The notes under the pieces: generated by a model | Seen by the model: the letters and a program-made list of their open reading frames with translations, nothing else | Told to the model about the DNA's origin: nothing | Databases searched by the model: none | Translations under genes and position numbers: made by a program | Source of the DNA: an uncultured Planctomycetia bacterium | Lineage (GTDB): Bacteria; Omnitrophota; Gorgyraeia; 1-14-0-20-64-10 | Assembly (NCBI GenBank): GCA_964597545.1 | Contig: CAZQXN010000001.1 | Coordinates: 69,655 to 133,654 of the forward strand | DNA length: 64,000 nt | Reading direction: 5' to 3' | Part shown: in pieces, positions 1-64,000 of the stretch | Position numbering within the stretch: the stretch's first letter is position 1 | Layout: the number at the start of each line of letters is the position of its first letter

Positions 1-643
1 GCTTTTCCAGGGTTTGGCGGGCAGCAACCACATTGGAAAGCTTCTGGCCGATCGCCACATAGATGCAGACGACCCCGCTCTTGGCCTGATTGATGATGGT
101 GTCCAGCAGTATCGCGGTTTTGCCGGTTTGGCGGTCGCCGATGATCAGCTCTCTCTGGCCCCGGCCAATCGGAATCATGGCGTCGATCGCTTTGATCCCG
201 GTCATCAAGGGGGCCTTGACGGGCTGACGATCGATCACTGAGGGGGCATGCCCTTCGATCGGGCGGAAGTCATCGGTTACAATCGGCCCCTTGCCATCTA
301 AGGGACGGCCCAGGGCATCGACCACGCGGCCCAAGAGAGCCTTGCCCACTGGTACCTGGGCAAGCTTGCCGGTTCGCTTGACCTGGTCGCCGTCCTTGAA
401 CCCCTGGTCAGAGCCGAGGATTACGGCTCCCACGGAGTTGGCCTCAAGGTTGAGCGCCAGACCCATGACGCCCCCCGGAAACTCCAACATCTCTCCGGCC
501 ATCACATGTTCTAGGCCATAGAGGCGGGCAATGCCGTCACCCACCTGAAGGATCACTCCGACCCCTTCGAGTTTGAGTTTGGTTTTGTAAGACTCCAGCT
601 CCTGCTGGAGGATGGCGGTTACCTCTTCGGGTCGAATGCTCAT
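1..643 (-). CDS. atpA: F0F1 ATP synthase alpha subunit, N-terminal part; the gene continues beyond the window start
   Basis: The reverse-complement translation from the ATG at 643 reads [58 protein letters not shown]...[18 protein letters not shown], which includes the Walker A motif. This is a canonical AtpA N-terminus. Confidence 0.9.
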
Positions 644-1239
644 GCCTTCACCTTTATGGACTTTAAATGTTCACGCAGATCGTTCAAGCGCCTCTGGATC
701 GATCCATCCAGCAAAGTGGTTCCAATGCGCACCCGAACACCCCCTAGAATCTCGCCTTCTACAGAGCGCTCCAACACCACCTCTTGACCTAAGCGTTTGG
801 TGAGGCCCTCAGCGATGGCATCGGTCTCAGCATTGGAGATGGGGTGTGCTGTGGTCACCTCTCCCCGGAGTGTTCCCTGGCGCAGCCGAGAGATCCGAAT
901 GGCCTCTTCGGCAATCTCCGGCAGATGATCCATGCGCCGGCGCTTAAGGAGCAAGCCCAGCAACTGCTGGGTCTCAGCGCCAATCCCCTCTGACCAAACC
1001 TTTTTGAAGAGCCCAGCCTTCTCTTTGAGTGCAATCTCCGGAGAATCCAAAAAACGTCTTAATGCCCTCGAGGCTGTGTAAGTTTCGGCGGTAACCTTAA
1101 GCTCCTCCAAACCCGCCTTGAGGCGCTCGCTGGAAGAGAGGGACAACGCTCCCTTGCGCCCAGAGGTCAAGGTTCCCACAAAGGCCTCGGCGTAACGCTG
1201 GGCCACGGTCCGGTCAACCACGGTCTGACCCCATGGCAT
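640..1239 (-). CDS. atpH: F0F1 ATP synthase delta subunit (OSCP)
   Basis: The 199-aa ORF begins ...[10 protein letters not shown]... and has a delta/OSCP-like helical composition. It sits between atpF and atpA in the canonical operon order. The start may instead be the GTG at 1221. Confidence 0.8.
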
Positions 1240-1711
1240 TGACCTCCTGGATAAAGGCTTCGATCATCTTGCGATCGGTCTCTTCATCGAGGTGGCGCTC
1301 GAGGATCTTATGGTTGGCCTGGATGGCCAAGTCCACGACCTGCTCTTTGAGCGCCTCCCGAGCCTTGGCCACCTCGAGAGCAGCGGCCTCTTGGGCTTTC
1401 TCGAGGGTCTCGCGCGCATAGGTGCGCGCATCTTCCTCAATCTCACCGGCAACCCGACGCCCCTCTTGGACTGCCTCCTGGAGTTTTTTGCGCGCGGCCT
1501 CCTCTATCTTGGAGAGGCTCTCCTGGTACTGGACCTTAAGCTGTTCCAGCTCCTCTTTGGCCCGCTCGATGCTGCTGAGCTCATCGGCAATCCGCTTGGA
1601 GCGAGACTCCATGGCTCCTAACAGCTTGCCCCAGGCAAACTTCTTCAGGATCGCCAGAAGGATCAAGAAACCTAAGGCATGGACCAGGATCTGCTTGGGA
1701 TCAATCTCCAT
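1214..1711 (-). CDS. atpF: F0F1 ATP synthase subunit b
   Basis: The 165-aa ORF has an N-terminal TM helix (ILVHALGFLILLAILKKF) followed by a long charged coiled-coil (AKEELEQLKVQYQESLSKIEEAARKK...). Its operon position is consistent with atpF. Confidence 0.8.
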   Translation of the reverse strand: MEIDPKQILVHALGFLILLAILKKFAWGKLLGAMESRSKRIADELSSIERAKEELEQLKVQYQESLSKIEEAARKKLQEAVQEGRRVAGEIEEDARTYARETLEKAQEAAALEVAKAREALKEQVVDLAIQANHKILERHLDEETDRKMIEAFIQEVNAMGSDRG

Positions 1712-1736
1712 AGAAACGCTTCCCGCTGAATGCTTG

Positions 1737-1763
1737 TACGAAAGGGTCTGACCCCTTCGTACA
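1737..1763. repeat. Hairpin built on GGGTCTGACCCC, the reverse orientation of the GGGGTCAGACCCC repeat family; lies in the atpF-atpE intergenic spacer
   Basis: The sequence gtacgaaagggtctgaccccttcgtac is a near-perfect inverted repeat. The same 13-mer core recurs in tandem pairs inside era. Confidence 0.5.
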
Positions 1764-1768
1764 AATGT

Positions 1769-2014
1769 TTAGTGGATCCGCCCCTGCAGGATGAAGACCG
1801 TCACCAACGCGTAGATCGTCAAGGCCTCAATGAAGGCGCAGCCGATCACCATGCCGGTCTGAATCTTAGGTGCTGCCTCGGGTTGACGTCCCATCGCTTC
1901 CATCGCCGCAGAAACTGCCCGACCCAGCGCCGTCGCGCAGGCGATGGCAGCCAGGGCCAGCCCGAAGGGGAGCGCAAACCCCAGAACCACATTGGCTTCA
2001 AGTGCTGCTAACAC
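1769..2014 (-). CDS. atpE: F0F1 ATP synthase subunit c (proteolipid)
   Basis: The 81-aa ORF is a two-helix hairpin with GxGxGxG-like packing and the conserved acidic residue in helix 2 (...AFIEALTIYALV...). The revcomp RBS GGAGG lies at 2021-2030. Confidence 0.85.
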   Translation of the reverse strand: MLAALEANVVLGFALPFGLALAAIACATALGRAVSAAMEAMGRQPEAAPKIQTGMVIGCAFIEALTIYALVTVFILQGRIH

Positions 2015-2037
2015 GGTGTAGCCTCCTCTCTGAAATC

Positions 2038-2085
2038 GGTACCGGGTACACTTGCTAACAGCTGTGGATAACTGTACCCGGTACC
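2038..2085. repeat. Dispersed palindromic element, copy A (GGTACCGGGTACA - 22-nt loop - TGTACCCGGTACC), in the atpB-atpE intergenic region
   Basis: A perfect 13-bp inverted repeat. Related copies occur at 15818-15848 and 21826-21866, and their loop sequences are related (ctgtggataac versus ctgttgataag). Confidence 0.65.
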
Positions 2086-2091
2086 GGGGTT

Positions 2092-2841
2092 TTATTCCGC
2101 GGGGTGCGGAAGCATCATGCTGATAAAGACCGCGCTTAGGGTGGCAAAGACCACTGCCTGTGCGGTCGCCAAGATGAGTCCCAGCCCCATGGCCATCAAC
2201 TGCAGCAGAATCCCCATAGGACCAAAACCCACCGCCACCGCCAAGAAGGCATCCTCGGCGGTGATGTTAAAACCAAGCCGCATGGAAAGTGAGAGTGGCT
2301 TGACCAGCTCGCCAAACAAGTGGATAAAACCGATCAAGAGCCCAATCAAAACCATGAAGGCCCCCTTGGGCTCTCCCATCATGTGCGAGAGGTACCCCTT
2401 AAACCCAAAGGAACGAATCCCGGTGTATTGAATGTAAACAAAGACGCACAGGGCCAGTCCCGCGGTAGTGTTGAGATCCGCGGTGGGGGATTTCATGCCG
2501 GGGACAAGCCCCATCAAGTTCATGGCCCAGATGTAAAGAAAGAGGGTGCCGATGAAGGGCGCATAGTGGCGGGCGTGAGAACCCATGATCCCTTCAATAA
2601 AGCGGTTGAGCCCCTCGACCAAGATCTCAACAAAGTTCTGCCAGCCCTTTGGGATAAGCTCAGGCTTGCGGCTGACCAGACGGGCCAGAACACACAGGGC
2701 AAGAGCGGTGATGGCAGCAAAGATCAGATTCTCGTAGGTATGCAAAAAGCGGCCCAGGACAGTATCGGCGCCCACGGTCTCAGTTAGCCAGCTGACCCAA
2801 TTGGCGATGTGGGGGATGCCGCCGTGGCCTGTCTCAGACAT
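2092..2841 (-). CDS. atpB: F0F1 ATP synthase subunit a
   Basis: The 249-aa polytopic membrane protein carries a conserved Arg-containing C-terminal helix region (...SLSMRLGFNITAEDAFLAVAVGFG...). Its operon position is upstream of atpE. Confidence 0.8.
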   Translation of the reverse strand: MSETGHGGIPHIANWVSWLTETVGADTVLGRFLHTYENLIFAAITALALCVLARLVSRKPELIPKGWQNFVEILVEGLNRFIEGIMGSHARHYAPFIGTLFLYIWAMNLMGLVPGMKSPTADLNTTAGLALCVFVYIQYTGIRSFGFKGYLSHMMGEPKGAFMVLIGLLIGFIHLFGELVKPLSLSMRLGFNITAEDAFLAVAVGFGPMGILLQLMAMGLGLILATAQAVVFATLSAVFISMMLPHPAE

Positions 2842-3205
2842 GAGAAGCCTCGACCGGCTGATCCAGCGCCACGCAAGCTGCGATCACAGCCAAAACCACG
2901 GTAAACCCTAAGGCAAAGGAACCCACCCCAACCCAGCCCGACCAGAGGAGGGCAATCGCAGCAGGATAGAGCAGGCCGAACTTGGCCGCCAAAAGAAGGA
3001 TGAGCCTTCCCTTGCGCCGGCCATCGCTGCTTAAGAGCCAGCGCATCAGCCGCTCCAGCAGGAAGACATTGACGCTATTCCAAAGGGCGCCGCAGGCAAA
3101 TCCGATGGCTGCTGCCCGACTCCAAAAAAGGCCGATGGGCGCGGCGCAGAGGGTCGCAACTAAGGCAAGGATGAGCCCTTTCTGGATCGATCGTTCAGTC
3201 GGCAT
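2834..3205 (-). CDS. atpI: ATP synthase protein I-like small membrane protein
   Basis: A hydrophobic 4-TM ORF immediately upstream of atpB. I chose the internal ATG at 3205 (MPTERSIQKG...) because it abuts the stop of the upstream gene at 3195-3197, whereas the longer ORF starting at 3274 would overlap that gene. Confidence 0.5.
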   Translation of the reverse strand: MPTERSIQKGLILALVATLCAAPIGLFWSRAAAIGFACGALWNSVNVFLLERLMRWLLSSDGRRKGRLILLLAAKFGLLYPAAIALLWSGWVGVGSFALGFTVVLAVIAACVALDQPVEASHV

Positions 3206-3506
3206 CAGACTCCTTTTGTGCGTAACGGAACAGCCGGATGGTCTCAACGAAGGCTGCAACCAGCCCCACCACAACCAGGATCAAGACCCCCCAGGGGTCG
3301 GAATTCAAGCGCTGATCCAGGAAGCGGCCCAAAAAGAATCCGACTGTCGGCCCCCCCACCAGGACTAAGGGGATGGAGATGTAAATTCCCGCTTGGCGTA
3401 CCAGTTGGATGAGATGGCGCTCAGATTGCGGAGAAGCCAACGATAGTCTACCTTCTGTGATAAGAAGCGGTGAGAGGTACTTATCTATTATACGAGGCCT
3501 TTGCAC
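3195..3506 (-). CDS. AtpZ/AtpR-like small membrane protein; first gene of the atp operon
   Basis: A 103-aa ORF with two TM helices (IYISIPLVLVGGPTVGFFLGRFLD ... GVLILVVVGLVAAFVETI) at the 5' end of the atp operon. Placement and size match the AtpZ/AtpR family. This is inferred from context and composition only. Confidence 0.4.
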   Translation of the reverse strand: MQRPRIIDKYLSPLLITEGRLSLASPQSERHLIQLVRQAGIYISIPLVLVGGPTVGFFLGRFLDQRLNSDPWGVLILVVVGLVAAFVETIRLFRYAQKESDAD

Positions 3507-3554
3507 CTAAGTCAAAGCCCCCCTAGGGGTTTGAGGTTGGCCATGTCAGCGTCG

Positions 3555-3563
3555 TGCTATAAT
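3555..3563 (+). promoter_or_regulatory. Candidate extended -10 (TGcTATAAT) for the Nudix gene; implies a leaderless or near-leaderless transcript
   Basis: TGCTATAAT lies 9 nt upstream of the ATG at 3572, and no Shine-Dalgarno sequence lies between them. There is no good -35 at 17-bp spacing (ttgagg is 21 bp away). Confidence 0.25.
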
Positions 3564-3571
3564 CAATTCCT

Positions 3572-4123
3572 ATGGCGGTCCCGAAAATACGACTGGTCAA
3601 ATCCAAGCTGATCTACAAGGGGAGGCTTGCTACCCTCTCCCTGGACACCTGTCGGACTGCCGAGGGCCACCGCTTCTTCAGGGAGACCATCCAACACCCC
3701 CCATCTGCGGTGATTGTCCCCCTTTTACCGGGCAAGAAGGTCCTCCTGATCCGGCAATTCAGGCATGCGGTGGGCAAAACCATCTATGAGATCCCGGCGG
3801 GGACCCGAGAGCCCGGGGAATCCCTCTTGCGCTGTGCCAAAAGGGAGCTGGCCGAGGAGACCGGATACTCGGCTGCCGCCTGGAAGCGGCTGTGCCTCTT
3901 TTATCCGGCCCCCGGAATCTCAATGGAGCGGATGGTCCTCTACCGGGCCTTGGGGCTTAAAGCCATGAAGCGCCCAGCCAAGAAGGACAAGGACGAATAC
4001 ATCGCCACAGAGGCGGTGACAGTGGCGCGCGCAATGCGGCTCATCCGAGACAACCGAATCATCGACGGAAAAACCTTGCTGGGACTCCTCTGGGGACTGG
4101 GAAGGATCCGCTGGACACCCTAA
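3572..4123 (+). CDS. Nudix hydrolase (ADP-ribose pyrophosphatase-like)
   Basis: The Nudix box GTREPGESLLRCAKRELAEETG is present, matching GX5EX7REUXEEXGU. Confidence 0.85.
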   Translation: MAVPKIRLVKSKLIYKGRLATLSLDTCRTAEGHRFFRETIQHPPSAVIVPLLPGKKVLLIRQFRHAVGKTIYEIPAGTREPGESLLRCAKRELAEETGYSAAAWKRLCLFYPAPGISMERMVLYRALGLKAMKRPAKKDKDEYIATEAVTVARAMRLIRDNRIIDGKTLLGLLWGLGRIRWTP

Positions 4124-4124
4124 G

Positions 4125-4508
4125 ATGAATCCAACCACTGAGCTTTTAGAGAAGATCGAGACCCTCTGCAGGAAGGACAAGCGGTACAAGGTCGAGGCTT
4201 ACCTTTTTGTCTTGGGGGGCCTGCACTTTACCGTGACTCAAATGCCCAAGCCTCGTCATGTGACCGGCAAGGAGCTCTTGGAGGGGATCCGCCTCTATGC
4301 GGTCGAGCAGTTCGGCCCCTTGGCGATCCAGGTCTTTGAGCACTGGGGGGTCACCACCACTGAGGATTTTGGCCGCATCGTCTTTAACCTGGTGGATGCC
4401 AAGCTCTTGGGCAAGACCGAGGAGGACTCTTTGAGTGACTTCAAGGAGATCTACGACTTTACCTCGGCCTTTGACCCCAAGCCCCTCTTTAAGCTGGCCG
4501 AGGAGTAA
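4125..4508 (+). CDS. Conserved hypothetical protein, 127 aa
   Basis: A clean ORF that begins 1 nt after the Nudix stop. It contains no motif I can assign. Confidence 0.5.
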   Translation: MNPTTELLEKIETLCRKDKRYKVEAYLFVLGGLHFTVTQMPKPRHVTGKELLEGIRLYAVEQFGPLAIQVFEHWGVTTTEDFGRIVFNLVDAKLLGKTEEDSLSDFKEIYDFTSAFDPKPLFKLAEE

Positions 4509-4533
4509 TTGCTTCGCCGGCCCCGCCGGGCCC

Positions 4534-5787
4534 TTATCCCTTTCCCATCCGGACCGCCAGCCACCTGCCCATCTGCCGCAGGCCCTGCGCCGTCAGGATC
4601 AATAAAACCGGCTCGACCGCCCACCGATGCCGAGTCTCAATGTAGGCGAGGCTCTGGATTGCGGCGATCGAAAGCATCAGAAGAATCGGCAACCACTTGC
4701 CGCTGCCTGCCGCAGCATCCCTGAAGAAAGAGCGCGCCCCCAGCAGCGCACCGGCCAGCACCAAAAGATAGAACAGCTTGTATAACAGAAACCAGAGCTT
4801 CGGATACAGCAGTCCCGCCTGCGGCGTGAACCACCAGAAGAAATAAAACTTCTTGGCCGTCCTAGCCAAAAACCCAATGGGGTGCTCAGCCACATACCCT
4901 GTGGCCTCTTTCCAAAAGAGCTTATTCTGTCCCATCTCGTCGAGGCGGAAGATCTGCTCCTTGAGGGCCGGATCAGCCAGATTGAAGATATCTTCGCGCT
5001 CCGAGGATAAAGCAGAACCTGAGAAGTTCTCGTTGTTGCCCAGCCAGAAGACATAAGGTGTATTGGAGCGGGTCAAAACAAACTCCCCTTGCACTTGGTA
5101 ATTCCTGAAAACCCAAGGAGCAAGCACACACCCCAGCACCGCGACAAAGAGCAGGGTGCGGCGAGCAGCGAGCCCAAGACCCATCTTGCGTACGCGGAAG
5201 ATGTAGACAAAGGCCAGAGGCAGGAAGACCAGCGCTGTCGGTCGAGTAAGAGCACATACGCCGCTCACCAGTGCCGCCCCCACCCAATCCCTCAACCGAA
5301 AGTGCTTAAGCACCCGGAGCATCATCAAAAGCACTAAGCTCATCCCAAGAGCATCCAGGGTCAAGGGGTGGAGCTTGGTGGCATAGACAATCAGCCCTGG
5401 ATGCAGGGCGACGAGGGCCGCGGCCAAAAGGGCTGCCTTGGGTGAAACGATCGCCCGAGCACAGTGATAGATCACCACAACCAGCCCCGCCGACAAAAGG
5501 GCCTGGACCACCTGAAGTGCTAACACATTGTGCTTGGTCAAGAAATAGATGAATGCCGCCAGGGCCGGGTAAAGGGGCTCGCAGTAAGAACGATATAGGG
5601 TCCCAAGGTGCGGATAGACAAAGCCATTGCCCTCAAGCAGGTTGGTGGCGATCACCTCATACTCCCAAAACTGAGGGGGGATCACCGCCAGCGCCAAGAG
5701 GCGCACGGCCAAGGCCAGAGCGAAAATAGAGACAATCCAAAGGCCCCAGCGGGATTGCGCAACGGCTTGAGGAGGTGCGGTATCCAT
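4534..5787 (-). CDS. GT39/GT83-family membrane glycosyltransferase (ArnT/PMT-like)
   Basis: The 417-aa polytopic ORF has an N-terminal architecture typical of ArnT/dolichyl-phosphate-mannose mannosyltransferase-like enzymes (...RLLALAVIPPQFWEYEVIATNLLEGNGFVYPH...). Confidence 0.65.
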   Translation of the reverse strand: MDTAPPQAVAQSRWGLWIVSIFALALAVRLLALAVIPPQFWEYEVIATNLLEGNGFVYPHLGTLYRSYCEPLYPALAAFIYFLTKHNVLALQVVQALLSAGLVVVIYHCARAIVSPKAALLAAALVALHPGLIVYATKLHPLTLDALGMSLVLLMMLRVLKHFRLRDWVGAALVSGVCALTRPTALVFLPLAFVYIFRVRKMGLGLAARRTLLFVAVLGCVLAPWVFRNYQVQGEFVLTRSNTPYVFWLGNNENFSGSALSSEREDIFNLADPALKEQIFRLDEMGQNKLFWKEATGYVAEHPIGFLARTAKKFYFFWWFTPQAGLLYPKLWFLLYKLFYLLVLAGALLGARSFFRDAAAGSGKWLPILLMLSIAAIQSLAYIETRHRWAVEPVLLILTAQGLRQMGRWLAVRMGKG

Positions 5788-5925
5788 AGGACCTAAGTAT
5801 CACCACTTCTGTCGGACCCGTCAATACCTATCCATTCTGGATTCCCCCTGCTCCGTACGTTAATATACATAAAGTTGGTTATTTTCCTTGTTTTTTACCC
5901 CCTTTATAGGCCATACTTTCCTTAT

Positions 5926-8900
5926 ATGGTACATCATACGATGACACGCCCATTGGCCTTCCTGCTGGCCCTCCTGATTGGTTTGCCTGCCCCTGCTCTC
6001 CTGGGCAGCCAGGCACTGGCTGCGGAGCATGGTGCGGCTTCCTCTAGCCGCAGCCATCATCTGCGCCCTTCCATTGAAGAGCGGGTGGAGGCTGATCTCG
6101 CCTCCGGCCTGGAGGAGGGGGCTGAGGATCTCGCAACCATTCTTGAGGTGCCGACAATCCAGCAGCTGAGCGCAATCCCCCTCGAAAGAATCGGAGAGGC
6201 CTATCTGCTGGATCCCAGACCGACAACATCCGATTTGAAAGATCAATTTGAGTCTGCCCAGCGGGAGCTCTGGTCGGTTGGATTCAAGCACCGGGAGGCC
6301 CCTCATCTTGTCGTCGGCGTGGGCAGAGAGATTAAAGCGTCGGGGATAACCCATTTCTTGGGCAAGCTGTATTCACGGACAAGACCGACCTCTGTGAGGA
6401 TGCTTCACAAACATCCCGTTCGCTCAGCAATCCCGTCGCACAAGGATTTCAGCGGACTCAAGGAGTGGCGTAAGCGATATGGAAAAAGCGTTCGGCGGCA
6501 GCGCAATTGGATCAACGGCGCAGACAACGGCATCCAGCGCTTTGTGGAGTACGGACACCGGCGCTTGTGGCGCATATTCTCATCCAAGAAGCTACAGGCG
6601 CGGATCTGGAGGGGCGGTCCCAAGAAACCCGCCGAAGCATTCTTCATCCCGGGCACCGATCGATGGCATGTCAGCGACATCAGAAATCACTCTTTGCCGG
6701 GAACCGACCAGGAAGGACACTCCTACTTCTTCAGCCTGGTGGATACGCCGGGCGTTCAGCGGGTTGAATTCAACGACCATCAAGGACGCTGGGCAAGCTG
6801 CAGTGCGAGCGACACCTGGGAAGAGCTACTTGAGTCACAGGGTTACACCAGGCCAGCCTACTCCGGCCTGGAGGAGGAGTGGGTGGAGCGTATCCGTACA
6901 GCAACCCAGCAGTGGCAAGCCAAGGGTTGGAAGCTTTATGACCCTGAGGAGCTCTCCTCAGCTTTTGCCAAGATTGCCGCAAAGCTCGGGTCGGGTTTGG
7001 AGAAAACCCAAGCCTTGGACGCGCAGGATACCAGGCGTTTCATCTGGGAGCGCCGTCAAGAATTCATGGTGGCCTTCTCGCATCTGGCCGAGGCGCTGCA
7101 TCTGCCCCCTGAAAACAATCCGCTAAGCGTCATCGCACTCACCCCTGCACGCGGCAAGTCCCCACCAAAACAAGCTGTGTTGGATCTACCCTATGGTGAA
7201 GGGGTGCTCAGGGCGACGATCCATTTCCAGAACCCTTCCCAAACTCCCAGAACCAAATTCCAGTTTCAGATTCGGGATGCAGCGGGCACCGCCCGGCGTC
7301 TGGGTGAGATGCGCATGGGAGCTGACAAGGAACGGCGCGACACCCTTCCGCTGCTTCACATTGACGTGGTAGATCCGTTGCGCCCAAGAACACCTCACGG
7401 TGAAAAGAGGAAATGGATCTGGCACCTGGGTATCGATTGGGCCTTCACGCAGCAAGATGGCATTCAAGAGAAGCTCATCGCCTACAAGACATTCCAGGAT
7501 AATCTCGGCCAACGGGTGAGACAACTGAGCAGGCGCCCCACAAGGGACACTACCGCTGCTTCCGGCCAAGAAGAGCCAATCCTCTCCCTGCCTGGTGCAG
7601 TACAAGTACCGCTTGCAGATCTTCGCCTGGCTGAAAGAATTGAGGCACACACAGGGGTTGCCGGGATTGATCCTGTCCGGACAGCGCTGAAGCAATTGCC
7701 GAATTCGCTCGTTCTGGCGGTGGTCGGCTCTGCCTTCTTGAGTCCAGGCGAGGCGATTGCCGATCTGGACCTGGCAGTCTATGACACCGCAGAGGATGGC
7801 GCAGGGGTGTGGGAATTACTGGACAGGCTTGAAGATTGCTTGGGCCCATTGGGTGAGGTTACGCGCAGCCCGGCAGCCGGAGATGAGAAGGCGTGGACAG
7901 ACCCCTATACCCTGAGTGTCGAGGATGTGCGAGGCGGAGGAGAGAGTTTCCAGGTGGATATCTTTGCCCTTCCCATGAGTTTATTGCGCACCAACCCGAT
8001 TGTGGATGGCCTAGACGCCTTATTCTACGTCGGGGGATTCAATCCCCTCTTCCCGGTCTATGGGGTTCAAAGCAGTCAAGCGGCAGAGCAATTCGTTGAG
8101 ATTGCTGCAGCAATTCCAGAGACCACCCTGGTTGGCAATCTCACACAATGGAAGCAAGCGCTCCTGGAGGATGCGCAGATGCGTTTGAGGTTCGGCGAGT
8201 CCGAAGCAGAGGCCATCCAAAAAGTGCGCCGACGAGCCCGTACCGTTTTGTATGCCCTAGACAGCAATGAGGTCCCGGCACCAGATGCACTTCCAGGGAA
8301 CCAAAAAGAGCTTGGCGAATTGCTAAGAACCCTGCAGACCCGGCAGGGTGATTTCGTAGAGCGGGTGCGGGCAATCCGTCTCGCCTCCGGCCTGGAGGAG
8401 GGAATAGAGTTGGCTACTGTGCCGATCCCGCGAAGCGCCGATGAGACCGACGCGTACGTTAACCGGCTCCATAGAACACGAGTGGTTATCGGAGATGCCC
8501 TCCGCATTCCCTATGACCCTTCCTTTCCGGAAACGGTGGCAGAACGGCACCACCTTTCGGTGATCCGCCATCTGAACGACAATGCCTTCCTCCATTTCCT
8601 TGACAGGACCTCGATCGCCAATCCTCAGGCGCAATTTACCTTCTTCCTCACCCAAGGGGTGGTTGACGGCGCTCTGCGCTGGTTTCTGAATGTTCAATAC
8701 CAAGATAACAATCCAGAGGCGTGGGAACATCCCATCGAGAGCGCGGTGACGAAGTTAAGCGGTGGAAGCCAAAGGGATGGCGGCGGAGTGGGATTGTGGA
8801 CTGCTTACCAAGCAGTAGCGCAAATTCCTGATGCGGCCCTTATCGTTGAGGCTCGGGATGTAGACGGCCATCGGAAACGGCTGAAGTTTGTAAAGGCCTT

Positions 8901-11900
8901 AAGCAGCCCTGCTTCCTTGGAGATTCGTAATCCTGATGGGGGAACAGAAATCTTGGTCCGGCTTCCAATCCTCCCCTTGGAGATAAACCTTGGGGAGGCA
9001 GCAGAACAAACTCGAGAACTGTTGGCCGGCAGATTTGGGCAGGGGCTCTCCAGGGAAATGACCGAATCTACCATCACCCAAATCTTGCGGCACAGCCTTC
9101 TGCTGCGCGCTGTGCAGATAGGCTCAGGGGCTAGAGCGGTCCTGATTCAAGGAGAAGCTGCGCAAGAGGTGACCGGACAAGCGGTGGCAAGGGCTCTCGA
9201 CGCACTTCCAGGGTCTTCTGATGGCAATCGGTTTGTTATGCACATTGGCAGGCACCCTTCAGAAGGTCTGGCTGTATACATTGCTCCGCTGCGAGGTGAA
9301 TATCATGCCCTCAGTTCAGGAGAGGCTGTTGAGATCGCGGATCTGCTTCGACAGAGAGAGCCGACGGTAGCTTCCATTCGCTTTCCTGGGCAAGGGTCTC
9401 ATCTGGATGTTCCGCTCGGAGCGCTCAGCCGAGAGTTGATTGCGGCGAGTGTCGATCGGATTCTCCAGGGCGGCAATGGCGTCATCCAGGTGGTGCCCTT
9501 TGAGCTTGGCGAAACAGATAGGCTCGCCATTGAAGTCTTATCAACCTCCGGCCAGGAGGAGAAGCGCCCCGCCCTAGGGCAGCTTACCAAACAGCTGCGT
9601 CAAATTCACAGACCCGGTTCCACGTGGACCCCTTCACAGATTGTTGATGCAGTCCGAGCCGCCTCTGAGACAGAGGATTTTGAGCTAGAGTGGCTTGCTC
9701 CCGGACAGATCAACTCCCCTGCGCAAAGAAAGACCGCCTGGGGGAAGATCCTTCACGCCGCTTACAGTGCGGTCAACAGGGGAGGGCTGGATCCGCTCAC
9801 CTGGCGGAAGGTTCTGGAGCAAGCAGGGCTTGATCCGAATCAGGTCTATGGGCGCAAACGAAGATCGCGAAAAGGGGATGGGATAGCATCCCCGGTTGCC
9901 GTCCACCTCCATCCTCCTTTCAAGGATGGCAAGCCGAACCTGGAGGCGTTAGGGGAACCAAACCACACAGGTGTGCGACTGCCCCGCCGTCCTTGGTGGA
10001 AGGAACACGCTCCTGCTCGCGCTCTGTTCATGAACCTTGAAACAGCTGGGAGTTCAACTGGGCAAGCGATCGTTAATGCTTACGGCCCCTCCTACTCACT
10101 CCCGCTGCCCTACAACGAATCCAACCCGGACCGCGTGGTGGTGTTGGCAGATGTCCCTGAGCCGGATCAGATCCGCGTACTGGCCATCTACCACGCTCAA
10201 ACCTTAAAGCAACTCTACCCCACCGCCAATCAGATATGGATCTATCCTCGCTTCCACCTGCAAGGAGGAAAGCTCCGAGGAGATTCTTTCTTCTTAAGGG
10301 CTACAGAGAAGATCAAAGATACCTCCTGGGACAATCTGGCCGCACGGGGCCCGCAAGTCGCCCTGGCGCATAGCCGCATTGGCGTCGACTCTGGCAGTTC
10401 ATACGTCCACTGCAGGGGTATCCCGCGCCTCATTCCGTACCGTAAAGGGGTAACGCATTCAAATCCTATGCTGGTCATTGCTGATACGCGCGCAGAGGCT
10501 GAAGCACCACCCATTGCCATCTATAACAACCAGGGGGATCAAGTTGCTCCTCACTGGGAAGATGCGTCGGTTCTGGAATTTGATGCGGTCGAGCTGGCAT
10601 CGCAGCTGCTGCGCCAACTGGCAGGCGCCTCCAATCTACTGCAAGGATCCGGCAGCGAACGAACTGTGCAACATCTCGACGTCAGCCAGCTGCTCGGCGG
10701 AACACCGGCTGCCATTGCCTTCCGTGATGACAGCGAGGACGGCTTAAGGCGGCGCCTGGAAGTGGCGCTGGCGGTAGCACTTGACCCCTGGAAACCTGCT
10801 CTTTATGATCCGGCTCGTGGGCAATATCTGCCGGCCTGGGAGGCGGGCGAACCCTTAAGGGAAGCGGGAATTGCCTCTATTCAAATTACGGTTCCACCTC
10901 GACCGGAACAGCCGGAAACCGCCTGGTTGGTTGTTCCGAGCAACGGTACGGCGGGGCTGCCGGCTTACGAGGCTGATGCGTTTAGAGGGTTTCATCCGAA
11001 TCAAGCGCAAAAGCTTCCCGCCGACACAACCCACGTCATCACGCGGCCCCTCACCAGGGAAGCCCTCTCCAGAGAGGTTGTGATTCCGTTGCACTACAAC
11101 GAGCGCGCAACCAGCGTTGTGGCGCTGCTTTCCCGGGAAGCTGGGGTCAGTACGGGAGAACGCATTCCAGCAGGAAAGAATACTCGGCTCTTCTTTGAGC
11201 CGACACTTCAATTGGATCACTGGGTAGGCGAAGAGGATAACGGCAGGCCGGCTCTGGTGTTGTGGTCGCATCCCTGGCCTGGTGATACCGTTCCAGACAG
11301 CTTCACCATACCCACCATTGATCTACATCCCGATCAAACCTTTTCACTTACCCTAAGACAGCTGTTTCATGCAGCACTGCTCGGCCACACAGCAGCAGCG
11401 CACCTGAATGTCTCAGCCCTCTGGACCTTCTTAGACAGCGAAAATCAGCCGCTGTTGGCCGCTGCTATCGGCCCGGAGCGCACTGCCGGCCAGGAGGAGG
11501 CTGATACCCTCGCAGGGGTCAGCACCCGCAGTGTGGTGTCGACTTACTTTGATCCGCCATTTTACGAGCACGGAACGCTCAAGGAAGTCACAGCAGATTC
11601 AGTTTGGGAATTCACAAATTTGCCGCCTGCCTTCTGGGAAACCGCCCGAGAGAGAGCCCAGAAGCATGTTGTACTCCGCGGCGTGCGCTCGATCGACACC
11701 AATGGGCAAGCGCACTTTGCAGCCACAACAGCACAAAGGAAAACCGGCCGCTATCCCACCGCAGTGCCTTACGGCGCAGATGTTGCATTTACGGTGGCGT
11801 TTAACATGCAGCATCCCCTTCTGGGGATTCCCGAGAAAGCTTTTCACAACGGAATCCAAGTGTACCCGGCAGCAAACCATGTCGAGATGTATCTGCATTT

Positions 11901-14900
11901 CGAGGTACGCCATGGCAAGCTGGTGCCTGAAGCCTCCTTCCTGTTTAAAGCAACTGAGCGATCGATTAAGGGGGTTTGGGATCTCCCTGAAGTTTTGGAG
12001 GCAAGCTCAGTGGCGTTGGCAAACGTTTCAACACTTACGAGGCCAATCCGAAACAAGCCCAATGTATCGTTTCGGTACCGCACAAAGCGTTTCACCATTT
12101 CGGTGCCGAATGGGGAATCCGCTCCACAGCGTGTTCTGATCCTCGGCAATCCCAAGAGACCGGATGGAGATCCCCCGGAAATCGTCCACGATATGAAAAC
12201 AGGCCGAGAGGTTTGGCCCACCTGGGGGGCAGTCCCCGCGCAAACCCTGGCCGACGCCTTAGAGCGATACCACGATGAGGAGGTGGCCAGTCAGTTTCGG
12301 CGCCCTTACGACCCCCGCTACTTCAACGAGTTGCTCCAGCAGGCGCAGCGAAGTTTTCCGCAGCCTACTGAGGGGGAACGTATTGTGTTCGATCTGCTAC
12401 AAGCGGCCGCCCGAGCTGCTCGGGCGGCTCAAGGGAACAATCCTCAGCACATCGAGGACTTTTTCAGCACCAGCGCCGACCGAATCCAACAAAGGGAGCC
12501 AATCAGAGTCAACGGCGGCCTGGAGGAGACTGGAAAATTTGATTTGATACGGGCAGAGGAACCGATTCCGCCCTTCCGGCTGCCGGAGTTGCCTGATGGG
12601 TTCCGGGTAAGCGAAGGGACCTTTCCTCTGGATCCCTCAACAGCCATGTTCAGCACCTTGATTCGAGAGCACCCGGAGCTGTTTCAAGGCATGGTCCTGG
12701 ACCTTGGAACCGGAAGCGGAGCTTTGGCCATTCAACTGGCCCGCCAGGGCGCCACTGTGGTGGGTATAGACAAATTAAGAGGAGCCATCGACGATGCGCG
12801 CCACAACCTCTCCCTAGAATCACCAGAGGTGCAGGCCCGGGTCACCTTCGGAGTCAGCGATCTATACGAGAATCTTCCTCAGATCACCGGGGAAGACAGT
12901 CCTCAATTCGACGTGGTGATTTACAACAACGGTATTCGCTTAGAGAAGGTCGCCCAAATCATCCCTCGAGATGCGATGTTGAAGGCCGGGGAGGCAGGGG
13001 AAGAGGTGGCCCGGGCCGTCAGCGGGTTGGACCAGGTGCTCACTCCAAATGGCAGAAGCTTTTTCCTGGGGGGTTCGGATCGCAATCTCGTCAACCTTTT
13101 CGGGTGGGGCCATTTTGAGGAGGCAAAACCAGAGGGGTGGAGGGTGCACCCCACAACATACAAGAAAAGCATGGCGCGCATCGTAAGGCAGGTGTTGATC
13201 TTCCGGGTGGCACCCCCGGGCGTTCCGGAATCTGCCGAGGTGGTGGCCGAGCCGAGCCTTCTCAATGTCCTCTTCCTTCCGGAGCGAAGGTTTGAAGTCC
13301 CGGCCGGCCAGGAGGAGAGACGGGAGATTGAGCTGGATACGATACCGCTTCAAGAAGCCGGCTCGAGAGAGACTGATGCGCATACACCCCTCTTCGACCC
13401 CCTGAATAGACCGTTCCAAGACCCTTTAAGTCCCTTTCATCCAATCCGCATTGACATGGGACCGATCCTCACGAATCTAGCAGACAACGCCAGAGAGCAT
13501 TTCCTGGAGCGCTTCCCGGATGTTGCGAACAAGACGGCTCAACTCAAACTTTCTGTTGCTGAACGAGATGCTGGGGATCGGTCCCTCATCATCCGCTACC
13601 AGGACAACAATCCGCATCCCTGGGAAATTCCGATTGACGAGGCGGTCCGAGGCTGGGGTGAGAGCAGAAAAGAACTTTCATGGGGAATAGGAGAGGGCTT
13701 GACAGGATCTTATAGAAGGACAATGAAGCTGGGTGGTCGCTTCACCGTGGAGGGGATGGACCCGAACGAAGGGCGCACCCGTCTGATCTACGCCGAGCCT
13801 GACCAAGAGCCTGCACCGGAAGATCGTCGCTACCAGAGCGATGGGACAGAGATCGTAGCTGAGCTTCCGATTCAAGCTCCAGATCAGTCCCTTGAAGCGC
13901 TTGCCGAATCCTTCCGTCAGAGCCTGGCCTCCGGCCAGGAGGGGCGTTCTGACGAATGGCGCCTCAGGGATAAAAAGGTTTCTGGGGGTCCGGCGATTCG
14001 GTGGCGGCCTCTCACCAATACGCCTGAGATGGTAAGTCGGTCGGAGCTAGAGCACGCCCAGCGGCGCGCTTACGACGAACATATTTTTGACCACCTCCCA
14101 AAGGATCTGGTACCCGCCCTTTCTGGTGGCATCTCTGGATTGCTGGCTCAGTTTGAGCAAGAAAACCGAGCAAGCGGCAAACCCTTCGCTTGGTGGGATG
14201 GGGCAGGCGGCATCGGCACGGCACTCCATCAGGCACGCGGCAGCGGCCATTATCCACACTTGGTACCTGTCCTTGTCGATCTTGTCAACTGGAAAGAAGA
14301 AGAGCTACCCCAGAAAGCAAGAGGGTGGCTCCGTCAGATGGCGCCGATTTGGGGGGTGGATTACCAAGATTTCTGGTCTAAGAAAGGTGTTGGGTTTATT
14401 TCGGGGGATCTTTCGACGCTTTATATTCCGCCAGAAGAAGCATCTTCCATCCGCCTTTTTACAATCATCGGATCGCTGGGTTTCTTTGATAATCCTTTGG
14501 GTGCCCTGCTAAACGTCTATAATCAACTCCCGGATGACGCCATCCTCCTAGCACCCTTATTCATCTCGATGGAAGACCCTCGGCGCCCTGAGCCAGAGGA
14601 GGCCGTCGTTGACTTCTATCGGGACGTGGTGGTTCCTGATCTTAAAGCGCATGGTGTTCAAGTCGATTTCAAGAAGACCAATCAGATGGAAGAGGCGGCC
14701 GTTGCTCAGGGACTCGGCGCGGGCATTCCGCAATTCCAGGCCGGATTCGTGTTCGTTAAGACGCCTGGATCAATCAAGCTGCTCCTTACGCCTAAAGTAC
14801 GCACCTTCCCGCAGAAGACAACCCGTGACGTTCTAGCGAAGGTCGTTCATTATGAGGGGGATCTTGAGAACCCCTTCGCTTACCATCCTCCTACCTCCGG

Positions 14901-15360
14901 CCTGGAGGAGGCGGTTGTGTGGGAATCAACGGTGTTTCGGGGGCAATTCCCGCAACTGGCAGACCAGATTCCAGCAAACGCCACTCATCTTTTGGGGGTG
15001 CCCCTCGACGGTGCGGTCACGCTGTATCGGCCTGAGACCTTGGCCGGAGGGCTGGAGGAACGAATTCGAGTAGAAGCAGAGCATTTCCCTGGTGTCGTCA
15101 TCCGGGCACAGCCGATTCCGCCGGCCGAGCGCAGCGTTCAGCGCCCTGCAGTTTTTGTGCTGGATACCCTCTTGGAGCTTAAGCTCCCCTACGAGCCCAC
15201 TCCTGCTGTGCACCACCAACTGGGCCAAGCGCTCCCGCCGCTGTTGAGGCTTATTGCCATGGCTTTAGCAGGTCGGACCGATGTCGTTGCTGCCTGGGTT
15301 GTCGGCCAGGTGGTTGAGGAAGATGGCCGGCAATACTTTGTCCTGGCGGTTCAACTGTAA
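5926..15360 (+). CDS. Giant protein of about 3,145 aa with a predicted signal peptide; NTase-like motif, two GHKL-like ATPase-like segments, two SAM-MTase-like segments and an internally duplicated module; function unknown
   Basis: One stop-free frame runs from 5875 to 15360 (9.5 kb). The first in-frame ATGs are 5926 (MVHHTMTRPLAFLLALLIGLPAPALLGSQALAAE) and 5941; the ORF-track start at 5875 is a TTG. The N-terminus looks like a signal peptide. The motifs I read are: VVGSAFLSPGEAIADLDLAVYD (hG[GS]x9-13DhD, about 7710-7790); LNDNAFLHF...YQDNNPEAWE...GGVGLW (about 8560-8900) and LADNAREHF...YQDNNPHPWE...GGRFTVE (about 13470-13800), which are GHKL N-box/G-box-like; VLDLGTGSGALAI...DVVIYN (about 12690-13000) and WWDGAGGIGTAL...VDLVNW (about 14190-14300), which are MTase motif I/II-like; and the duplication FFLRATEKIKDTSWDNL versus FLFKATERSIKGVWDLP (about 10290 and 11940). 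Confidence 0.85.
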   Translation: MVHHTMTRPLAFLLALLIGLPAPALLGSQALAAEHGAASSSRSHHLRPSIEERVEADLASGLEEGAEDLATILEVPTIQQLSAIPLERIGEAYLLDPRPTTSDLKDQFESAQRELWSVGFKHREAPHLVVGVGREIKASGITHFLGKLYSRTRPTSVRMLHKHPVRSAIPSHKDFSGLKEWRKRYGKSVRRQRNWINGADNGIQRFVEYGHRRLWRIFSSKKLQARIWRGGPKKPAEAFFIPGTDRWHVSDIRNHSLPGTDQEGHSYFFSLVDTPGVQRVEFNDHQGRWASCSASDTWEELLESQGYTRPAYSGLEEEWVERIRTATQQWQAKGWKLYDPEELSSAFAKIAAKLGSGLEKTQALDAQDTRRFIWERRQEFMVAFSHLAEALHLPPENNPLSVIALTPARGKSPPKQAVLDLPYGEGVLRATIHFQNPSQTPRTKFQFQIRDAAGTARRLGEMRMGADKERRDTLPLLHIDVVDPLRPRTPHGEKRKWIWHLGIDWAFTQQDGIQEKLIAYKTFQDNLGQRVRQLSRRPTRDTTAASGQEEPILSLPGAVQVPLADLRLAERIEAHTGVAGIDPVRTALKQLPNSLVLAVVGSAFLSPGEAIADLDLAVYDTAEDGAGVWELLDRLEDCLGPLGEVTRSPAAGDEKAWTDPYTLSVEDVRGGGESFQVDIFALPMSLLRTNPIVDGLDALFYVGGFNPLFPVYGVQSSQAAEQFVEIAAAIPETTLVGNLTQWKQALLEDAQMRLRFGESEAEAIQKVRRRARTVLYALDSNEVPAPDALPGNQKELGELLRTLQTRQGDFVERVRAIRLASGLEEGIELATVPIPRSADETDAYVNRLHRTRVVIGDALRIPYDPSFPETVAERHHLSVIRHLNDNAFLHFLDRTSIANPQAQFTFFLTQGVVDGALRWFLNVQYQDNNPEAWEHPIESAVTKLSGGSQRDGGGVGLWTAYQAVAQIPDAALIVEARDVDGHRKRLKFVKALSSPASLEIRNPDGGTEILVRLPILPLEINLGEAAEQTRELLAGRFGQGLSREMTESTITQILRHSLLLRAVQIGSGARAVLIQGEAAQEVTGQAVARALDALPGSSDGNRFVMHIGRHPSEGLAVYIAPLRGEYHALSSGEAVEIADLLRQREPTVASIRFPGQGSHLDVPLGALSRELIAASVDRILQGGNGVIQVVPFELGETDRLAIEVLSTSGQEEKRPALGQLTKQLRQIHRPGSTWTPSQIVDAVRAASETEDFELEWLAPGQINSPAQRKTAWGKILHAAYSAVNRGGLDPLTWRKVLEQAGLDPNQVYGRKRRSRKGDGIASPVAVHLHPPFKDGKPNLEALGEPNHTGVRLPRRPWWKEHAPARALFMNLETAGSSTGQAIVNAYGPSYSLPLPYNESNPDRVVVLADVPEPDQIRVLAIYHAQTLKQLYPTANQIWIYPRFHLQGGKLRGDSFFLRATEKIKDTSWDNLAARGPQVALAHSRIGVDSGSSYVHCRGIPRLIPYRKGVTHSNPMLVIADTRAEAEAPPIAIYNNQGDQVAPHWEDASVLEFDAVELASQLLRQLAGASNLLQGSGSERTVQHLDVSQLLGGTPAAIAFRDDSEDGLRRRLEVALAVALDPWKPALYDPARGQYLPAWEAGEPLREAGIASIQITVPPRPEQPETAWLVVPSNGTAGLPAYEADAFRGFHPNQAQKLPADTTHVITRPLTREALSREVVIPLHYNERATSVVALLSREAGVSTGERIPAGKNTRLFFEPTLQLDHWVGEEDNGRPALVLWSHPWPGDTVPDSFTIPTIDLHPDQTFSLTLRQLFHAALLGHTAAAHLNVSALWTFLDSENQPLLAAAIGPERTAGQEEADTLAGVSTRSVVSTYFDPPFYEHGTLKEVTADSVWEFTNLPPAFWETARERAQKHVVLRGVRSIDTNGQAHFAATTAQRKTGRYPTAVPYGADVAFTVAFNMQHPLLGIPEKAFHNGIQVYPAANHVEMYLHFEVRHGKLVPEASFLFKATERSIKGVWDLPEVLEASSVALANVSTLTRPIRNKPNVSFRYRTKRFTISVPNGESAPQRVLILGNPKRPDGDPPEIVHDMKTGREVWPTWGAVPAQTLADALERYHDEEVASQFRRPYDPRYFNELLQQAQRSFPQPTEGERIVFDLLQAAARAARAAQGNNPQHIEDFFSTSADRIQQREPIRVNGGLEETGKFDLIRAEEPIPPFRLPELPDGFRVSEGTFPLDPSTAMFSTLIREHPELFQGMVLDLGTGSGALAIQLARQGATVVGIDKLRGAIDDARHNLSLESPEVQARVTFGVSDLYENLPQITGEDSPQFDVVIYNNGIRLEKVAQIIPRDAMLKAGEAGEEVARAVSGLDQVLTPNGRSFFLGGSDRNLVNLFGWGHFEEAKPEGWRVHPTTYKKSMARIVRQVLIFRVAPPGVPESAEVVAEPSLLNVLFLPERRFEVPAGQEERREIELDTIPLQEAGSRETDAHTPLFDPLNRPFQDPLSPFHPIRIDMGPILTNLADNAREHFLERFPDVANKTAQLKLSVAERDAGDRSLIIRYQDNNPHPWEIPIDEAVRGWGESRKELSWGIGEGLTGSYRRTMKLGGRFTVEGMDPNEGRTRLIYAEPDQEPAPEDRRYQSDGTEIVAELPIQAPDQSLEALAESFRQSLASGQEGRSDEWRLRDKKVSGGPAIRWRPLTNTPEMVSRSELEHAQRRAYDEHIFDHLPKDLVPALSGGISGLLAQFEQENRASGKPFAWWDGAGGIGTALHQARGSGHYPHLVPVLVDLVNWKEEELPQKARGWLRQMAPIWGVDYQDFWSKKGVGFISGDLSTLYIPPEEASSIRLFTIIGSLGFFDNPLGALLNVYNQLPDDAILLAPLFISMEDPRRPEPEEAVVDFYRDVVVPDLKAHGVQVDFKKTNQMEEAAVAQGLGAGIPQFQAGFVFVKTPGSIKLLLTPKVRTFPQKTTRDVLAKVVHYEGDLENPFAYHPPTSGLEEAVVWESTVFRGQFPQLADQIPANATHLLGVPLDGAVTLYRPETLAGGLEERIRVEAEHFPGVVIRAQPIPPAERSVQRPAVFVLDTLLELKLPYEPTPAVHHQLGQALPPLLRLIAMALAGRTDVVAAWVVGQVVEEDGRQYFVLAVQL

Positions 15361-15407
15361 CACCCCCCTGAGCCTTTTGTTGGCCTCGTTCTCAAATCAG
15401 CGTACAA

Positions 15408-16445
15408 TTGTTCTCAGAAATGAGCTCATCTAACCCAAAAGGGGTCAGACCCCCTGAAGGGGGTCAGACCCCTGCGTCCCACCGCTGTGGATCGGTCGTG
15501 ATCCTGGGCCGCCCCAATGTGGGTAAGTCCACCCTTTTGAACCGCCTCCTGGGCGAGAAGATCGCGATTGTCTCGCATAAGCCGGAGACCACCCGGGAGC
15601 AACTCTTAGGCATCCTGACCCTGGCCGATGCTCAAATCCTTTTCTATGACACCCCTGGGATTTATCGAGCCCCCTCCACCCTCTTGGGCAAGCACCAGGT
15701 GCAGGCAGCTCGGGATGCCCTGGAGGCCGCGGATGTCATGCTGCTCATGACCGAAGCGCAGGCCGGGTTGACCGATGAGGATAAGCAGATTGTGGGGCTG
15801 CTGAAAACCAGAACAACGGTACCGGGTACAGCAAGTGTACCCGGTACCGAAACCGAGGGGTTGCCGGTGTTGCTGGCAATCAACAAGGCTGACCGGGTCA
15901 AGAAGTCGCTCATTCTGCCGCAGATCGAGGAAGCAAATCATCTTTATCCATTCCGGGAAATTGTGCCGATATCCGCCAGGGACGGAGACAACACCGAGCC
16001 CCTCTTAAAGGCGCTGGTCCAAGCATTGCCTGTTGGACCAGCCCTGTATCCTGCGGATGAGCTGACCGATAAGCCCGCACGTACTCTGGTCCAGGAGCTC
16101 ATCCGCGAGAAGACCTTGCTCTTTACCCACGAAGAGGTGCCTTATGCGGTGGCGGTCCTCGTTGAGGAATGGCGAGAGGGAGAAAAGCCAAAAGGGGTCA
16201 GACCCCTTAAGAAGAAGGGGTCAGACCCCGTCTACATTCGGGCAACGATCTATGTGGAGCGGGATTCGCAGAAGGGGATCTTGATCGGCAAGGGGGGAGG
16301 ACTCCTAAAGAAGATCGGGGAGGCAGCCCGCAAAGAGATTGAGGCGCTGTTGAAAGGGCCAATCTTTCTTGATCTTTGGATCAAGGTTGCCAAGAACTGG
16401 CGCAAGGACCCCCAGATGCTAAGGAGGCTGGGATATGGTGCATGA
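15408..16445 (+). CDS. era: GTPase Era, carrying three in-frame palindromic-repeat insertions
   Basis: The G1 motif ([16 protein letters not shown]), DTPG, NKAD and a C-terminal KH domain (VAVLVEEW...[37 protein letters not shown]...LDLWIKV) are all present. Relative to E. coli Era there are extra segments at the N-terminus, before the G4 motif and in the KH domain, and these coincide with the repeat elements. Confidence 0.85.
15441..15472 (+). repeat. Tandem pair of GGGGTCAGACCCC palindromes inside the era 5' coding region
   Basis: ccaaaaGGGGTCAGACCCCctgaaGGGGGTCAGACCCC, which encodes [14 protein letters not shown] in frame. Confidence 0.7.
15818..15848 (+). repeat. Dispersed palindromic element, copy B (GGTACCGGGTACA gcaag TGTACCCGGTACC), inserted in frame in era
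   Basis: A perfect 13-bp inverted repeat with a 5-nt loop. It encodes [12 protein letters not shown] in the loop between the G3 and G4 motifs of Era (E. coli has ...LREGKAPVILAVNK... here). Confidence 0.75.
16198..16239 (+). repeat. Second tandem pair of GGGGTCAGACCCC palindromes, inside the era KH domain
   Basis: ccaaaaGGGGTCAGACCCCttaagaagaaGGGGTCAGACCCC, which encodes [14 protein letters not shown] in frame. The 19-nt lead-in ccaaaaggggtcagacccc is identical to the one at 15435-15453. Confidence 0.75.
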
Positions 16446-16496
16446 CAAAAACAAAAAAGGGTCAGGCACCTTTTCACCTATTCGTGAGGTAGCGCA

Positions 16497-18053
16497 ATGA
16501 AAAGGAGCCAGACCCTGTATCCTTGGTGGGTGAAGCGGGATTTTGACGGTTTCTTCGGGTTGTTCCTGGATAACCTTATTCAGCTGATGCTGATTGTCAC
16601 CCTCTGCGGGGGGCTGCTGGGCTTTCCGGCGGAGCTCATCCTCAAAACCATCCTTCCTGGTGCGGCCATCTCCATTTTGCTCGGCAACATCGCTTATGCC
16701 TTCCAGGCCAAGCGCTTGGCCCGCAAGACCGGGCGGGATGACATCACAGCCCTTCCCTATGGGATCAATACGGTCTCTCTCTTTGGTTATGTCTTCTTTG
16801 TGATGCTGCCGGTAGTGCGGGCCACCGGGAACCCGGTCTTGGCCTGGCAGGTGGGATTGGTGGCCTGTTTGGGATCAGCTGTAATTGAGTTTGTCGGGGC
16901 CTTTGTGACCGAGTGGGTGAGACGCATCACTCCGCGTGCCGCGATGCTGAGTACTTTGGCCGGCATTGCGATCACCTTTATCTCGATGGAGTTTGTCTTT
17001 AGGATCTTTGAGTATCCGGCGCTCAGCATAATCCCGTTGGGGATTCTGCTCCTCTCTTATGCCGGGCGGGTGCGCCTGCCGCTGGGGCTGCCCGGTGGAT
17101 TGGCAGCGCTGCTGGTGGGCGTAGTGCTTGGATTCGTCTTTCGAAAGCTCGGGATGTCAGAGTCGGTGCCACTGCCTTCTGCTTTAAGTTTCACCGGCAT
17201 CCGCTGGGTTGTCGCAGATCTAGCGGCCGGGCTTAGAAGCGGGGCACTCATTGATTACCTCTCGATCATCATCCCGATGGGGCTGTTCAATGTGTTGGGC
17301 TCACTGCAAAACCTAGAATCTGCAGAGGCCGCCGGTGACAAGTACCCCACCCGAAGTTCCCTGGTGATCAACGGGGTAGGCTCCGGGATTGCAGCATGTC
17401 TCGGAAGCTGTTTTCCCACGACCATCTACATTGGACATCCCGGCTGGAAGGCGATGGGGGCAAGGACCGGTTACTCCATTGCCAATGGGGTGGCGATCTC
17501 GGCAATCTGTCTCACCGGTGCGATGGGCTGGATCTTCCGTTGGATCCCCTTTGAAGCAGGAATTGGAATTCTCCTCTGGATCGGCATCATCATCATTGCC
17601 CAGGCCTTCCAAGAAACCCCCAAGCCCCATGCCCTGGCAGTCGCAGTAGGGCTCTTTCCGGCGCTGGCCGCCTGGGGGCTCAACCTCGTTGAGGCCACCC
17701 TGCGTGCGGCCGGCACCTCTGTAAACGCCTTGGGCACCTCGGCCTTTGCCGGGCATCTCGGGATTGCCGGGATGATTGCCTTGGAGCGGGGCTTTATCTT
17801 TACCTCGATGCTCTGGGCAGCCTTCATGGTGGCCTTGATTGAGCATAAATTCCGGCAGGCAGCCAGCTGGATGATTGCCCTTTCCTTCCTCTCCTGGGTG
17901 GGGATGATCCATGCCTATCGAATCACTGAGGCCGGCATCATGAATCACTTCGGTTTCTGCGCCGCCCCGGTCTTTGCAGCGGCCTACCTCGGGGTGGCCT
18001 CCATCTGCTTCGGGATGCACCTGCGCATCCACTATTTTTCTGCCCGGCACTGA
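16497..18053 (+). CDS. Polytopic membrane permease, possibly of the NCS2/AzgA-like nucleobase transporter family
   Basis: The 518-aa ORF has about 12-14 predicted TM helices. The family assignment is a weak guess from the N-terminal pattern (FDGFFGLFLDNLIQLMLIV...). Confidence 0.4.
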   Translation: MKRSQTLYPWWVKRDFDGFFGLFLDNLIQLMLIVTLCGGLLGFPAELILKTILPGAAISILLGNIAYAFQAKRLARKTGRDDITALPYGINTVSLFGYVFFVMLPVVRATGNPVLAWQVGLVACLGSAVIEFVGAFVTEWVRRITPRAAMLSTLAGIAITFISMEFVFRIFEYPALSIIPLGILLLSYAGRVRLPLGLPGGLAALLVGVVLGFVFRKLGMSESVPLPSALSFTGIRWVVADLAAGLRSGALIDYLSIIIPMGLFNVLGSLQNLESAEAAGDKYPTRSSLVINGVGSGIAACLGSCFPTTIYIGHPGWKAMGARTGYSIANGVAISAICLTGAMGWIFRWIPFEAGIGILLWIGIIIIAQAFQETPKPHALAVAVGLFPALAAWGLNLVEATLRAAGTSVNALGTSAFAGHLGIAGMIALERGFIFTSMLWAAFMVALIEHKFRQAASWMIALSFLSWVGMIHAYRITEAGIMNHFGFCAAPVFAAAYLGVASICFGMHLRIHYFSARH

Positions 18054-18063
18054 CGCCTCCACA

Positions 18064-18102
18064 GGGGAAAGGGGCGCATTTACACATTCGCGCCTTTTCC
18101 CC
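18064..18102 (+). terminator. Stem-loop immediately after the permease stop (GGGGAAAGGGGCGC...GCGCCTTTTCCCC)
   Basis: A 13-bp imperfect GC-rich inverted repeat located 11 nt after the TGA at 18051-18053. It has no clear U-tract. Confidence 0.35.
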
Positions 18103-18413
18103 GAGCTATTGATTCCGGGCGGAGAATGTGGCATGGTTGAAGTGAAGGCCGATAAGGGCAAACTCGTCGAAAGGCGGGGACGCAAAACCACAGACCTAAC
18201 CCGACTCCGGCGCCCCGATGTCAACGGCCTGGCCCACAAATCTTAAAGGGCAGGGGCATCCGATGGGCGAGGGGGTCGACAAGGTGGCTGGGTTGCCGAT
18301 CACCGGGCCAAAAAATAAAGGTCCCTACTCCCGGCTTCGCGGTCGGGCACACCGGGACGGGCCGTTCAGGTGATTGTACGGTAGCCTTTATCGGCTTGGC
18401 TTCATACAACTTA

Positions 18414-18475
18414 AGTCCCGCTTGCGCCAGCGGATGCGCCGTTCATCCGTCGGTGTGAGCGGGACTTTTCTTTTA
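18414..18475 (+). terminator. Intrinsic-terminator-like nested hairpin followed by TTTTCTTTT, 30 nt upstream of the cNMP/patatin gene; a candidate attenuator or the 3' end of an sRNA
   Basis: AGTCCCGCT (18414-18422) pairs with AGCGGGACT (18457-18465), and an inner stem cggatg...catccg is nested between them. The T-run spans 18466-18474. Confidence 0.45.
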
Positions 18476-18503
18476 AGACTCAGGCTGATATCATGAGCCC
18501 ACG

Positions 18504-20564
18504 ATGAGTGCTCCCCGTCAACCGGCGGAACATTCCGCCCGATCCAATAAGCGTCTTCTGCTGCAGCAAATTTCTCTGTTCGCTGACCTTACGGACGAGC
18601 AGCTGGATTTCGTTGCCGACCGATCCCGCCTGGATGAATTCGACAAGGGTCAAACCATTTATACCCGGGGGGACAAGCCGGATTCCTTCTATGGCTTAGT
18701 CAGCGGCCGGGTTCGGATCTATGGGGGAGCCCCCGACCAGGCCCAGCGAGAGATCCTGGAGGTCCTGCACCGCGGCGACTACTTCGGGATGATCTCGATC
18801 CTCACCAATGAGCCTCATTCGGTGACGGCCGAGGTGGTCAACGATTCAATCCTCTTTAGAATTCAGCGGCCGGACTTCGAGGCGATCCTCAAAGAGATCC
18901 CAGCAGTTGCCGTTCACCTGTCCACCACCCTCTCTCGACGCCTGCGCCAAAAGGACTTAGGTGAGAAAAAGATCTTTGAGTCCACTCTGATCTCCATCTA
19001 CAGCCCGCTTAAGGGGACCGGACGCACCATGTACGGGATCAATCTGGCGAGCTCCCTTCACCGGGAAACCGGCAAGAAGGTGATTCTCCTCGATATGAGC
19101 CCTGCCGGGGATGCGGTCTGCCAGGCGATGGAGCGGCCTAAATGCCCCACCCCATTGAAGCTCAAGGGGGTGCGGTTTAATCAAGATCAAGTGGCCTTAG
19201 CCATTGCCCACCACCCTGAGGTGGGCTTTGACACGCTGAACATCGCGCACGACCCCAATGTCGCCTCGGATGTGACACAGATCACCCCGCTGTTATCCTA
19301 TTTGGCGAACTCCTATCATTTTGTCATCAGTGATCTGCCGCACGAGATGGACCGCACGGTCTTCAAGGCGCTGGCGCAGGCAGACCTCATTCACTTGGTC
19401 TCAACCGGGGCCAGGGCTCAATTGCATACCACCGCCGATGTCCTCGAGGATCTCAAGAAAACCGTGCAGATGGTGGACGAGCGGGTCAAGGTGGTGGTCA
19501 ACGAGAGCACCGCCAATACCGATCAGGCAGAGCGGACCTTGATTCTCAATCGCAAGGTGTACGCTACCCTGCCCCGGGTCGATGCCACCCCGGCTCCGGG
19601 GCATCCCATTGTCTCGGCCCATCCGAATTGGGAATATGCCCAATCGGTCCGCCGGATCGCGCGGGAGATCGGAGAGGTGCTGGTGGGCCTGGTACTTGGC
19701 TCCGGGGCAGCCTTGGGGCTGGCGCACATCGGGATCTTAAGGATCTTAGAGCGTGAGAAGATCCCCATCGACATCATTGCTGGTTCTTCCATGGGGGCGC
19801 TGATCGGCACCTTATGGGCCTCGGGGCTCTCCTCAAACCAGATTGAGGAGATTGCCAGCAATTTCAAAACCAAGGCCTCCCTTCTGCAATTGATCGACTT
19901 GACCATCCCGAAGTTTGGGATCTTTACCGGCCGGCGCATCACCAAATTCTTGGCGAATGAGTTCGAGGATATGACCTTCCGAGACCTGAAGCTGCCCATG
20001 AAGGTGGTGGCCTGCGATTATGTCCGGCGGGAGGTAGTGGTGTTGGACGAAGGGCCGGTGGTGCCGGCCATTCGGGCTTCGGTCTCGATCCCGGGAATCT
20101 TTGAGCCGGTCAAGATCAACCACCGTTGGTTGATTGACGGCGGCGTGCTGGATCCGGTGCCGGTAGACACGCTGGCTCAGATGGGGGTGCACAAGATCAT
20201 TGCGGTCAATACCCTGCCCAGCCCCACAGACATTCGCCGCAAGCAGGTGGAGGGAGCTGCCGAGTGGGGAGAGATCCGCCGCCAGGCACAGCGCAAGGGA
20301 CTGCTGCATGCCCTTTTGTTCCAGATGAGGCTCGCCTTCCGCAACTGGCGAGATCCCAACATCTTGGACGTCATCATGCATTCGATGCAGGCCATGGAGT
20401 ACGAGCTGGCGGAGGCTGCTTGCGCTCAGGCAGATGTGGCACTCCACCCGACGATCCCCCGAATCAACTGGTGGGAGTTCTATAATGTGGATGAGTTGAT
20501 TGAAGAGGGGACGCGCCGGGCAGAAGCGCACTTGGATGAAATCAAGCGATTGGTGTCTGAATGA
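18504..20564 (+). CDS. Cyclic-nucleotide-binding domain / degenerate ParA-MinD-like domain / patatin-like phospholipase fusion protein
   Basis: The N-terminal cNMP-binding fold reads ...FDKGQTIYTRGDKPDSFYGLVSGRVRIY.... The middle region has a degenerate Walker A (SPLKGTGRTMYGINLASSLHRETGKKVILLDMS). The C-terminal part is patatin-like, with GSSMG (GxSxG), DGG and oxyanion-like VLGSGAALG motifs. Confidence 0.8.
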   Translation: MSAPRQPAEHSARSNKRLLLQQISLFADLTDEQLDFVADRSRLDEFDKGQTIYTRGDKPDSFYGLVSGRVRIYGGAPDQAQREILEVLHRGDYFGMISILTNEPHSVTAEVVNDSILFRIQRPDFEAILKEIPAVAVHLSTTLSRRLRQKDLGEKKIFESTLISIYSPLKGTGRTMYGINLASSLHRETGKKVILLDMSPAGDAVCQAMERPKCPTPLKLKGVRFNQDQVALAIAHHPEVGFDTLNIAHDPNVASDVTQITPLLSYLANSYHFVISDLPHEMDRTVFKALAQADLIHLVSTGARAQLHTTADVLEDLKKTVQMVDERVKVVVNESTANTDQAERTLILNRKVYATLPRVDATPAPGHPIVSAHPNWEYAQSVRRIAREIGEVLVGLVLGSGAALGLAHIGILRILEREKIPIDIIAGSSMGALIGTLWASGLSSNQIEEIASNFKTKASLLQLIDLTIPKFGIFTGRRITKFLANEFEDMTFRDLKLPMKVVACDYVRREVVVLDEGPVVPAIRASVSIPGIFEPVKINHRWLIDGGVLDPVPVDTLAQMGVHKIIAVNTLPSPTDIRRKQVEGAAEWGEIRRQAQRKGLLHALLFQMRLAFRNWRDPNILDVIMHSMQAMEYELAEAACAQADVALHPTIPRINWWEFYNVDELIEEGTRRAEAHLDEIKRLVSE

Positions 20565-20590
20565 AGTCGGTACCCAAAGGAGAGCGTTGA

Positions 20591-21823
20591 ATGGCTATTT
20601 ATAAAGCAGGTGTGATCGGTGCCGGAACGATGGGTGCCGGAATCGCTCAGGTGTTGACCTTTAACGGCATCCCCGTGGTCTTAAAAGAGGTCAATGATGA
20701 GTTTCTCCAGCGCGGCATGGGGATGATCCGCAAGGTGTACGAGGGACGGGTCGCCAAGAAGCGGATGACGTCGGAGGAGATGGAAGAGAAGCTTAAGCTC
20801 GTCACCCCAACCACCAGCTACGACCCCTTGAAGGAAGCGGATCTGGTGATCGAGGCGGTGCCGGAGCTGATCAAGCTTAAGATCGAGATCTTCAAGGCGC
20901 TCGATGAGATCTGCTCTGAGGGGACCATCTTGGCCACCAATACATCGGCCCTGTCGGTCTCCGGGATTGGGGCGGTGACCAAGCGCCCGGAGCGCGTAGT
21001 CGGTATGCACTTCTTTTTCCCTGCCCACATCATGAAGCTGGTGGAGGTGATCCCGGGGCTTAACACCAGCGACGAAACCGTCGAAGAGGTGACGGGGCTG
21101 GCAGAGAATCTGCGAAAATTCCCGGTCAAGGTCAAGGAGTGTCCGGGCTTTCTGGTCAACCGGCTGCTCATGCCGTACTTGAACGAAGCGGTGATGGCAC
21201 TCGAGGAGGGGGCTGCCGGTGTCGAGGAGATCGACAAGGGCATGAAGGATCTGGGCTGGCCGATGGGCCCCTTCACCCTGATTGATGCGTTGGGGCTGGA
21301 CATCTGTGCGGAGGCCGGTAAGGTCCTCTGGCAGGGTTACGGCGACCGGATGCACCCGGCTCGACTGTGGATGCGGATGCTGGAGCTCAAGCGCTTGGGC
21401 CGAAAATCCGGCAAGGGCTTCTACGATTACGGAGAGCCCGGTTCCAAGGCAGCCGGTCAGGTGGATGCAGCACTTCAAGCAGAGATTGAGAAGCTCAGAA
21501 AAGAAACCGGCAAACCCAAGACTGCCTTTACCCCGGAGCGGCTGATGACCCTCATCATCAATGAAGCGGTGCTCGCTCTGCAGGAGGAGGTCTCCTCGGC
21601 AAGTGAGATTGAGATCGCAGTGCTGGCGGGGCTGGGGTACCCACCCTCCAAGGGGGGGCTGCTGCATGCCGCCGACCAAATAGGAATCGATACGCTCACC
21701 GATACCCTGGACCGGCTCGCCCAGGAGTTGGGCTTTCGGTTTCATCCGGCCTATCGCTTGAGGACCATGCGCAATGCCGGGTACCTGGGGGCCAAAACCA
21801 AACAAGGATTCTTTAGTTATTAA
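20591..21823 (+). CDS. 3-hydroxyacyl-CoA dehydrogenase (NAD-binding)
   Basis: The N-terminus has a Rossmann GxGxxG motif (IYKAGVIGAGTMGAGIAQV), followed by 3HCDH N and C domains. The RBS AAGGAG lies 9 nt upstream of the ATG. Confidence 0.85.
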   Translation: MAIYKAGVIGAGTMGAGIAQVLTFNGIPVVLKEVNDEFLQRGMGMIRKVYEGRVAKKRMTSEEMEEKLKLVTPTTSYDPLKEADLVIEAVPELIKLKIEIFKALDEICSEGTILATNTSALSVSGIGAVTKRPERVVGMHFFFPAHIMKLVEVIPGLNTSDETVEEVTGLAENLRKFPVKVKECPGFLVNRLLMPYLNEAVMALEEGAAGVEEIDKGMKDLGWPMGPFTLIDALGLDICAEAGKVLWQGYGDRMHPARLWMRMLELKRLGRKSGKGFYDYGEPGSKAAGQVDAALQAEIEKLRKETGKPKTAFTPERLMTLIINEAVLALQEEVSSASEIEIAVLAGLGYPPSKGGLLHAADQIGIDTLTDTLDRLAQELGFRFHPAYRLRTMRNAGYLGAKTKQGFFSY

Positions 21824-21825
21824 AC

Positions 21826-21866
21826 CCGGTACCGGGTACGCCTGTTGATAAGTGTACCCGGTACCG
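21826..21866. repeat. Dispersed palindromic element, copy C (CCGGTACCGGGTAC - loop - GTACCCGGTACC), between the dehydrogenase and the hydratase
   Basis: It begins 3 nt after the TAA at 21821-21823. The stem is 12-13 bp, and the loop gcctgttgataagt is related to the loop of copy A. Confidence 0.65.
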
Positions 21867-21881
21867 CTTGAAGGAGGAGTG

Positions 21882-22667
21882 ATGGCTGACTACCAATATT
21901 TAGGTGTTTCAACCGAGGAGAAGATCTGTACGCTGACCATCAGTAACCCGCCGGCGAACCTGCTCTCCCGAGCTGTGTTGACTGAGATCAACGGCTTCTT
22001 GGAGGGGCTGGAGAAGGATCCGGGTGAGGTCAAGGTGCTCTTGATCACCGCTGCCGGCACCTTTTTTATCGTGGGGGCCGACATCACTGAAATCTCGAAC
22101 ATCAAAGGGGCAGCCGAAGGCGAGGAGGCAGCCTCCCTGGGTCAGAAGGTGATCAACAGGCTTGAGAAGCTTCCAATCCCGACGATTGCCGTCATCAACG
22201 GCCACTGCTTGGGTGGGGGCAATGAGCTGGTCATGGCCTGCTCGATCCGAATCGCCAATGAGCGGGCCCGATTCGGCCAGCCGGAAATCAGCCTAGGGAT
22301 CTTGCCCGGCTTTGGCGGCACGCAGCGGCTGACCCGGCTTGTGGGCAAATCCCGCGCTCTGGAGCTGATGCTGACCGGCGACATGATCAACGGCAAGGCG
22401 GCCGAGGCGATGGGGTTGGTCAATAAGGCAGTTCCTGAGTCGGAGCTGATGAAGCAGGCCAAGGGGCTGGCCAAGAAGATCGCCGAGAAGAGCCGGCCTG
22501 CATTGGAACGAATCCTGCGGCTTGCTCGAGAAGGGGTGACCCTACCCTTGGAGGAAGCCCTTAAAATCGAGGCCAAGCTCTTCGGTGAGCTGTGCGCGAC
22601 CGAGGACATGAAAGAGGGGCTTTCTGCATTCCTGCAGAAGCGCCGACCCAAATTCCAGGACAAATGA
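21882..22667 (+). CDS. Enoyl-CoA hydratase/isomerase (crotonase family)
   Basis: The crotonase fold is evident (...AVINGHCLGGGNELVMACSIRIANERARFGQPEISLGILPGFGGTQRL...). I placed the start at MADYQYLG, which has a GGAGG RBS 7 nt upstream; the longer ORF beginning at 21852 would start inside the palindromic element. Confidence 0.85.
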   Translation: MADYQYLGVSTEEKICTLTISNPPANLLSRAVLTEINGFLEGLEKDPGEVKVLLITAAGTFFIVGADITEISNIKGAAEGEEAASLGQKVINRLEKLPIPTIAVINGHCLGGGNELVMACSIRIANERARFGQPEISLGILPGFGGTQRLTRLVGKSRALELMLTGDMINGKAAEAMGLVNKAVPESELMKQAKGLAKKIAEKSRPALERILRLAREGVTLPLEEALKIEAKLFGELCATEDMKEGLSAFLQKRRPKFQDK

Positions 22668-24460
22668 CCGAAAACGAAAAAACAATCCCCGGGATGTTTG
22701 ACGCTAGAACCCAGCGGTACGGGGATCGAGCAGTGTGCAAGGTCAAGCGAGGCCTGACCTACCAAGATATTTCTTGGAGGGAGCTCAACGCCCAAGTCGA
22801 GGAGCTGGCCCTGGGGCTTCTGGATCTTGGGGTTAAACCCGGGGACCGGCTGGCCATTCTCGCCGGGAACCGGCCGGAGTGGGCAGCGGCAGATCTGGCA
22901 ATCCTGTCGGTCGGGGGTGTGACCGTTCCGATTTACACCTCCCTGACCCCCGAGGAGATTGAGTACATCCTCCGGCATGCCCAGACACACGTTGTTTTTG
23001 TCGCAGATCCGGAGTTGATGAGCAAGGTCCTTCCGTATCAAGAATCGCTGGACCTTAAGATCATCCTCTTCGACGCCCCTTACCGCGCCTCTGGACCGCG
23101 CATCTGGTGGATCGGAGAATTCATCGGGCTCGGGCGCACTGCAGGCCCCGCCCTGCGCCGGATGCTGCCTGAGCGCCGTGGGGCGATCGGTCCCAATGAC
23201 TTGGCCTCGATCATCTACACCTCCGGCACCACCGGCCCCCCTAAGGGGGCGATGCTCACACATGACAATTTTCTCTCCAACTGCCGCGCCATTGCCCAAA
23301 TCGTCCCCATGGGATCGGAGGATTTGACCCTTTCTTTTCTGCCCCTCTCGCACGTCTTTGAGCGAACCGCCGGATATTACTTCGTCCTCTTCCAGGGGGG
23401 AACCATCGCCTATGCCGAGAACCAGGAATCAGTGCCTCGGAATCTCCTGGAGGTTCGCCCCACGGTGGTGACGGCAGTGCCCCGTTTCTACGAGAAGATC
23501 TACGAACAGATTGAGACCAACATTCGCTCTGCCTCCAAGCTCAAGCAGAAAATCTTTGCCTGGGCCTTGGAGGTCGGACGCAAACGAACGCAGCGTTTTC
23601 TCGACGGGCTGCCGATTGCACCCACCTTAGCCGGTGCTTACGTGGCGGCGGATCTCGTGGCTTTCTCCAAGCTGCGCGAGCGCCTCGGGGGAAGGTTGCG
23701 CTTCTTTGTCTCAGGGGGCGCACCGCTCTCTAAACCATTGGCTGAATTCTTCTATGCCGCAGGGATCTTGGTGCTGGAGGGCTACGGCCTGACAGAAACC
23801 TCGCCGGTCATTACCGTCAATCGCCCGGGGCAATTTCGCTTCGGCTCGGTGGGACCCCACATCCCGGATGTGGAGCTTCGAATCGCCGAGGACGGCGAGA
23901 TCCTAACGCGCGGTCCCCACGTCATGCAAGGGTATTTCCAGAACGAAGAAGCGACTCGCAGCGCGATCGATGCCGAGGGGTGGTTCCGTACCGGCGACAT
24001 CGGCAGCTTAAGCCCGGAGGGATTCTTAACGATTACCGACCGGAAGAAAGACCTCATCAAGACTTCAGGCGGCAAGATGGTGGCTCCCCAGAACCTGGAG
24101 GCTAAGCTCAAAGCTGATCCTTACATTGCTGACTGTGTTGTAATCGGAGATCGCCATAAGTATCTGGTAGCACTTGTGGTTGCGAATTTCGCGAAACTTG
24201 AAAATCTCGCCTGCCACCTCTCGATCCCCGCTGTCAACCTCAAGGATCTGCTGGAGCATCCCGGAATCCTGGAGTTCATGGACAAACGGCTAGCCCAGAT
24301 TAACAAGGAGCTTGCCCCCTTCGAGCAAATCAGGAAGATTGCCCTGCTGCAGGAGCCTTTCAGTCAGCTGGGCAGGGAATTGACCCCTACCTTGAAGGTG
24401 AGGCGCCGGGTTGTGGCCGAGCGGTATGCCGACCGGATTGAAGCGCTGTACCAAGATTGA
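22664..24460 (+). CDS. Long-chain fatty-acid--CoA ligase (AMP-binding family)
   Basis: The AMP-binding motif IYTSGTTGPPKGAMLTH, TGD and a C-terminal ...GGKMVAPQNLE are present. The start ATGA overlaps the stop of the hydratase. Confidence 0.85.
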   Translation: MTENEKTIPGMFDARTQRYGDRAVCKVKRGLTYQDISWRELNAQVEELALGLLDLGVKPGDRLAILAGNRPEWAAADLAILSVGGVTVPIYTSLTPEEIEYILRHAQTHVVFVADPELMSKVLPYQESLDLKIILFDAPYRASGPRIWWIGEFIGLGRTAGPALRRMLPERRGAIGPNDLASIIYTSGTTGPPKGAMLTHDNFLSNCRAIAQIVPMGSEDLTLSFLPLSHVFERTAGYYFVLFQGGTIAYAENQESVPRNLLEVRPTVVTAVPRFYEKIYEQIETNIRSASKLKQKIFAWALEVGRKRTQRFLDGLPIAPTLAGAYVAADLVAFSKLRERLGGRLRFFVSGGAPLSKPLAEFFYAAGILVLEGYGLTETSPVITVNRPGQFRFGSVGPHIPDVELRIAEDGEILTRGPHVMQGYFQNEEATRSAIDAEGWFRTGDIGSLSPEGFLTITDRKKDLIKTSGGKMVAPQNLEAKLKADPYIADCVVIGDRHKYLVALVVANFAKLENLACHLSIPAVNLKDLLEHPGILEFMDKRLAQINKELAPFEQIRKIALLQEPFSQLGRELTPTLKVRRRVVAERYADRIEALYQD

Positions 24461-24522
24461 CCCTCCCTTAAGCACCCCCTTTTCACCCCCTGATTCTTTT
24501 TTTAGCCCCAAATAATCCTTGC

Positions 24523-24552
24523 TTGTAACTCACCAAAAAACCTTGCTAAAAT
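24523..24552 (+). promoter_or_regulatory. Candidate sigma70-like promoter (TTGTAA - 18 nt - TAAAAT) in an AT-rich spacer upstream of the hydrolase gene
   Basis: It lies in an unusually AT-rich 170-bp intergenic stretch within a 60% GC genome. This rests on hexamer similarity only. Confidence 0.2.
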
Positions 24553-24632
24553 ATGACCTTAGTGTATGTCTAGCTGAGTGTTCCAGCGCCCAGCTCCCCG
24601 GGGTCCTGGATGGCAGGAGAGGTGTGTCTAGG

Positions 24633-25469
24633 ATGACGGAGAGCTCTGACAATTTGGTCTCCGGAGATGGGCTGCGTCTGTCTTATCGCCGTTGGGAGGC
24701 AGCTCAAGCGAAGGGGGTTTGCCTGGTGACGCACGGGATTGCGGAACACAGCGGACGATACGCAGGGCTGGCCAAGACCCTGACTGAGCACGGACTGTCT
24801 GTCTGGGCTCTGGATCATCGGGGACATGGCCGATCCCAAGGGCGGCGGGGAGATTGCCGCACGCTCGGGGATTATGTTCAGGATCTCCATCGACTGCTTG
24901 AGGTTTCTCTGCAAGCCACACCCACCCTGCCCCGTATCTTAATCGGACACAGCCTGGGAGGATTGATTGCCTTGGCTTTTGCAGTACGATTCCCCTCTTG
25001 CATCAAGGGAGTTGCCGTTTCCTCCCCTGCCTTCAAGCTGGCCGAAGAGCCTTCCCGCATCAAGCTCCTTGCGGCTCAGCTCTTTTCGCACCTTCTCCCT
25101 ACAGTTCCCATTCCCAACGGGGTTAACCCTAAGCATCTCTGTCGAGATCCCCAGGTGGTCCAAGGCTACAGGACAGATCCCCTGATTCACCGAGTCGTTA
25201 CCGCCCGGGCAGCCGTGGTGCTCAGACAAGCCCTCTCAGATTCCATCAAGCTCGCAGGCCAGCTGCGCATCCCGGTCCTCATGCTTCAAGCAGGGGCCGA
25301 CCGGGTCTGCGACACCCGAGCGGCCGAGCGCTTTGTGCGCGCCGTGGATCCCAAGTGGATCACCACCCATCGATACGAAGGCCTTTATCATGAGCTCTTC
25401 AATGAACCTGAGCTGGAGCGTGTCATGGCCGATCTCATCCGCTGGACAGAAAAGGTGCTTGAGTCATGA
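24633..25469 (+). CDS. Alpha/beta hydrolase (lysophospholipase / monoacylglycerol-lipase-like)
   Basis: A GHSLGG nucleophile elbow and the fold order HG...GHSLGG...D...H are present. I chose the start at MTESSDN. Confidence 0.75.
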   Translation: MTESSDNLVSGDGLRLSYRRWEAAQAKGVCLVTHGIAEHSGRYAGLAKTLTEHGLSVWALDHRGHGRSQGRRGDCRTLGDYVQDLHRLLEVSLQATPTLPRILIGHSLGGLIALAFAVRFPSCIKGVAVSSPAFKLAEEPSRIKLLAAQLFSHLLPTVPIPNGVNPKHLCRDPQVVQGYRTDPLIHRVVTARAAVVLRQALSDSIKLAGQLRIPVLMLQAGADRVCDTRAAERFVRAVDPKWITTHRYEGLYHELFNEPELERVMADLIRWTEKVLES

Positions 25470-26026
25470 GGCGCATGGGGAGTGCGGGGGGAGCTGTTAA
25501 GTTCGCAGTGCTGCTGGCCCTGCCTGTGCTGGTGCTGGCACTGCTTTATCCCACCCTCTCGGTTGCCTGGTTCAAGTTGCAGGAGCCAACCTTCGCGATC
25601 CCCTTGGGTGTTAACCAAGATGTGCAGGTCCGCGAGGATGGTTATGGCTCAGGTTATTTTGGGGCTCGCCGAAGCGGCGGGCGCAAGCATCGTGGGGTAG
25701 ATCTCACAGCCCCGGTAGGAACACCGGTTTTGGCGGCCAAATCCGGCACCGCCCTGATCGGACGCAAGAAGAATGGCATGGGTCGTTACGTGGAGGTGCT
25801 TCATCCGGACGGCTGGAAGACCCTGTACGGGCATCTGAGCCAAATTGCCATTGAAGACCACCAGCGCATCCGGCAGGGGGAAGCGGTTGGGGCTGTTGGA
25901 AAAAGCGGCAATGCAAGTTACCGGACGATGCGCGCGCACCTCCACTTTGAGCTATGGAGCAACGAAGGGGTACCTGTTGATCCCTTAGAGCATTTACCGG
26001 TCAGAGAGAAAGCGTATGGAGCATAG
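25466..26026 (+). CDS. M23 family metallopeptidase (LytM domain) with signal peptide
   Basis: HRGVDLTAPVGTPV...GRYVEVLHPDGWKTLYGHL...HLHFELW, i.e. the HxxxD and HxH motifs of M23. Confidence 0.8.
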   Translation: MRRMGSAGGAVKFAVLLALPVLVLALLYPTLSVAWFKLQEPTFAIPLGVNQDVQVREDGYGSGYFGARRSGGRKHRGVDLTAPVGTPVLAAKSGTALIGRKKNGMGRYVEVLHPDGWKTLYGHLSQIAIEDHQRIRQGEAVGAVGKSGNASYRTMRAHLHFELWSNEGVPVDPLEHLPVREKAYGA

Positions 26027-26891
26027 CGTGGGGCGGCGGCAAGAGTGTCGATGGGTGTGGGTGCTGGCGGCTTTGGCGCTGGCAGGCTGCACCACCATCT
26101 ACAACCCGGCTACCGAACAACGGGAGACGGTCTTGACCACATCGGTCGAGATGGCCCTGGGGAATCTGGCCCGGGCGCAGATGGGATTGGGCTCCCTTAC
26201 GGTCGGTGAGGTCAAGCCCGAGATGCTGACTCGAGTGCAGCGAATCGGCAAACGGCTCGCCGCTGTCAGCGACCGAAAGGATCTTCCCTATCACTTTGGC
26301 GTGGTCAAAGCAAAATCGCTCAACGCCTTTGCCTTGCCGGGAGGGACGATCTACGTGCATACGACGCTCGCTGAGAAAGCAACCGATGAGGAGCTGGCAG
26401 CGGTTCTCGCCCATGAGATCGGTCACGTAGCGGCCCGCCACGCTGCCAAGCATCTTCAGTGGAACTTAGGGATAACCACCCTGCTGTCGATCGCCTCCTC
26501 GGCCGGGGCCAGCGCGGATTCTGCCCGCATGGTCAACTCCATCTATGGCTTGATCTCCAATGGATACGGCCGCCGGGATGAGCTGGAGGCAGACCGCCTG
26601 GCCATCCGATACATGAACCGGGCCCACTATAATCCGAAGGCCATCATCTCCTTTTTCGAAAAGATGGACGCAGAGGACCCGGAGACCACCCTGGACAAAG
26701 CGCTGATCTGGCAGCGCTCACACCCTTTGACCAGCGATCGCATTGAGCAGGTGCGTCGAGAGATTAAGCGGCTCGCCGGTGAAACGTTCTGCCCTGCCTG
26801 CGGCAGGACATACGGCCCCGAGGTCAAATTCTGTGAGCGGGACGGAACAGTCCTTAAAAAGAAACAGTTACCTGAGGAGGAGGTGTCATGA
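26016..26891 (+). CDS. M48 family zinc metallopeptidase lipoprotein with a C-terminal zinc-ribbon-like CxxC...C motif
   Basis: A lipobox (LALAGCTT), a HEIGH zinc site (LAHEIGHVAARH) and a C-terminal CPACGRTYGPEVKFCERDG. Confidence 0.75.
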   Translation: MEHSVGRRQECRWVWVLAALALAGCTTIYNPATEQRETVLTTSVEMALGNLARAQMGLGSLTVGEVKPEMLTRVQRIGKRLAAVSDRKDLPYHFGVVKAKSLNAFALPGGTIYVHTTLAEKATDEELAAVLAHEIGHVAARHAAKHLQWNLGITTLLSIASSAGASADSARMVNSIYGLISNGYGRRDELEADRLAIRYMNRAHYNPKAIISFFEKMDAEDPETTLDKALIWQRSHPLTSDRIEQVRREIKRLAGETFCPACGRTYGPEVKFCERDGTVLKKKQLPEEEVS

Positions 26892-27003
26892 TCCCACCAC
26901 CTGACTTAGCCCCCACGGGGCTGTCGAATCAGAGATTCGACCCGTCTTGGACGGGTCAGGCGGAAGGGGTGCATCCGCCCAAGACAGAAAGGGAGGTGGT
27001 GGG

Positions 27004-27477
27004 GTGATCCGGATTCTTGCGCTGGGAGCGGTTTGTCTGGCGGTATTCATCCTAATTGTAGTCCTGCGCGAGGAACGCCTCCAAATCAAGGGTAAGGTGC
27101 CGTTGGGGCGCCTGCGCAAGCTGTGGTTTCGCAATGAACGCAGAATCGCCCCCCGCTACCGGCTGGATTGGCCGGTTCGGTACCGCCGAACAGACAAGGT
27201 GTCGAACCTACCGGCCACCACCCGGGATGTCAGCCAAACCGGCGCCGGACTGATGGTGGAAGAGCGCATGGAGGTGGGCTCCGAGGTTGAGCTGCAGTTT
27301 ACCCTGCCCACCCATCCACAGCCCATCTGGGTGATTTCAGAAATCATGTGGCAGAAAGAGGTTGCGCGCAATCCCAGCACCCCGGACAACAAGCGGGTCT
27401 TTTACATCGGTGTGCACTTTAAGGGGCTTAGCCCCAAGATAGAAAAGGAGCTGACAAAATCACTTCGCCAGGAATGA
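27004..27477 (+). CDS. PilZ domain protein (putative c-di-GMP receptor) with an N-terminal TM helix
   Basis: RRIAPRYRLDWPVRY...TRDVSQTGAGL matches the PilZ RxxxR ... D/NxSxxG signature. I chose the GTG start at VIRILALGAV (TM helix); the ORF track starts at 26947. Confidence 0.55.
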   Translation: MIRILALGAVCLAVFILIVVLREERLQIKGKVPLGRLRKLWFRNERRIAPRYRLDWPVRYRRTDKVSNLPATTRDVSQTGAGLMVEERMEVGSEVELQFTLPTHPQPIWVISEIMWQKEVARNPSTPDNKRVFYIGVHFKGLSPKIEKELTKSLRQE

Positions 27478-28577
27478 CCCAAGAGGCGCAGCAATACGCA
27501 AAGCGCAAGCGGCAACTGTGGCTTGCAGAGTTAGGGGTAACCTTTGCCCTGTTGGCGGGCCTCATGGTAAGCGGCTGGGCCCAAACCTTTGGGCAGTGGG
27601 TCAGCATCCGCGTCCAAGGCTGGCCGCTCCAGACCGCTGTCTATGTCGGTGTGCTCTGGGGCGGGCTAACGCTTGTCGGTTTCCCGCTGGACTGGATCCG
27701 AGGTTTTTGGCTGGAACACCGCTTCGGCCTTTCCAACCAGCGAGGGGGGCAGTGGGCAATCGAGTATGGCAAGGCATTGGCAGTCGGGGCGATACTGGGT
27801 TTGATTCTGGTGGAAGGGTTGGCGGGTCTGCTGCGGACTTTCCCGGAGCGCTGGTGGTTGTGGGCGGCGTTCGCCTGGCTCGGGTGGTCGGTTGTGCTGG
27901 CGCGCGTAGCCCCCACACTGCTCATTCCGATCTTCTACCGACAGCGGCCCCTCAGCAATGAAGCCCTCAAAGCGCGGTTGGAGAAATTTCTTGAGCGCTG
28001 CAGCATGCCGGTCAAGGGGATCTTTGAGCTGAACTTAAGCCGCACGACCAAGAAGGCCAATGCATGTCTGACCGGCATGGGCAAGACGCGGCGGGTACTG
28101 GTGAGTGACACCTTGGCTTCAAAATACCCAGCAGAAGAGGTCGAAGTGGTCTTAGCGCACGAGGTGGGGCACCACCGCCTGCATCACATGGGGATCTTGA
28201 TTGGGGTCAGCACCGTTGCCACCGCGGTAAGCTGCTTTGCGGTCCATCATCTGCTGCAGGCTACCCTGGCGCGATTGGGCATATTGAGCATGAGCGATTT
28301 AGCGGTCCTGCCGCTGGTGGGACTGTATCTGTTGGCAGCGAGTTTGATCCTCATGCCGATCACCAACGGCCTCTCCAGGCGGCTGGAGGCCCGGGCAGAC
28401 CGCTTTGCGCTTGAGCAAACTAGAAATCCCGGCGCTTTCATTGCAACCATGAAACGCTTGGGCGAACAGAACTTGGCCGAGACCACGCCGCCGCGCTGGG
28501 TGGAGTGGCTGCTCTATGACCACCCGGCCATTGCTAGGCGGATCCATATGGCTCAAGCTTTCGAGAGGGCAGCGTGA
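27474..28577 (+). CDS. M48 family membrane metalloprotease (Ste24/HtpX-like)
   Basis: A polytopic N-terminal half followed by VVLAHEVGHHRLHHM (HExxH) and a downstream E. Confidence 0.75.
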   Translation: MTQEAQQYAKRKRQLWLAELGVTFALLAGLMVSGWAQTFGQWVSIRVQGWPLQTAVYVGVLWGGLTLVGFPLDWIRGFWLEHRFGLSNQRGGQWAIEYGKALAVGAILGLILVEGLAGLLRTFPERWWLWAAFAWLGWSVVLARVAPTLLIPIFYRQRPLSNEALKARLEKFLERCSMPVKGIFELNLSRTTKKANACLTGMGKTRRVLVSDTLASKYPAEEVEVVLAHEVGHHRLHHMGILIGVSTVATAVSCFAVHHLLQATLARLGILSMSDLAVLPLVGLYLLAASLILMPITNGLSRRLEARADRFALEQTRNPGAFIATMKRLGEQNLAETTPPRWVEWLLYDHPAIARRIHMAQAFERAA

Positions 28578-28921
28578 TGGCAGGGTGCATTTTTTGCAAG
28601 ATCGCCTCCAAGGAGATTCCGGCAAAGATCGCCTACGAGGACGACGGCGTGGTGGCCTTTCATGACATCAACCCCCAGGCGCCGGTCCACATCCAGATCA
28701 TTCCCAAAGAACACATTGAACGGGTGTCGAATTTGACAGAGAAAACGGTGCCGGTGATGGATAAGTTGATCTTGGTTGCCAATCAGTTGGCCCGGCAGAT
28801 GCAGGTGGCCGAACCCGGATACCGGATGGTCATCAACTGCAATCCAGGGGCCGGCCAATCGGTCTACCACTTGCATCTGCATCTTTTGGGCGGGCGACCC
28901 ATGCAGTGGCCGCCAGGGTAA
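28574..28921 (+). CDS. HIT family protein (histidine triad nucleotide-binding)
   Basis: An N-terminal CIFCKI zinc-binding motif and an HxHxHxx histidine triad (HLHLHLLGG). Confidence 0.85.
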   Translation: MMAGCIFCKIASKEIPAKIAYEDDGVVAFHDINPQAPVHIQIIPKEHIERVSNLTEKTVPVMDKLILVANQLARQMQVAEPGYRMVINCNPGAGQSVYHLHLHLLGGRPMQWPPG

Positions 28922-29158
28922 AGCGATGAGGCAAGGAATGTTCAAGCAAATCAAGGTAATGCACATTTCGGTTTCGCAGTCGTGCGCGGCCAAGCAAGCC
29001 GCCTCATCGCTTTTCAGGGGGGAAACGCCCTCTGGTGGTTTCCCCCCTGGGATTCCCCCTTCCCAGGCCCGCTTTCAGCGGGAAGGTCTTGCAGGGGGCG
29101 ATTTCCCATCTCCCCCTGCATGCCCCTCTTCCGAAGGAAGGAGGCAACGCGGATAACC

Positions 29159-30319
29159 ATGAGTCAACCGTATGACGTGGTGGTGATCGGAGCAGGGCCG
29201 GCAGGGAGTGTCTGCAGTTATCTTACTGCCAAAGCGGGCCTGAAGACCCTGGTCCTTGAGGAGCACGCAGGAGCCGGGATGTTTGTCAATTGTACCGGCA
29301 TCATCGGGATGGAGGCCTTTAGGCACCTCAATCTCCCCACCACGCCGATCTTGGGCTCCCTCCAGCGCATCACCTTCTTCTCTCCCTCGGGCACCTCATT
29401 CCAGTACGATCCGGGCCAACCCCTGGCCCATGTGGTCAGCCGCCGCCAGTTCGATCAAGCGTTGGTGGAGTTGGCTGAATCTCAAGGTGCGCGCTTTAGG
29501 TACGGCTACCACGCGCGCTTAATCCGCGCAGATTCCGACGGGGTGGAGATACGACAGCAGGAAGAGGATGCAGAGCCCGTGACAGCACAGATGGCAGTTA
29601 TCGCCGCCGGGTTTGGCTCGAATCTCACAGCCCAAGTGGGCTTGGCCGCCCCCCGCCAAATCGTCTATGGGGCACAGGTCGAGGTGGAGATGGAGGGCTT
29701 AAGTGACGTTGAGATTTACTTAGGACGCAAGGTGGCTCCCGAGGCCTTTGCCTGGGCGGTACCCACAGAGGCGGGAAAGGCCCGGGTGGGACTCATTACC
29801 TCCAAGGAGGCCCCGCGCTATTTGAAGAACTTACTTCATCACCCCGCCATCCGAGAGCGCATCCGGACCCAGGAACCTAAGATGCTCTTAAGCCCCATCC
29901 CGGTGGAACCCATTGAGCAAAGCTACGCCGAGCGGGTCTTGGTGGTGGGGGAGGCGGCAGGCCAAGTTAAAACCACCACCCAAGGGGGAATCTACTACGG
30001 GATGCTGTGTGCGGCCATGGCCGCAGAAACCGCTGAGGAGGCGCTGCGCAGGAAGGATTTCCGGGAAGTGATCCTGCGCGGCTACCAAACTGCCTGGACG
30101 CGGTCCATCGGGGAGGAGCTTAAGATGGGCTCGGCCTTGCGTCAGCTTTTCGCGCGCCTCAGCGACGAACAGGTCGACGCCTTTGTAGAGCTGGGAACGC
30201 GCAAGGATGTCTTAGGATTGGTCAAGCGCCTGGCGCAATTCGACTGGCACCGGGAGCTGATTCAGACTTCACTTAAACTTCCGGCGCTTCGAGAAGTGGT
30301 TCGAGGAGGGCTTTGGTAA
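29159..30319 (+). CDS. Geranylgeranyl reductase family FAD-dependent oxidoreductase
   Basis: YDVVVIGAGPAGSVCSYLTAKAGLKTLVLEE (FAD-binding GxGxxG) with the overall GGR-like layout. I chose the start at MSQPYDVVV; the longer upstream ORF lacks support. Confidence 0.7.
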   Translation: MSQPYDVVVIGAGPAGSVCSYLTAKAGLKTLVLEEHAGAGMFVNCTGIIGMEAFRHLNLPTTPILGSLQRITFFSPSGTSFQYDPGQPLAHVVSRRQFDQALVELAESQGARFRYGYHARLIRADSDGVEIRQQEEDAEPVTAQMAVIAAGFGSNLTAQVGLAAPRQIVYGAQVEVEMEGLSDVEIYLGRKVAPEAFAWAVPTEAGKARVGLITSKEAPRYLKNLLHHPAIRERIRTQEPKMLLSPIPVEPIEQSYAERVLVVGEAAGQVKTTTQGGIYYGMLCAAMAAETAEEALRRKDFREVILRGYQTAWTRSIGEELKMGSALRQLFARLSDEQVDAFVELGTRKDVLGLVKRLAQFDWHRELIQTSLKLPALREVVRGGLW

Positions 30320-30321
30320 TC

Positions 30322-30732
30322 ATGTTTCGTCATCGATTTGGGCAGCGCTACAAGTACCAGAATACGCGCCAGTATTTGAGGCTGCCGATCTCATGGCCGG
30401 TCAAGTGCGAACCCAAGCAAGCCGAGGAGGGTCGGCACGTCACCGCCACGCAGGATGTCAGCGCCGGGGGTATGCGCATGATTGTCCGGGAGGAGGTTCC
30501 GGTCGATTCCGAGGTCGTCCTGGAGATTCATGTGCCGCCGCTGGAGCGCTCCATCCAAGCCGTGGGCCGTGTGCTGCGCTGCCAACCGAGCCGCAGGGGT
30601 TTTGAGCTGGGGGTGCGCTTTGAGAAGATCGACCCGAGAGATCAGGTAGCGCTCAATGAAGCGGTGGAGCAATTTTACAGTCCCCGCAAACGGGTTCGCC
30701 ACCAACAGTCGTGGTGGCGAAAGATCACTTAA
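30322..30732 (+). CDS. PilZ domain protein (putative c-di-GMP receptor)
   Basis: RQYLRLPISWPVKC...TQDVSAGGMRM, i.e. the PilZ signatures. Confidence 0.55.
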   Translation: MFRHRFGQRYKYQNTRQYLRLPISWPVKCEPKQAEEGRHVTATQDVSAGGMRMIVREEVPVDSEVVLEIHVPPLERSIQAVGRVLRCQPSRRGFELGVRFEKIDPRDQVALNEAVEQFYSPRKRVRHQQSWWRKIT

Positions 30733-30752
30733 GGGGGTGTGTTAAGTCCGGG

Positions 30753-32258
30753 ATGAAGCGGCTGCTCAGGGCGGGGTTGGTGTTGGGCATGATACTCGCA
30801 GGCAGCCAGTTTTCGCCGGCAGAGGCAAGATCGGTGTTGACGTTGGACGAGATTGTAGCCATGGAGAAACGAATCCGTATGGCAGCAGCGCTCGAGGAAA
30901 AAAGGGCTCGAACCGAAGCTGAGGCCTGGGCCAAAGCAGATGCTGAGGCGGAGGCGCTCGTGCAGACCGAGGCTGAACCGGAGCCGCCGCCAGAGGTCGA
31001 ACCGGCCCAGAGGCCCGCAGTGCCTGAAGCAGAAGCGGCTCAGCTTGCAACCGAGGAGGAGCATTTGCAGCCAGAGATCCCCCCTAATCTCCTTGCTGGA
31101 GGCGAGACGGCTGAGTCGGATGAGGCCATAGGAGAAGAATCGGGCCTGGAGGAAAAACTTGGAGGCGGCGGGCTGTGGCGATACCTCAAGGAGCGGACCA
31201 AATGGGGTGTGGGCTATGACATGACCTACACCGATAACCTGCTCTTAGAGGACAACGACAAGCAGGAGGAGCTGACCAGCGTGTTGGAAAGTCAGATGTT
31301 TTTTCTAGATACTGTGGGATCTCTGGTCTACGGCACCACCTATGAGGTCAACGCCTACCGCTACCACTGCAGCGACGCCAACAGTATCGACCATGATCTA
31401 TCGGCCTTTGTGGATCTTGCGCCTTCGGCACCCTACTCCATGGGGGTGAACTACCACCTGGATGTCACCAACAGCCTAGTGACCACAACCGATGAGATCG
31501 ACATCTTCTTAAGAAGTACGGACTTTCAGCGGCAAGTGACGCACACAGGAACTGGGGAATTTTCTTACTTCATCAACAACTTAGACACTCTGGACTTGAG
31601 CATGGCGTATAAGGTTGTCGACAGCCAGAGGCAGCCGGATGCCGGCCGAGACAAGAATACGCTTACGGCAACCGCGGACCTCTCCCATGAGTTTAGACCC
31701 GGCTGGTTTGTGAGTGGCGGTTATGCATTCACCAAGAAGAGGATCCCCGACGACGAAGATAAAAACTCAGTAAAGCACTTGGGGACTTTGGGCTTGCGCT
31801 ATGACTTGACCGAAGAGGCGAAGCTGAATCTCAGGCTCCAAGTAGGCAAGATCACCTTCAATGAGCTCGGGGAAAAGAGCATCCTCAGCTTTGACGGCGC
31901 AGTGAAATATCCCATCCGGCTCAGGCCCCGCCTCACGATTAATCTGGGATATCGAGACACAGAATCTTCTTCCGAGGCGGTTGGAACTACCACTGTCCGC
32001 GCCCGGAGGTCCTCCATCGGCCTGGAGTATGCGGTGACATCGCTCATCACCTTTGAATCGAAGGCCGCCTACATCAAAAACCGGTCTACCTCTTCCGCCG
32101 GTCTGACTACATTTGGCCGAAGTTATACAGTTAACAGCGGCTTTGCCTGGAACCTGCGAGAAAACGCAAAGCTTCTATTGGGCCACACACACGCGCGGTC
32201 GAAAAGCGGCGATTATACGAGCAACGTTGTGGCACTCGAATTTGAGATGGAGATCTAG
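30753..32258 (+). CDS. Putative outer-membrane beta-barrel protein of the EPS locus with a low-complexity Ala/Glu/Pro-rich N-region
   Basis: A signal peptide (MKRLLRAGLVLGMILAGSQFSPAEA), an AE-rich low-complexity region, and a C-terminal half of alternating amphipathic strands (...YTVNSGFAWNLRENAKLLLGHTHARSKSGDYTSNVVALEFEMEI). Confidence 0.4.
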   Translation: MKRLLRAGLVLGMILAGSQFSPAEARSVLTLDEIVAMEKRIRMAAALEEKRARTEAEAWAKADAEAEALVQTEAEPEPPPEVEPAQRPAVPEAEAAQLATEEEHLQPEIPPNLLAGGETAESDEAIGEESGLEEKLGGGGLWRYLKERTKWGVGYDMTYTDNLLLEDNDKQEELTSVLESQMFFLDTVGSLVYGTTYEVNAYRYHCSDANSIDHDLSAFVDLAPSAPYSMGVNYHLDVTNSLVTTTDEIDIFLRSTDFQRQVTHTGTGEFSYFINNLDTLDLSMAYKVVDSQRQPDAGRDKNTLTATADLSHEFRPGWFVSGGYAFTKKRIPDDEDKNSVKHLGTLGLRYDLTEEAKLNLRLQVGKITFNELGEKSILSFDGAVKYPIRLRPRLTINLGYRDTESSSEAVGTTTVRARRSSIGLEYAVTSLITFESKAAYIKNRSTSSAGLTTFGRSYTVNSGFAWNLRENAKLLLGHTHARSKSGDYTSNVVALEFEMEI

Positions 32259-32259
32259 C

Positions 32260-33411
32260 GTGCTTCAAAAATCTTGGATTACACCATGGGTTTGGGTCGG
32301 CATGATAAGTCTTCTGGCGGGCTGCAGTCGTTTTAACATCTTCGCCTCCAAAGGGATCATTTCGGCACAAGAGGCTAAGAATGTTGTCTATCGGCTTAAA
32401 GGCGGTGATGAGCTGGAGATCACGGTCTGGGGCCATGATCATTTAAACCGCAAGGCTGAAGTTCGCGAGAAAGGGACAATCCCCTTTCCCATGATCGGAG
32501 AAATTCAGGCCGCCGGAAAGAGCCTCAGGGAGGTCGAGACGGCAATCCAGGAGAAGCTGGACCACGCCTTCAAGGAGGATGCTTTCCGTCAGCAGGAGGC
32601 CCTGGATTTGCCTAAGCGAATCATCTCTGCCAGCGAGATCCCAAGCTCCATCTATCGCCTCCGGCGTGGGGACGAGTTGACTGTTTCCGTTTGGAACCAC
32701 AACGACCTGAACCAAAGAGGTCAAATCCGGGAGGATAGAACCTTTTCCTTCCCCCTCATTGGGGACGTGCAGACAGCGGGGCTTTCTCTCCGGGGCCTGG
32801 AAACAGAAATTCGTAAGCGTCTCAATAAAGATTACATCGTCAATCCTCAGGTCAACGCGCGGCTGGTGAATGCGAAGTTCACCATCCTGGGTCAGGTTGG
32901 GCGTCCCGGCTCCTTCCAAACAGACGGAATGGTGGACCTGCTGTCAGCCTTGAGCAGCTCGGGGGGCGTGGATCTACAGCGTTCCAGCCAGGTGGATATC
33001 ATCCGCCAAATCGGAGAGGAGAAGGTGATCATTCGCGTCCACCCGAACTTGGTGCTCCAAGGAAAGGAGCCCCGGATTGACCTCTGGCCGCATGACGTTC
33101 TGTACGTTCAAATGATCTCTGATGAGGGATTCCAGGTAAAGGTGCAGCTTTTGGGAGCCAAGTATACCGTGATCGGCGAGGTAAACCGTCCGGGTTCGTA
33201 CGACATGGAGGAGCGGCTGGATCTTTTGACCGCGGTCAGCAAGGCCGGCGGCATCAACAAGTTCGGATCAAGCAACCTTGAAATCATCCGGGGAGAAGGA
33301 GAGGGGCGTGCAGTCATTCGTGTGGATTTAAACCGTGTCATTGAGGGGCTGGACCCCAATATTGCGATCCAGCCGGATGACACCATCTACGTGAGGCGGC
33401 GCTTGATCTGA
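32260..33411 (+). CDS. Polysaccharide export protein (Wza / Poly_export + SLBB repeats)
   Basis: A lipobox (LLAGCS), then repeated motifs Y(R/K)L..GDEL.(I/V).VW and IPFP(M/L)IG(E/D)(I/V)Q.AG.(S)LR..E..I....L (3-4 copies), typical of the PES/SLBB architecture. I chose the GTG start at 32260. Confidence 0.75.
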   Translation: MLQKSWITPWVWVGMISLLAGCSRFNIFASKGIISAQEAKNVVYRLKGGDELEITVWGHDHLNRKAEVREKGTIPFPMIGEIQAAGKSLREVETAIQEKLDHAFKEDAFRQQEALDLPKRIISASEIPSSIYRLRRGDELTVSVWNHNDLNQRGQIREDRTFSFPLIGDVQTAGLSLRGLETEIRKRLNKDYIVNPQVNARLVNAKFTILGQVGRPGSFQTDGMVDLLSALSSSGGVDLQRSSQVDIIRQIGEEKVIIRVHPNLVLQGKEPRIDLWPHDVLYVQMISDEGFQVKVQLLGAKYTVIGEVNRPGSYDMEERLDLLTAVSKAGGINKFGSSNLEIIRGEGEGRAVIRVDLNRVIEGLDPNIAIQPDDTIYVRRRLI

Positions 33412-35267
33412 TGGCAAGCTTGAGGCGCTGGCTCGTCCTGCTGCGCATTCCCATCGTCCTGGTGGGGGTGGGGATCTTTTTTGCCTGCTACAACCGCTAT
33501 CTCCTGGATACCAACCTCCAAAACTTAAAGACCTCATTGTCTATCTTGGATGCGGCCACTGGTGTCGGGCAGGCCGAGGCAGCGCTTCTGCTGCTGGACC
33601 AAACCCTGGTCACACAGATGGCTCAAGAGAAGTTGGATTTAAAGAAAGTCGCCACCCTTCAATACGTGCAGGGAACGCTGGCCTCTGGGAGTCGCATGCG
33701 GTCTGTCGCGGATACGCAAACCATGGTGGCCACCTTGGCTGAGGATAGGGCGGTAGCGCGCCCGGGATTTCTTAAAACCTTGGACGGTGTAGCCACCGGA
33801 GTGCGAGAGACCTTCCGGCGGGCTCAGCTTCTGCCTCGCCGCTTTCTTGGGAAGGCAACCTCACGCAGGATCGATCAGGGTCTGCTGCAGGAGGCCATCC
33901 GTTCGGAACGGTTGGGTCTTTTGGCTAAGTCTGCTCAGATTTACGAAACCCTCTTAGAGGAATCTCCGAACTACATGGGCCGCGCAACCTTGAAGCTTCG
34001 ACTGGGATTCCTCTATCAACGCCTTCAGGACTGGCGCCGGGCAGAACGCCTCTTTCAGGAGGTGCTCGGTGAAACCAGCGATTCCAAGCAGCTGGAGGTG
34101 GCGCGCCAGATGCTTCAGTACCTTGGAACAATGCGCGGTAAGGTAGATGAGGCAAAAGTGCTGCAGGGCCGCCTAGAAACCCTGGGAGCCGGCCGACAGC
34201 GCCAACTGGCTGCGTATGAGCTGGGCTCCCTGCAGATCGAGCTGTATGCTTTTGAGGAAGCGGCCAAGGTCTTTCGCGAGGCTTACCGGGCCAATCCGGA
34301 TGGGAAGCTCGCACTGCCTTCTCTCTTCAAAGAGGGGTGGTGCCTGAGGAATGTGGGGCGATTTGACGATGCCTTTGACCGGTTCAAAGAAATCATTGAC
34401 CAGGAGCCCCAGAGCGGCTGGGCGGCATCGGCCTACCACCAGATGGCCGAAGCTTATAAATCGACCGGAGACTACGAGGCGGCAACCAAGGCGTACGAAA
34501 AGATCCTGGATGAAACCCGGGATTACGCGTTTGTGGCGATGGTGCACGCGCAAGCAGGCTCAACCCTCCGATACGATTTGAACAAACCGGAGCGAGCTCA
34601 GATCCATTTTGGTGAGCTGGCAAAATCCTTCCCGGCCAGCCAATTCGTCGGAATAGAGCGGTCCATCGACCGGCTTGAGCGTGCCAAGGGGATTCCGGTG
34701 GTCCCGGCAGTACCCGGTGCCGCACCTGAAGTCAGTCCTGCGGCCCCCCAGCCCAAGCCCTCTTTGCTACAGTTAGGGGTTCAGCAGTTGGCGGAGGGGA
34801 CGCCGCTGATGAACTGGTTGGAGAATTTCATTCCGGTTTTCGTAGAAGTCTTTACCAATCGCCTGGTCCGCTACATGCAGATTGCGGGGGTCAAGGAGTT
34901 GACCCGGCGATTCAGCGAAGATGAGTTTAACAAGCTGGTCGTCCGACGCGTGAGGGAGCGCTTCCCCGGCCAGGTCAAAGACGTCAAAATGCAGATTCGG
35001 GAGAACGGCTATATCGGCACAGGAACGGTGAAGCTCGGAATTCTCACCTTCCCTGTCAAGGCACGTATTGGTATTAACGTCATCGATGAACGGGCCCATG
35101 CCGTTGTTCATGAGATCCACGTCGGCAAGCTCGCAGTTCCCGAACCCTTGAGAAAGGTTCTGGAGGCCCGGGTGAACCTTGCCATTGTGAAGGCCAAATA
35201 TCCTTTGCGCATCAAGGCGTATGAACTGGAGGATGGTTATGCCTTTATCTCCGTCGAGATGGATTGA
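33411..35267 (+). CDS. Membrane-anchored TPR-like repeat protein of the EPS locus
   Basis: An N-terminal TM helix, then helical-repeat regions with a TPR-like pattern (...AEAYKSTGDYEAATKAYEKILDE...). The C-terminal 150 aa are unassigned. Confidence 0.4.
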   Translation: MASLRRWLVLLRIPIVLVGVGIFFACYNRYLLDTNLQNLKTSLSILDAATGVGQAEAALLLLDQTLVTQMAQEKLDLKKVATLQYVQGTLASGSRMRSVADTQTMVATLAEDRAVARPGFLKTLDGVATGVRETFRRAQLLPRRFLGKATSRRIDQGLLQEAIRSERLGLLAKSAQIYETLLEESPNYMGRATLKLRLGFLYQRLQDWRRAERLFQEVLGETSDSKQLEVARQMLQYLGTMRGKVDEAKVLQGRLETLGAGRQRQLAAYELGSLQIELYAFEEAAKVFREAYRANPDGKLALPSLFKEGWCLRNVGRFDDAFDRFKEIIDQEPQSGWAASAYHQMAEAYKSTGDYEAATKAYEKILDETRDYAFVAMVHAQAGSTLRYDLNKPERAQIHFGELAKSFPASQFVGIERSIDRLERAKGIPVVPAVPGAAPEVSPAAPQPKPSLLQLGVQQLAEGTPLMNWLENFIPVFVEVFTNRLVRYMQIAGVKELTRRFSEDEFNKLVVRRVRERFPGQVKDVKMQIRENGYIGTGTVKLGILTFPVKARIGINVIDERAHAVVHEIHVGKLAVPEPLRKVLEARVNLAIVKAKYPLRIKAYELEDGYAFISVEMD

Positions 35268-35414
35268 CGGATGTCTGCGTCATTCCCGCCCTCGATCGGG
35301 GTCGAGGACATGCTCCAGCGGGAATCTGGTCCTCGCTTTCGCGAGGAGAGGATCTGACGTCGTCCTCGAATCGATCGAGGATCCCCGCTTCCGCGGGGAT
35401 GACAGGGGGGTGCG

Positions 35415-35993
35415 GTGAGCGACTGGTATCGCCGGTGGGGCAAACGGGTGCTGGACATTGGGCTTTCCTTGTTTGGGCTGGTCCTTTTCGCCTGGCCCAT
35501 GGCAGGTATTGCCTGTGTGATCTTCTGTCAGGCAGGCAAACCGGTTTTGTTTCATCAGGCGCGAATCGGGCTTCGGGGAAAACGCTTCGGGATTGTGAAG
35601 TTTCGAACCATGCGGGAGGATGATCGAGTTTTCTCTGCTTTTGCCCATTCGCTGCGCATAACAGCCATGGATGAGCTGCCGCAGCTGGTCCACATTTTGA
35701 AGGGGCAAATGAGCTTTGTGGGGCCGCGCCCTTTGGTGCCGGATGACTTAGTTGAGGTTCACCGGATGTCCGAAGGTCCCAAGCGGTTTTCTATGCGGCC
35801 GGGCTTAACGGGCCTGGCGCAGATTAACGCCGTCAAAGCGCCCTCTTTGGAGGAGCGGCTCAAGTGGGATCTGGCATACGCGAACCAGTGCTCTCTTTGG
35901 CTGGACATGCGCACCATATTGAAGTCGGTGTGGGTGACTCTGCGCGGTGCCTGGGAAGATGACTCTTCCGCGCAACTTCCGGGACAAGGATAG
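35415..35993 (+). CDS. Undecaprenyl-phosphate sugar phosphotransferase (small bacterial sugar transferase, PglC/WbaP C-terminal-domain type); the priming enzyme
   Basis: KRVLDIGLSLFGLVLFAWPM...KPVLFHQARIGLRGKRFGIVKFRTM...MSFVGPRPLVPDD, which are canonical motifs of the bacterial sugar transferase family. Confidence 0.85.
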   Translation: MSDWYRRWGKRVLDIGLSLFGLVLFAWPMAGIACVIFCQAGKPVLFHQARIGLRGKRFGIVKFRTMREDDRVFSAFAHSLRITAMDELPQLVHILKGQMSFVGPRPLVPDDLVEVHRMSEGPKRFSMRPGLTGLAQINAVKAPSLEERLKWDLAYANQCSLWLDMRTILKSVWVTLRGAWEDDSSAQLPGQG

Positions 35994-35995
35994 AG

Positions 35996-37909
35996 ATGGC
36001 ACGCACACTTGAGGAGTGGCATCTGGACGATTACTTGAGGACCCTGGCGCTCAACAAGTGGTTTATCCTGCTGATCACAGCCATCGCGGTTGGGGTTTCG
36101 GTGGCTTCTCTCTCGCAAAAACCAGATCGCTACACCACCACCGCACAAATCCTCATTGAGACCGAGCCTCCCCGGTATCTTAAATTCCAACAGGAAGGAT
36201 CCTCGCACGGACAGTCTTGGGACAAGCGTTTCCTGGAGACAGAGTATTACCTTATTTCAAGCCCTGTTGTTTTGGATCGCGTGGCCGAGACATTACGCCT
36301 CGCAGACTTTGCCCCCTTTTCTAACGCAGCGGATCCAACCGAACAACTTGCTGCGATGGTTTCCGTCCAGCCCCTCCGGGGGACAAAGCTAGTGGATGTC
36401 AAGGTGACCGGCGAAAAACCGGAGCTGATTTCCAAGATCGCCGATGCGGTGGCAGATACGTATGTTCGGTTTAACTTAGAGCGCCGGCGATCCCTCACCA
36501 CGGGGGGGCTGTATTGGATCCGGGAAGAGCTGCGCAAGATGGAAGGTCGCATTCAAGCTTCCCAGGAACAGCTTCGCGTACTTTTGGCAAAACACCCGGA
36601 CATCGATATGAGCGCAGAGCAGCAGAGGGCAGTGCTTCGGCGCCTGCAGAGCTTAAACACTGCTCTGACGAATACACGCAAGGAGCGCATTGAAGCGCAG
36701 GCCCGTTTTCGCGAAAAGCACCCCAAGATCTTAGAGCTGGCAGCCAAGGAAAAAGAGCTGAGCCTGGCCCTCTTTGACCAGGAGCAAAGCGCCCTGGAGG
36801 CCAATCGAATTTCCATCCAGTACAGCGCCCTTGAGCGAGAGGTCAAGACCGGCGAGCAGATCTACAATATTCTGCTGACCCGAATGAAGCAGCTCGCAGT
36901 CCAGGAGGGGCTGGAGACCAACAATGTGCAGGTGGTCAACCATGCTAGAATTCCCATTAAACCGTTCGCACCCAACCGGCAATCCGTTTTGTGGGGCGCT
37001 ATTCTGTTGGGCCTGGTGGTCGGGGGCAGCTTGAGCATTCTGCGCACGGCGCTGGCTAAGGTGATTCTCACGCGCCAAGAGTTCGAGGAGATTGTCGGTA
37101 TACCGTACTTGGGGCAGATCCCCTCTGTCCCCAGGCGGATACACAGCAGCAATAAACAACTACCCCTTCTGAATGCACCTCAATCCTCTGCCGCAGAAGC
37201 AATCCGGGGTATCCGAACAAGCCTTGCCTTTATCGTCTCTGGCAAAGGATCGCATGTGCTGGTGGTTACCAGCGCTCTGCCGGAGGAAGGGAAATCGCTG
37301 ACCTGCGCCAATCTGGCCATCGGACTCAAAGAGCTGGGCGAAGAGGTACTGTTGATCGATGCGGACATGCGCCGCCCCTCCGTCCACCAGCGCTTCAATC
37401 TGCCCCTGGCTCCGGGTTTGAGCGCTTATCTCCAGCATCGGGTAAATGTCGAGGATTTGGTACAATCTACTCAAGGGGCCAGAGGGCTTTCTGTGATCTC
37501 GGCTGGGACAAACGTTTTGCACCCCAGTGATCTCTTGGCCAGTGAACGCATGGGGGAGCTGCTGCGCTTGAGCCGGGAGCGGTATCGGTTCTGCCTCATA
37601 GATACGCCACCGGTGCTGGCTGTCCCGGATACAGCGGCTCTCTCCAAGTTTGTGGATGGAGCCATCTATGTGGTGCGGGGAAACCGAACGCATCAAGAGG
37701 CCGCCCAGGCGGGGAAGGCCAGGCTTTCCGATGTGGGCATCCGGGTGGTTGGGGGGATTCTGAATGCCGTGCCTATTAAGATTGCCCGACATTATCCTGA
37801 CGCCTATTACCCCAGGAGCTATACGGTCAGCGGTGACTGGGAGAAGGGGCCCGTGACAAAATCGGATTTTTCATCGGAGATAAACCGTGAAGGCTCTCAA
37901 CCCGGATAA
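35996..37909 (+). CDS. Polysaccharide co-polymerase / BY-kinase (Wzc / GumC-like), paralog 1
   Basis: An N-terminal Wzz-like TM and periplasmic coiled-coil, and a C-terminal P-loop ATPase (VTSALPEEGKSLTCANLAIGL...LLIDADMRRP) with a Tyr-containing tail. Confidence 0.8.
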   Translation: MARTLEEWHLDDYLRTLALNKWFILLITAIAVGVSVASLSQKPDRYTTTAQILIETEPPRYLKFQQEGSSHGQSWDKRFLETEYYLISSPVVLDRVAETLRLADFAPFSNAADPTEQLAAMVSVQPLRGTKLVDVKVTGEKPELISKIADAVADTYVRFNLERRRSLTTGGLYWIREELRKMEGRIQASQEQLRVLLAKHPDIDMSAEQQRAVLRRLQSLNTALTNTRKERIEAQARFREKHPKILELAAKEKELSLALFDQEQSALEANRISIQYSALEREVKTGEQIYNILLTRMKQLAVQEGLETNNVQVVNHARIPIKPFAPNRQSVLWGAILLGLVVGGSLSILRTALAKVILTRQEFEEIVGIPYLGQIPSVPRRIHSSNKQLPLLNAPQSSAAEAIRGIRTSLAFIVSGKGSHVLVVTSALPEEGKSLTCANLAIGLKELGEEVLLIDADMRRPSVHQRFNLPLAPGLSAYLQHRVNVEDLVQSTQGARGLSVISAGTNVLHPSDLLASERMGELLRLSRERYRFCLIDTPPVLAVPDTAALSKFVDGAIYVVRGNRTHQEAAQAGKARLSDVGIRVVGGILNAVPIKIARHYPDAYYPRSYTVSGDWEKGPVTKSDFSSEINREGSQPG

Positions 37910-37925
37910 GGGGACCGTGTAACCC

Positions 37926-39872
37926 ATGGCGCGCTCGCTCGAGGAGTGGCAGCTAGACGATTATCTGCGAAGCCTGCTGCTTCACAAGTGGGGCATCCTT
38001 CTGATCACCCTCCTTTTCGGCGGATACACAGCCCTTCAGATGGCCCAACAGCCCAACATCTATAGGGCAGCCACTCGAATCCTGATCGAAACAGACACGC
38101 CGCGGTATCTTCGGTTCCAAGAGGTGATGCCTTACGGTGGCAGGGGGTCGGACCGCGAATTCCTTCAAACCGAGTATCAGGTAATCGCTAGCCGCGCGGT
38201 CATGTCCCAGGTCGTCGACAACCTCCACCTGGCAGCCTTCCCTCCTTTCTCGCGTGCCAAGGATCCGGTACGCCGCCTGCAGTCCATGGTCGCTGTCCAG
38301 CCGGTCCGGGGAACCAAGCTCGTGGACATCGGGGCCACCGGACTCAAGCCTGAGCTCATCTCCAGGATTGCCGATTCTGTTGCAGATACCTATGCGCGCC
38401 TTAATCTGGAGCGCCGGCGGAGCCTCACGAGCGGCGGCATCGGGTGGATTCAGAAAGAGCTCGAGAAGATGGAGGAGAAGATCCAGGCTGCCCAGCAGGG
38501 ACTCCACAACTTCCTGGAGGAAAATTCGGGGGTTGACTTCGGGGTGGAGCAGCAGAAGTCGGTTCTTCAGCGCCTTCAAGCCCTAAACGCCGCCTTGACC
38601 AATACGCGCAAGGAACGCATTGAGGCTCAAACCCGGTTCCGGCAGAAGCACCCCAAGATCCTGGAGCTGCAGGCCAAGGAACAGGAGCTGCAGCTTGCCC
38701 TCTTTGATCAGGAGCAAAGAGCCCTTGAGGCCAACCGGCTCTCCATCCAGTACAGCGCCCTCCATCGGGAGGTCAAGACCAGCGAGCAGATCTACAACAT
38801 TTTGCTCACCCGCATGAAACAGCTTTCGGTTCAGGAGGGGCTCGAAACCAACAATGTGCAGGTGGTGGATTACGCCATCGTTCCGGATTTCCCCATCGGG
38901 CCTCCGCGGCGAAGCCGCACCAGTTCCTCCGCCATGGTCGGTTTTGCAATCGGCTGCGGCCTGGCAATCTTGAGGGAGCTCTTAAGCCGCACCATCCGAA
39001 CGCGCCAGGAGTTCGAACAGCTCCTGGAGATACCCTTCCTTGGACACCTGCCCATGGTTCAAAAAGAGCACTTGAAGCGCGGGGCCGCAACATTCGTGGC
39101 GCCCAACATTGCCCTCGGCGGCTTTGGCGAAGCGCTGCGCTCAGTCAGAACTACCCTTGAATTCGTGCTGCCTTCGGCGGAGTCTCATTTATTGCTCGTT
39201 ACCAGCTCCCTTCCGGAAGAAGGCAAAACCTTCTGCTCGGTGAACTTGGCCGTCGCGCTCCATGAACTCGGACGTAAGGTGCTCCTTATAGATGGAGATT
39301 TGCGCCGCCCTTCGCTTCATCGCATGCTGAAAATCCCGCTTGAGCCGGGCTTGAGCGGTTTCTTAGAGGGCCGTATCGGCGAGGAGGAGTTAATCCAAAC
39401 GGTTCCCTCCATAGAGGGGTTCCCGGTGGTGGCGGCCGGCATGTCACCCACGCAACCCACCGATCTTCTGAGCAGCCCGAAGTTGGCGGAACTGCTCAAG
39501 AGTTGGAGAGCACAGTTCCAGTACATCCTCATCGACTCGCCGCCTACATTGGTGGCTGCAGATTCGGTCGTTCTGGCCTCAGCGACAGATGGTGTTATCT
39601 TCGTTGTTCGGGCCAACCGGACACACGACGAGGCGGCCATCGCCGGAAAGCAGCGGCTCGTCGATGTAGGGGCAAAAATCCTTGGAGGGATATTGAACGT
39701 CGCCAACCTCCAGATGGAGCGGGGCTACCGGTACTACTATTCCTATCGCTACTATCACTCCAAGGGGTACGGGAAAGAGCGCAGAGGGCACCGCCCCTCC
39801 CGCCGCGCCTCGGGTGACTCGGGAATCTCCCCAATCGGGCCTACGCCCGGTGGGCCAGATGAAACAACCTGA
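37926..39872 (+). CDS. Polysaccharide co-polymerase / BY-kinase (Wzc-like), paralog 2
   Basis: Collinear with paralog 1 (MARSLEEWQLDDYLRSL versus MARTLEEWHLDDYLRTL; the LQSLNTALTNTRKERIEAQ.RFR.KHPKILEL segment is near-identical), plus a C-terminal Tyr cluster YRYYYSYRYYHSKGY. Confidence 0.8.
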   Translation: MARSLEEWQLDDYLRSLLLHKWGILLITLLFGGYTALQMAQQPNIYRAATRILIETDTPRYLRFQEVMPYGGRGSDREFLQTEYQVIASRAVMSQVVDNLHLAAFPPFSRAKDPVRRLQSMVAVQPVRGTKLVDIGATGLKPELISRIADSVADTYARLNLERRRSLTSGGIGWIQKELEKMEEKIQAAQQGLHNFLEENSGVDFGVEQQKSVLQRLQALNAALTNTRKERIEAQTRFRQKHPKILELQAKEQELQLALFDQEQRALEANRLSIQYSALHREVKTSEQIYNILLTRMKQLSVQEGLETNNVQVVDYAIVPDFPIGPPRRSRTSSSAMVGFAIGCGLAILRELLSRTIRTRQEFEQLLEIPFLGHLPMVQKEHLKRGAATFVAPNIALGGFGEALRSVRTTLEFVLPSAESHLLLVTSSLPEEGKTFCSVNLAVALHELGRKVLLIDGDLRRPSLHRMLKIPLEPGLSGFLEGRIGEEELIQTVPSIEGFPVVAAGMSPTQPTDLLSSPKLAELLKSWRAQFQYILIDSPPTLVAADSVVLASATDGVIFVVRANRTHDEAAIAGKQRLVDVGAKILGGILNVANLQMERGYRYYYSYRYYHSKGYGKERRGHRPSRRASGDSGISPIGPTPGGPDETT

Positions 39873-39954
39873 TTCCTTGGGATGGCTGATGTCCGCAACC
39901 GTTATACCTGCGGAACCTTTCGTTCTTCGACCTGGCTGCACTCGCTGAACACCT

Positions 39955-41376
39955 ATGGTTAAAACTCAAAAAAACACCTCTGGGGTGTGGGGAACCATCT
40001 CTGTGCTGGCCGCAGCCTGGATCATCCTGTATGTTACGAAATTCCGCTGGGCAAGCGCCGAAGAAGCGCACTGGACGGCACTGCTCTATGTGCTGTGCTG
40101 CATTCCAACCGTCGCTTTTGTCGCCGGACATAAGTTTCGCATTCCGCTCATGCCGATGTGGGGCCTCGGTTATTTCATGCTTTTCGGCGTTCCTCTTCTG
40201 GGAGAAGCAGAATTGGGGGTGTTCGGCTGGATACCCTCAGAGCTTGTCGCAGCAGCGCTTCGATTGACGGTTGCAGGGGCTCTGGCCTGCCTGATCGCAT
40301 TCTACTCGCCTCTAGGCCAGCTGGTGGAAAGTTTTGTTCCGCATCTGAAGCTTCCCTGGGATGTAGAGCGAGCTCCAAAAATAGGAATCGCCCTCATCAT
40401 CGTCGGTCTTGCCTGTTACTACTATAAATTGACTTCGCCGCCCTCCTTGGTAATGGGGCAGCTTGTATTTCTGCTGTCGCAGCTGGTTATTGTCGGCTCC
40501 CTTACACTGTTTCTCCTTCAGCTGCGAGGACATCTCTCCCGCATGCTCAAGGTTTTCCTGTGGGGTGTCACTATACCGATATTGTTCCTGATGGGATTGG
40601 GGACGGGAGCTCTTTGGCAGGTCATCCGGAGCTTGGCCCCCTTGTTGTTCTGCTACGCTGCCGAACGCCGCAGGCTCCCGTGGGTTGGGATGGCTGTTCT
40701 GGCCATCAGCATCATCCCATTTCTGGGCTTTAAGCATGAGTATCGCTCGTACGCCTGGCATAGGGAAGAGCCCGAAACCATGGCCGCGCCCCCTTCGCCG
40801 ATCGAGCGAGGTTTGGCCTTTGTTCGGCTGACCAGCCAACGCCTGACCGAAGGGGGCGTGGAAAGTTACGCCGTGGCGGCAGAAACAGCAGAGGCTCGAG
40901 TGAATCACCTGCAAGTTCTCGCTACCGTCATGGACATGACGCCTTCCCTGATCCCTTACTGGCGCGGAGAAACTTATCAAACGCTCTGGTGGGTGCTTGT
41001 TCCTCGGTTTCTGTTCCCAGAGAAACCCACCAAGATGCTGGGACAAGAATTTGGTCACCGCTACAGCCTTCTTCATCCGGAGGATTTCACGACCTCCTTC
41101 AACCTTCCACACCAAGTCATCGAGATGTACATCAACTTTGGCACCATCGGTGTGGTCATCGGGATGATCGTCGTGGGGCTGGTCTACCGGACCACTCTGA
41201 CGCTGCTCAGCCACCCGGACTCCGGTGAGCGCGGTATCATCATCGGTTGCGCGCTGCTGGGCAACCTCATGGCCCTGGACAGTGACTTCTCTCTTGTGTT
41301 CGGAGGGCTGTTCTACTACGTTGCGCTGATGGCCTTCTTCACGCGATTCCTCCAGCCGAGGACATCAACGGCCTGA
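39955..41376 (+). CDS. Polytopic membrane protein, putative polysaccharide polymerase/ligase (Wzy/O-antigen-ligase-like)
   Basis: The 473-aa ORF has about 10-12 TM helices and a larger loop. The call rests on its location between the Wzc genes and the glycosyltransferases and on its topology. Confidence 0.4.
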   Translation: MVKTQKNTSGVWGTISVLAAAWIILYVTKFRWASAEEAHWTALLYVLCCIPTVAFVAGHKFRIPLMPMWGLGYFMLFGVPLLGEAELGVFGWIPSELVAAALRLTVAGALACLIAFYSPLGQLVESFVPHLKLPWDVERAPKIGIALIIVGLACYYYKLTSPPSLVMGQLVFLLSQLVIVGSLTLFLLQLRGHLSRMLKVFLWGVTIPILFLMGLGTGALWQVIRSLAPLLFCYAAERRRLPWVGMAVLAISIIPFLGFKHEYRSYAWHREEPETMAAPPSPIERGLAFVRLTSQRLTEGGVESYAVAAETAEARVNHLQVLATVMDMTPSLIPYWRGETYQTLWWVLVPRFLFPEKPTKMLGQEFGHRYSLLHPEDFTTSFNLPHQVIEMYINFGTIGVVIGMIVVGLVYRTTLTLLSHPDSGERGIIIGCALLGNLMALDSDFSLVFGGLFYYVALMAFFTRFLQPRTSTA

Positions 41377-42239
41377 TGAAACCGCCCGTCACCGCAGTGG
41401 TGTTAACCCTCAACGAGGAGCTGAATCTCCCCGCCTGTCTGGATTCGCTTGGGGGCTTGTGCAAGCAAACCTTTGTTGTCGACTCCGGCAGCACGGATCG
41501 AACGGCAGAGATCGCCCAGCGGTTCGGAGCACAGGTGATTCAGCACCCGTTCGAAACCCACGCCAAGCAATGGAATTGGGCGTTTCAGCGCTTGCCTATC
41601 ACCGGCGAATGGGTTCTCGCTCTGGATGCGGACCAGCGCGTCACGCCGGAACTTAAAGATGAGATTCTCCACGCCCTGCCCGAGACTCCCGATGAGGTCG
41701 CCGGCTACTACCTCCCCCGCAAGCAGTTCTTCCGGGGACGCTGGATTCGCTGGGGAGGCTACTGGCCAAAGCATCTGTTGAAATTGTTCCGGAGGGGTGC
41801 AGCGCATTCAGATGAACAAGAGCTCGTGGACTTCCGATTCTACGTGAGAGGAGAAACCCGCTGCCTGAAACAGCCTCTCATTGAAGAGAATCTCAAGGAG
41901 CGACACATCGCATTCTGGCTGCAGAAACATCTACGCTTCATCGATCTGCAAGCGCAGGAAGAATACCGAAGGCGGCACCGCCGGGTAGGATGGGCCATCC
42001 CGCCGGCGCCCCTGGGAACGCCGGATCAGCGGGTGCTATTTTGGAAGCGGATTTGGTATTGGATGCCCCGTTATGCCAGACCCTTTCTCTACTATGGGCA
42101 CCGCTACATCTTCCAGCTTGGGGTGCTGGATGGTCGGCAAGGGGCCCTGTTCCATTTCTTGCAGGCGTTCTGGCTAAGGCTTATGATTGATGTTCGGCTG
42201 GGAGAGCTTGAACGAGCAGATAAGATCTCGCTATCGTGA
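41376..42239 (+). CDS. Family 2 glycosyltransferase
   Basis: VTAVVLTLNEELNLPACLDSL...FVVDSGSTDRT, i.e. an N-terminal GT-A fold with a DxD-like motif. Confidence 0.75.
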   Translation: MKPPVTAVVLTLNEELNLPACLDSLGGLCKQTFVVDSGSTDRTAEIAQRFGAQVIQHPFETHAKQWNWAFQRLPITGEWVLALDADQRVTPELKDEILHALPETPDEVAGYYLPRKQFFRGRWIRWGGYWPKHLLKLFRRGAAHSDEQELVDFRFYVRGETRCLKQPLIEENLKERHIAFWLQKHLRFIDLQAQEEYRRRHRRVGWAIPPAPLGTPDQRVLFWKRIWYWMPRYARPFLYYGHRYIFQLGVLDGRQGALFHFLQAFWLRLMIDVRLGELERADKISLS

Positions 42240-42970
42240 TCAACGAATGGAGCCCCGAAGCGTGGGAGGCTTACTGCACCGCCAATCCAGCCAGACGCAT
42301 CAAAATGGAACGAGACCGCCAGTTGGCATCAGAGCTACTGGGCAGCAGAGGGAATGCGCGCCTCCTCGAAGCCGGCTGCGGATACGGAAGGCTCACCCCC
42401 ACCCTGCTTCAGAGCGGTCGAGTAGTCGTCATGGATCGGGAGCTTAAAATGGTCCGGGCAGTCTGCAAAGGGTTGGGCCGCAGGTTATCCGGTGTTGTGT
42501 CGAACATCGAGAAGCTCTCGGTCCGTCCTGGGGCGTTTGATGCTGTGGTGTGCATCGGAGTTCTCATGCACCTGCGCGATCCCCTGAAAGCCACCGAAGA
42601 ACTCGCCCAAACCGTCAAACCGGGAGGGAAATTGATCTTGAGCTGGAACAACAGCTGGTCCCCTTGGGCGTGGTTGCTCGCCGGCTGGGCCCGCCGCCCC
42701 GGTGCGCTGCCCCAAAGGTTTTTGAGCAGGCAGCGGCTCTTGCGAAAACTGCAGCAACTCGGATTCTCCATCCGGATTGTGCGGGGCGACGCACTGATCC
42801 CGCTTGCGGCGTCGATCCCGGGAATCCAGCGATCCTTGTGGCCCTTGTGGCTGGCGAGGATGGCTGTTCGGATTGAGCGATGGCCGGGCGCGCGCCGCTT
42901 ATTGGCAGCGCAGGGTTATGAGCTATTTGCCTTGGCCCAGCGGAGAGCAGAACCCCTGTGCTCATCCTAG
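42236..42970 (+). CDS. Class I SAM-dependent methyltransferase
   Basis: LLEAGCGYGRLTP (motif I) ... VVCIGVLMHL ... VKPGGKLIL. Confidence 0.7.
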   Translation: MINEWSPEAWEAYCTANPARRIKMERDRQLASELLGSRGNARLLEAGCGYGRLTPTLLQSGRVVVMDRELKMVRAVCKGLGRRLSGVVSNIEKLSVRPGAFDAVVCIGVLMHLRDPLKATEELAQTVKPGGKLILSWNNSWSPWAWLLAGWARRPGALPQRFLSRQRLLRKLQQLGFSIRIVRGDALIPLAASIPGIQRSLWPLWLARMAVRIERWPGARRLLAAQGYELFALAQRRAEPLCSS

Positions 42971-44700
42971 GCATCAACGCCTATCACGCCGATGCCTCCG
43001 CTGCTCTGTTGTGCGACGGAAGGCTGATCGCGGCAGCCGAGGAAGAGCGTTTCGTTCGAATCAAGCACGTTTCCGGCTTCCCGTCGAAAGCCATCCGGTA
43101 CTGCCTTAAGGCGGGAGGCGTTCGTCCGGAAGATCTTGGCGCCATCGCCATCTCCCGCAACCCCAGAGCACACCTTCTGCCCAGGGCCTGGGCAGCGTTC
43201 CGCAGGGGCTTGAATCGCCAGGCGCTCCAAGACCGCCTGGCCAATCTGGTCAGCGTTCAGAACGTCAAGAAGGCGTTGGCGTACGCGCTCGAGGTGCCCC
43301 CTAAGCGTCTCAAAGCGAAAACCTACTTTGCAGAACATCATCGCGCCCACACCGCATCAAGCTTCTATCCATCCGGCTGGGAGGAGGCCGTGGTTCTCTC
43401 GCTGGACGGATTGGGTGACTTCATGAGTGGCGCTTGGGGAATGGGGCGGGGAAATCGTTTGTTCATCCATGGAGGGGTCTCATTCCCTCACTCATTGGGC
43501 ATCCTGTACACCGCCATCACGCAATTCCTGGGATTCTCCTTTTACGGGGATGAATACAAGGTGATGGGTCTGGCGGCATACGGCAGACCGGAACGGTACC
43601 GGCAGGCGATGGCCACCTTGGTTCAGGAGGGGAAGCGTCGGGGGTACCGGCTGGGACTTCAATATTTCCGACACCAGGCAGCGGGCGCCCTCATGACGTG
43701 GGCCAGCGGGGCCCCTTCGCTGGAACCCCTGTTCGCACCCTCTCTAGAAAAACTGCTGGGGCCCGCCCGCCAACCCCAGGATGCGTTAGAAGAGCGACAT
43801 GCCGACATCGCCGCTGCCCTGCAGGAGCGCTTGGAACAGGTTGTCTTTCGCCTCATGCAGGCTCTTGCTGTGCGGTACAGAAGCTCCCGGCTCTGCTATG
43901 CGGGGGGTGTTGCGCTGAACTGCACGCTCAACGGCAAGATCACCCAACAGACCCCTTTTCGCCACCTCTTCATTCAGCCCGCTGCATATGATGGCGGAAC
44001 TTCTTTGGGGGCAGCGCTTTATGTTGCGCACCACCTACAGGGGCGGCCTCGCGCTCTTGTCATGACCCACGCGGCGTGGGGTCCTGATGTCGATGAAGAG
44101 AGGTGTCGCCAAGCCCTGGACCAACAGGGTGTTCCGTTCCGGAGATTGAATGAGGCAAGTCTATGTGAGGCAGCGGCAGCGGCCTTGTCCAAAGGTAAAA
44201 TTGTGGGATGGTTCCAGGGGCGGATGGAATTCGGCCCTCGAGCCCTGGGGCACCGATCGCTTCTGGCAGATCCCAGGGATCCAAAAATGAAAGAGCGCAT
44301 CAATGCGTGCGTTAAGCGACGGGAGTCGTTCCGTCCATTTGCCCCCTCGATTTTGACGGAAGCGCTCCCGGCTTACTTTCCAGGCGCGCGCCCGGATCCC
44401 TTCATGCTGTTTACCGCTCCGGCGGATGACGGCCTTAAAACGCGCATTCCCGCTGTCGTACACGCAGACAGCACAGGGCGACTTCAAGCGGTCGATCCAG
44501 AAGTCGATCCACTCTTCTGGAAACTGCTCAAGACCTTTGAAACCCGCACGGGGGTACCGGTCCTGCTCAACACCTCATTCAACGAGCAGGAACCGATTGT
44601 CTGCCATCCAAAAGAGGCTCTGGCCTGTTTCCAGCGCAACGGCGTGGACTGTTTAGCGCTCGGCCCCTTCTGGGTAGAACAAAAACGGGGAGCAGCATGA
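42958..44700 (+). CDS. Carbamoyltransferase (NodU/CmcH family)
   Basis: LILGINAYHADASAALLCDGRLIAAAEEERFVRIKH... is the canonical N-terminal Kae1/YgjD-like domain of NodU/CmcH O-carbamoyltransferases, and the C-terminal domain is present. Confidence 0.85.
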   Translation: MLILGINAYHADASAALLCDGRLIAAAEEERFVRIKHVSGFPSKAIRYCLKAGGVRPEDLGAIAISRNPRAHLLPRAWAAFRRGLNRQALQDRLANLVSVQNVKKALAYALEVPPKRLKAKTYFAEHHRAHTASSFYPSGWEEAVVLSLDGLGDFMSGAWGMGRGNRLFIHGGVSFPHSLGILYTAITQFLGFSFYGDEYKVMGLAAYGRPERYRQAMATLVQEGKRRGYRLGLQYFRHQAAGALMTWASGAPSLEPLFAPSLEKLLGPARQPQDALEERHADIAAALQERLEQVVFRLMQALAVRYRSSRLCYAGGVALNCTLNGKITQQTPFRHLFIQPAAYDGGTSLGAALYVAHHLQGRPRALVMTHAAWGPDVDEERCRQALDQQGVPFRRLNEASLCEAAAAALSKGKIVGWFQGRMEFGPRALGHRSLLADPRDPKMKERINACVKRRESFRPFAPSILTEALPAYFPGARPDPFMLFTAPADDGLKTRIPAVVHADSTGRLQAVDPEVDPLFWKLLKTFETRTGVPVLLNTSFNEQEPIVCHPKEALACFQRNGVDCLALGPFWVEQKRGAA

Positions 44701-45893
44701 AGGTTCTCCACGTCGTTGCCTCCCTGGCGTTAAGACACGGCGGCTCTACGATGAGCGTACGGGAGCTCTGCCGAGGGCTGGCACGCACCGGCATGGAGGT
44801 GGAGATACTGACAACCCTCCGAGGATACAACCCGAAGGTGGACGGCCCTGACGACGAATCGCTGAAAGAGACAGGGGTGAAGATTCAATACGTCCCTGTC
44901 CACCCATGGCGCTGGCTCGGACAGGGCTATGCTTACAGCCCAGTTTTTCGCCGCGTACTGGAACAGGCCGCCGCTCATTCAGACATCGTGCACATCCACG
45001 CCCTATGGCTCCATACTACCTACGCCGCCTCGCGCCTGTGCCAAAAGCGTCAAACCCCCTATGTTCTGTCTCCCTGCGGACTGCTGGACCCTTACGGATT
45101 CCGTTCCCGAGGCATCCTCAAGTGGCCTTACGGATTCCTGATCGAGCGCAAAACCCTCAGGGGTGCAGCAAGTATCCATTTCACAAGCGACTTGGAACAG
45201 CGCAGGGCGTTCAGGTTCGGCGTCACACAACCCACTGAAGTTGTCCCTTGCGCCATTCAAACACAAGACATTCCGAACCCATCCCCCGGGGCTTTCCGGG
45301 CACGGCACCCCGAGGCGGGGAACCGCAAAATCCTTCTGTTTCTCGGACGCCTTCATCCGAAAAAGCGGCCGGATTTCGTCGCCAAAACGTTCGTCCAGAT
45401 CGCCCGCCGCCGCAACGACATCCATCTTGTGGTTGCGGGCCCCGATGGCGGTGCCGGCTCAACCGTTCAGCAAATCCTCCGCCGGTCCGGATTGATGGAC
45501 CGCGCAACGCTTCCGGGCCTGCTCTCAGGCCCAGATAAATGGGCGGCTCTATACGACAGCAGCCTCTTCCTCCTTCCCTCTCTTGACGAAAATTTCGGCA
45601 TTGCCGTTCTGGAAGCCATGGCAGCGCGCCTACCCGTTCTCATTTCCCCTGAGGTGGGACTGGCCGATACGGTTGCCGGCGCTGGAGCTGGTGTCGTTGT
45701 TCAAGGCAATATAGAAAAATGGGTTTCTGCGGCCGAAGGCCTTCTGGGCAACCCGGAACGCTGCAGGCAAATGGGGAGGGCGGGGCGGCACCTTGCGATG
45801 AGCAGGTTTTCCGGCGACCACGTCGCCTCCATCACGAAAGACCTCTATGGCGCCATCATCAAAGAGGCGCACCAGGACTGCCGTGCCCGCTGA
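44697..45893 (+). CDS. GT4 family glycosyltransferase
   Basis: A GT-B fold with C-terminal motifs typical of GT4 (...LFLLPSLDENFGIAVLEAMAARLPVLISPEVG...). Confidence 0.75.
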   Translation: MKVLHVVASLALRHGGSTMSVRELCRGLARTGMEVEILTTLRGYNPKVDGPDDESLKETGVKIQYVPVHPWRWLGQGYAYSPVFRRVLEQAAAHSDIVHIHALWLHTTYAASRLCQKRQTPYVLSPCGLLDPYGFRSRGILKWPYGFLIERKTLRGAASIHFTSDLEQRRAFRFGVTQPTEVVPCAIQTQDIPNPSPGAFRARHPEAGNRKILLFLGRLHPKKRPDFVAKTFVQIARRRNDIHLVVAGPDGGAGSTVQQILRRSGLMDRATLPGLLSGPDKWAALYDSSLFLLPSLDENFGIAVLEAMAARLPVLISPEVGLADTVAGAGAGVVVQGNIEKWVSAAEGLLGNPERCRQMGRAGRHLAMSRFSGDHVASITKDLYGAIIKEAHQDCRAR

Positions 45894-47022
45894 ATCCCGA
45901 CAGCGCCACATCCTCCTGCTGGGAAACGACCCGGGCGACCAACAATGGAGCATGCTGCATTACGGAGAACAGCTCCTCCGGCACCTCGCCCAGCTCTGCC
46001 CGCCTCAGTGGAAAATCTCTCTGTGCGCTCCCCAAACGCAACAGATGGCATTCAGGCGCTGGTGGAGAGGCCCATCTGCTGGAATGTACTGGTCCCGATA
46101 CGTGCGGTATCCTCGACTGCTCAAGGGGGTGCGGTCGCATCTGTATCACATCTTGGATCATGGAAACGGATGGCTCATTCGGTACCTGGACCCCTCTCGA
46201 ACAGTCATCACCTGTCACGACCTCATCCCGCTGCTCTTCGGCAGACAGAGGCGTTCTCTCTTTGGGCCTCTGACCAAAGCGGCATTTCAACATGCCGTCA
46301 CAGGGCTGACCAAAGCAAAGGCCCTGCTGGTCAACTCAAGCCAAACCAGAAAGGATCTTGTCTGCCGCCTTCAGCTGGACCCGCGGCGCATCCACATTAC
46401 TCCCTTGGGGGTCGAGCCAGAGTTCCGACCGCTCCCTTCGGGTGAAAACCCCACGGGGTTGCGAAAAAAGTTCGATTTGCCTGAAGGAGTCCTCTTGCTG
46501 CATGTCGGACACACTGCCTTCTACAAGAACGTGGAGGGGCTGCTGCACTGCCTTAAGATTCTCAGGGCCCGGGAGCAACCGGTGTGGCTGATCAGGGTTG
46601 GGGAGGGACTTCAGCTCCATCAGCGGACTTTGGCGAAGCGCTTCGGTATCGCCGACCGGGTCGTTGAGCTGGGCTCGGTATCTCGAGGGCAGCTGCAAGA
46701 GCTGTATCGAGCCGCCGATCTGTTGGTCTTTCCCTCGTGGTACGAGGGGCAAGGCCTGCCTCCGCTTGAAGCGATGGCATCTGGGCTGCCTGTCGTCGCC
46801 TCCAACCGGGGCGCCTTACCGCAGACCCTAGGGCAAGCCGGCATCCTGGTGGAGCCAAACGCGCCTGCGCAAATGGCCGATGCGGTGGGGCGCATCCTTG
46901 GAGACAGAGCGTTGCGAACTCAGCTGTGTGCGCGCGGCTTGAAGCGTGCTGCCGACTTTCGCTGGGAAACCACGGCCCAAGAAACTCTACGGGTGTACCG
47001 GTCGCTGCTCGAAAACCTATGA
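45880..47022 (+). CDS. GT4 family glycosyltransferase
   Basis: EGQGLPPLEAMASGLPVVASNRGALPQTLG (E-x7-E region). I chose the GTG start at RHILLLGN, giving a 14-nt overlap with the upstream gene. Confidence 0.7.
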   Translation, partial: AVPAESRQRHILLLGNDPGDQQWSMLHYGEQLLRHLAQLCPPQWKISLCAPQTQQMAFRRWWRGPSAGMYWSRYVRYPRLLKGVRSHLYHILDHGNGWLIRYLDPSRTVITCHDLIPLLFGRQRRSLFGPLTKAAFQHAVTGLTKAKALLVNSSQTRKDLVCRLQLDPRRIHITPLGVEPEFRPLPSGENPTGLRKKFDLPEGVLLLHVGHTAFYKNVEGLLHCLKILRAREQPVWLIRVGEGLQLHQRTLAKRFGIADRVVELGSVSRGQLQELYRAADLLVFPSWYEGQGLPPLEAMASGLPVVASNRGALPQTLGQAGILVEPNAPAQMADAVGRILGDRALRTQLCARGLKRAADFRWETTAQETLRVYRSLLENL

Positions 47023-47047
47023 TATACTCTCCGTCGGGAGGAAACGA

Positions 47048-48079
47048 ATGATCTGGAGGGGCCGAAAGATTTTGATTACCGGTGGAGCTTCTTTTATCGG
47101 CTCTCACTTGACCGATGCGCTCGTTGAGCAGGGTGCTTCGGTTCGAATCGTCGACGATCTCTCAAGCGGAAAACGAGAGAATCTCGAGAGGCATCTGAAA
47201 ACCGGCGCCATAGAATTCATCCAGGATGACCTGCGGAATCAAGAGGTCGCCCAGCGTGCGGTTGGCGGGATGCAAGTCGTATTCCACCTGGCAGCCGCTC
47301 ATGGCGGACGCGGCTATGTCGATCTGCACCAAGCTGCCTGTGCAGAAAACCTCACGCTGGATGGCTTAGTCTTTCAGGCCTGCCAGAAGACCGGCGTGGA
47401 GAAGATTGTTTATGCCTCGAGCGGGTGCGCCTACCCCAACCACCTTCAAGCAGACCCCAACCAAATCCTCTACCTCACCGAGGCAATGGTGGGACCGCCC
47501 TATGATGCGGATAACCTATACGGCTGGGCGAAACTGATGGGGGAACTTACCCTAAAGGCGCTCTATAAAGAGCGCGGCTTGAAATCGGCCTCCTGCCGGT
47601 ACTTCACAGTCTACGGGCCGAGGGGCCATGAGAATCACGCCGTGATTGCCATGATCGCCCGGGCTTTCATCAAACAAGATCCCTTTGAGGTCTGGGGTGA
47701 TGGGACGCAGTTGAGGAATTGGACGTGGATAGGAGACATCGTCGAGGGCACCATGCTGGCGGCCGAGAAAATCGACGATGGGGCGGCCATCAACCTCGGC
47801 ACCATGGAGCGGATTCGGGTGAACGATGCGGTCAAGATGGTCATGGATTACACGGGCCACAAACCCAAAATTCGTTTTCGACCCGACATGCCAACGGGTC
47901 CGCGCAACCGCGTAGCAGACAATGCCCTGGCCAAACAACTCCTGAGCTGGGAGCCCAAGGTTCCATTTCGGGAGGGGCTTCGCCGCACCATTGACTGGTA
48001 CTTCTCAACCAAAGATCCCAAGCGCATTCAACGGCTGGCGTTCGAGCAGCTGTTGACCGAGCGGGGCATCCACTCTTGA
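47048..48079 (+). CDS. NAD-dependent sugar-nucleotide epimerase/dehydratase (SDR; UDP-glucuronate decarboxylase / dTDP-glucose dehydratase-like)
   Basis: ILITGGASFIGSHL (a GxxGxxG Rossmann motif) and the YxxxK catalytic motif region. Confidence 0.75.
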   Translation: MIWRGRKILITGGASFIGSHLTDALVEQGASVRIVDDLSSGKRENLERHLKTGAIEFIQDDLRNQEVAQRAVGGMQVVFHLAAAHGGRGYVDLHQAACAENLTLDGLVFQACQKTGVEKIVYASSGCAYPNHLQADPNQILYLTEAMVGPPYDADNLYGWAKLMGELTLKALYKERGLKSASCRYFTVYGPRGHENHAVIAMIARAFIKQDPFEVWGDGTQLRNWTWIGDIVEGTMLAAEKIDDGAAINLGTMERIRVNDAVKMVMDYTGHKPKIRFRPDMPTGPRNRVADNALAKQLLSWEPKVPFREGLRRTIDWYFSTKDPKRIQRLAFEQLLTERGIHS

Positions 48080-50310
48080 GCGCTCCATCCTCAAAAAAGA
48101 CCAATCCAAAGGTTGCGCTTATCACGGGAATCACCGGCCAGGACGGCTCTTACCTTGCGGAGCTTCTCCTTTCCAAGGGCTACATTGTCCATGGCCTCAT
48201 CCGGCGAGCCAGCACGTTCAATACCCAACGGCTGGAACACCTTTACCAAGACCCGCACGACGCCAAGGCCCATCTGCTTCTTCACTACGGGGATCTTTCC
48301 GATGCCAGCCGGCTTACGAATCTCCTCTATGAGATTCGCCCTGACGAAATCTATCACTTGGGCGCCCAAAGCCACGTTCGAGTCAGCTTCGATTCCCCGG
48401 ATGACACGGGCGAGATTAACGCCTTAGGAACCGTTCGGCTTCTTGAAGCCATCCGCCGAGGGCTTCCTCGCTGCCGAATCTACCAAGCCTCCTGCTATGA
48501 CGACCAAACACGGGTCCTTACAACGGAAGGTCTTAAGACGTATAAGGAGATCGGAATCGGCGATCTGGTACTTACAGTCGACACCACCACAAATCGGTTG
48601 GAAGCCAAGCCCGTAAAGCGCGTAATAGTCTCCCCTTACCGAGGAGACATGATGCGGCTCAAGAGCCGCCGGTTCGACCTCTTGGTGACTCCCAATCATC
48701 AACTCCTTCTGCACGGCACAGCAGGACTCTTTTATTCGACCGCAGGTGATTTACAGATGCCAGATCAAGAGCAGTTTTACTCCGGTCACAGCTCGGTCAA
48801 ATTTCCTAATCCCCTTTGGCAAAAGGAGCGGAAACCCTCCATTCAACTAAGCCAAGTGGCCCCGTGCGAACTCCCCTGTAACGCAACGAAGAACCTGGTT
48901 GATGAAATTGAGACGAACGATTTGTTCTGGCTCGTTGGTCTCTATGTGGGAGATGGTTACTGCTCGCCGGACAAGCGCGCCCTGAGGAGTGGGTCGAAGG
49001 ATCAATTTATCGCGTTCCGTGGCCAGCAGGGCCGCTTCGTAGCCCAGCCTAAAACGGAGGCAGTCACTTACCCCAGTCACAACATCTACTTCGCGATCCC
49101 CTCGTCCGACAAGTCGCGCGGCCGGTTAGTCCTATGGCTTGAAAAATATGGCATCGAGTATCGTGCCAGCCGGGAATGGATCCGATATTCGTCGTACCCG
49201 TTGGCACACTTTCTGCGGAGCTGCGGGACAACCGCCAAAGAAAAGCACATCCCCCCATGGATGCTGACTTATGACCGTGAGCATCTCCGTGCATTATTTG
49301 ACGGCCTGATCGGATCTGACGGCCATATGCGGCGCAACCAGAAAACCTACACGTATACCACAACCTCCGATACGCTGTTGAATCAGGTGGTGGAACTATC
49401 GGTCAAGCTCGGATTCCGGTGCTCGACGTCCAAAAAACTGGGCAGGGACGTCCTTTACGTCAAGGAACAGCGAATCATCCGCGCGTCGCAAGCGTACGTT
49501 GCGCACATCTCCAACAATCATCGAAAGCGGCCAATTACTTTGTACCCATCACAGGTCCGACGCACCCCTTATGCGGGAACGGTATGGTGCTTGGAGATCG
49601 CTGACAACCACAATTTTCTCGTGGAGCGCAACGGCCGATATGCATTCTGCGGGAACAGTTCCGAGATGTTCGGCGCAGCCCCCGCACCCCAAAACGAGAA
49701 GACGCCTTTCTGTCCCTGCAGCCCGTACGCCACCTCCAAGGTCTATGCCTATTGGATGGCCCGGAACTACAGGCAAGCCTATCGGCTCTTCGCCTGCAAC
49801 GGCATCATGTTCAACCACGAGTCTCCTCGGCGCGGGGCAACCTTCGTCTCCCGGAAGATTACGCGTGCCGTTGCGGCCATCGCGGCCGGCAAACAAAAGA
49901 AACTTTTCCTCGGCAATCTCAAATCCCGCCGCGACTGGGGATACGCGCCGGAGTACGTTCAAGCCATGTGGCTGCTGCTCCAGCAAAGGACCCCTCAGGA
50001 TCTGGTCTTTGGAACCGGAGAGGCTCACTCTGTACAGGAGTTTGTTGAAACCGCCTTTGGCTACGCAAATCTCGATTGGAAGAAATACGTCAAGACCGAT
50101 CTCCGTTATCTGCGCCCCACCGATGTCTCTCTGCTCAGAGCAAATGCTTCCCTGGCCAAGCGGCGGCTGGGATGGACGCCTCAGATCCGTTTTAAAGCTT
50201 TGGTCCGGCTGATGGTGGATGCCGACATGGAAGCCATCGGCTTAACACCTCCTGCCAGTAGCCGCTCACAACAAGGATACAAACGGCTCAAATGGCTCCG
50301 GCGGCCGTAA
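48076..50310 (+). CDS. gmd: GDP-mannose 4,6-dehydratase interrupted by an in-frame intein
   Basis: The N-extein reads [27 protein letters not shown]...RIYQAS, and the C-extein reads SSEMFG...[61 protein letters not shown]. Spliced together they form a canonical Gmd (compare E. coli YQASTSELYG...[55 protein letters not shown]). Confidence 0.85.
48493..49656 (+). mobile_element. Intein (388 aa) with a LAGLIDADG homing-endonuclease domain inside gmd
   Basis: It starts with Cys1 ([30 protein letters not shown], block A), has block B TPNHQ, two LAGLIDADG motifs ([15 protein letters not shown] and [15 protein letters not shown]), blocks [29 protein letters not shown], and ends in Asn followed by the +1 Ser of the extein. 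Confidence 0.8.
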
Positions 50311-51245
50311 CCGCTCTGCACAATCAACGCATTCTGGTCACCGGTGGAGCAGGCTTTCTGGGCCAACATCTGGTGCAAGCCCTTCGGAATCGAGGGTGCC
50401 AAGAGGCCTTTATCCCCAGGAAAAAGGATTATGACCTCACGCAGCAGGATGCGGTCCGTCGCCTCTATCGAGACAGTCGGCCTACCTTGGTTTTCCATCT
50501 GGCTGCTGTCGTGGGTGGAATCCTTGCCAACCAGGCCAATCCAGGTCGATTTCTCTACGAAAACCTCATCATGGGCCTGCAGTTGATGGAGGGCGCTAGG
50601 CAATCGGGCGTTCAGAAATTCGTGACGGCTGGAACCATCTGTTCCTACCCGAAACACACCCCCACCCCGTTCCAAGAGAAGGACCTCTGGAGCGGGTACC
50701 CCGAAGAGACCAATGCCCCTTATGGCCTTGCCAAGAAGACGCTGCTCGTTCAGGGCCAAGCCTATCGCCAGCAGTACGGGTTTAATTCCATCCATCTGAT
50801 GCCGGTCAACCTGTATGGCCCCGGAGATCACTTCGACCTGCAGACTTCCCACGTCATCCCCGCGCTGATCCGCAAATGCTTGGAGGCCATTCGGGACAAG
50901 AAGCCGGAAATCATCTGCTGGGGAGACGGTTCGCCGACCCGGGAATTCCTCTATGTGGCAGATTGCGCGGAGGGCCTCACGCTGGCTGCGGAACGATACG
51001 AGGGCGGTGAGCCGATTAATCTTGGTTCCGGATCAGAGATCTCAATTAAGGATCTGGTGCACTTGATCGCCGAACTGACCGGATACAATGGCCGAATCAT
51101 CTGGGACACCTCCAAGCCGAACGGGCAACCGAGGCGCTGTCTAGACACTCGTCTTGCCCAAGAACGCTTTGGCTTCCAGGCAAAAACGCCCCTTCGCGAA
51201 GGTCTTGAGCAAACCATCCGATGGTATCGAGAGCATCCGGCCTAA
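50292..51245 (+). CDS. fcl: GDP-L-fucose synthase (GDP-4-keto-6-deoxy-D-mannose 3,5-epimerase/4-reductase)
   Basis: [14 protein letters not shown]...[37 protein letters not shown]...GTICSYPK is a canonical Fcl/WcaG sequence, and the gene lies directly downstream of gmd. Confidence 0.8.
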
Positions 51246-51334
51246 CCCCTTTGAGCCGCAAAGCCCTGCATAACGCTCTCCTTAAGATGTCAAGTAGCGC
51301 ACGCAGACTGCTTCCGATACCTCAGGAGGATTGA

Positions 51335-52405
51335 ATGGTTAGGGTAAAACACAAGGCGATATTAATCCTTACGGCCATTGTGGCTGGCGTTGCCCTCTTA
51401 GAAGCATCCTGCAGGTTTTATCAGTATGTGGTTCGGAATCGAGTCTTAGAGGATGCCATCTTCCATCCCTGTTACAGGCATTATTATTTCTTCGGGCCTA
51501 ATTTTAAGCCGAATTCTGGAGGCGCTTGGCAGGCAATTCCGAATCTGAAAATCAACAGCTTGGGATTCAGGGGTGGCGAGTTTACCATCGAGAAGCAGCC
51601 GGGCATTTATCGGATCATCTGTCTTGGCGGGAGCACAAGTCATGCGGGCAATTATCCAGAGAAGTTAAGCGCACTGCTCAAGATGCGCGAGGAATCTTTG
51701 GGTAAGAAGGTGGAGGTCATTAATGCAGCCGTTCCTGCCTGGAATACTACTCAAAGCCTCATACAGTTTGTTACGAGGGCAATCTATCTGCAGCCCGACC
51801 TGATCATCATTTACCATGCCACCAACGACCACTACATGGAGGACAATTATTGGCTTCATCGCTTACCGGAAGTCGATTACAAGGAATATGGCGGTTTTTT
51901 GAGAAATCACTCTTTGCTGTACTGCTTTGCGTTGAACCGGATTAGAAATTTGTCCAATTGGGTAAAGAGCAAGCGCTGGAAAAGCACCTTAAGGGGCGCG
52001 AGCGCAGCTGCCTCCGACGGAGCGGATCGCAGCGATTCTACGCAGGTCTATGCCATGAATCTAGAGAACTTTGCTGCGCTTGCGAAATACCGCGGCATCG
52101 GCGCAGTGTTCGTCACCATGCCCGTGGCTTACGATGAGGGGCTTGGCCGCACAGAGAACGCCGTGCAGGCTGGTTATATGTATCGCGATTTCAAGCGGCA
52201 TGCCAGAAGAATAGGGCAGCATAACGACGTGATGCGGCAGTTGGCTCAGAAGCTTCCGATTACGTTGGTTGATGTCGCGAGGTCAGGATTCAGCGGAGAG
52301 GCCGAATATTTTGTTGACCTCGTTCATTTCTCAGAAGAGGGAGCGCACCTCTTCGCAAAGCGCATCGCAAGCGCAATATATCCCCTTATAAAAGAGGGCA
52401 ATTAA
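51335..52405 (+). CDS. Membrane-anchored SGNH/GDSL-like hydrolase-fold protein (possible polysaccharide O-acyl esterase/transferase)
   Basis: An N-terminal TM helix, IICLGGSTS (a block-I-like variant of GDS) and a late DxxH-like segment (FVDLVHF). This is a weak, motif-level call. Confidence 0.35.
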   Translation: MVRVKHKAILILTAIVAGVALLEASCRFYQYVVRNRVLEDAIFHPCYRHYYFFGPNFKPNSGGAWQAIPNLKINSLGFRGGEFTIEKQPGIYRIICLGGSTSHAGNYPEKLSALLKMREESLGKKVEVINAAVPAWNTTQSLIQFVTRAIYLQPDLIIIYHATNDHYMEDNYWLHRLPEVDYKEYGGFLRNHSLLYCFALNRIRNLSNWVKSKRWKSTLRGASAAASDGADRSDSTQVYAMNLENFAALAKYRGIGAVFVTMPVAYDEGLGRTENAVQAGYMYRDFKRHARRIGQHNDVMRQLAQKLPITLVDVARSGFSGEAEYFVDLVHFSEEGAHLFAKRIASAIYPLIKEGN

Positions 52406-52424
52406 AGGGCCTAAAGCGCATCCG

Positions 52425-53723
52425 ATGGCACCAAAAACACCAGAATCAGCCTCCTTGAGCTCTCGACCGTTGCACATCGCTTTCTTTAACCGGGCTTTTT
52501 ACCCGGAAATGAGCGCCACCGGACAACTGCTTGCTGAGTTAACCGAGGGGTTAGCGAGAGATCACGGTTGTCAGGTCACGGTCGTCACAGGCATCCCAAT
52601 GGGAGGTGTCTCCGGTGCCTGGTCTCGACCGAAGAGGTGGCGCTTCATCACTCAGGAGCAGCTCGGTTCCGTCCGCATCTTGAGAGCCAATGGAACCACT
52701 TTTTCTAAACGGACCTTTCTGGGTCGGGCCGTCAACTATCTGACTTACTTTTTGTCTTCCTGTCTGGCGGGATTTCATCTGAAGCACCCGGATGTCATCG
52801 TCGCCTTGACGGATCCCCCCATCATCGGTCTGTCTGCGCTTCTGGCGGCTCGAAGGTTCCGTTGTCCCATGGTAAATTCCTACCGGGACATCTTCCCTGA
52901 AGTAGGCCGGCTGCTGGAAGACTTCAAAAGCCCCTTCGTAGACTGGGTGCTTCAACAAACCAACCGCATCATCATCCGGCAAGCAACGCGCCTCGTGGTG
53001 CTGGGCGAGGCCATGCGCGACCGTCTCATCCAAGAAAAGGGGGCCCGGGCAGAACAGATCGCTATCATCCCGGATTGGGCAGATGGCAAGAGCATCGTTC
53101 CCAGCGCAAGGCAGAACCGCTTTTCTGCAGCACATGAGTTGGATAACCGTTTTGTGGTGATGCACTGCGGCAATATGGGCGCATCCCAAAATCTTGATGT
53201 TGTGCTGGAAGCAATCGCTCTATTGCGCAACTTGCCGGAGTTGATGTTGGTCTTTGTGGGGGATGGCATCAAGAAGGCATCCCTGGAGCAGCGTGCACTC
53301 CGGATGCAGCTGACAAACGTGCGTTTTCTTCCCTATCAACCCAAAGAGGAGCTCTCAGACACCTTTGCCGCCGCTGACTGCTTCGTGATCTCCCTCAAGC
53401 CCGGGTTGGCCGGATACATCACCCCCAGCAAGCTGTACGGAATTCTTGCTTCGGGACGGCCTTACGTCGCAGTGGTGGATGAGGAGTGTGACGTGGCTCG
53501 GATCACGAAGCGGTACCGGTGTGGCCTTCTGGCACAACCTGGAAATGCTCAAGATCTGGCTGAAAAGATTCGAACCCTCTATCGGAATCGAGTCCTCGCC
53601 CAACAGCTGGGGGTCAGTGCTCGCCAGGCGTTCAGCGCCTTTGATCGCCCGGTGGGCGTGAAGGCATACTACAATCTCTTCCGAACCCTGGCGACCCAAA
53701 AAACAGCGCCGGATTCAGCCTAG
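52425..53723 (+). CDS. GT4 glycosyltransferase, WcaI-like
   Basis: The N-terminus IAFFNRAFYPEMSATGQLLAELTEGL resembles the WcaI subfamily, and the C-terminal part is a GT-B fold. Confidence 0.7.
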   Translation: MAPKTPESASLSSRPLHIAFFNRAFYPEMSATGQLLAELTEGLARDHGCQVTVVTGIPMGGVSGAWSRPKRWRFITQEQLGSVRILRANGTTFSKRTFLGRAVNYLTYFLSSCLAGFHLKHPDVIVALTDPPIIGLSALLAARRFRCPMVNSYRDIFPEVGRLLEDFKSPFVDWVLQQTNRIIIRQATRLVVLGEAMRDRLIQEKGARAEQIAIIPDWADGKSIVPSARQNRFSAAHELDNRFVVMHCGNMGASQNLDVVLEAIALLRNLPELMLVFVGDGIKKASLEQRALRMQLTNVRFLPYQPKEELSDTFAAADCFVISLKPGLAGYITPSKLYGILASGRPYVAVVDEECDVARITKRYRCGLLAQPGNAQDLAEKIRTLYRNRVLAQQLGVSARQAFSAFDRPVGVKAYYNLFRTLATQKTAPDSA

Positions 53724-54943
53724 CCCGCTGGGGAAGCGTCCTTTAAACGGCTCAAGCAAACCGATTCAAAATCTTCAGCTGCCTCCGCCCAGCTGCGGGG
53801 GCGATGCTTTTCTGGAATCCGGCGTGCCATATCGGCAAGCTCCTTCCGATGCTGAGCACACCAAAGGAGCCGTTGGACGAATGCTTCCGGGGTTCGGATC
53901 GGAAGAATCCAGCCGTTCTTGCCTTCCTGAACCAAGTCCGGTCCAGCGCAATTGGATGTAGCCAAAACCGGTAAGGCGCTTGCCAGTGCCTGGGCCAAAA
54001 CCAAACCGTATCCATCTTGAAGCGTAGGGAACAAAAACAGGTCCGCCCGGGCATACCACTGCGGAAGTCTCCCCTGAGGCTGGCTGGGAACAAGGTCGGT
54101 AAATCGCTGTACTGCTTTTAAAAACCTTACAGCGTCTGGTGAAGGCGCGCCGACCCATGTGAATTGGAAGCGTTCTGAGCTCAAGCGGCGATAAATCTGC
54201 ATGGCATCCCACAACCCCTTTTGGAAGGAGAGCGATCCTGTCGTGAGAACATGCAACGGCTTTCCCGAAAGGATTCTCCGGCACCGCGCCTCCACAGTTT
54301 CGGGGGCTGCGCAAAAAGCTTCCAAATCGGCCCCCAGGGGGATAACGGCCAGCTTGTGACGCGGAACACCTTCCTCCACAAAGGTATCGTACGCAAACCG
54401 CGAAAGAACGCAGATCTGGTCTGCTAAGGCATACTCTCTCTCCTCTCGCTCAATGATCCAGTTGCTGGGGCAGTCGACTTTGCTTCCAGTCCGCTGCTCT
54501 TCCTCCCGAAGGATCTTGGACTGCGTTCGGATGTGCGCTGAGCCGCGCATCAGCAATCGCTTGACCCGCTGTCCCTCGAGGGCTCGAAACGTTTCCTCAG
54601 CGACGCCGCTCCAGCAATGCACCACGTCCCAGGACTCCGTCTTAATCTGCGCAGCTGACCAGCGCCCAAACCAGCGACAGAAGAAAGCGGTGGGGAAGGG
54701 GAACATTGCCCATTTGTTGAGAAGGGCAAAAAAGCGTTCAAAAAGAACCTCCACCCAGAAACTGCGTACGTGCCCTGACGAAATGCCAAACCGCCGGACA
54801 GCCCATTTGGGATGGTTGGTAAAAAGCTTCACCTCAACGCCTCGTCGCAAAAGTTCTCGCGTGAGGTCAAACGCATGAAAGCGACCGGGGACAACGATAG
54901 CGATCTTCAGGCGTTTCTGGTTCCGGCCAGACGCACGCATCAT
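53720..54943 (-). CDS. GT4 family glycosyltransferase
   Basis: A 407-aa GT-B-like ORF (...GLVLAQALASALPVLATSNCAGPDLVQEGKNGWIL...). It is convergent with the WcaI-like gene and shares a CTAG stop overlap with it. Confidence 0.65.
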   Translation of the reverse strand: MMRASGRNQKRLKIAIVVPGRFHAFDLTRELLRRGVEVKLFTNHPKWAVRRFGISSGHVRSFWVEVLFERFFALLNKWAMFPFPTAFFCRWFGRWSAAQIKTESWDVVHCWSGVAEETFRALEGQRVKRLLMRGSAHIRTQSKILREEEQRTGSKVDCPSNWIIEREEREYALADQICVLSRFAYDTFVEEGVPRHKLAVIPLGADLEAFCAAPETVEARCRRILSGKPLHVLTTGSLSFQKGLWDAMQIYRRLSSERFQFTWVGAPSPDAVRFLKAVQRFTDLVPSQPQGRLPQWYARADLFLFPTLQDGYGLVLAQALASALPVLATSNCAGPDLVQEGKNGWILPIRTPEAFVQRLLWCAQHRKELADMARRIPEKHRPRSWAEAAEDFESVCLSRLKDASPAG

Positions 54944-55983
54944 CCCTGCTCCTGAAGCACTTGGCTGAGTACGCTGCGCAGACGATCTTCGTAGCTGTAG
55001 CCCTCCAGGCAGCGCGCACGCCCTGCCTGCGCGATGGCTTCGCGCTGATCGTCGTCTGCCAGGTAGCGTTTGATCTTCTCCATCATTTCATCGGAGGAAC
55101 TGTAAAACTCTGCCTGCACGCCCTCTTGAAAAAGGGCCAGGTGCTCTTCGTTTCGCTCGGCAAGCATAAACGCTCCGCAGGCAGGAATCTCCACAGACCG
55201 CGTTGTCGTTCTATCGAAAAACCAGCGGGAGAGGAAACAGAGATTTATCTTGGCGCCGCAAAGGGCCTTGACGTACTCATCTGCAACCAGGTGACAGCTC
55301 TCTCGAAAAAGGGGATGCCTTCTGCGCCTGGCCCGCCTCCATCCCCCGCCCCAAACCTTGATGCGGTATCCCTGCTTCCACAATTGGAAAAGCGTTTCTT
55401 CCCGGGAGGGCTCCCAGTGCCCGACAAAACCTATGTCACATCCAAACCGTTCGCGCTCCTTGGGAGTCAGCGTTACCGGGCGATGGAGGTCAGGGTCAAA
55501 CCCGTTGCCCATGTGCATCACGCGACGAGCGCCCCGCTGAATCAGCCATTTTATGTTGTGGGTCTTTGTGGTGATGTGGACGTCATACAATGGGATGGCC
55601 TTAAGATAAAGCGGGCTTTGGTTAGCGGGGATCATCATGTTGTCCGGGCTGAAATGAACGGACAGGCGGCATCCTGCGCGACGGATGGCCACCAGTGTCT
55701 GGGGGAGTAGGTGGAGCCCTTTGTCCACCCATAACAACTCCGGCTGAAACCGGCGGGCACTCTCCAATGTTTCATGGTTGATGGCCCGGACGCGGGGTCC
55801 CCAATAGAGATGATTGGTCAGGGCTTGCTGCCATAGCGAAAGACCGCTGATTCGACCCTTGGTCGAAACCGCCTTAACCTCTCGGGAAAAGCGCCGCAGC
55901 GCCCTCAGCCTTGAAAAGCTGGTGCTTCCCTCGTCCAGCTCGCCCACCATAAAAACCCGATGTGGGATCTGTGCTCCCTTCAT
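54940..55983 (-). CDS. CgeB-family / DUF3880-like glycosyltransferase-fold protein
   Basis: The C-terminal part (...PACGAFMLAERNEEHLALFQEGVQAEFYSSSDEMMEKIKRYLADDDQREAIAQAGRARCLEGYSYEDRL) is typical of the CgeB family. I chose the start at MKGAQIPHRVFMVGE, which abuts the stop of the upstream gene at 55980. Confidence 0.5.
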   Translation of the reverse strand: MKGAQIPHRVFMVGELDEGSTSFSRLRALRRFSREVKAVSTKGRISGLSLWQQALTNHLYWGPRVRAINHETLESARRFQPELLWVDKGLHLLPQTLVAIRRAGCRLSVHFSPDNMMIPANQSPLYLKAIPLYDVHITTKTHNIKWLIQRGARRVMHMGNGFDPDLHRPVTLTPKERERFGCDIGFVGHWEPSREETLFQLWKQGYRIKVWGGGWRRARRRRHPLFRESCHLVADEYVKALCGAKINLCFLSRWFFDRTTTRSVEIPACGAFMLAERNEEHLALFQEGVQAEFYSSSDEMMEKIKRYLADDDQREAIAQAGRARCLEGYSYEDRLRSVLSQVLQEQG

Positions 55984-57167
55984 GCCTTGACGCCCGTTAC
56001 GTCCCGGTACGCCTCTGCGATACCCGCAGCCGCATTCATAACTGAATAACCACTCACTTTCTCTCGACACCTCAGCCGGGTTTCGGAGGGCCTTCTCCAT
56101 GCCAGCACGCGTTGAATTGCAGCCGTCAAGCTTCGAACTGATCCGGCCTGGAAAATCTCCCCTGTAGCGCTGGGCTCTACCAAGTCCGGCGCGCATCCTA
56201 CCGCCTCTGAAACAACGCAGGGCAGCCCATGGCACAGCGCCTCATTGACCACCAACCCCCACGTCTCAGAGTGCAAACTTGGCAATACCAGCAGGTCTGC
56301 TGCATGATAGTAGGGGCTCAGTTGGCTCTGGTTTTGGAACCCGGCAAAATGGGTCTTCACAGTTGGCAGCGCGCCGGCCTGCGCTTCCAATGTCTTGCGA
56401 AGACGTCCCGCTCCGAGAAAGACGGCGCCGGTTTTACGGCGCTCTTCGTGGGGCAACTGCCGGATAGCTCGAAGCAGCATATCAGGCCTCTTGCGCAAAC
56501 ACAGCTTCCCAGAAAAGAGGATGACCGTATCGGCTTCCTCAAACCCCAAGCGCTTGCGCATCTCGGAGCGCAGGCGCACCCGCTCTTCTTCGCTTGAACG
56601 GAAGGGAGCAGCATCAACGCAATAAGGCGAGAAGATAAGTTTTTCTTCCGGACAGCCCAATCGAAGAAAATGCCGATGGGAATGCGTTCCGACATACAGC
56701 AGCCGCGCGCACTGAGCATAGAGCCAGCGCAAGCTCTGATCGCGCATCCACCGTCTCAAAAAGCCGCGCCGCAGAGCATGGTCGGTCGTCTCCGCCCGCA
56801 ACAGAATTGGAATGCCGGTCTTGCGCACCTGAAAGAAAGCGGAACGGTGAAAGCGCGGGCTGTACCCTGTCAGGAGCGCTGCGGCCGGGCGGATCCGGCG
56901 AAGCGCCTCGGACAACCCTCGTGCCGAAACCCCTGCGGCAGACCGAGCCCCTCCCTGGGAGATCCGAGAAAGGAAAATAGGCGTATAGCCCGAGGTCAGA
57001 TTTGTATCCCAGCGCACAGCCGTCCCAAACTCTTTATCCCGGTAGCCGGCAACGCTAAAGTCCGACCCGTAGACCGCAGAGACAGGGATTCGGAAGTGGC
57101 GCTGCAGCGCCGCATAAACCGGGGCATGATACTGGATCGGATGCGTAGAGATAACGGCTAGGGACAT
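55980..57167 (-). CDS. GT4 family glycosyltransferase
   Basis: A 395-aa GT-B ORF (...LLVLPSLHSETWGLVVNEALCHGLPCVVSEAVGCAPDLV...). Confidence 0.7.
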   Translation of the reverse strand: MSLAVISTHPIQYHAPVYAALQRHFRIPVSAVYGSDFSVAGYRDKEFGTAVRWDTNLTSGYTPIFLSRISQGGARSAAGVSARGLSEALRRIRPAAALLTGYSPRFHRSAFFQVRKTGIPILLRAETTDHALRRGFLRRWMRDQSLRWLYAQCARLLYVGTHSHRHFLRLGCPEEKLIFSPYCVDAAPFRSSEEERVRLRSEMRKRLGFEEADTVILFSGKLCLRKRPDMLLRAIRQLPHEERRKTGAVFLGAGRLRKTLEAQAGALPTVKTHFAGFQNQSQLSPYYHAADLLVLPSLHSETWGLVVNEALCHGLPCVVSEAVGCAPDLVEPSATGEIFQAGSVRSLTAAIQRVLAWRRPSETRLRCREKVSGYSVMNAAAGIAEAYRDVTGVKA

Positions 57168-57198
57168 GGGAACACCGCGGGCTTGCTCAAGATGCGCT

Positions 57199-58137
57199 TC
57201 ATGGAGGCAGAAGTTCGTAGAGCCGCTTCTGTTTTTCCGAGGGACACAAAAGCATATTTCCCCAGACGCCCATCGGATGGGTATAGGGCTGCGAGAAGAC
57301 CTTCACCCACTGGGCATTGTTCAGCCGATAAGCCTGATAGTTATGCCGCATCAACAGCGCACCGGTGGCCAGATCTTCTTCCGGGGTATGCGACTCCACC
57401 AGAAAAAGGGGCCTCTTCTGCCGGACGCAGGCATCGCATCCCTTCAGGGCCGCCGCTCCTCCTCCCTCGATGTCCATCTTGATGAAATCAGGCCCTTCGC
57501 GCGGCTTGGAGCCGTAAAAGAAGTTGTCCAGCGTCGTCGTCCTCACAACAACCCGCTCAGCAATGCCCCCTGCCTGACTTACCCAATCTCGATTAACCGA
57601 AGAGCAGCAAGGGTGCACCCCAAGGAACAGCTCCGCCTCTCCCGTTCTATCGGAGCACGCTTCTTCAACAAGCTGGACGTTCGCTGCTTCATTCAGAGAG
57701 AGATTCCTGCTCAATTTCTCAACAGCGGAGGGGGCCGGCTCAAACGCGTATACCACTCCCTTTCCGCGAAGGTGCCGGGAAAACCAGAGGGCATAGGTGC
57801 CGATATTCGCACCCAGATCGCAAACCACCGAGTTGTCCTGGAAAAGCTGCAGCGGAACGGAAATCTTGGAGAGCACCTGAAACTGTTCCGGCTCCCCCAA
57901 TCCCAAAATGGTATGATAATTGACAGAGCGATCGTAGACCATCCGCATCCCGCGCAGCGGCCCAAAGGAAAGACGGTACACCCTGCCCTCCCTGAAGTAG
58001 AGCCCAAGTGCCCTTCTCAGGATAGAGGATCTGAACCGCGCATATCTCAGATCTGCAATCAAGCGCCGCACGGCCCCTCCCTCAAGGGAAGTCCCTTGGC
58101 GTGAGTTGACGCAGCACAGGTGAAAACTGTCGTTCAT
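57199..58137 (-). CDS. FkbM family methyltransferase
   Basis: VCDLGANIGTYALWF...VYAFEPAPSAVEKL...DFIKMDIEGGGAAAL, the FkbM-domain signature. I chose the start at MNDSFHL; it overlaps the 3' end of the next gene by about 56 nt, so the true start is uncertain. Confidence 0.65.
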   Translation of the reverse strand: MNDSFHLCCVNSRQGTSLEGGAVRRLIADLRYARFRSSILRRALGLYFREGRVYRLSFGPLRGMRMVYDRSVNYHTILGLGEPEQFQVLSKISVPLQLFQDNSVVCDLGANIGTYALWFSRHLRGKGVVYAFEPAPSAVEKLSRNLSLNEAANVQLVEEACSDRTGEAELFLGVHPCCSSVNRDWVSQAGGIAERVVVRTTTLDNFFYGSKPREGPDFIKMDIEGGGAAALKGCDACVRQKRPLFLVESHTPEEDLATGALLMRHNYQAYRLNNAQWVKVFSQPYTHPMGVWGNMLLCPSEKQKRLYELLPP

Positions 58138-59260
58138 AATTCCACTCCTCGAGGACCCGCTGCCTTCCCTTCTCTCCCATCGCATGAACCTCTAGGGGGT
58201 GCTCCAAGCACCAGCGCAAGGTTTCCGCAATGCTGTTTGGATCTCCGGGATCACATGCCAATCCATACCCTGGCTCCACATACATCCGCCTCCAATCCGG
58301 ATGATCAGGAACAAGCAGTGCCAGCCCTCGTGCCATGTACTCGAACGGCTTGTTCGAGGCGCCCACCATCCACTGCTCATTTATGTCCGGACTTTTCAAG
58401 GGCACCAAGCACAATCCGACTTGGCACGCGTCTAAGCGTTCGTGCAATTCCCTTCCTCTCGACAGCTCTCCCGCATACTCTACTCGGGATGTAATTCCAA
58501 GGCGGGAGGCAGCCTCTCGCAGTTGGTGCAAATACCCCCGGGAACCGACCGTCTCATATCCCACCACGCAAAGCGTCATCGTATCCGGCAGCTGAGCCAT
58601 GGCGCTCAATACCCCGAGTGGAAGCCGAGAAGATCCTATGGAGCCGCAATAGATCACCCGGAGGCCCGTGCCCATTGAAGGTCCTGGGCGGGGCGGAGAC
58701 ACTTCATCTCGAGAAGGGCAATTGTAGACGCAGTCCGCCGTGCGACAACCCAGCTGCGCCGAAAAGCGCTTGGTGCGTTCGGCGTTGGGCAGCAAGCAGA
58801 GTTTGGCCCGCCGGGAAAGCCGCCGTCTGCACCATAGAACAAACCGCATCCACATGCTCCCCGGCCAAGATTCCCCGGGAGAATCGTGCTCGTGATAGAT
58901 CACCCGAAGGCCAGGGAAATAACTGAACAGCATCCCCAAAGGAGCCGCCAAGGAATCGGAAACATAGATCCATTGAGGCCGCCACCGAACAACCCAGCTC
59001 ATCGCCCAAAAAAAGAACCCCAAGTAGTGGAGCTTCTGCTTCCATCCCGAAGGACAAAATGCCTGCTTTCGAACTTCAATGTTTGAGTGTGGCGACAGCT
59101 GCAGCGTGTCTCCTCCCAGCGAACTCGTTCCTAAGAAGAGCACTTTCCAGCCCTGCCGGGCCAAGAGATGCGAACTGCGGTCCAGCGGCGGGTAGCAAGC
59201 TGGATTCGTGTACTGAAGGTAGAGGATCCTCTTGCTCCCAGGGTGTCGGAGTGCGCTCAT
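58082..59260 (-). CDS. GT4 family glycosyltransferase
   Basis: A 392-aa GT-B-like ORF (...NEQWMVGASNKPFEYMARGLALLVPDHPDW...). Confidence 0.65.
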   Translation of the reverse strand: MSALRHPGSKRILYLQYTNPACYPPLDRSSHLLARQGWKVLFLGTSSLGGDTLQLSPHSNIEVRKQAFCPSGWKQKLHYLGFFFWAMSWVVRWRPQWIYVSDSLAAPLGMLFSYFPGLRVIYHEHDSPGESWPGSMWMRFVLWCRRRLSRRAKLCLLPNAERTKRFSAQLGCRTADCVYNCPSRDEVSPPRPGPSMGTGLRVIYCGSIGSSRLPLGVLSAMAQLPDTMTLCVVGYETVGSRGYLHQLREAASRLGITSRVEYAGELSRGRELHERLDACQVGLCLVPLKSPDINEQWMVGASNKPFEYMARGLALLVPDHPDWRRMYVEPGYGLACDPGDPNSIAETLRWCLEHPLEVHAMGEKGRQRVLEEWNYERQFSPVLRQLTPRDFP

Positions 59261-60603
59261 CTGGAGTCCAACAGCTTGCGATAGAGCGCGCTCATCTCAG
59301 AGGCAACGGTATCCATCCCTTTGGGTGCAGGGACTGCCCTGCCCAGACGCAAGACAAGGTTCCTGTCATTGCAAACCTCTCGAAGCCTCTGGGCCCATGC
59401 AGCTTCAGAATCGGCCTGCACCAAGAGGCCGTTGACACCATCCTGCACCAGCTCAGGGATTCCACCTAAGTTGGAAGCGATCACCGGAATGCCTGCAGCA
59501 AATGCTTCAAGCACAACCAAGGGGCCGGTCTCCAGCCACTGAGAGGGGACAGCCAGCAAATCGTACCCCTTAAGGCAATCTACCACGTCCGCAGCCGCTA
59601 TCGGTTCCCGGAAAGTGATTCTTGAGTCCGCGCCTGCCATGCTGCGTAACCGTTTGAGGTAGGCGATCTCACGCGAACCCTGCACCACTCCATAGAGGTC
59701 CAATGAAAGATGTGCTTGCGGTATCTGGCGTATCGCTCGAATAAGCAGATGAGCGCCCTTGACGGGGTCCATCCGGCCCAGAAAGGCCAAGCGAATCCCC
59801 GGAGCCTTGAACACACTTGCTTCGCTTGATGGGTCCTCGGAACAGCGCGCCCGATGCTCAGAGCGAACCTCCTGCATCAAGCCTTGGGGGGAAAGGGTAA
59901 TCTTTTGCAAAGGGACGCCGTTGCGCTCCAGCAAATCCTGAACCCAGGCGCACACTGCAACCATGTGGTCTGTCTCCGCAAAGAGCGCACGGACAGCGGT
60001 GAGGCGGACGGAGATGAGCTGGCGCATGCGCAAGGCGGTCCAGACCCCCCCGGACAAGCCAATCGAGGCAAGCGCTTGTCCCACGCTGATGGGTACGCGA
60101 CCGACGGCATCTGCCAATCCGCGGGGAAGCCCCAGGCCGTTTAATGCACACCGTGCGCACAAGTCCACATCCAGCCTGCCATCACACACCTTTTTCCCCC
60201 AGCGCAGAAGGGTACCCCTCTGGCAATTCACGGTAGGGGTATGATAGGTAAAAATGACCGGTATGCCTCTCTGCTTTGCCTGTCGGACGATCCGAACAGA
60301 AACCGCCGGCGTTAAGGCATGCATATGGACGATATCGGGGCGCTCCTGATCCAGAATGCAGCCAAAGGCCTTGGCTGCCTGCTCATCGCCCCCTCCATAT
60401 AAACTCTTAAGATCGGTTGCCGCTGAGGCAAAGCGGTAAACCGGAATTCCTTCGTGACGATACTCCTCATTTCTTCCGCCGGGAGCCGCCACTGCCACCT
60501 GAGCTCCGGCGCGCTGCAGGTGCCGGGCAAGCGCCTCGACATACACCTCGGTGCCGCCTATCGGATCTGGATGAAAGGTAAAGGGAGCTTGGAGGATTCT
60601 CAC
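59257..60603 (-). CDS. GT4 family glycosyltransferase
   Basis: A 448-aa ORF (...LLAVPSQWLETGPLVVLEAFAAGIPVIASNLGGIPELVQDGVNGLL...). Confidence 0.75.
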   Translation of the reverse strand: MRILQAPFTFHPDPIGGTEVYVEALARHLQRAGAQVAVAAPGGRNEEYRHEGIPVYRFASAATDLKSLYGGGDEQAAKAFGCILDQERPDIVHMHALTPAVSVRIVRQAKQRGIPVIFTYHTPTVNCQRGTLLRWGKKVCDGRLDVDLCARCALNGLGLPRGLADAVGRVPISVGQALASIGLSGGVWTALRMRQLISVRLTAVRALFAETDHMVAVCAWVQDLLERNGVPLQKITLSPQGLMQEVRSEHRARCSEDPSSEASVFKAPGIRLAFLGRMDPVKGAHLLIRAIRQIPQAHLSLDLYGVVQGSREIAYLKRLRSMAGADSRITFREPIAAADVVDCLKGYDLLAVPSQWLETGPLVVLEAFAAGIPVIASNLGGIPELVQDGVNGLLVQADSEAAWAQRLREVCNDRNLVLRLGRAVPAPKGMDTVASEMSALYRKLLDSR

Positions 60604-61595
60604 CGGCCGGCTCGGAGCTTCGAGAGGGGCTTAAGCATCCTCTTGATCCGCTCGTAGGGGCTGCGTCCGACAAGGGTGGCCATAAACCGACGCAAGAATC
60701 CAGCGCGCAAAAGCAGGCTGGGCCGGAAGCGCAAAGCCCTTAAATAGCAACGGCGGGCGTCTGGGTTCATCTTCAAGAAGAAGTAGTTTTCCGCATGCTC
60801 TAAATACCGGGCTGCATGCGCACGCCGCCGAACCCGCTGCTTTTTCTTTTCGAGGGCGGGATTCTCCTCCCGTTCGCTGAAGATTTTATCCAGCACCCAA
60901 AAATCAGAGGGTTCCCGACTTCTATCCGAGGAGTAGCGAACATGGCGGTTTTCCGGGTGGACTCGGTAGTCAGCAACCACGCGGTTGAGGTAACAAAACT
61001 CAAATCTCCTAGCCATCATCAAGTGACAATACCAATCCTCATGGACAACGGCCCCTGGAATGGGAACGGCCCAATGCCAAGCATCTCGTCGAGCCAGCAA
61101 TGCAGAGGGGTTAATAAAATTCCTCTCCAAAAGTGATATAAACTCATTGCCTTTAAATCTGGATCCACCGTGTACGGTATCGCAAGCTTTCGAAGTAACT
61201 TCCCCGCTTTCATTCATTGTCACCACATCCCCATACACGAGGCCAACCTCCGGGTGGGCTTTGAAGATCTCGAGGGCTGAGGAGAAAAAGTTTGGTCGGT
61301 AGCGATCGTCGGCATCCAACCTGCCAATAAACTGTCCGCGGGCAAGGGTCACCCCCGCATTGACAACAGCGACAATTCCCAAATTCGTTGGGTGGGTTAC
61401 CACCCGAATGCGCGGATCGGTGAAGGAGCGTAAAACTTCCTGCGTGTCATCGGTTGAACCATCATCCACAATGATTATTTCAAAGCTGTGTTTCCCTCGC
61501 TGGTTAAAAATACTGGTGAGCGCCTCTTTCAGGTATCGGCCGTAGTTGTAGCAGGAGACGATAATGCTGATTGCTGGACCCTCGTGCTCGCTCAT
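60600..61595 (-). CDS. Family 2 glycosyltransferase
   Basis: ISIIVSCYNYGRYLKEALTSIFNQ...EIIIVDDGSTDDT. I chose the start at MSEHEGPAISII, which abuts the upstream gene's stop at 61597. Confidence 0.75.
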   Translation of the reverse strand: MSEHEGPAISIIVSCYNYGRYLKEALTSIFNQRGKHSFEIIIVDDGSTDDTQEVLRSFTDPRIRVVTHPTNLGIVAVVNAGVTLARGQFIGRLDADDRYRPNFFSSALEIFKAHPEVGLVYGDVVTMNESGEVTSKACDTVHGGSRFKGNEFISLLERNFINPSALLARRDAWHWAVPIPGAVVHEDWYCHLMMARRFEFCYLNRVVADYRVHPENRHVRYSSDRSREPSDFWVLDKIFSEREENPALEKKKQRVRRRAHAARYLEHAENYFFLKMNPDARRCYLRALRFRPSLLLRAGFLRRFMATLVGRSPYERIKRMLKPLSKLRAGR

Positions 61596-61596
61596 C

Positions 61597-62535
61597 TTAC
61601 GGGCAGCGCTCTCTCTGGCGTCTGAACATCTCTTTTCGCAGGCCAAGGCGATGACGGAGCGGCCTGGTCCAAGCCAGCAGGGGATACCACACTTGGAGAG
61701 ACCACTGCTCCAAAAGCAATGAACGCCTCCTGGAGATCCTCAGCGCACCTCCCCAGGAAAACCTTAGCCTCGTCGGGGTAAGCCGATGGTTGGCATCCTC
61801 CAGGGTGTAGCGTTTTCTTGGGCCCCCTGCCAGCTCTAGGCTGCGGATGCTCTCTGGGCTCTTGGCCACCTCATCCCAAACAGCAGCCGAGACATGCCCG
61901 TAATCGTGCTTCTGGTGGACGGCCTGGATGACTGCCGTAGCATCGATCAGCAGCGCCCCTTTAGTCCTGGCGTAAGCGAGCAACCAATGATCTGACCACC
62001 CGCGCCCAACTGCAAAAGCCGGCATCTCCTTTACGAAGCCCCGCGGAAAAACAAAGTAATCGATTGCAAAGGAAGAGCCGATTCGCCCGCGCTTGGCCAC
62101 ATCCGCCCTTAAAGAGGCCTCCCAGTTTCCCTTGAAGCGCATCGGCTCGCGCACGTCCAAGTTCCATCGGTGTCCGCACAGCAGGAAGGGCCGCTTCAGG
62201 CACACCACCCTTTGGACCGCCTTCATGAAGTCGCTCATCAGAATCATATCGGCGTTCAGGTGGCACAGAAAATCGGAGGTGGACATCTGCTCAACCCTTT
62301 TAAACATGTCGCTGATCAGTGGGGTGCCAAATTCGTTGGAAGCAACCTCAGGAACATGCGTTAGCCCAAGTTCCTCGCAGAGCTCTGCCGTACCCTCTTC
62401 ATTGCCAGACAGAATCACTTCTGGTTTCGGAGAGAGCTTGCTCCAGCTGGTAATCGCATTTCGCTGAATCAAGCCGATGTGCTGCTTAAAGGGTTTTGGA
62501 CAAGCAAAGAGAGTCAGCATGGCTGCTGCATTCAC
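61597..62535 (-). CDS. Hypothetical protein of the EPS locus (312 aa)
   Basis: A clean ORF tightly packed between two glycosyltransferase genes. I could not assign a motif with confidence. Confidence 0.4.
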   Translation of the reverse strand: MNAAAMLTLFACPKPFKQHIGLIQRNAITSWSKLSPKPEVILSGNEEGTAELCEELGLTHVPEVASNEFGTPLISDMFKRVEQMSTSDFLCHLNADMILMSDFMKAVQRVVCLKRPFLLCGHRWNLDVREPMRFKGNWEASLRADVAKRGRIGSSFAIDYFVFPRGFVKEMPAFAVGRGWSDHWLLAYARTKGALLIDATAVIQAVHQKHDYGHVSAAVWDEVAKSPESIRSLELAGGPRKRYTLEDANHRLTPTRLRFSWGGALRISRRRSLLLEQWSLQVWYPLLAWTRPLRHRLGLRKEMFRRQRERCP

Positions 62536-62545
62536 ATCGCCCCGT

Positions 62546-63844
62546 TTAGGTTTCTTCCAATAAAGCGCAATCCTCTCGGCTCAGCGGACGTCCACCCACC
62601 TTCCTATAAAGCGCTTGGTAAGTCCTCGCCGTCCTCTCCCACTCAAACAGGCGGATGCGCCCTGAACCGCGTTGGCGCAGCGTTTCTCTGAGCCGGGCAT
62701 CTGCGCTCATCCTGCGAAGCGCCTGGGCCATGCTCTCCGTTGAGGTGGGGTCAAAGAGAAGGACCGCATCGCCTCCATATTCAGGAAGGGAGGTCGCGCA
62801 TGAGCAAGCAACGGGAGCCCCTTCCTGGAAGGCTTCAGTGATGGGAAAGCCGCCACCTTCAAAAAGGCTTGGGAAAACGAGGAATTCTGCCAAATGATAA
62901 ATCGCCCGCAACTCCGAAGGACTCACGAAACCAAGAAAGTTGACTTGATTGTCTAACTTGAGCTTCCGGATGCGCGCCTCGATCTGGGGCCAGAAGCTAT
63001 TTTTCTTGCCCGTGCAAACCAGGTGGATCGCGAGGCCATCTCGATCTCGGAGCAATCTGAGGGCCTCCAGTAAGCGGATGTGATTTTTGTGAGCCCAGGT
63101 TTGCGCGGGATAGAAGGCAAAGGCCTCAGGCAGGCGGAATTTCCGCTTCGCCTTTGCAAGGATCTTGCCTGTTGTCTGATCGTACAGCTGCGTAGGGGAT
63201 CCTCTTAGAATGGCGTAAACCTTCCGGGCATCCACGTGATAGCGGCGGACAATGTCTCCTTTAACCCACCGGGACTCCGCCGCAATCGCTTGAGCGTGGC
63301 TGCAACCGGCACGGTAAATGGCTTCGCGCCAAGCCGCATCCTCCTTGGAGAAGAATTGGGGGAACTGCAAATGCTGGAGGTCGTGGGGATTAAAAATGGT
63401 CGGCAGGGAGCAGCGTATAAAACGTTGGTGAGGGAAGTGGAGGAGATCGACGCCCAGGGCTTCGTAGAAGCCGTCTGACTCGGGTACAAAAATGTTCGGC
63501 GTTTCCGGGGATTCGGGGGCAGCCTGAGGATGAATGCCTCTGTGCACGGCCCGCATAGGACGGCGCAGGGGGCCGAGCAAGCGTTTTGCCCTCTCCCAAT
63601 GCCCCGCCTTGGGCGGAGGCGTTATCGCCAGGCGTTGGCAAGCGCCCAGATAGGGCCTGAGTCGCCGATGGTACCTCCAGTGCCCTACGACTGTATATTC
63701 GATTGAGCCGTCGGAAAATCGCCCCAGGGCATGTAGGAGCCCTGTGACGAATTGCTCCACTCCGCCCCAATCGCCTAAAGATTCCAACTGCGCATCAATG
63801 GCAACCTTCAGCGGCTCAGTCCTATTTGGCCCCAGCGCAATCAC
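62546..63844 (-). CDS. GT4 family glycosyltransferase
   Basis: ...FLVFPSLFEGGGFPITEAFQEGAPVACSCATSLPEYGGDAVLLFDP..., the GT4 E-x7-E region. Confidence 0.75.
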   Translation of the reverse strand: MIALGPNRTEPLKVAIDAQLESLGDWGGVEQFVTGLLHALGRFSDGSIEYTVVGHWRYHRRLRPYLGACQRLAITPPPKAGHWERAKRLLGPLRRPMRAVHRGIHPQAAPESPETPNIFVPESDGFYEALGVDLLHFPHQRFIRCSLPTIFNPHDLQHLQFPQFFSKEDAAWREAIYRAGCSHAQAIAAESRWVKGDIVRRYHVDARKVYAILRGSPTQLYDQTTGKILAKAKRKFRLPEAFAFYPAQTWAHKNHIRLLEALRLLRDRDGLAIHLVCTGKKNSFWPQIEARIRKLKLDNQVNFLGFVSPSELRAIYHLAEFLVFPSLFEGGGFPITEAFQEGAPVACSCATSLPEYGGDAVLLFDPTSTESMAQALRRMSADARLRETLRQRGSGRIRLFEWERTARTYQALYRKVGGRPLSREDCALLEET

Positions 63845-64000
63845 CCTTAAGATTCTGTGTCCCTGGCGATTCCAACATCACCCATCTCGGCCTGAATGAG
63901 AAGTTGCGCTCCTGAAAAAGGGGTGGGTTGAACGGCGCTTCAGCGCAAGCTCCCATCCCAAATGGGTCCGCTCTTTCTTTCCGGATCTAACGCACGGGAG

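Follow-up and report, generated by a model that had tools for sequence, protein, structure and literature searches.

REPINs, REP doublets that RAYTs (Y1 transposases of the IS200/IS605 type) mobilise, lie outside genes by definition, and every REPIN family is tied to a RAYT gene with the repeats on its flanks. The GC-rich 'byp' hairpins of Magnusiomyces mitochondria and the coding gap of T4 gene 60 are bypassed by ribosomes. REPs, as described by Di Nocera et al. (2013; PMC3733652), are GC-rich palindromes of 20–40 bp, often paired so that two units make one longer hairpin. They occur mainly between co-directional or convergent genes, and the minority that are intragenic lie in-frame, contribute 20–30 amino acids, and in some cases number two per gene; Opitutus terrae had the most intragenic copies, and the published intragenic cases are spread over many genes, notably uvrA/B and recBCD (PMC3733652). 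In the available part of the supplementary text of PMC3733652, Era is not named among the REP-decorated genes. Rickettsia palindromic elements (RPEs; Ogata et al. 2000), as PMC10969869 and PMC3733652 summarise them, are selfish palindromes that sit in conserved, functional proteins without breaking the reading frame, at surface sites compatible with the fold, and also occur between genes. Intragenic palindromic repeats as such are already known, both as the RPEs of Rickettsia and as intragenic REPs; the new part here is a recurrent hotspot in Era. A full-text literature search returned nothing relevant on the repeat sequences described below or on palindromic elements of Omnitrophota.

The era gene and its palindromic inserts

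The window (the whole 64-kb stretch of DNA analysed) contains an intact ORF at 15408..16445 on the forward strand, which the initial annotation had named era. Its mechanical start is a TTG at 15408, and the ATG at 15420, which yields the 341-amino-acid database protein (P0001), is the likely start codon. This protein scored 335 bits against the Era equivalog profile NF000908 (cutoff 237) and 227 bits against TIGR00436 (cutoff 116), and it aligned end to end with solved Era structures; its AF2 model matched Aquifex Era (7c1o/3iev) with a target-normalised TM of 0.80. The product is a bona fide Era, a GTPase of ribosome assembly, with G1 (GxxxxGKS), G3 (DTPG), and G4 (NKxD) motifs followed by a C-terminal type-II KH domain. 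The gene, its three inserts, and the hairpin that follows it are:

15420..16445, + strand, era coding sequence (NCBIfam Era equivalog; model match to Aquifex Era)
15435..15476, + strand, N-terminal element, CCAAAA + GGGGTCAGACCCC + CTGAAG + GGGGTCAGACCCC + TGCG (42 nt, 14 codons)
15817..15849, + strand, pre-G4 loop element, CGGTACCGGGTACA-GCAAG-TGTACCCGGTACCG, perfect 14-bp stem, coding for most of 13 amino acids
16188..16229, + strand, KH-domain loop element, CCAAAA + GGGGTCAGACCCC + TTAAGAAGAA + GGGGTCAGACCCC, encoding 14 amino acids
16458..16516, + strand, third-family hairpin directly 3' of era, GGGTCAGGCACCTTTT ... AAAAGGAGCCAGACCC, two exact arms

The three inserts within era are all in-frame and stop-free and have no counterpart in the orthologues. 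A sliding-window folding scan of the gene detected significant structure only at these three sites, with −29.5 kcal/mol (z −4.2) for the N-terminal element, −28 kcal/mol (z −7.7) for the pre-G4 element, and −27.6 kcal/mol (z −5.4) for the KH-domain element. The initial annotation had located the N-terminal tandem pair at 15441–15472, in agreement with the exact copies at 15441 and 15460, and the GGTACCGGGTACA/TGTACCCGGTACC hairpin at 15818–15848, in agreement with the inverted pair at 15818/15836. For the second tandem pair, the 14-residue peptide was read correctly, but the position (16198–16239) was not: the pair occupies 16194–16229, preceded by a 19-mer from 16188. That both pairs open with an identical 19-mer also held, with CCAAAAGGGGTCAGACCCC found exactly at 15435 and 16188. 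Both pairs share the same centre base (A...A), leaving an A-A mismatch in the stem, whereas an inverted doublet would be expected to have A...T centres, as seen in the copies from the Logan assembly L007 and from IMG/VR described below.

In the AlphaFold model, the N-terminal segment falls within the disordered residues 1–24. The pre-G4 segment forms a loop (137–153) from helix 123–136 to strand 154–159, leading into NKxD, and the KH-domain segment forms a loop (258–274) flanked by strands 249–257 and 275–283. The pLDDT was approximately 56–70 in the three inserted segments vs >90 in their flanks, and both internal segments appeared as gaps when the protein was aligned with the Era proteins of Staphylococcus aureus and Aquifex. 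These results bear out the proposal that the insertions lie in loops, or in the case of the first, in a flexible terminus. There is no in-frame start codon from the N-terminal element to the conserved HRCG motif, and the only in-frame start downstream is a GTG at Val31; because this codon lies past HRCG and inside β-strand 1, the N-terminal pair is unlikely to be part of a 5' untranslated region. Translational bypass or splicing of the inserts need not be invoked because all are multiples of three and stop-free, an argument that is partly circular since intact ORFs alone were retrieved.

Copies outside era

The three repeat families of the source genome are represented by the sequence words GGGGTCWGACCCC, GGTACCNGGTACC, and GGGTCWGGCWCC. 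Their units are 13–14 bp long and are paired over 31–50 bp, with stems of 13–15 bp, and the intragenic and intergenic copies fold at −20.7 to −29.5 kcal/mol (z −4.2 to −7.7). The corresponding intergenic features in the window are:

1734..1764, − strand, single copy, GGGGTCAGACCC(T) palindrome with GTACGAA/TTCGTAC arms, between the ATP synthase b and c subunit genes
2037..2086, − strand, GGTACCGGGTACA hairpin with 14-bp stem and 22-nt loop, between the ATP synthase c and a subunit genes
20568..20574, + strand, solo CGGTACC, between the patatin and 3HCDH genes
21827..21866, + strand, GGTACCGGGTAC hairpin, between the 3-hydroxyacyl-CoA dehydrogenase and enoyl-CoA hydratase genes

In the window, the GGTACCGGGTAC family has three loci (two intergenic), the GGGGTCAGACCCC family three (one intergenic, imperfect), and the third family one, so that three of the six loci of the two families noted initially (GGGGTCAGACCCC and GGTACCGGGTACA) lie inside era. 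These copies substantiate the claim that the same families occur between genes, the GGGGTCAGACCCC family by its one imperfect copy. The arms of the pre-G4 hairpin are those of the intergenic copies at 2037–2086 and 21827–21866, and the loops are also related (GCAAG in era, CAGCTGTTAGCAAG and CCTGTTGATAAG elsewhere), with GCAAG corresponding to the end of the 2037–2086 loop. Inverted GGTACCGGGTACA pairs were found at 2038/2073, 15818/15836, and 21828/21853, against 0.01 expected in the window. The palindrome GGTACC is not under-represented (25 observed vs approximately 18 expected), and an explanation by restriction-site avoidance was therefore dropped.

All four exact copies of GGGGTCAGACCCC in the window (15441, 15460, 16194, and 16217) lie within era, and the only copy outside it, at 1743–1755, has one mismatch. 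Allowing up to one mismatch on both strands gave nine matches vs 0.17 expected, a number reached in none of 100 shuffles. In L007, the family occupies the same KH site, and its copies were found only in era; given this and the single imperfect copy outside era in the window, the family is only putatively dispersed genome-wide. Beyond these genomes, a GGGGTCAGACCCC..GGGGTCTGACCCC pair occurs in IMG/VR in unrelated phage-portal-like ORFs (assigned by eye), where its in-frame reading is GVRPL..GSDP, and GGGGTC(A/T)GACCCC pairs are present in unrelated IMG/VR contigs. A scan of IMG/VR for the GGTACC-type hairpin gave no matches.

The third-family hairpin folds at −27 kcal/mol (z −5.6), and the next gene begins in its 3' arm, which contributes the start codon and the codons after it (MKRSQTL). 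A scan of 44 window ORFs gave no transposase domain, whether of the Y1/RAYT type or another. The intragenic hairpins have no U-tract behind them, so they do not read as terminators.

Comparison with the closest relative

The nearest relative (L004) has neighbouring proteins 97–100% identical to those of the window and 93% nucleotide identity over the downstream 10 kb. Across the 11 kb compared, every indel of at least 3 nt represented the gain, loss, or remodelling of a repeat element. Four of the six such events lay in or adjoining era, which was the only gene changed, and the five downstream genes had none. L004 lacks the N-terminal and KH-domain pairs and the third-family hairpin (51 nt missing), and its era carries another version of the GGTACC element. 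Its era and intergenic copies have arms and spacer in common (AAAAGCGAAAAATC vs TAGAGCAAAAATC), and the locus orthologous to 21827–21866 has an A/T-centre version of the hairpin. The stems of the two genomes differ by paired changes (G..C vs A..T) that keep the pairing. In the patatin–3HCDH spacer, L004 carries a 46-nt GGTACCWGGTACC element flanked by CGGTACC, indicating that the solo CGGTACC at 20568 in the window marks a site that is empty or has lost its element by excision. When the filled and empty sites of the two genomes were compared, no convincing target-site duplication emerged, with a shared CGGTACC at the patatin–3HCDH site only.

Era loops across Omnitrophota

Among approximately 85 Omnitrophota Era orthologues, the lengths of the pre-G4 and KH-domain loops varied by up to approximately 30 amino acids. 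The G3-to-G4 spacing ranged over 55–84 amino acids (two anomalous 36-residue values from the regular expression aside) and the KH spacing over 25–60, whereas in Era from outside the phylum they were almost fixed, at 57–58 amino acids in 29 of 32 sequences and 25–26 in 18 of 19, respectively. Distant Era genes from genome and metagenome contigs, with ≤47% identity over a full-length match, served only as an outgroup. The pre-G4 site was free of extra residues in approximately 12% of the orthologues, and the KH site in approximately 28%. The N-terminal element was missing from L004 and from every other lineage examined.

In nine of the 11 lineages with DNA, the extra pre-G4 DNA is hairpin DNA, belonging to several families. 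Pre-G4 hairpins of differing families were present in the window, L004, L007, L088, L090, L092, L093, and L094, with z-scores of −3.8 to −9.9 where computed, and the stems were perfect over 15–17 bp in L088 and 10 bp in L090. L091, which is near-identical to L090, has clean empty sites. Many KH-site expansions showed no structure signal (z ~0), and many KH inserts are non-palindromic linkers rich in Pro, Ser, Gly, and Ala. In nearly all orthologues, A-rich CCN-AAR (Pro-Lys) codons lie before the pre-G4 site. As far as the sequences tell, the same two Era loops have been struck repeatedly across the clade. The comparison agrees with the earlier proposal that the segments are lineage-specific: L004 lacks both GGGGTCAGACCCC pairs, other bacteria have near-fixed spacing, and we found neither the same segments without palindromes in distant lineages nor repeats unique to era.

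Origin of the inserts

We consider it probable that REP/REPIN-like dispersed palindromes inserted into permissive loops of Era, were translated, and then decayed. The initial annotation had proposed tolerated, in-frame insertion of REP/MITE-like DNA in loops, and the orthologue spacing, the differences from L004, and the matching intergenic copies all support this. The elements are lineage-specific, lie in loops at the same sites in many lineages, and share arms and loops with intergenic copies; their mechanism of mobility, their translation, and their neutrality are what we infer. Short dispersed palindromes of the REP/REPIN type, of at least three families in the genome, would have inserted into era, and their survival would be owed to three tolerant places: the N-terminus, the loop before NKxD (G4), and the β-hairpin loop of the KH domain. 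Only frame-keeping, stop-free copies would persist and hence be translated, as 11–16 extra residues (GVRP, GSDP, GQTP, VPGT). The intergenic elements are 40, 46, and 50 nt long, none divisible by three, and the preservation of the frame is therefore a survivor filter and not a property of the element. Turnover by insertion, loss, replacement, and local copying would be fast, with copies kept alike within one genome, and old copies would lose the palindrome and become low-complexity linkers; the structureless KH expansions are as expected of such unselected old insertions. Any effects of the hairpins on the era mRNA would be a by-product and not the cause of their presence. Against this reading, the clustering of events in era exceeds what simple loop tolerance predicts, and neither a transposase among the 44 scanned ORFs nor an evident target-site duplication was seen. 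Perfect stems at saturated synonymous divergence are also compatible with selection for pairing, as are the paired changes that separate the window from L004.

The last point bears on the view that the hairpins are RNA or DNA structures under selection, acquired convergently in era with the peptide as a by-product, which might serve as an entry site for RNase III or another nuclease, as a translational pause between domains, or in feedback on the Era level. We judge this unlikely. Nine lineages do have strong hairpins of unrelated sequence at this one pre-G4 position, with perfect stems despite deep divergence and, between the window and L004, pairing-preserving substitutions; the events concentrate on era and not on its five neighbouring genes, and the downstream element encloses the start codon of the next gene. 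However, approximately 12% and 28% of orthologues do without extra residues at the pre-G4 and KH sites, the near-identical L090 and L091 differ in presence and absence, and structure is wholly gone from many KH-site expansions. The hairpins are also not followed by a U-tract, and Rfam gave no match to a known RNA family at the gathering threshold at any element. Moreover, within a genome the era arms match the intergenic copies down to centre bases peculiar to that genome, a pattern that selection acting on the era mRNA alone would not create. RNA-level regulation, which the initial annotation had offered as its alternative, is weakened accordingly. It is quite unlikely, in our estimate, that the Era loops and N-terminus form a clade-wide landing pad, with palindromes homing to coding contexts or hairpins recruited to control the Era level; such control may operate, for example, through cleavage by a double-strand-specific RNase or domain-wise translational pausing.

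A further possibility is that the loops are intrinsically unstable low-complexity linkers and that template switching, hairpin-primed repair, or slippage creates the palindromes in place. Several inserts look unique and are unmatched elsewhere (both sites in L090, and L093), albeit on contigs of just 2.8–5.8 kb, the prevalence of non-palindromic KH linkers fits an origin in place, and the 19-mer common to the window's N-terminal and KH pairs is compatible with local copying. A local origin is nevertheless distinctly improbable, considering that in both the window and L004, intergenic copies lying kilobases from era have arms and loop or spacer sequence in common with the era copies, that the GGTACCNGGTACC family is present in era of four lineages, and that the GGGGTC(A/T)GACCCC pair recurs in unrelated contigs. 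The window comes from a single 208-kb contig of a metagenome-assembled genome, which raises the question of assembly or sequencing artefacts. This explanation is hardly credible: in the relative, era and its elements are identical across three independent JGI metagenome assemblies (L004, L005, and L006), in L007, an independent Logan assembly, the GGGGTCAGACCCC family lies at this KH position as well, and every insert keeps the frame of an otherwise conserved gene.

Insertion of dispersed palindromes into tolerant loops would mean that the uncultured phylum Omnitrophota also has selfish DNA inside protein-coding genes, for which Rickettsia and a few REP-rich species had been the main examples. 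Here, one essential gene is struck at three places, and two genomes with neighbouring proteins 97–100% identical, differing in this region only by element gain and loss, provide a natural experiment, while dozens of orthologues show two loops at all stages: empty, with a perfect hairpin, or with a decayed linker. Era thus offers a system for asking how mobile palindromes diversify protein loops, whether hairpins in an essential mRNA matter, and what mobilises REP-like repeats that have no tag. In practical terms, a common marker gene looks more divergent than it is because of the inserts, which show up in annotation as the recognisable peptide signatures GVRP/GSDP, VPGT, GTGTF, and GQSP..GTVP. 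If the landing-pad idea were true, it would imply a class of palindromic elements adapted to coding sequences, with a function tied to ribosome assembly.

Relationship to known palindromic elements

Like REPs, the era elements are short GC-rich palindromes in pairs that form the stem–loops expected of that group. Unlike the two REP superfamilies, which carry a terminal GTAG or CGTC tag, all three families lack one: their ends read CCAAAAGGGG.., (A/C/T)CGGTACC.., and AAAAAAGGGTC..., and GTAG or CGTC occurs at neither end of any copy. REP families typically have many copies dispersed over a genome, mostly outside genes, and the 64 kb of the window shows three, three, and one loci for the families here. 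The era elements also differ in that the 44 ORFs yielded neither a RAYT nor another tyrosine transposase, and in that one gene is struck three times, with the same loops affected clade-wide, whereas the published REP cases are scattered. They resemble REPINs/BIMEs in that two palindromic units and a short spacer act as one long hairpin, and in that copies are homogeneous within a genome and elements lie near one another, but the A...A centres of the window's GGGGTCAGACCCC pairs depart from the A...T of a true inverted doublet. MITEs are 70–300 bp long, with terminal inverted repeats and target-site duplications; the era elements are too short, and no clear duplication was seen between filled and empty sites. 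The byp hairpins and the gene 60 gap are similar as short hairpin-forming mobile inserts in protein-coding genes, but those inserts break the frame or carry stops, whereas the era inserts are stop-free multiples of three.

In behaviour, the era elements resemble RPEs, with which they share in-frame insertion at fold-compatible positions of a conserved ORF, together with intergenic copies. RPEs are approximately 100–150 bp long and encode a conserved peptide of approximately 30–50 amino acids, in contrast to the 31–42 bp of the era elements, and they belong to Rickettsia, whereas the elements described here belong to Omnitrophota and are unrelated in sequence. RPEs mostly occur once per gene and are not known to return to a single loop in many lineages. 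The era elements are an analogue of RPEs, not members of that class.

Palindromic elements in the era gene

The ORF at 15408..16445 (+) is unbroken and its product is Era: it scored 335 bits against the NCBIfam equivalog NF000908 (cutoff, 237) and aligned with solved Era structures over its full length. The ATG at 15420 is the probable start, yielding the 341-aa database protein P0001. The initial annotation described palindromic repeats of two families lying in frame within this gene, and both were located, as exact copies and inverted pairs, with the ORF intact.

In-frame palindromic elements of era (forward strand) and their positions in the AlphaFold model of Era
15435–15476: N-terminal tandem pair; residues 1–24, disordered N-terminus
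15817–15849: pre-G4 hairpin; loop 137–153, between helix 123–136 and strand 154–159, leading to NKxD (G4)
16188–16229: KH-domain tandem pair; loop 258–274, between strands 249–257 and 275–283 of the KH domain

All four exact copies of GGGGTCAGACCCC in the 64 kb (at 15441, 15460, 16194, and 16217) lie within era, and a single copy with one mismatch was found at 1743–1755; on both strands, with at most one mismatch, nine matches were observed in the 64-kb window and 0.17 were expected. GGTACCGGGTACA forms three inverted pairs in the window (2038/2073, 15818/15836, and 21828/21853; 0.01 expected). The 1743–1755 copy and the 2038/2073 and 21828/21853 pairs bear out the initial annotation in that the same families also occur intergenically. 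Both tandem pairs begin, as had been noted, with an identical 19-mer (CCAAAAGGGGTCAGACCCC, exact at 15435 and 16188); the second pair had been placed at 16198–16239 but was found at 16194–16229, the rest of that observation holding. Folded singly, the era elements form strong hairpins (−27.6 to −29.5 kcal/mol), which no shuffle equalled, and a 60-nt sliding fold scan of the gene gave troughs (z of −5 to −7) at the three element sites only, with no structure signal in the remainder of era (z about 0). Among 48 genes in the window, era alone carried several palindrome peptide signatures. Two more perfect inverted repeats in era, with 10- and 11-bp stems (16013–16042 and 16053–16106), lie in conserved parts of the protein, fold weakly (z of −3.3 and −1.4), and may be due to chance.

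The AlphaFold model, built on 87 orthologues (mean pLDDT, 83.9), matched Aquifex Era (7c1o, 3iev) with a target-normalised TM score of 0.80. The pLDDT was about 56–70 in the three segments and >90 alongside them, and both internal segments were gaps when aligned to the Era proteins of Staphylococcus aureus and Aquifex. The model bears out the earlier placement of the insertions in loops, the three elements occupying loops or the terminus of Era.

Recurrence in Omnitrophota

The names borne by homologues place the organism in Candidatus Omnitrophota. Two loop spacings were measured with regular-expression anchors on the retrieved Era proteins. Between G3 (DTPG) and G4 (NKxD), 29 of 32 Era proteins from outside the Omnitrophota clade had 57–58 aa, whereas clade members had 55–84 aa (two anomalous 36-aa regular-expression values set aside) and the window 73 aa. 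The spacing of the KH-domain β-hairpin was 25–26 aa in 18 of 19 proteins from outside the clade, 25–60 aa within it, and 37 aa in the window. These ranges (alignments A1 and A2) indicate that the pre-G4 and KH loops are hypervariable specifically in the clade; in this orthologue comparison, which the initial annotation had proposed, both internal loops were near-fixed elsewhere, and the closest relative lacked two of the three elements. The finding of the initial annotation is real and its interpretation correct in outline.

When era DNA was obtained from nine further lineages, hairpin DNA made up the extra pre-G4 sequence in almost every one. These hairpins were of the GGTACCNGGTACC type in the closest relative (contig L004), L088, and L094, of the GGGGACAGGCACC/GGGTCTGGCTC type in L007 and L092, and of other types in L090 and L093; their folding z ranged from −3.8 to −9.9 in the lineages where it was computed, with perfect stems of 15–17 bp in L088 and 10 bp in L090. 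L090 carried hairpin inserts at both the pre-G4 and KH sites, and the near-identical L091 was empty at both (PKRSPEGEGV and EGVRGAKI). In L007, which shares only ~67% protein identity with the window, GGGGTCAGACCCC-13 nt-GGGGTCTGACCCC was found at the same KH position. Many of the expanded KH sites (L004, L088, L089, and L092–L095) had Pro/Ser/Gly-rich linkers that gave no structure signal (z about 0); we read these as decayed insertions. Among the 87 proteins, these sites often had palindrome peptide signatures (VPGT, GTGTF, GTGPF, GQSP..GTVP, and EKVPDPF). L007 also has an in-frame palindromic element (GAAAAGGGACAGTCCCCATTCGGGGACAGTCCCTTTTC, 12999–13036 of its contig) within its 3-hydroxyacyl-CoA dehydrogenase (3HCDH) gene, adding about 7 aa that five orthologues lack; insertions in the clade are thus not confined to era.

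Comparison with the closest relative

The era gene of L004, a JGI contig, was the same in three independent assemblies (L004 to L006). Synteny with the window was kept: five proteins 3′ of era were 97–100% identical, and the 10 kb downstream showed 93% nucleotide identity. L004 Era lacked the 42-nt N-terminal element (MTTSQSHRCG vs MSSSN[[14 protein letters not shown]]SHRCG in the window) and the KH pair, and had at its pre-G4 site a larger nested set of GGTACC(A/T)GGTACC units. The indels of at least 3 nt in the 10 kb downstream of era were three in number and only intergenic.

Indels between the window and L004 downstream of era
16458–16516, between era and the next gene: third-family hairpin (GGGTCAGGCACCTTTT ... 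AAAAGGAGCCAGACCC), 51 nt extra in the window
20568, intergenic: solo CGGTACC in the window, counterpart of a 46-nt GGTACCWGGTACC element in L004
Between the 3HCDH and enoyl-CoA hydratase (ECH) genes, intergenic: hairpin differing in loop length

The 3′ arm of the third-family hairpin holds the start and first codons (MKRSQTL) of a 518-aa membrane protein; in L004, which lacks this hairpin, era and the next gene are 12 nt apart. Every indel between the two genomes in this region thus reflects a palindromic element gained, lost, or remodelled, and no gene other than era was touched. Over six lineages, gap columns made up 81 of 375 in era and from 1 of 261 (ECH) to 37 of 599 (AMP-binding) in its five neighbours.

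Apparently dispersed families and the origin of the elements

The era pre-G4 copy and the copy at 2037–2086 have identical 14-nt arms, and the arms of the copy at 21827–21866 are one base off; the loop of the 2037 copy, on the minus strand, ends in GCAAG, which makes up the whole era loop, and that of the 21827 copy is related. In L004, the era copy and an intergenic copy likewise have AATCGGTACCWGGTACC units and spacer in common (AAAAGCGAAAAATC vs TAGAGCAAAAATC). Judged by these likenesses, the elements appear to be dispersed families and not independent local hairpins. The centre base of the 13-mer was G/C in all window copies and A/T in all L004 copies apart from one outer half-unit in era that is truncated (GGGTACC), a contrast also seen at the orthologous 3HCDH–ECH locus. 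Such genome-specific centre bases imply that copies are homogenised within a genome, a pattern suggestive of a genome-specific master copy that spread recently, of gene conversion, or of co-evolution with a sequence-specific protein.

The A...T form of the GGGGTCAGACCCC pair also occurred in 11 stretches of IMG/VR contigs. The GGGGTCAGACCCC..GGGGTCTGACCCC pair lay in frame in two ORFs assigned by eye as phage-portal-like (L097, 2063–2104; L102, 2351–2380), which read it in the same frames as Era (KGVRPLLDPQKGSDPF and SGVRPLSGSDP). A central T would give GGG GTC TGA in frame 1, and hence a stop, so a copy read as GVRP must have A at its centre. One 51-kb "giant virus MAG" contig in IMG/VR had six copies of this pair.

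The best-supported reading is that selfish palindromes resembling REPs and REPINs insert at many places, and that intragenic copies would persist only if in frame, free of stops, and in a tolerant loop, where they would add translated residues to the loop before decaying. None of the intergenic copies has a length divisible by three (40, 46, and 50 nt), indicating that frame preservation is a survival filter and not a property of the element. We infer translation of the two internal inserts because the reading frame of era, a conserved gene essential in model bacteria, stays intact across them. For the N-terminal pair, translation is suggested by the downstream HRCG motif, which is conserved as protein with synonymous variation, and by the sole later in-frame start, a GTG within β-strand 1.

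That the hairpins are instead RNA structures under selection in era would fit the recurrence of differing hairpins at one site, the perfection of stems even at deep divergence, and the paired changes separating the window and L004 stems. This explanation is weakened, however, by the absence of the insert from some orthologues, its variable presence between near-identical relatives, the decay of KH inserts, and the match of era arms to intergenic copies of the same genome; such within-genome homogeneity is not expected from selection on era mRNA alone. Purely local generation of the palindromes is contradicted by the other copies present wherever a contig was long enough to show them, and an assembly artefact by the independent assemblies carrying the elements.

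Elements cluster strikingly on era: of six loci in the window belonging to the two originally named families, three fall within it, and of six indel events relative to L004, four fall in or beside it. Local copying may have contributed, the N-terminal and KH pairs having a common 19-mer and similar spacers. In REP clusters, insertion next to existing hairpins is preferred, and a similar preference may have contributed here, as may the location of era, which borders a variable island: nearly every relative had a different gene preceding era (a giant methyltransferase protein, RHH-Fic, ParE, AAA_14/DUF4143, and a 957-aa protein). In the window that gene is a giant 3161-aa ORF (5875–15360, +) directly upstream, whose sole Pfam match is a methyltransferase domain (residues about 2250–2400), with many SGLEE/GQEE-like motif repeats discerned by eye and a 23-nt perfect palindrome (GCCGCCCGAGCTGCTCGGGCGGC, 12406–12428) encoding AARAARAA. 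Its L004 counterpart has 1759 aa and about 80% identity in patches, compared with 93% for the genes downstream of era.

Other features of the window

18148–18301 (+): c-di-GMP-I-GGC riboswitch aptamer (Rfam RF03167; 61.4 bits vs a gathering score of 59), upstream of a cNMP-binding/patatin gene
26947–27477 and 30313–30732: PilZ-domain genes near the riboswitch
29015–29049 and 29090–29120: two unrelated G/C-rich hairpins with 12-bp and 9-bp stems
32113–63844: large exopolysaccharide/glycan biosynthesis cluster, with Poly_export, two tandem Wzz-GNVR tyrosine-kinase-type paralogues (35996–39872), a sugar transferase, a carbamoyltransferase, many GT4/GT2 glycosyltransferases, and epimerases/dehydratases
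48076–50310 (+): GDP-mannose 4,6-dehydratase, 744 aa

In the riboswitch, one stem has an 81-nt insertion, outside the palindrome families, where its terminal loop of 5 nt would be. The G/C-rich hairpins occupy a roughly 250-nt spacer between a small HIT-family-like ORF (by eye) and an FAD-dependent oxidoreductase gene; mechanically they fall in the GTG-started ORF 28982–30319, but probably lie 5′ of its true start. Within the dehydratase lies an intein (residues about 148–516) that includes a LAGLIDADG homing-endonuclease domain, a further case of selfish DNA inserted in frame into a conserved enzyme gene.

Relationship to known repeat elements

The closest precedents, whose workings the present elements resemble, are intragenic REPs and REP dimers (PMC3733652) and the Rickettsia palindromic elements (RPEs; PMC10969869). 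Intragenic REP dimers encode 20–30 aa, sometimes occur twice in a gene, and are reported to reach their highest count in Opitutus terrae (PMC3733652). Unlike REPs, the elements described here have no GTAG or CGTC tag, and RPEs and MITEs are much longer. No target-site duplication was found at the elements, and the 44 window ORFs scanned included neither a RAYT nor a transposase of any other kind. We found no description in the literature of such repeats in Omnitrophota, or of Era as a target. In-frame palindromic selfish DNA is already known; what is new is a hotspot, the same loops of Era being hit repeatedly across a phylum-level clade.

Follow-up and report, generated by a model that had tools for sequence, protein, structure and literature searches.

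The presence of a gmd gene of 744 codons raises the question of what interrupts its GDP-mannose 4,6-dehydratase, and whether the interruption can remove itself from the protein. The original prediction, made from the letters of the DNA, was that of a LAGLIDADG-type intein. We analyzed this gene and its neighbors within a 64-kb stretch of DNA, referred to as the window.

The gmd gene and its insert

The gene organization around the insert is as follows:

46946 to 48079, + strand: upstream gene for an SDR epimerase/dehydratase without intein, whose stop codon overlaps the TTG start codon of gmd
48076 to 50310, + strand: ORF of the gmd precursor, 744 aa followed by a stop codon; it encodes a GDP-mannose 4,6-dehydratase that contains a single intein
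48076 to 48492, + strand: N-extein (139 aa), from the Rossmann GITGQDG motif to RIYQAS; aligns with residues 27 to ~160 of 1n7g and 2 to 131 of 1db3
48493 to 49656, + strand: intein (388 aa, Cys1 to Asn388), with a LAGLIDADG homing-endonuclease domain lodged inside a HINT splicing domain
49657 to 50307, + strand: C-extein (217 aa), with SSEMFG, the YxxxK element (PYATSK), NHESPRRG and the remainder of Gmd, aligned to 1n7g and 1db3
50292 to 51245, + strand: downstream gene, overlapping gmd, probably for a GDP-L-fucose synthase (an Fcl-like SDR; Fcl, NF047922, is its top NCBIfam match)

The translation of the ORF and the position of both junctions confirmed to the base that a gmd ORF of 744 aa carries a 388-residue insert at 48493-49656. 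The insert is in frame, comprises residues 140-527 of the precursor, and its junctions read RCRIYQAS/CYDDQT and RYAFCGN/SSEMFG (the slash marks the junction). The reconstructed intein-less site reads CGAATCTACCAAGCCTCC/AGTTCCGAGATGTTCGGC (also written CTGCCGAATCTACCAAGCCTCC/AGTTCCGAGATGTTCGGCGCAGCC). The profile of the intein family matched the insert region with an E-value of 1.8e-148, far outside what chance would give, and nothing else in the 64-kb window, making it the sole intein there, and the ORF that holds it (2.2 kb) is intact.

Judged by its profile matches and alignments, the host gene is a GDP-mannose 4,6-dehydratase (an extended SDR) at the level of an equivalog. The unspliced precursor scored 450.7 bits against the NCBIfam gmd equivalog TIGR01472 (cut-off 415), in two stretches, and it matched the Pfam domain GDP_Man_Dehyd (PF16363) at 6e-125, the match likewise being split. 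The 356-aa product expected after splicing aligned with solved structures of Gmd, namely 1n7g (E=1e-128) and 1db3 of E. coli (E=8e-116), and did so gapless across the junction, where YQAS-SSEMFG of the window stands against YQAG-SSEMFG and YQAS-TSELYG, respectively. The Gmd motifs, i.e. GITGQDG (the GxxGxxG NADP-binding motif), S(+1)-S-E and PYATSK (YxxxK), all aligned to 1db3 and 1n7g. The 120 closest Gmd orthologues, all 328-362 aa in length, are without the insert. The precise insertion at a conserved extein site that had been proposed is thereby borne out. It is the catalytic core of the enzyme that is interrupted, since in the alignment the +1 Ser corresponds to the catalytic Thr of the E. 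coli enzyme (the T of YQASTSE, equivalent to Thr133); the roles and the numbering of the active-site residues are those of the E. coli Gmd literature.

GDP-mannose 4,6-dehydratase catalyzes the first step towards GDP-fucose. The Fcl-like gene downstream matched NF047922 over its full length with 296.8 bits, which is under the strict cut-off of 500, and the order of gmd followed by an Fcl-like gene is repeated in another intein-bearing locus (L086). Since the catalytic motif is split and the Fcl-like gene lies directly downstream, it is reasonable to infer that the supply of GDP-fucose depends on splicing, on the understanding that a window of 64 kb could miss a second gmd.

Splicing motifs, endonuclease motifs and fold

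All the intein blocks and motifs that had been claimed could be located within the insert:

48493 to 48531, + strand: splicing block A (13 residues), with Cys1 as the N-terminal nucleophile (codon TGC, 48493-48495); the family alignment shows no variation at C1, Y2, D3, T6, T10 and G13
48670 to 48711, + strand: splicing block B (14 residues, with TPNH), with Thr66 (B:7), His69 (B:10) and Leu71 (B:12, not Trp)
48919 to 48963, + strand: first LAGLIDADG motif (15 residues), LVGLYVGD154G, with the acidic Asp154 kept and G149, G153 and G155 conserved
49285 to 49329, + strand: second LAGLIDADG motif (15 residues), LIGSD276G, with the acidic Asp276 kept; L272, D276 and G277 are at least 90% conserved
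49576 to 49626, + strand: splicing block F (17 residues), with Cys366 at F:4 (usually Asp) and His373 at F:13
49633 to 49656 (49659 with the +1 Ser codon), + strand: splicing block G, GRYAFCGN, with Asn388 terminal, Gly387 penultimate and Cys386 at G:5

The register of block F follows from a comparison with block F of Mtu RecA (D422...H429). The residues at the splicing positions (C1, T66, H69, H373, N388 and the +1 Ser) are all present and conserved throughout the family. The splicing-competent ends, predicted to be Cys1, a terminal Asn and a +1 Ser, were recovered as such: Cys1 is invariant in both family alignments (A1 and A2), and so are G387 and N388 in the family. In block B, H69 is invariant and T66, P67 and N68 are at least 90% conserved. 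Two positions deviate from what is usual, namely the penultimate residue (G:6), which is Gly387 where a His is usually found, and F:4, which is Cys366 where an Asp is usual; both are kept family-wide (45 sequences), with Cys366 present in every sequence of alignment A1 and in at least 90% of those of A2. Considering this conservation, Gly387 and Cys366 are to be taken as traits of the lineage and not as signs of decay. The penultimate His and the Asp at F:4 are common assisting residues in inteins that are not obligatory.

A check against intein HMMs, which the original prediction had proposed, gave a divided outcome. Pfam LAGLIDADG_3 (PF14528, 2.6e-6) and Hom_end (PF05204, 5e-5) both matched above their cut-offs, at precursor residues 394-469, whereas Intein_splicing (9.5e-7) scored 29.2 and remained below its gathering cut-off of 35.8. 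The AlphaFold (AF2) model of the intein had a pLDDT of 90.4 and a pTM of 0.87, and its 16 best PDB matches in Foldseek were all intein homing endonucleases, headed by TliVMA, PI-PkoII, PI-SceI and PI-PfuI (E about 1e-16 to 1e-13). With respect to the HINT fold, the model also matched full inteins, mini-inteins, BIL and Hedgehog HINT domains, and the endonuclease part, with its pseudo-dimeric alpha-beta-beta-alpha-beta-beta-alpha fold, matched I-DmoI (TM 0.61-0.65 on the target) and the corresponding domains of PI-SceI and PI-PfuI.

The characterized inteins PI-SceI (Sce VMA), PI-PfuI, PI-PkoII and TliVMA/PhoVMA share with the window intein a HINT domain interrupted by a double-motif LAGLIDADG endonuclease, together with Cys1, the TxxH of block B and the terminal Asn. 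They are the best structural matches (TM about 0.5), yet the sequence identity is only 12-16%, and at the sequence level PI-PkoII alone gave a significant match in the PDB. The differences concern the penultimate residue (Gly in the window intein versus His), F:4 (Cys versus Asp), the +1 residue (Ser versus Cys) and the hosts, which are V-ATPase, RNR and DNA polymerase in the characterized group and a metabolic SDR in the window. All tests agree and support the conclusion that the insert is a LAGLIDADG intein placed exactly in Gmd. We consider it a real and in itself conventional, full-length, double-motif intein that is probably active.

Relatives, selection and mobility

The same intein allele was found, intact, on eight metagenomic contigs with 71-80% identity, and JGI, Logan and NCBI WGS assemblies, which are independent of each other, show the same architecture. 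More distant members of the family sit at the equivalent position of other Gmd-like proteins and of dTDP-glucose 4,6-dehydratases, and in archaeal NAD synthases at a site that is unrelated; the lineage as a whole also occurs at unrelated catalytic sites in NadE, PurD, ThyX and NrdD. In a neighbor-joining tree without support values, the Gmd-hosted inteins cluster inside the clade of SDR-hosted inteins, sister to the NadE-hosted ones (host identities were checked with NCBIfam). A search of genome contigs with the window intein alone as query yielded no relative; with the family alignment it yielded 80 loci, none of them in a Gmd host. The idea that two relatives (P0008 and P0009) might be truncated or frameshifted inteins, raised by genes that had been called from an internal Met, was rejected: the reading frames of both stay open up to the ends of their contigs. 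In some gmd genes two inteins are present, and three distinct sites are in use overall, which makes gmd a local hotspot for inteins.

The inteins of RmlB and other extended SDRs are homologous to the window intein over the full length (30-36% identity). Their insertion point is directly N-terminal to the catalytic Thr in the corresponding motif of the paralogues (QVS/C...CGN/TDEVYG), and they share with the window intein the CYD(D/E)xT start, the Cys at F:4 and the (C/S)GN end; one of these hosts (P0218) scored above the RmlB equivalog cut-off with the intein in place. They differ in having a paralogous host, in forming a separate branch of the tree and in being spread over many bacterial phyla and archaea. 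The archaeal NadE inteins (36-38% identity) are among the closest full-length relatives outside the tight Gmd cluster, with an identity comparable to that of the inteins in the distant Gmd-like hosts P0225 and P0242 and with the same terminal motifs as the window intein. Their host and site are unrelated, however (GYF/C...CGN/TKYGDGG), and they occur mostly in Archaeoglobi, Nitrososphaerota and Bathyarchaeota.

A precedent for an intein in an enzyme for nucleotide-sugar, cell-envelope precursors is formed by the UDP-glucose/GDP-mannose dehydrogenases: the survey of Novikova et al. 2016 (PMC4760082) lists ten inteins in archaeal UDP-GlcDH (COG1004), such as 'UDP GD' of M. jannaschii. That enzyme is a dehydrogenase and not an SDR 4,6-dehydratase, the organisms are Euryarchaeota and the insertion site is unrelated. 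The claim that Gmd is an unusual host for an intein stood in so far as that survey contains no SDR dehydratase among the hosts, and has to be toned down in so far as the same lineage resides in a number of Gmd-like genes and in many genes for dTDP-glucose dehydratases, its carriers including many uncultivated microbes. A literature search of limited coverage revealed no link of inteins with Gmd, RmlB or NadE; papers on giant viruses and a nanoarchaeon contained both intein and sugar-enzyme terms, mutually unconnected. Within this limited literature, and to our knowledge, we found the Gmd host and site to be undescribed.

Identity between the inteins is 71-79%, whereas the exteins of those genes share only 51-69%. 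In addition, the window extein shares 74% identity with intein-less Gmds versus 62-65% with Gmds that carry this intein. The discordance is seen in dS as well, with a value of 0.215 for the intein versus 2.2 for the extein between L081 and L082, and of 0.22 versus 0.53-0.57 between L085 and L086. The intein dN/dS, computed against three to seven independent alleles, was 0.07-0.15, and that of the endonuclease segment (0.09-0.15) was as low as that of the splicing segments, values that indicate that purifying selection acts on the intein, endonuclease part included. Taken together, the stronger conservation of the intein relative to the gene that hosts it, the dN/dS of around 0.1 and the greater closeness of the window Gmd to intein-less Gmds point to recent horizontal homing. 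The dS is saturated in most comparisons that take in the window intein, so its arrival in this genome is not datable as recent from those pairs. A compositional sign of recent acquisition was sought via GC3 and not found (0.64 for the intein versus 0.63-0.68 for the host genes), implying that the arrival was not very recent or that the donor was of similar composition.

Alternative readings and implications

Taken together, we hold it very probable that the window contains a class-1-type LAGLIDADG intein in gmd that splices itself, whose endonuclease is now or was recently homing, and which belongs to a Gmd-specific branch of the SDR intein clade. A full-length intein of this type lies in frame in gmd, a gene of an exopolysaccharide cluster, where it separates Ser139 from the catalytic Ser, and the 744-aa precursor, with its SDR active-site motif split (YQAS/SSE), should be inactive. 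As the conserved residues suggest, Cys1 would form a thioester at the N-junction, aided by Thr66 and His69 of block B; the hydroxyl of the +1 Ser would then attack to give a branched ester, cyclization of Asn388 would free the 388-aa intein, and an O-to-N shift would leave the exteins joined as a 356-aa Gmd, which would supply the adjacent Fcl-like enzyme. The freed intein would be a two-motif LAGLIDADG endonuclease that cuts, or lately cut, intein-less gmd alleles and copies itself in. The branch to which it appears to belong is part of a clade whose members occupy the site of the catalytic Ser/Thr in nucleotide-sugar dehydratases of the extended SDR type.

Several other readings were weighed against this one. 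That the insert is something other than an intein (an assembly chimera, an IS/transposon insertion or a fused extra domain) is hardly credible: the unusual gene length is the sole point for it, while the insert is in frame, the host motif is restored exactly, the model has the fold of an intein endonuclease and the architecture recurs in the independent JGI, Logan and NCBI WGS assemblies. Target-site duplications and terminal (inverted) repeats were looked for at the insert and none were found, by which a transposon or IS origin was ruled out. We also think it very unlikely that the intein is dead for splicing, which would make gmd a pseudogene or its product a cleavage-only precursor, with GDP-fucose coming from another gene. 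The intein does lack the penultimate His and the Asp at F:4, and with 64 kb of genome in view a second gmd may lie elsewhere; on the other hand, the 2.2-kb ORF is intact, the exteins still score high as a Gmd and have kept every catalytic motif, the deviating residues are found across a family whose sequences are under purifying selection, and the same allele is intact on eight independent contigs. Moreover, splicing is known for inteins without the penultimate His (Chen, Benner and Perler 2000; Ssp DnaE structure; both cited in PMC4031507).

A greater, albeit still low, probability is assigned to an intein that splices while its endonuclease is inactive in this lineage, a vertically inherited and immobile passenger on its way to a mini-intein. 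The GC3 equal to that of the host genes and the dS, already above 1 between the window intein and its relatives, would fit such a passenger. Both LAGLIDADG motifs have kept their acidic residues, however, the dN/dS of the endonuclease segment equals that of the splicing segments, the divergence of intein and extein is discordant, and the intein occurs sporadically across Gmd lineages. Finally, splicing might be non-standard or conditional, with Cys366 as a class-3-like branch nucleophile, or with Cys1, Cys366 and Cys386 as a redox trap that gates the maturation of Gmd. We regard this as improbable. The (near-)invariant Cys at F:4, usually an Asp, is a class 3 signature (PMC2807308, PMC4031507), and the +1 Ser or Thr and the lack of a penultimate His go in the same direction. 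Class 3 inteins, with the DnaB intein of mycobacteriophage Bethlehem as prototype, are defined by a WCT triplet (Trp at B:12, Cys at F:4 and Thr at G:5), and nearly all have a Ser or Thr at +1 (PMC2807308). The window intein resembles them in Cys366 and the +1 Ser, but it has an invariant Cys1, a canonical Thr and His in block B, Leu71 and not Trp at B:12, Cys386 (Ser in some relatives) and not Thr at G:5, and a host that is neither helicase nor terminase. Membership of class 3, raised by the Cys at F:4, was therefore rejected: three of the four features (residue 1, B:12 and G:5) deviate.

With the self-splicing, class-1-type intein as the preferred reading, the known homes of inteins are extended by Gmd and, with it, by the site of the catalytic Ser/Thr in extended-SDR dehydratases of nucleotide sugars, and the view of inteins as mainly residents of replication and repair proteins is widened. 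The occurrence of one lineage at equivalent SDR sites as well as at the unrelated sites in NadE, PurD, ThyX and NrdD provides a natural data set on shifts in endonuclease site. For annotation it means that gmd or rmlB genes of this kind, encoding 700-1100 aa, should not be labeled as fusions or pseudogenes. The combination of a Ser at +1, no penultimate His and a Cys at F:4 may be of interest for protein engineering.

It is conceivable, though we give it little credence, that Cys1, Cys366 and Cys386 together with the penultimate Gly define a mechanistically distinct lineage, a class-1/class-3 hybrid or a disulfide-gated, conditional intein with a preference for catalytic sites in metabolic enzymes (SDR sugar dehydratases, NadE, PurD, ThyX and NrdD). 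If so, in this organism the supply of GDP-fucose, a precursor of exopolysaccharide, would be a redox-controlled post-translational step. More generally, if splicing is conditional, the intein would act as a post-translational valve on the supply of capsule/EPS precursors.

An intein inside GDP-mannose 4,6-dehydratase

The gene for GDP-mannose 4,6-dehydratase (Gmd) and its insert lie as follows.

48076-50310, + strand: gmd precursor ORF, 744 aa
48493-49656, + strand: intein insert, residues 140-527, 388 aa, between ...RCRIYQAS and SSEMFG...

The TTG start of gmd shares bases with the TGA of an upstream gene of the same enzyme superfamily (SDR): CTCTTGAGC. Deletion of the insert left a 356-aa protein whose alignment to solved GDP-mannose 4,6-dehydratases runs gap-free through the junction, with YQAS-SSEMFG opposite YQAG-SSEMFG of Arabidopsis MUR1 (1n7g; E=1e-128) and opposite YQAS-TSELYG of E. 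coli Gmd (1db3; E=8e-116). The unspliced 744-aa protein scored 450.7 bits against the NCBIfam gmd equivalog (curated cut-off 415 bits), two stretches being matched. The best 120 database orthologues of the spliced protein (328-362 aa, at most 74% identity) were without the insert, and the nearest intein-less Gmds carry the names Methylomirabilis/NC10, Rokubacteria, Tectomicrobia and Binatia. Given the gapless restoration and the insert-free orthologues, the coordinates and description of the insert in the original prediction are exact, and the alignment to intein-less orthologues confirms a precise insertion at YQAS↓SSEMFG (arrows mark insertion points or splice junctions). With the spliced Gmd as query, a second gmd was not found within the 64-kb window. 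The 744-aa precursor was absent from the matches to the intein in the protein collection (best match 80% identity), but the Era protein of the window is in the NCBI part of that collection at 100% identity (P0287), so that the source record may lack a protein annotation for the intein-containing gmd, or the index may not include it. The closest named relatives of this Era GTPase (63-66% identity) come from Candidatus Omnitrophota.

Within the insert, the Pfam models LAGLIDADG_3 and Hom_end exceeded their cut-offs and Intein_splicing fell just short of its own, while the intein endonuclease PI-PkoII was the sole significant PDB sequence match. Alignment with homologues showed C1, Y2, D3, T6, H69 (block B, TPNH), G387 and N388 to be invariant. 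An AlphaFold2 model built from a 45-sequence alignment was confident (pLDDT 90.4, pTM 0.87), and all of its 16 best PDB structural matches were intein homing endonucleases (E 2e-16 to 1e-11), among them TliVMA, PI-PkoII, PI-SceI, PI-PfuI and PhoVMA; next in rank, I-DmoI matched the endonuclease core, and the HINT core was matched by mini-inteins, BIL and Hedgehog. Neither target-site duplications nor terminal inverted repeats were found at the insert borders. Considering the family matches, the conserved positions, the fold and the lack of transposon hallmarks, the insert is a bona fide full-length LAGLIDADG intein, as had been predicted, and an ordinary one of the kind of PI-SceI and PI-PfuI, whose architecture it shares. 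The family profile detected no other intein within the window.

Splicing and the host active site

On the basis of the invariant residues, splicing most likely follows the standard class 1 pathway, in which the Cys1 thioester would form first, followed by transesterification onto Ser+1, cyclisation of Asn388 and lastly the O-N shift. Two positions deviate family-wide: the penultimate residue (G:6) is Gly, and F:4, usually Asp, is Cys366, which is invariant in one family alignment and at least 90% conserved in the larger one. For the F:4/F:13 register we assume that of block F of Mtu RecA (C366-LEI...H373 against D422-LEV...H429). Less probably, Cys366 might contribute as alternative nucleophile or disulfide partner. 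Membership of class 3 was considered and rejected, since the intein differs from that class in three of its four criteria (Cys1, Leu at B:12 and Cys at G:5).

Aligned to 1db3, the +1 Ser pairs with the Thr in YQAS-T-SE. This is Thr133 of E. coli Gmd, which with Glu135, Tyr157 and Lys161 makes up the catalytic residues of that extended SDR; the C-extein keeps its YxxxK motif intact (PYATSK). The catalytic hydroxyl residue of the host itself thus appears to serve as the +1 nucleophile of the intein, which splits the active-site motif, and because of this split the Gmd precursor is presumably inactive until splicing.

The gene is part of a large polysaccharide cluster with two Wzz/GNVR/tyrosine-kinase genes, many GT2/GT4 glycosyltransferases, a carbamoyltransferase and a GDSL esterase. 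An SDR gene follows 3' of gmd with a small overlap; its best family, matched over the full length, is GDP-L-fucose synthase (Fcl), at 296.8 bits and under the strict 500-bit cut-off, and the gmd-fcl order recurs in one related locus. The predicted dependence of GDP-fucose supply on splicing is a sound inference.

Further features of the window:

35996-37909 and 37926-39872, + strand: tandem Wzz/GNVR/AAA_31 paralogues (polysaccharide co-polymerase + tyrosine-kinase type), head of the EPS cluster
18148-18301, + strand: c-di-GMP-I-GGC riboswitch aptamer (RF03167; E=4.8e-12, 61.4 bits, gathering score 59)
5875-15360, + strand: giant ORF, 3161 aa, whose sole Pfam match is a methyltransferase domain at about residues 2252-2394

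About 200 nt 3' of the aptamer begins a gene (18504-20564) that encodes a cyclic-nucleotide-binding, patatin-like phospholipase. The remainder of the giant ORF matched no family, and no Pfam match was obtained for ORFs 39955-41376, 16497-18053, 30711-32258 and 61597-62535(-).

Relatives, spread and novelty of the intein

A word-indexed search of 5.8 billion proteins returned only 18 matches to the intein: three Gmd fragments with the same allele (78-80% identity, in frame up to the contig ends), one SDR resembling dTDP-glucose 4,6-dehydratase (RmlB), ten archaeal NAD synthases (NadE; 31-38% full-length identity) and four other hosts. A metagenome scan added five full copies of this allele (L084-L088; 71-77% identity), all inserted at YQAS↓C...FCGN↓SSE(M/L)FG. 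A genome scan with the family alignment gave 169 loci, 80 of which were kept for junction parsing. Two large host groups stood out among these, NadE (GYF↓C...CGN↓TK(Y/F)GDGG) and RmlB-like SDRs (...(Q/H)(V/I)S↓C...CGN↓TDEVYG, directly preceding the Thr that is catalytic in the paralogous motif), the latter spread over Armatimonadota, Acidobacteriota, Omnitrophota, Planctomycetota, Clostridia, Patescibacteria and archaea. When 1.84 billion representatives were searched exhaustively with the profile, 36,640 matches were obtained (5,647 at E<=1e-30). The top single-intein proteins included further SDR hosts, such as the Gmd-like P0225, P0242 and P0273 (gmd being the best NCBIfam family for the first two). 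P0218 exceeds the RmlB cut-off with the intein still inside, and P0265, from a Promethearchaeota MAG, is titled GDP-mannose 4,6-dehydratase in its NCBI record; hosts in the wider family include NrdD, ThyX, MCM, class-III aminotransferase and PurD. A neighbour-joining tree built from 111 inteins, without support values, unites the SDR-hosted inteins in a single clade whose sister group is the NadE-hosted inteins, and inside the SDR clade the Gmd-hosted inteins (window, P0225, P0242, P0273) cluster with P0265.

Several other junctions were observed. NadE carriers (L001-L005, L012, L018, L020-L022, L025-L031, L033-L035, L037-L041, P0002-P0012, P0014) are mostly archaea (Archaeoglobaceae, Nitrososphaerota, Bathyarchaeota), with Bipolaricaulota, Chloroflexota and Omnitrophota as well. 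The junction ...ETGLS↓C...WCGN↓SDP(A/V/E)MNW recurs in L042-L045, L049, L052, L056, L058, L059, L061 and L069, from Omnitrophota, Pacearchaeota and others; on L042, Pfam matched the LAGLIDADG domain alone and no host family. In the named cyanobacterium Argonema antarcticum A004/B2 (L050:5392-7644) and a Chloroflexia MAG (L063), an SDR carries the intein at ...GSFYHL↓C...WCGN↓SKVHDSH, at or beside the apparent catalytic YxxxK motif (YHLSK). This host presumably resembles the UDP-sulfoquinovose synthase SQD1; if it is SQD1, a second SDR catalytic motif serves as an intein site.

Some gmd genes hold two inteins. In L085:1983-5084 (Ga0126374_10001393) and L088:2577-5726 (Ga0126383_10014904) the first is the intein of the window at the same site (YQAS↓C...CGN↓SSELFG) and the second, unrelated-looking, lies at ...RDWGHARDY↓CINKDV...ISISGN↓CEAMWLMLQ, a site with a counterpart in the window Gmd. 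In L086:4581-7934 (WNFU01000456.1) and L087:4581-7934 (WNGB01014135.1) this first intein is combined with a different second one (...FNHE↓SVAGFTPV...GTCHVHN↓SPRRGETF; Ser1, canonical HN end), and an Fcl-like gene follows directly 3' (7953-8900). Judging from these junctions, gmd carries inteins at three distinct sites across relatives. P0273 (1061 aa, from a 28 kb Logan contig; TKFYQAS↓CYDSKT...AFSGN↓SSEMFG) has sufficient length to hold a second intein, and the profile matches it in two stretches.

When the window was compared with seven other alleles, the intein proved more conserved (71-79% protein identity, dN 0.12-0.19) than the exteins of the same genes (51-69%, dN 0.28-0.43), with dN/dS of 0.07-0.11 for the intein and 0.09-0.15 for its endonuclease segment. 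In unsaturated comparisons, intein dS was 0.215 against 2.2 for the C-extein (L081 and L082), and 0.22 against 0.53-0.57 for the extein (L085 and L086); the window extein is 74% identical to intein-less Gmds and 62-65% to Gmds with the same intein. The conservation, low dN/dS, discordant dS and sporadic spread indicate that selection favours a functional endonuclease and that the intein has moved horizontally among diverged gmd alleles. Since the window intein has dS >1 and a GC3 of 0.64, equal to that of neighbouring genes, its arrival in this genome was probably not recent, or the donor was of like composition.

For inteins in nucleotide-sugar enzymes there is an archaeal precedent, UDP-glucose/GDP-mannose dehydrogenase (Novikova et al. 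2016, PMC4760082); 'dehydratase' and 'epimerase' are both absent from the main text of that paper. No report of an intein hosted by Gmd, by RmlB or by NadE was found in the literature searched, which did not include InBase. Given this and the canonical architecture, Gmd is a new host and a new insertion site for a canonical element. The host was originally called unusual, and by the standard of the curated literature it is; in raw sequence space it is not, the same lineage occurring there in many SDR hosts. The window intein is part of a clade, sizeable and apparently undescribed, that occupies the catalytic site of SDR sugar dehydratases.
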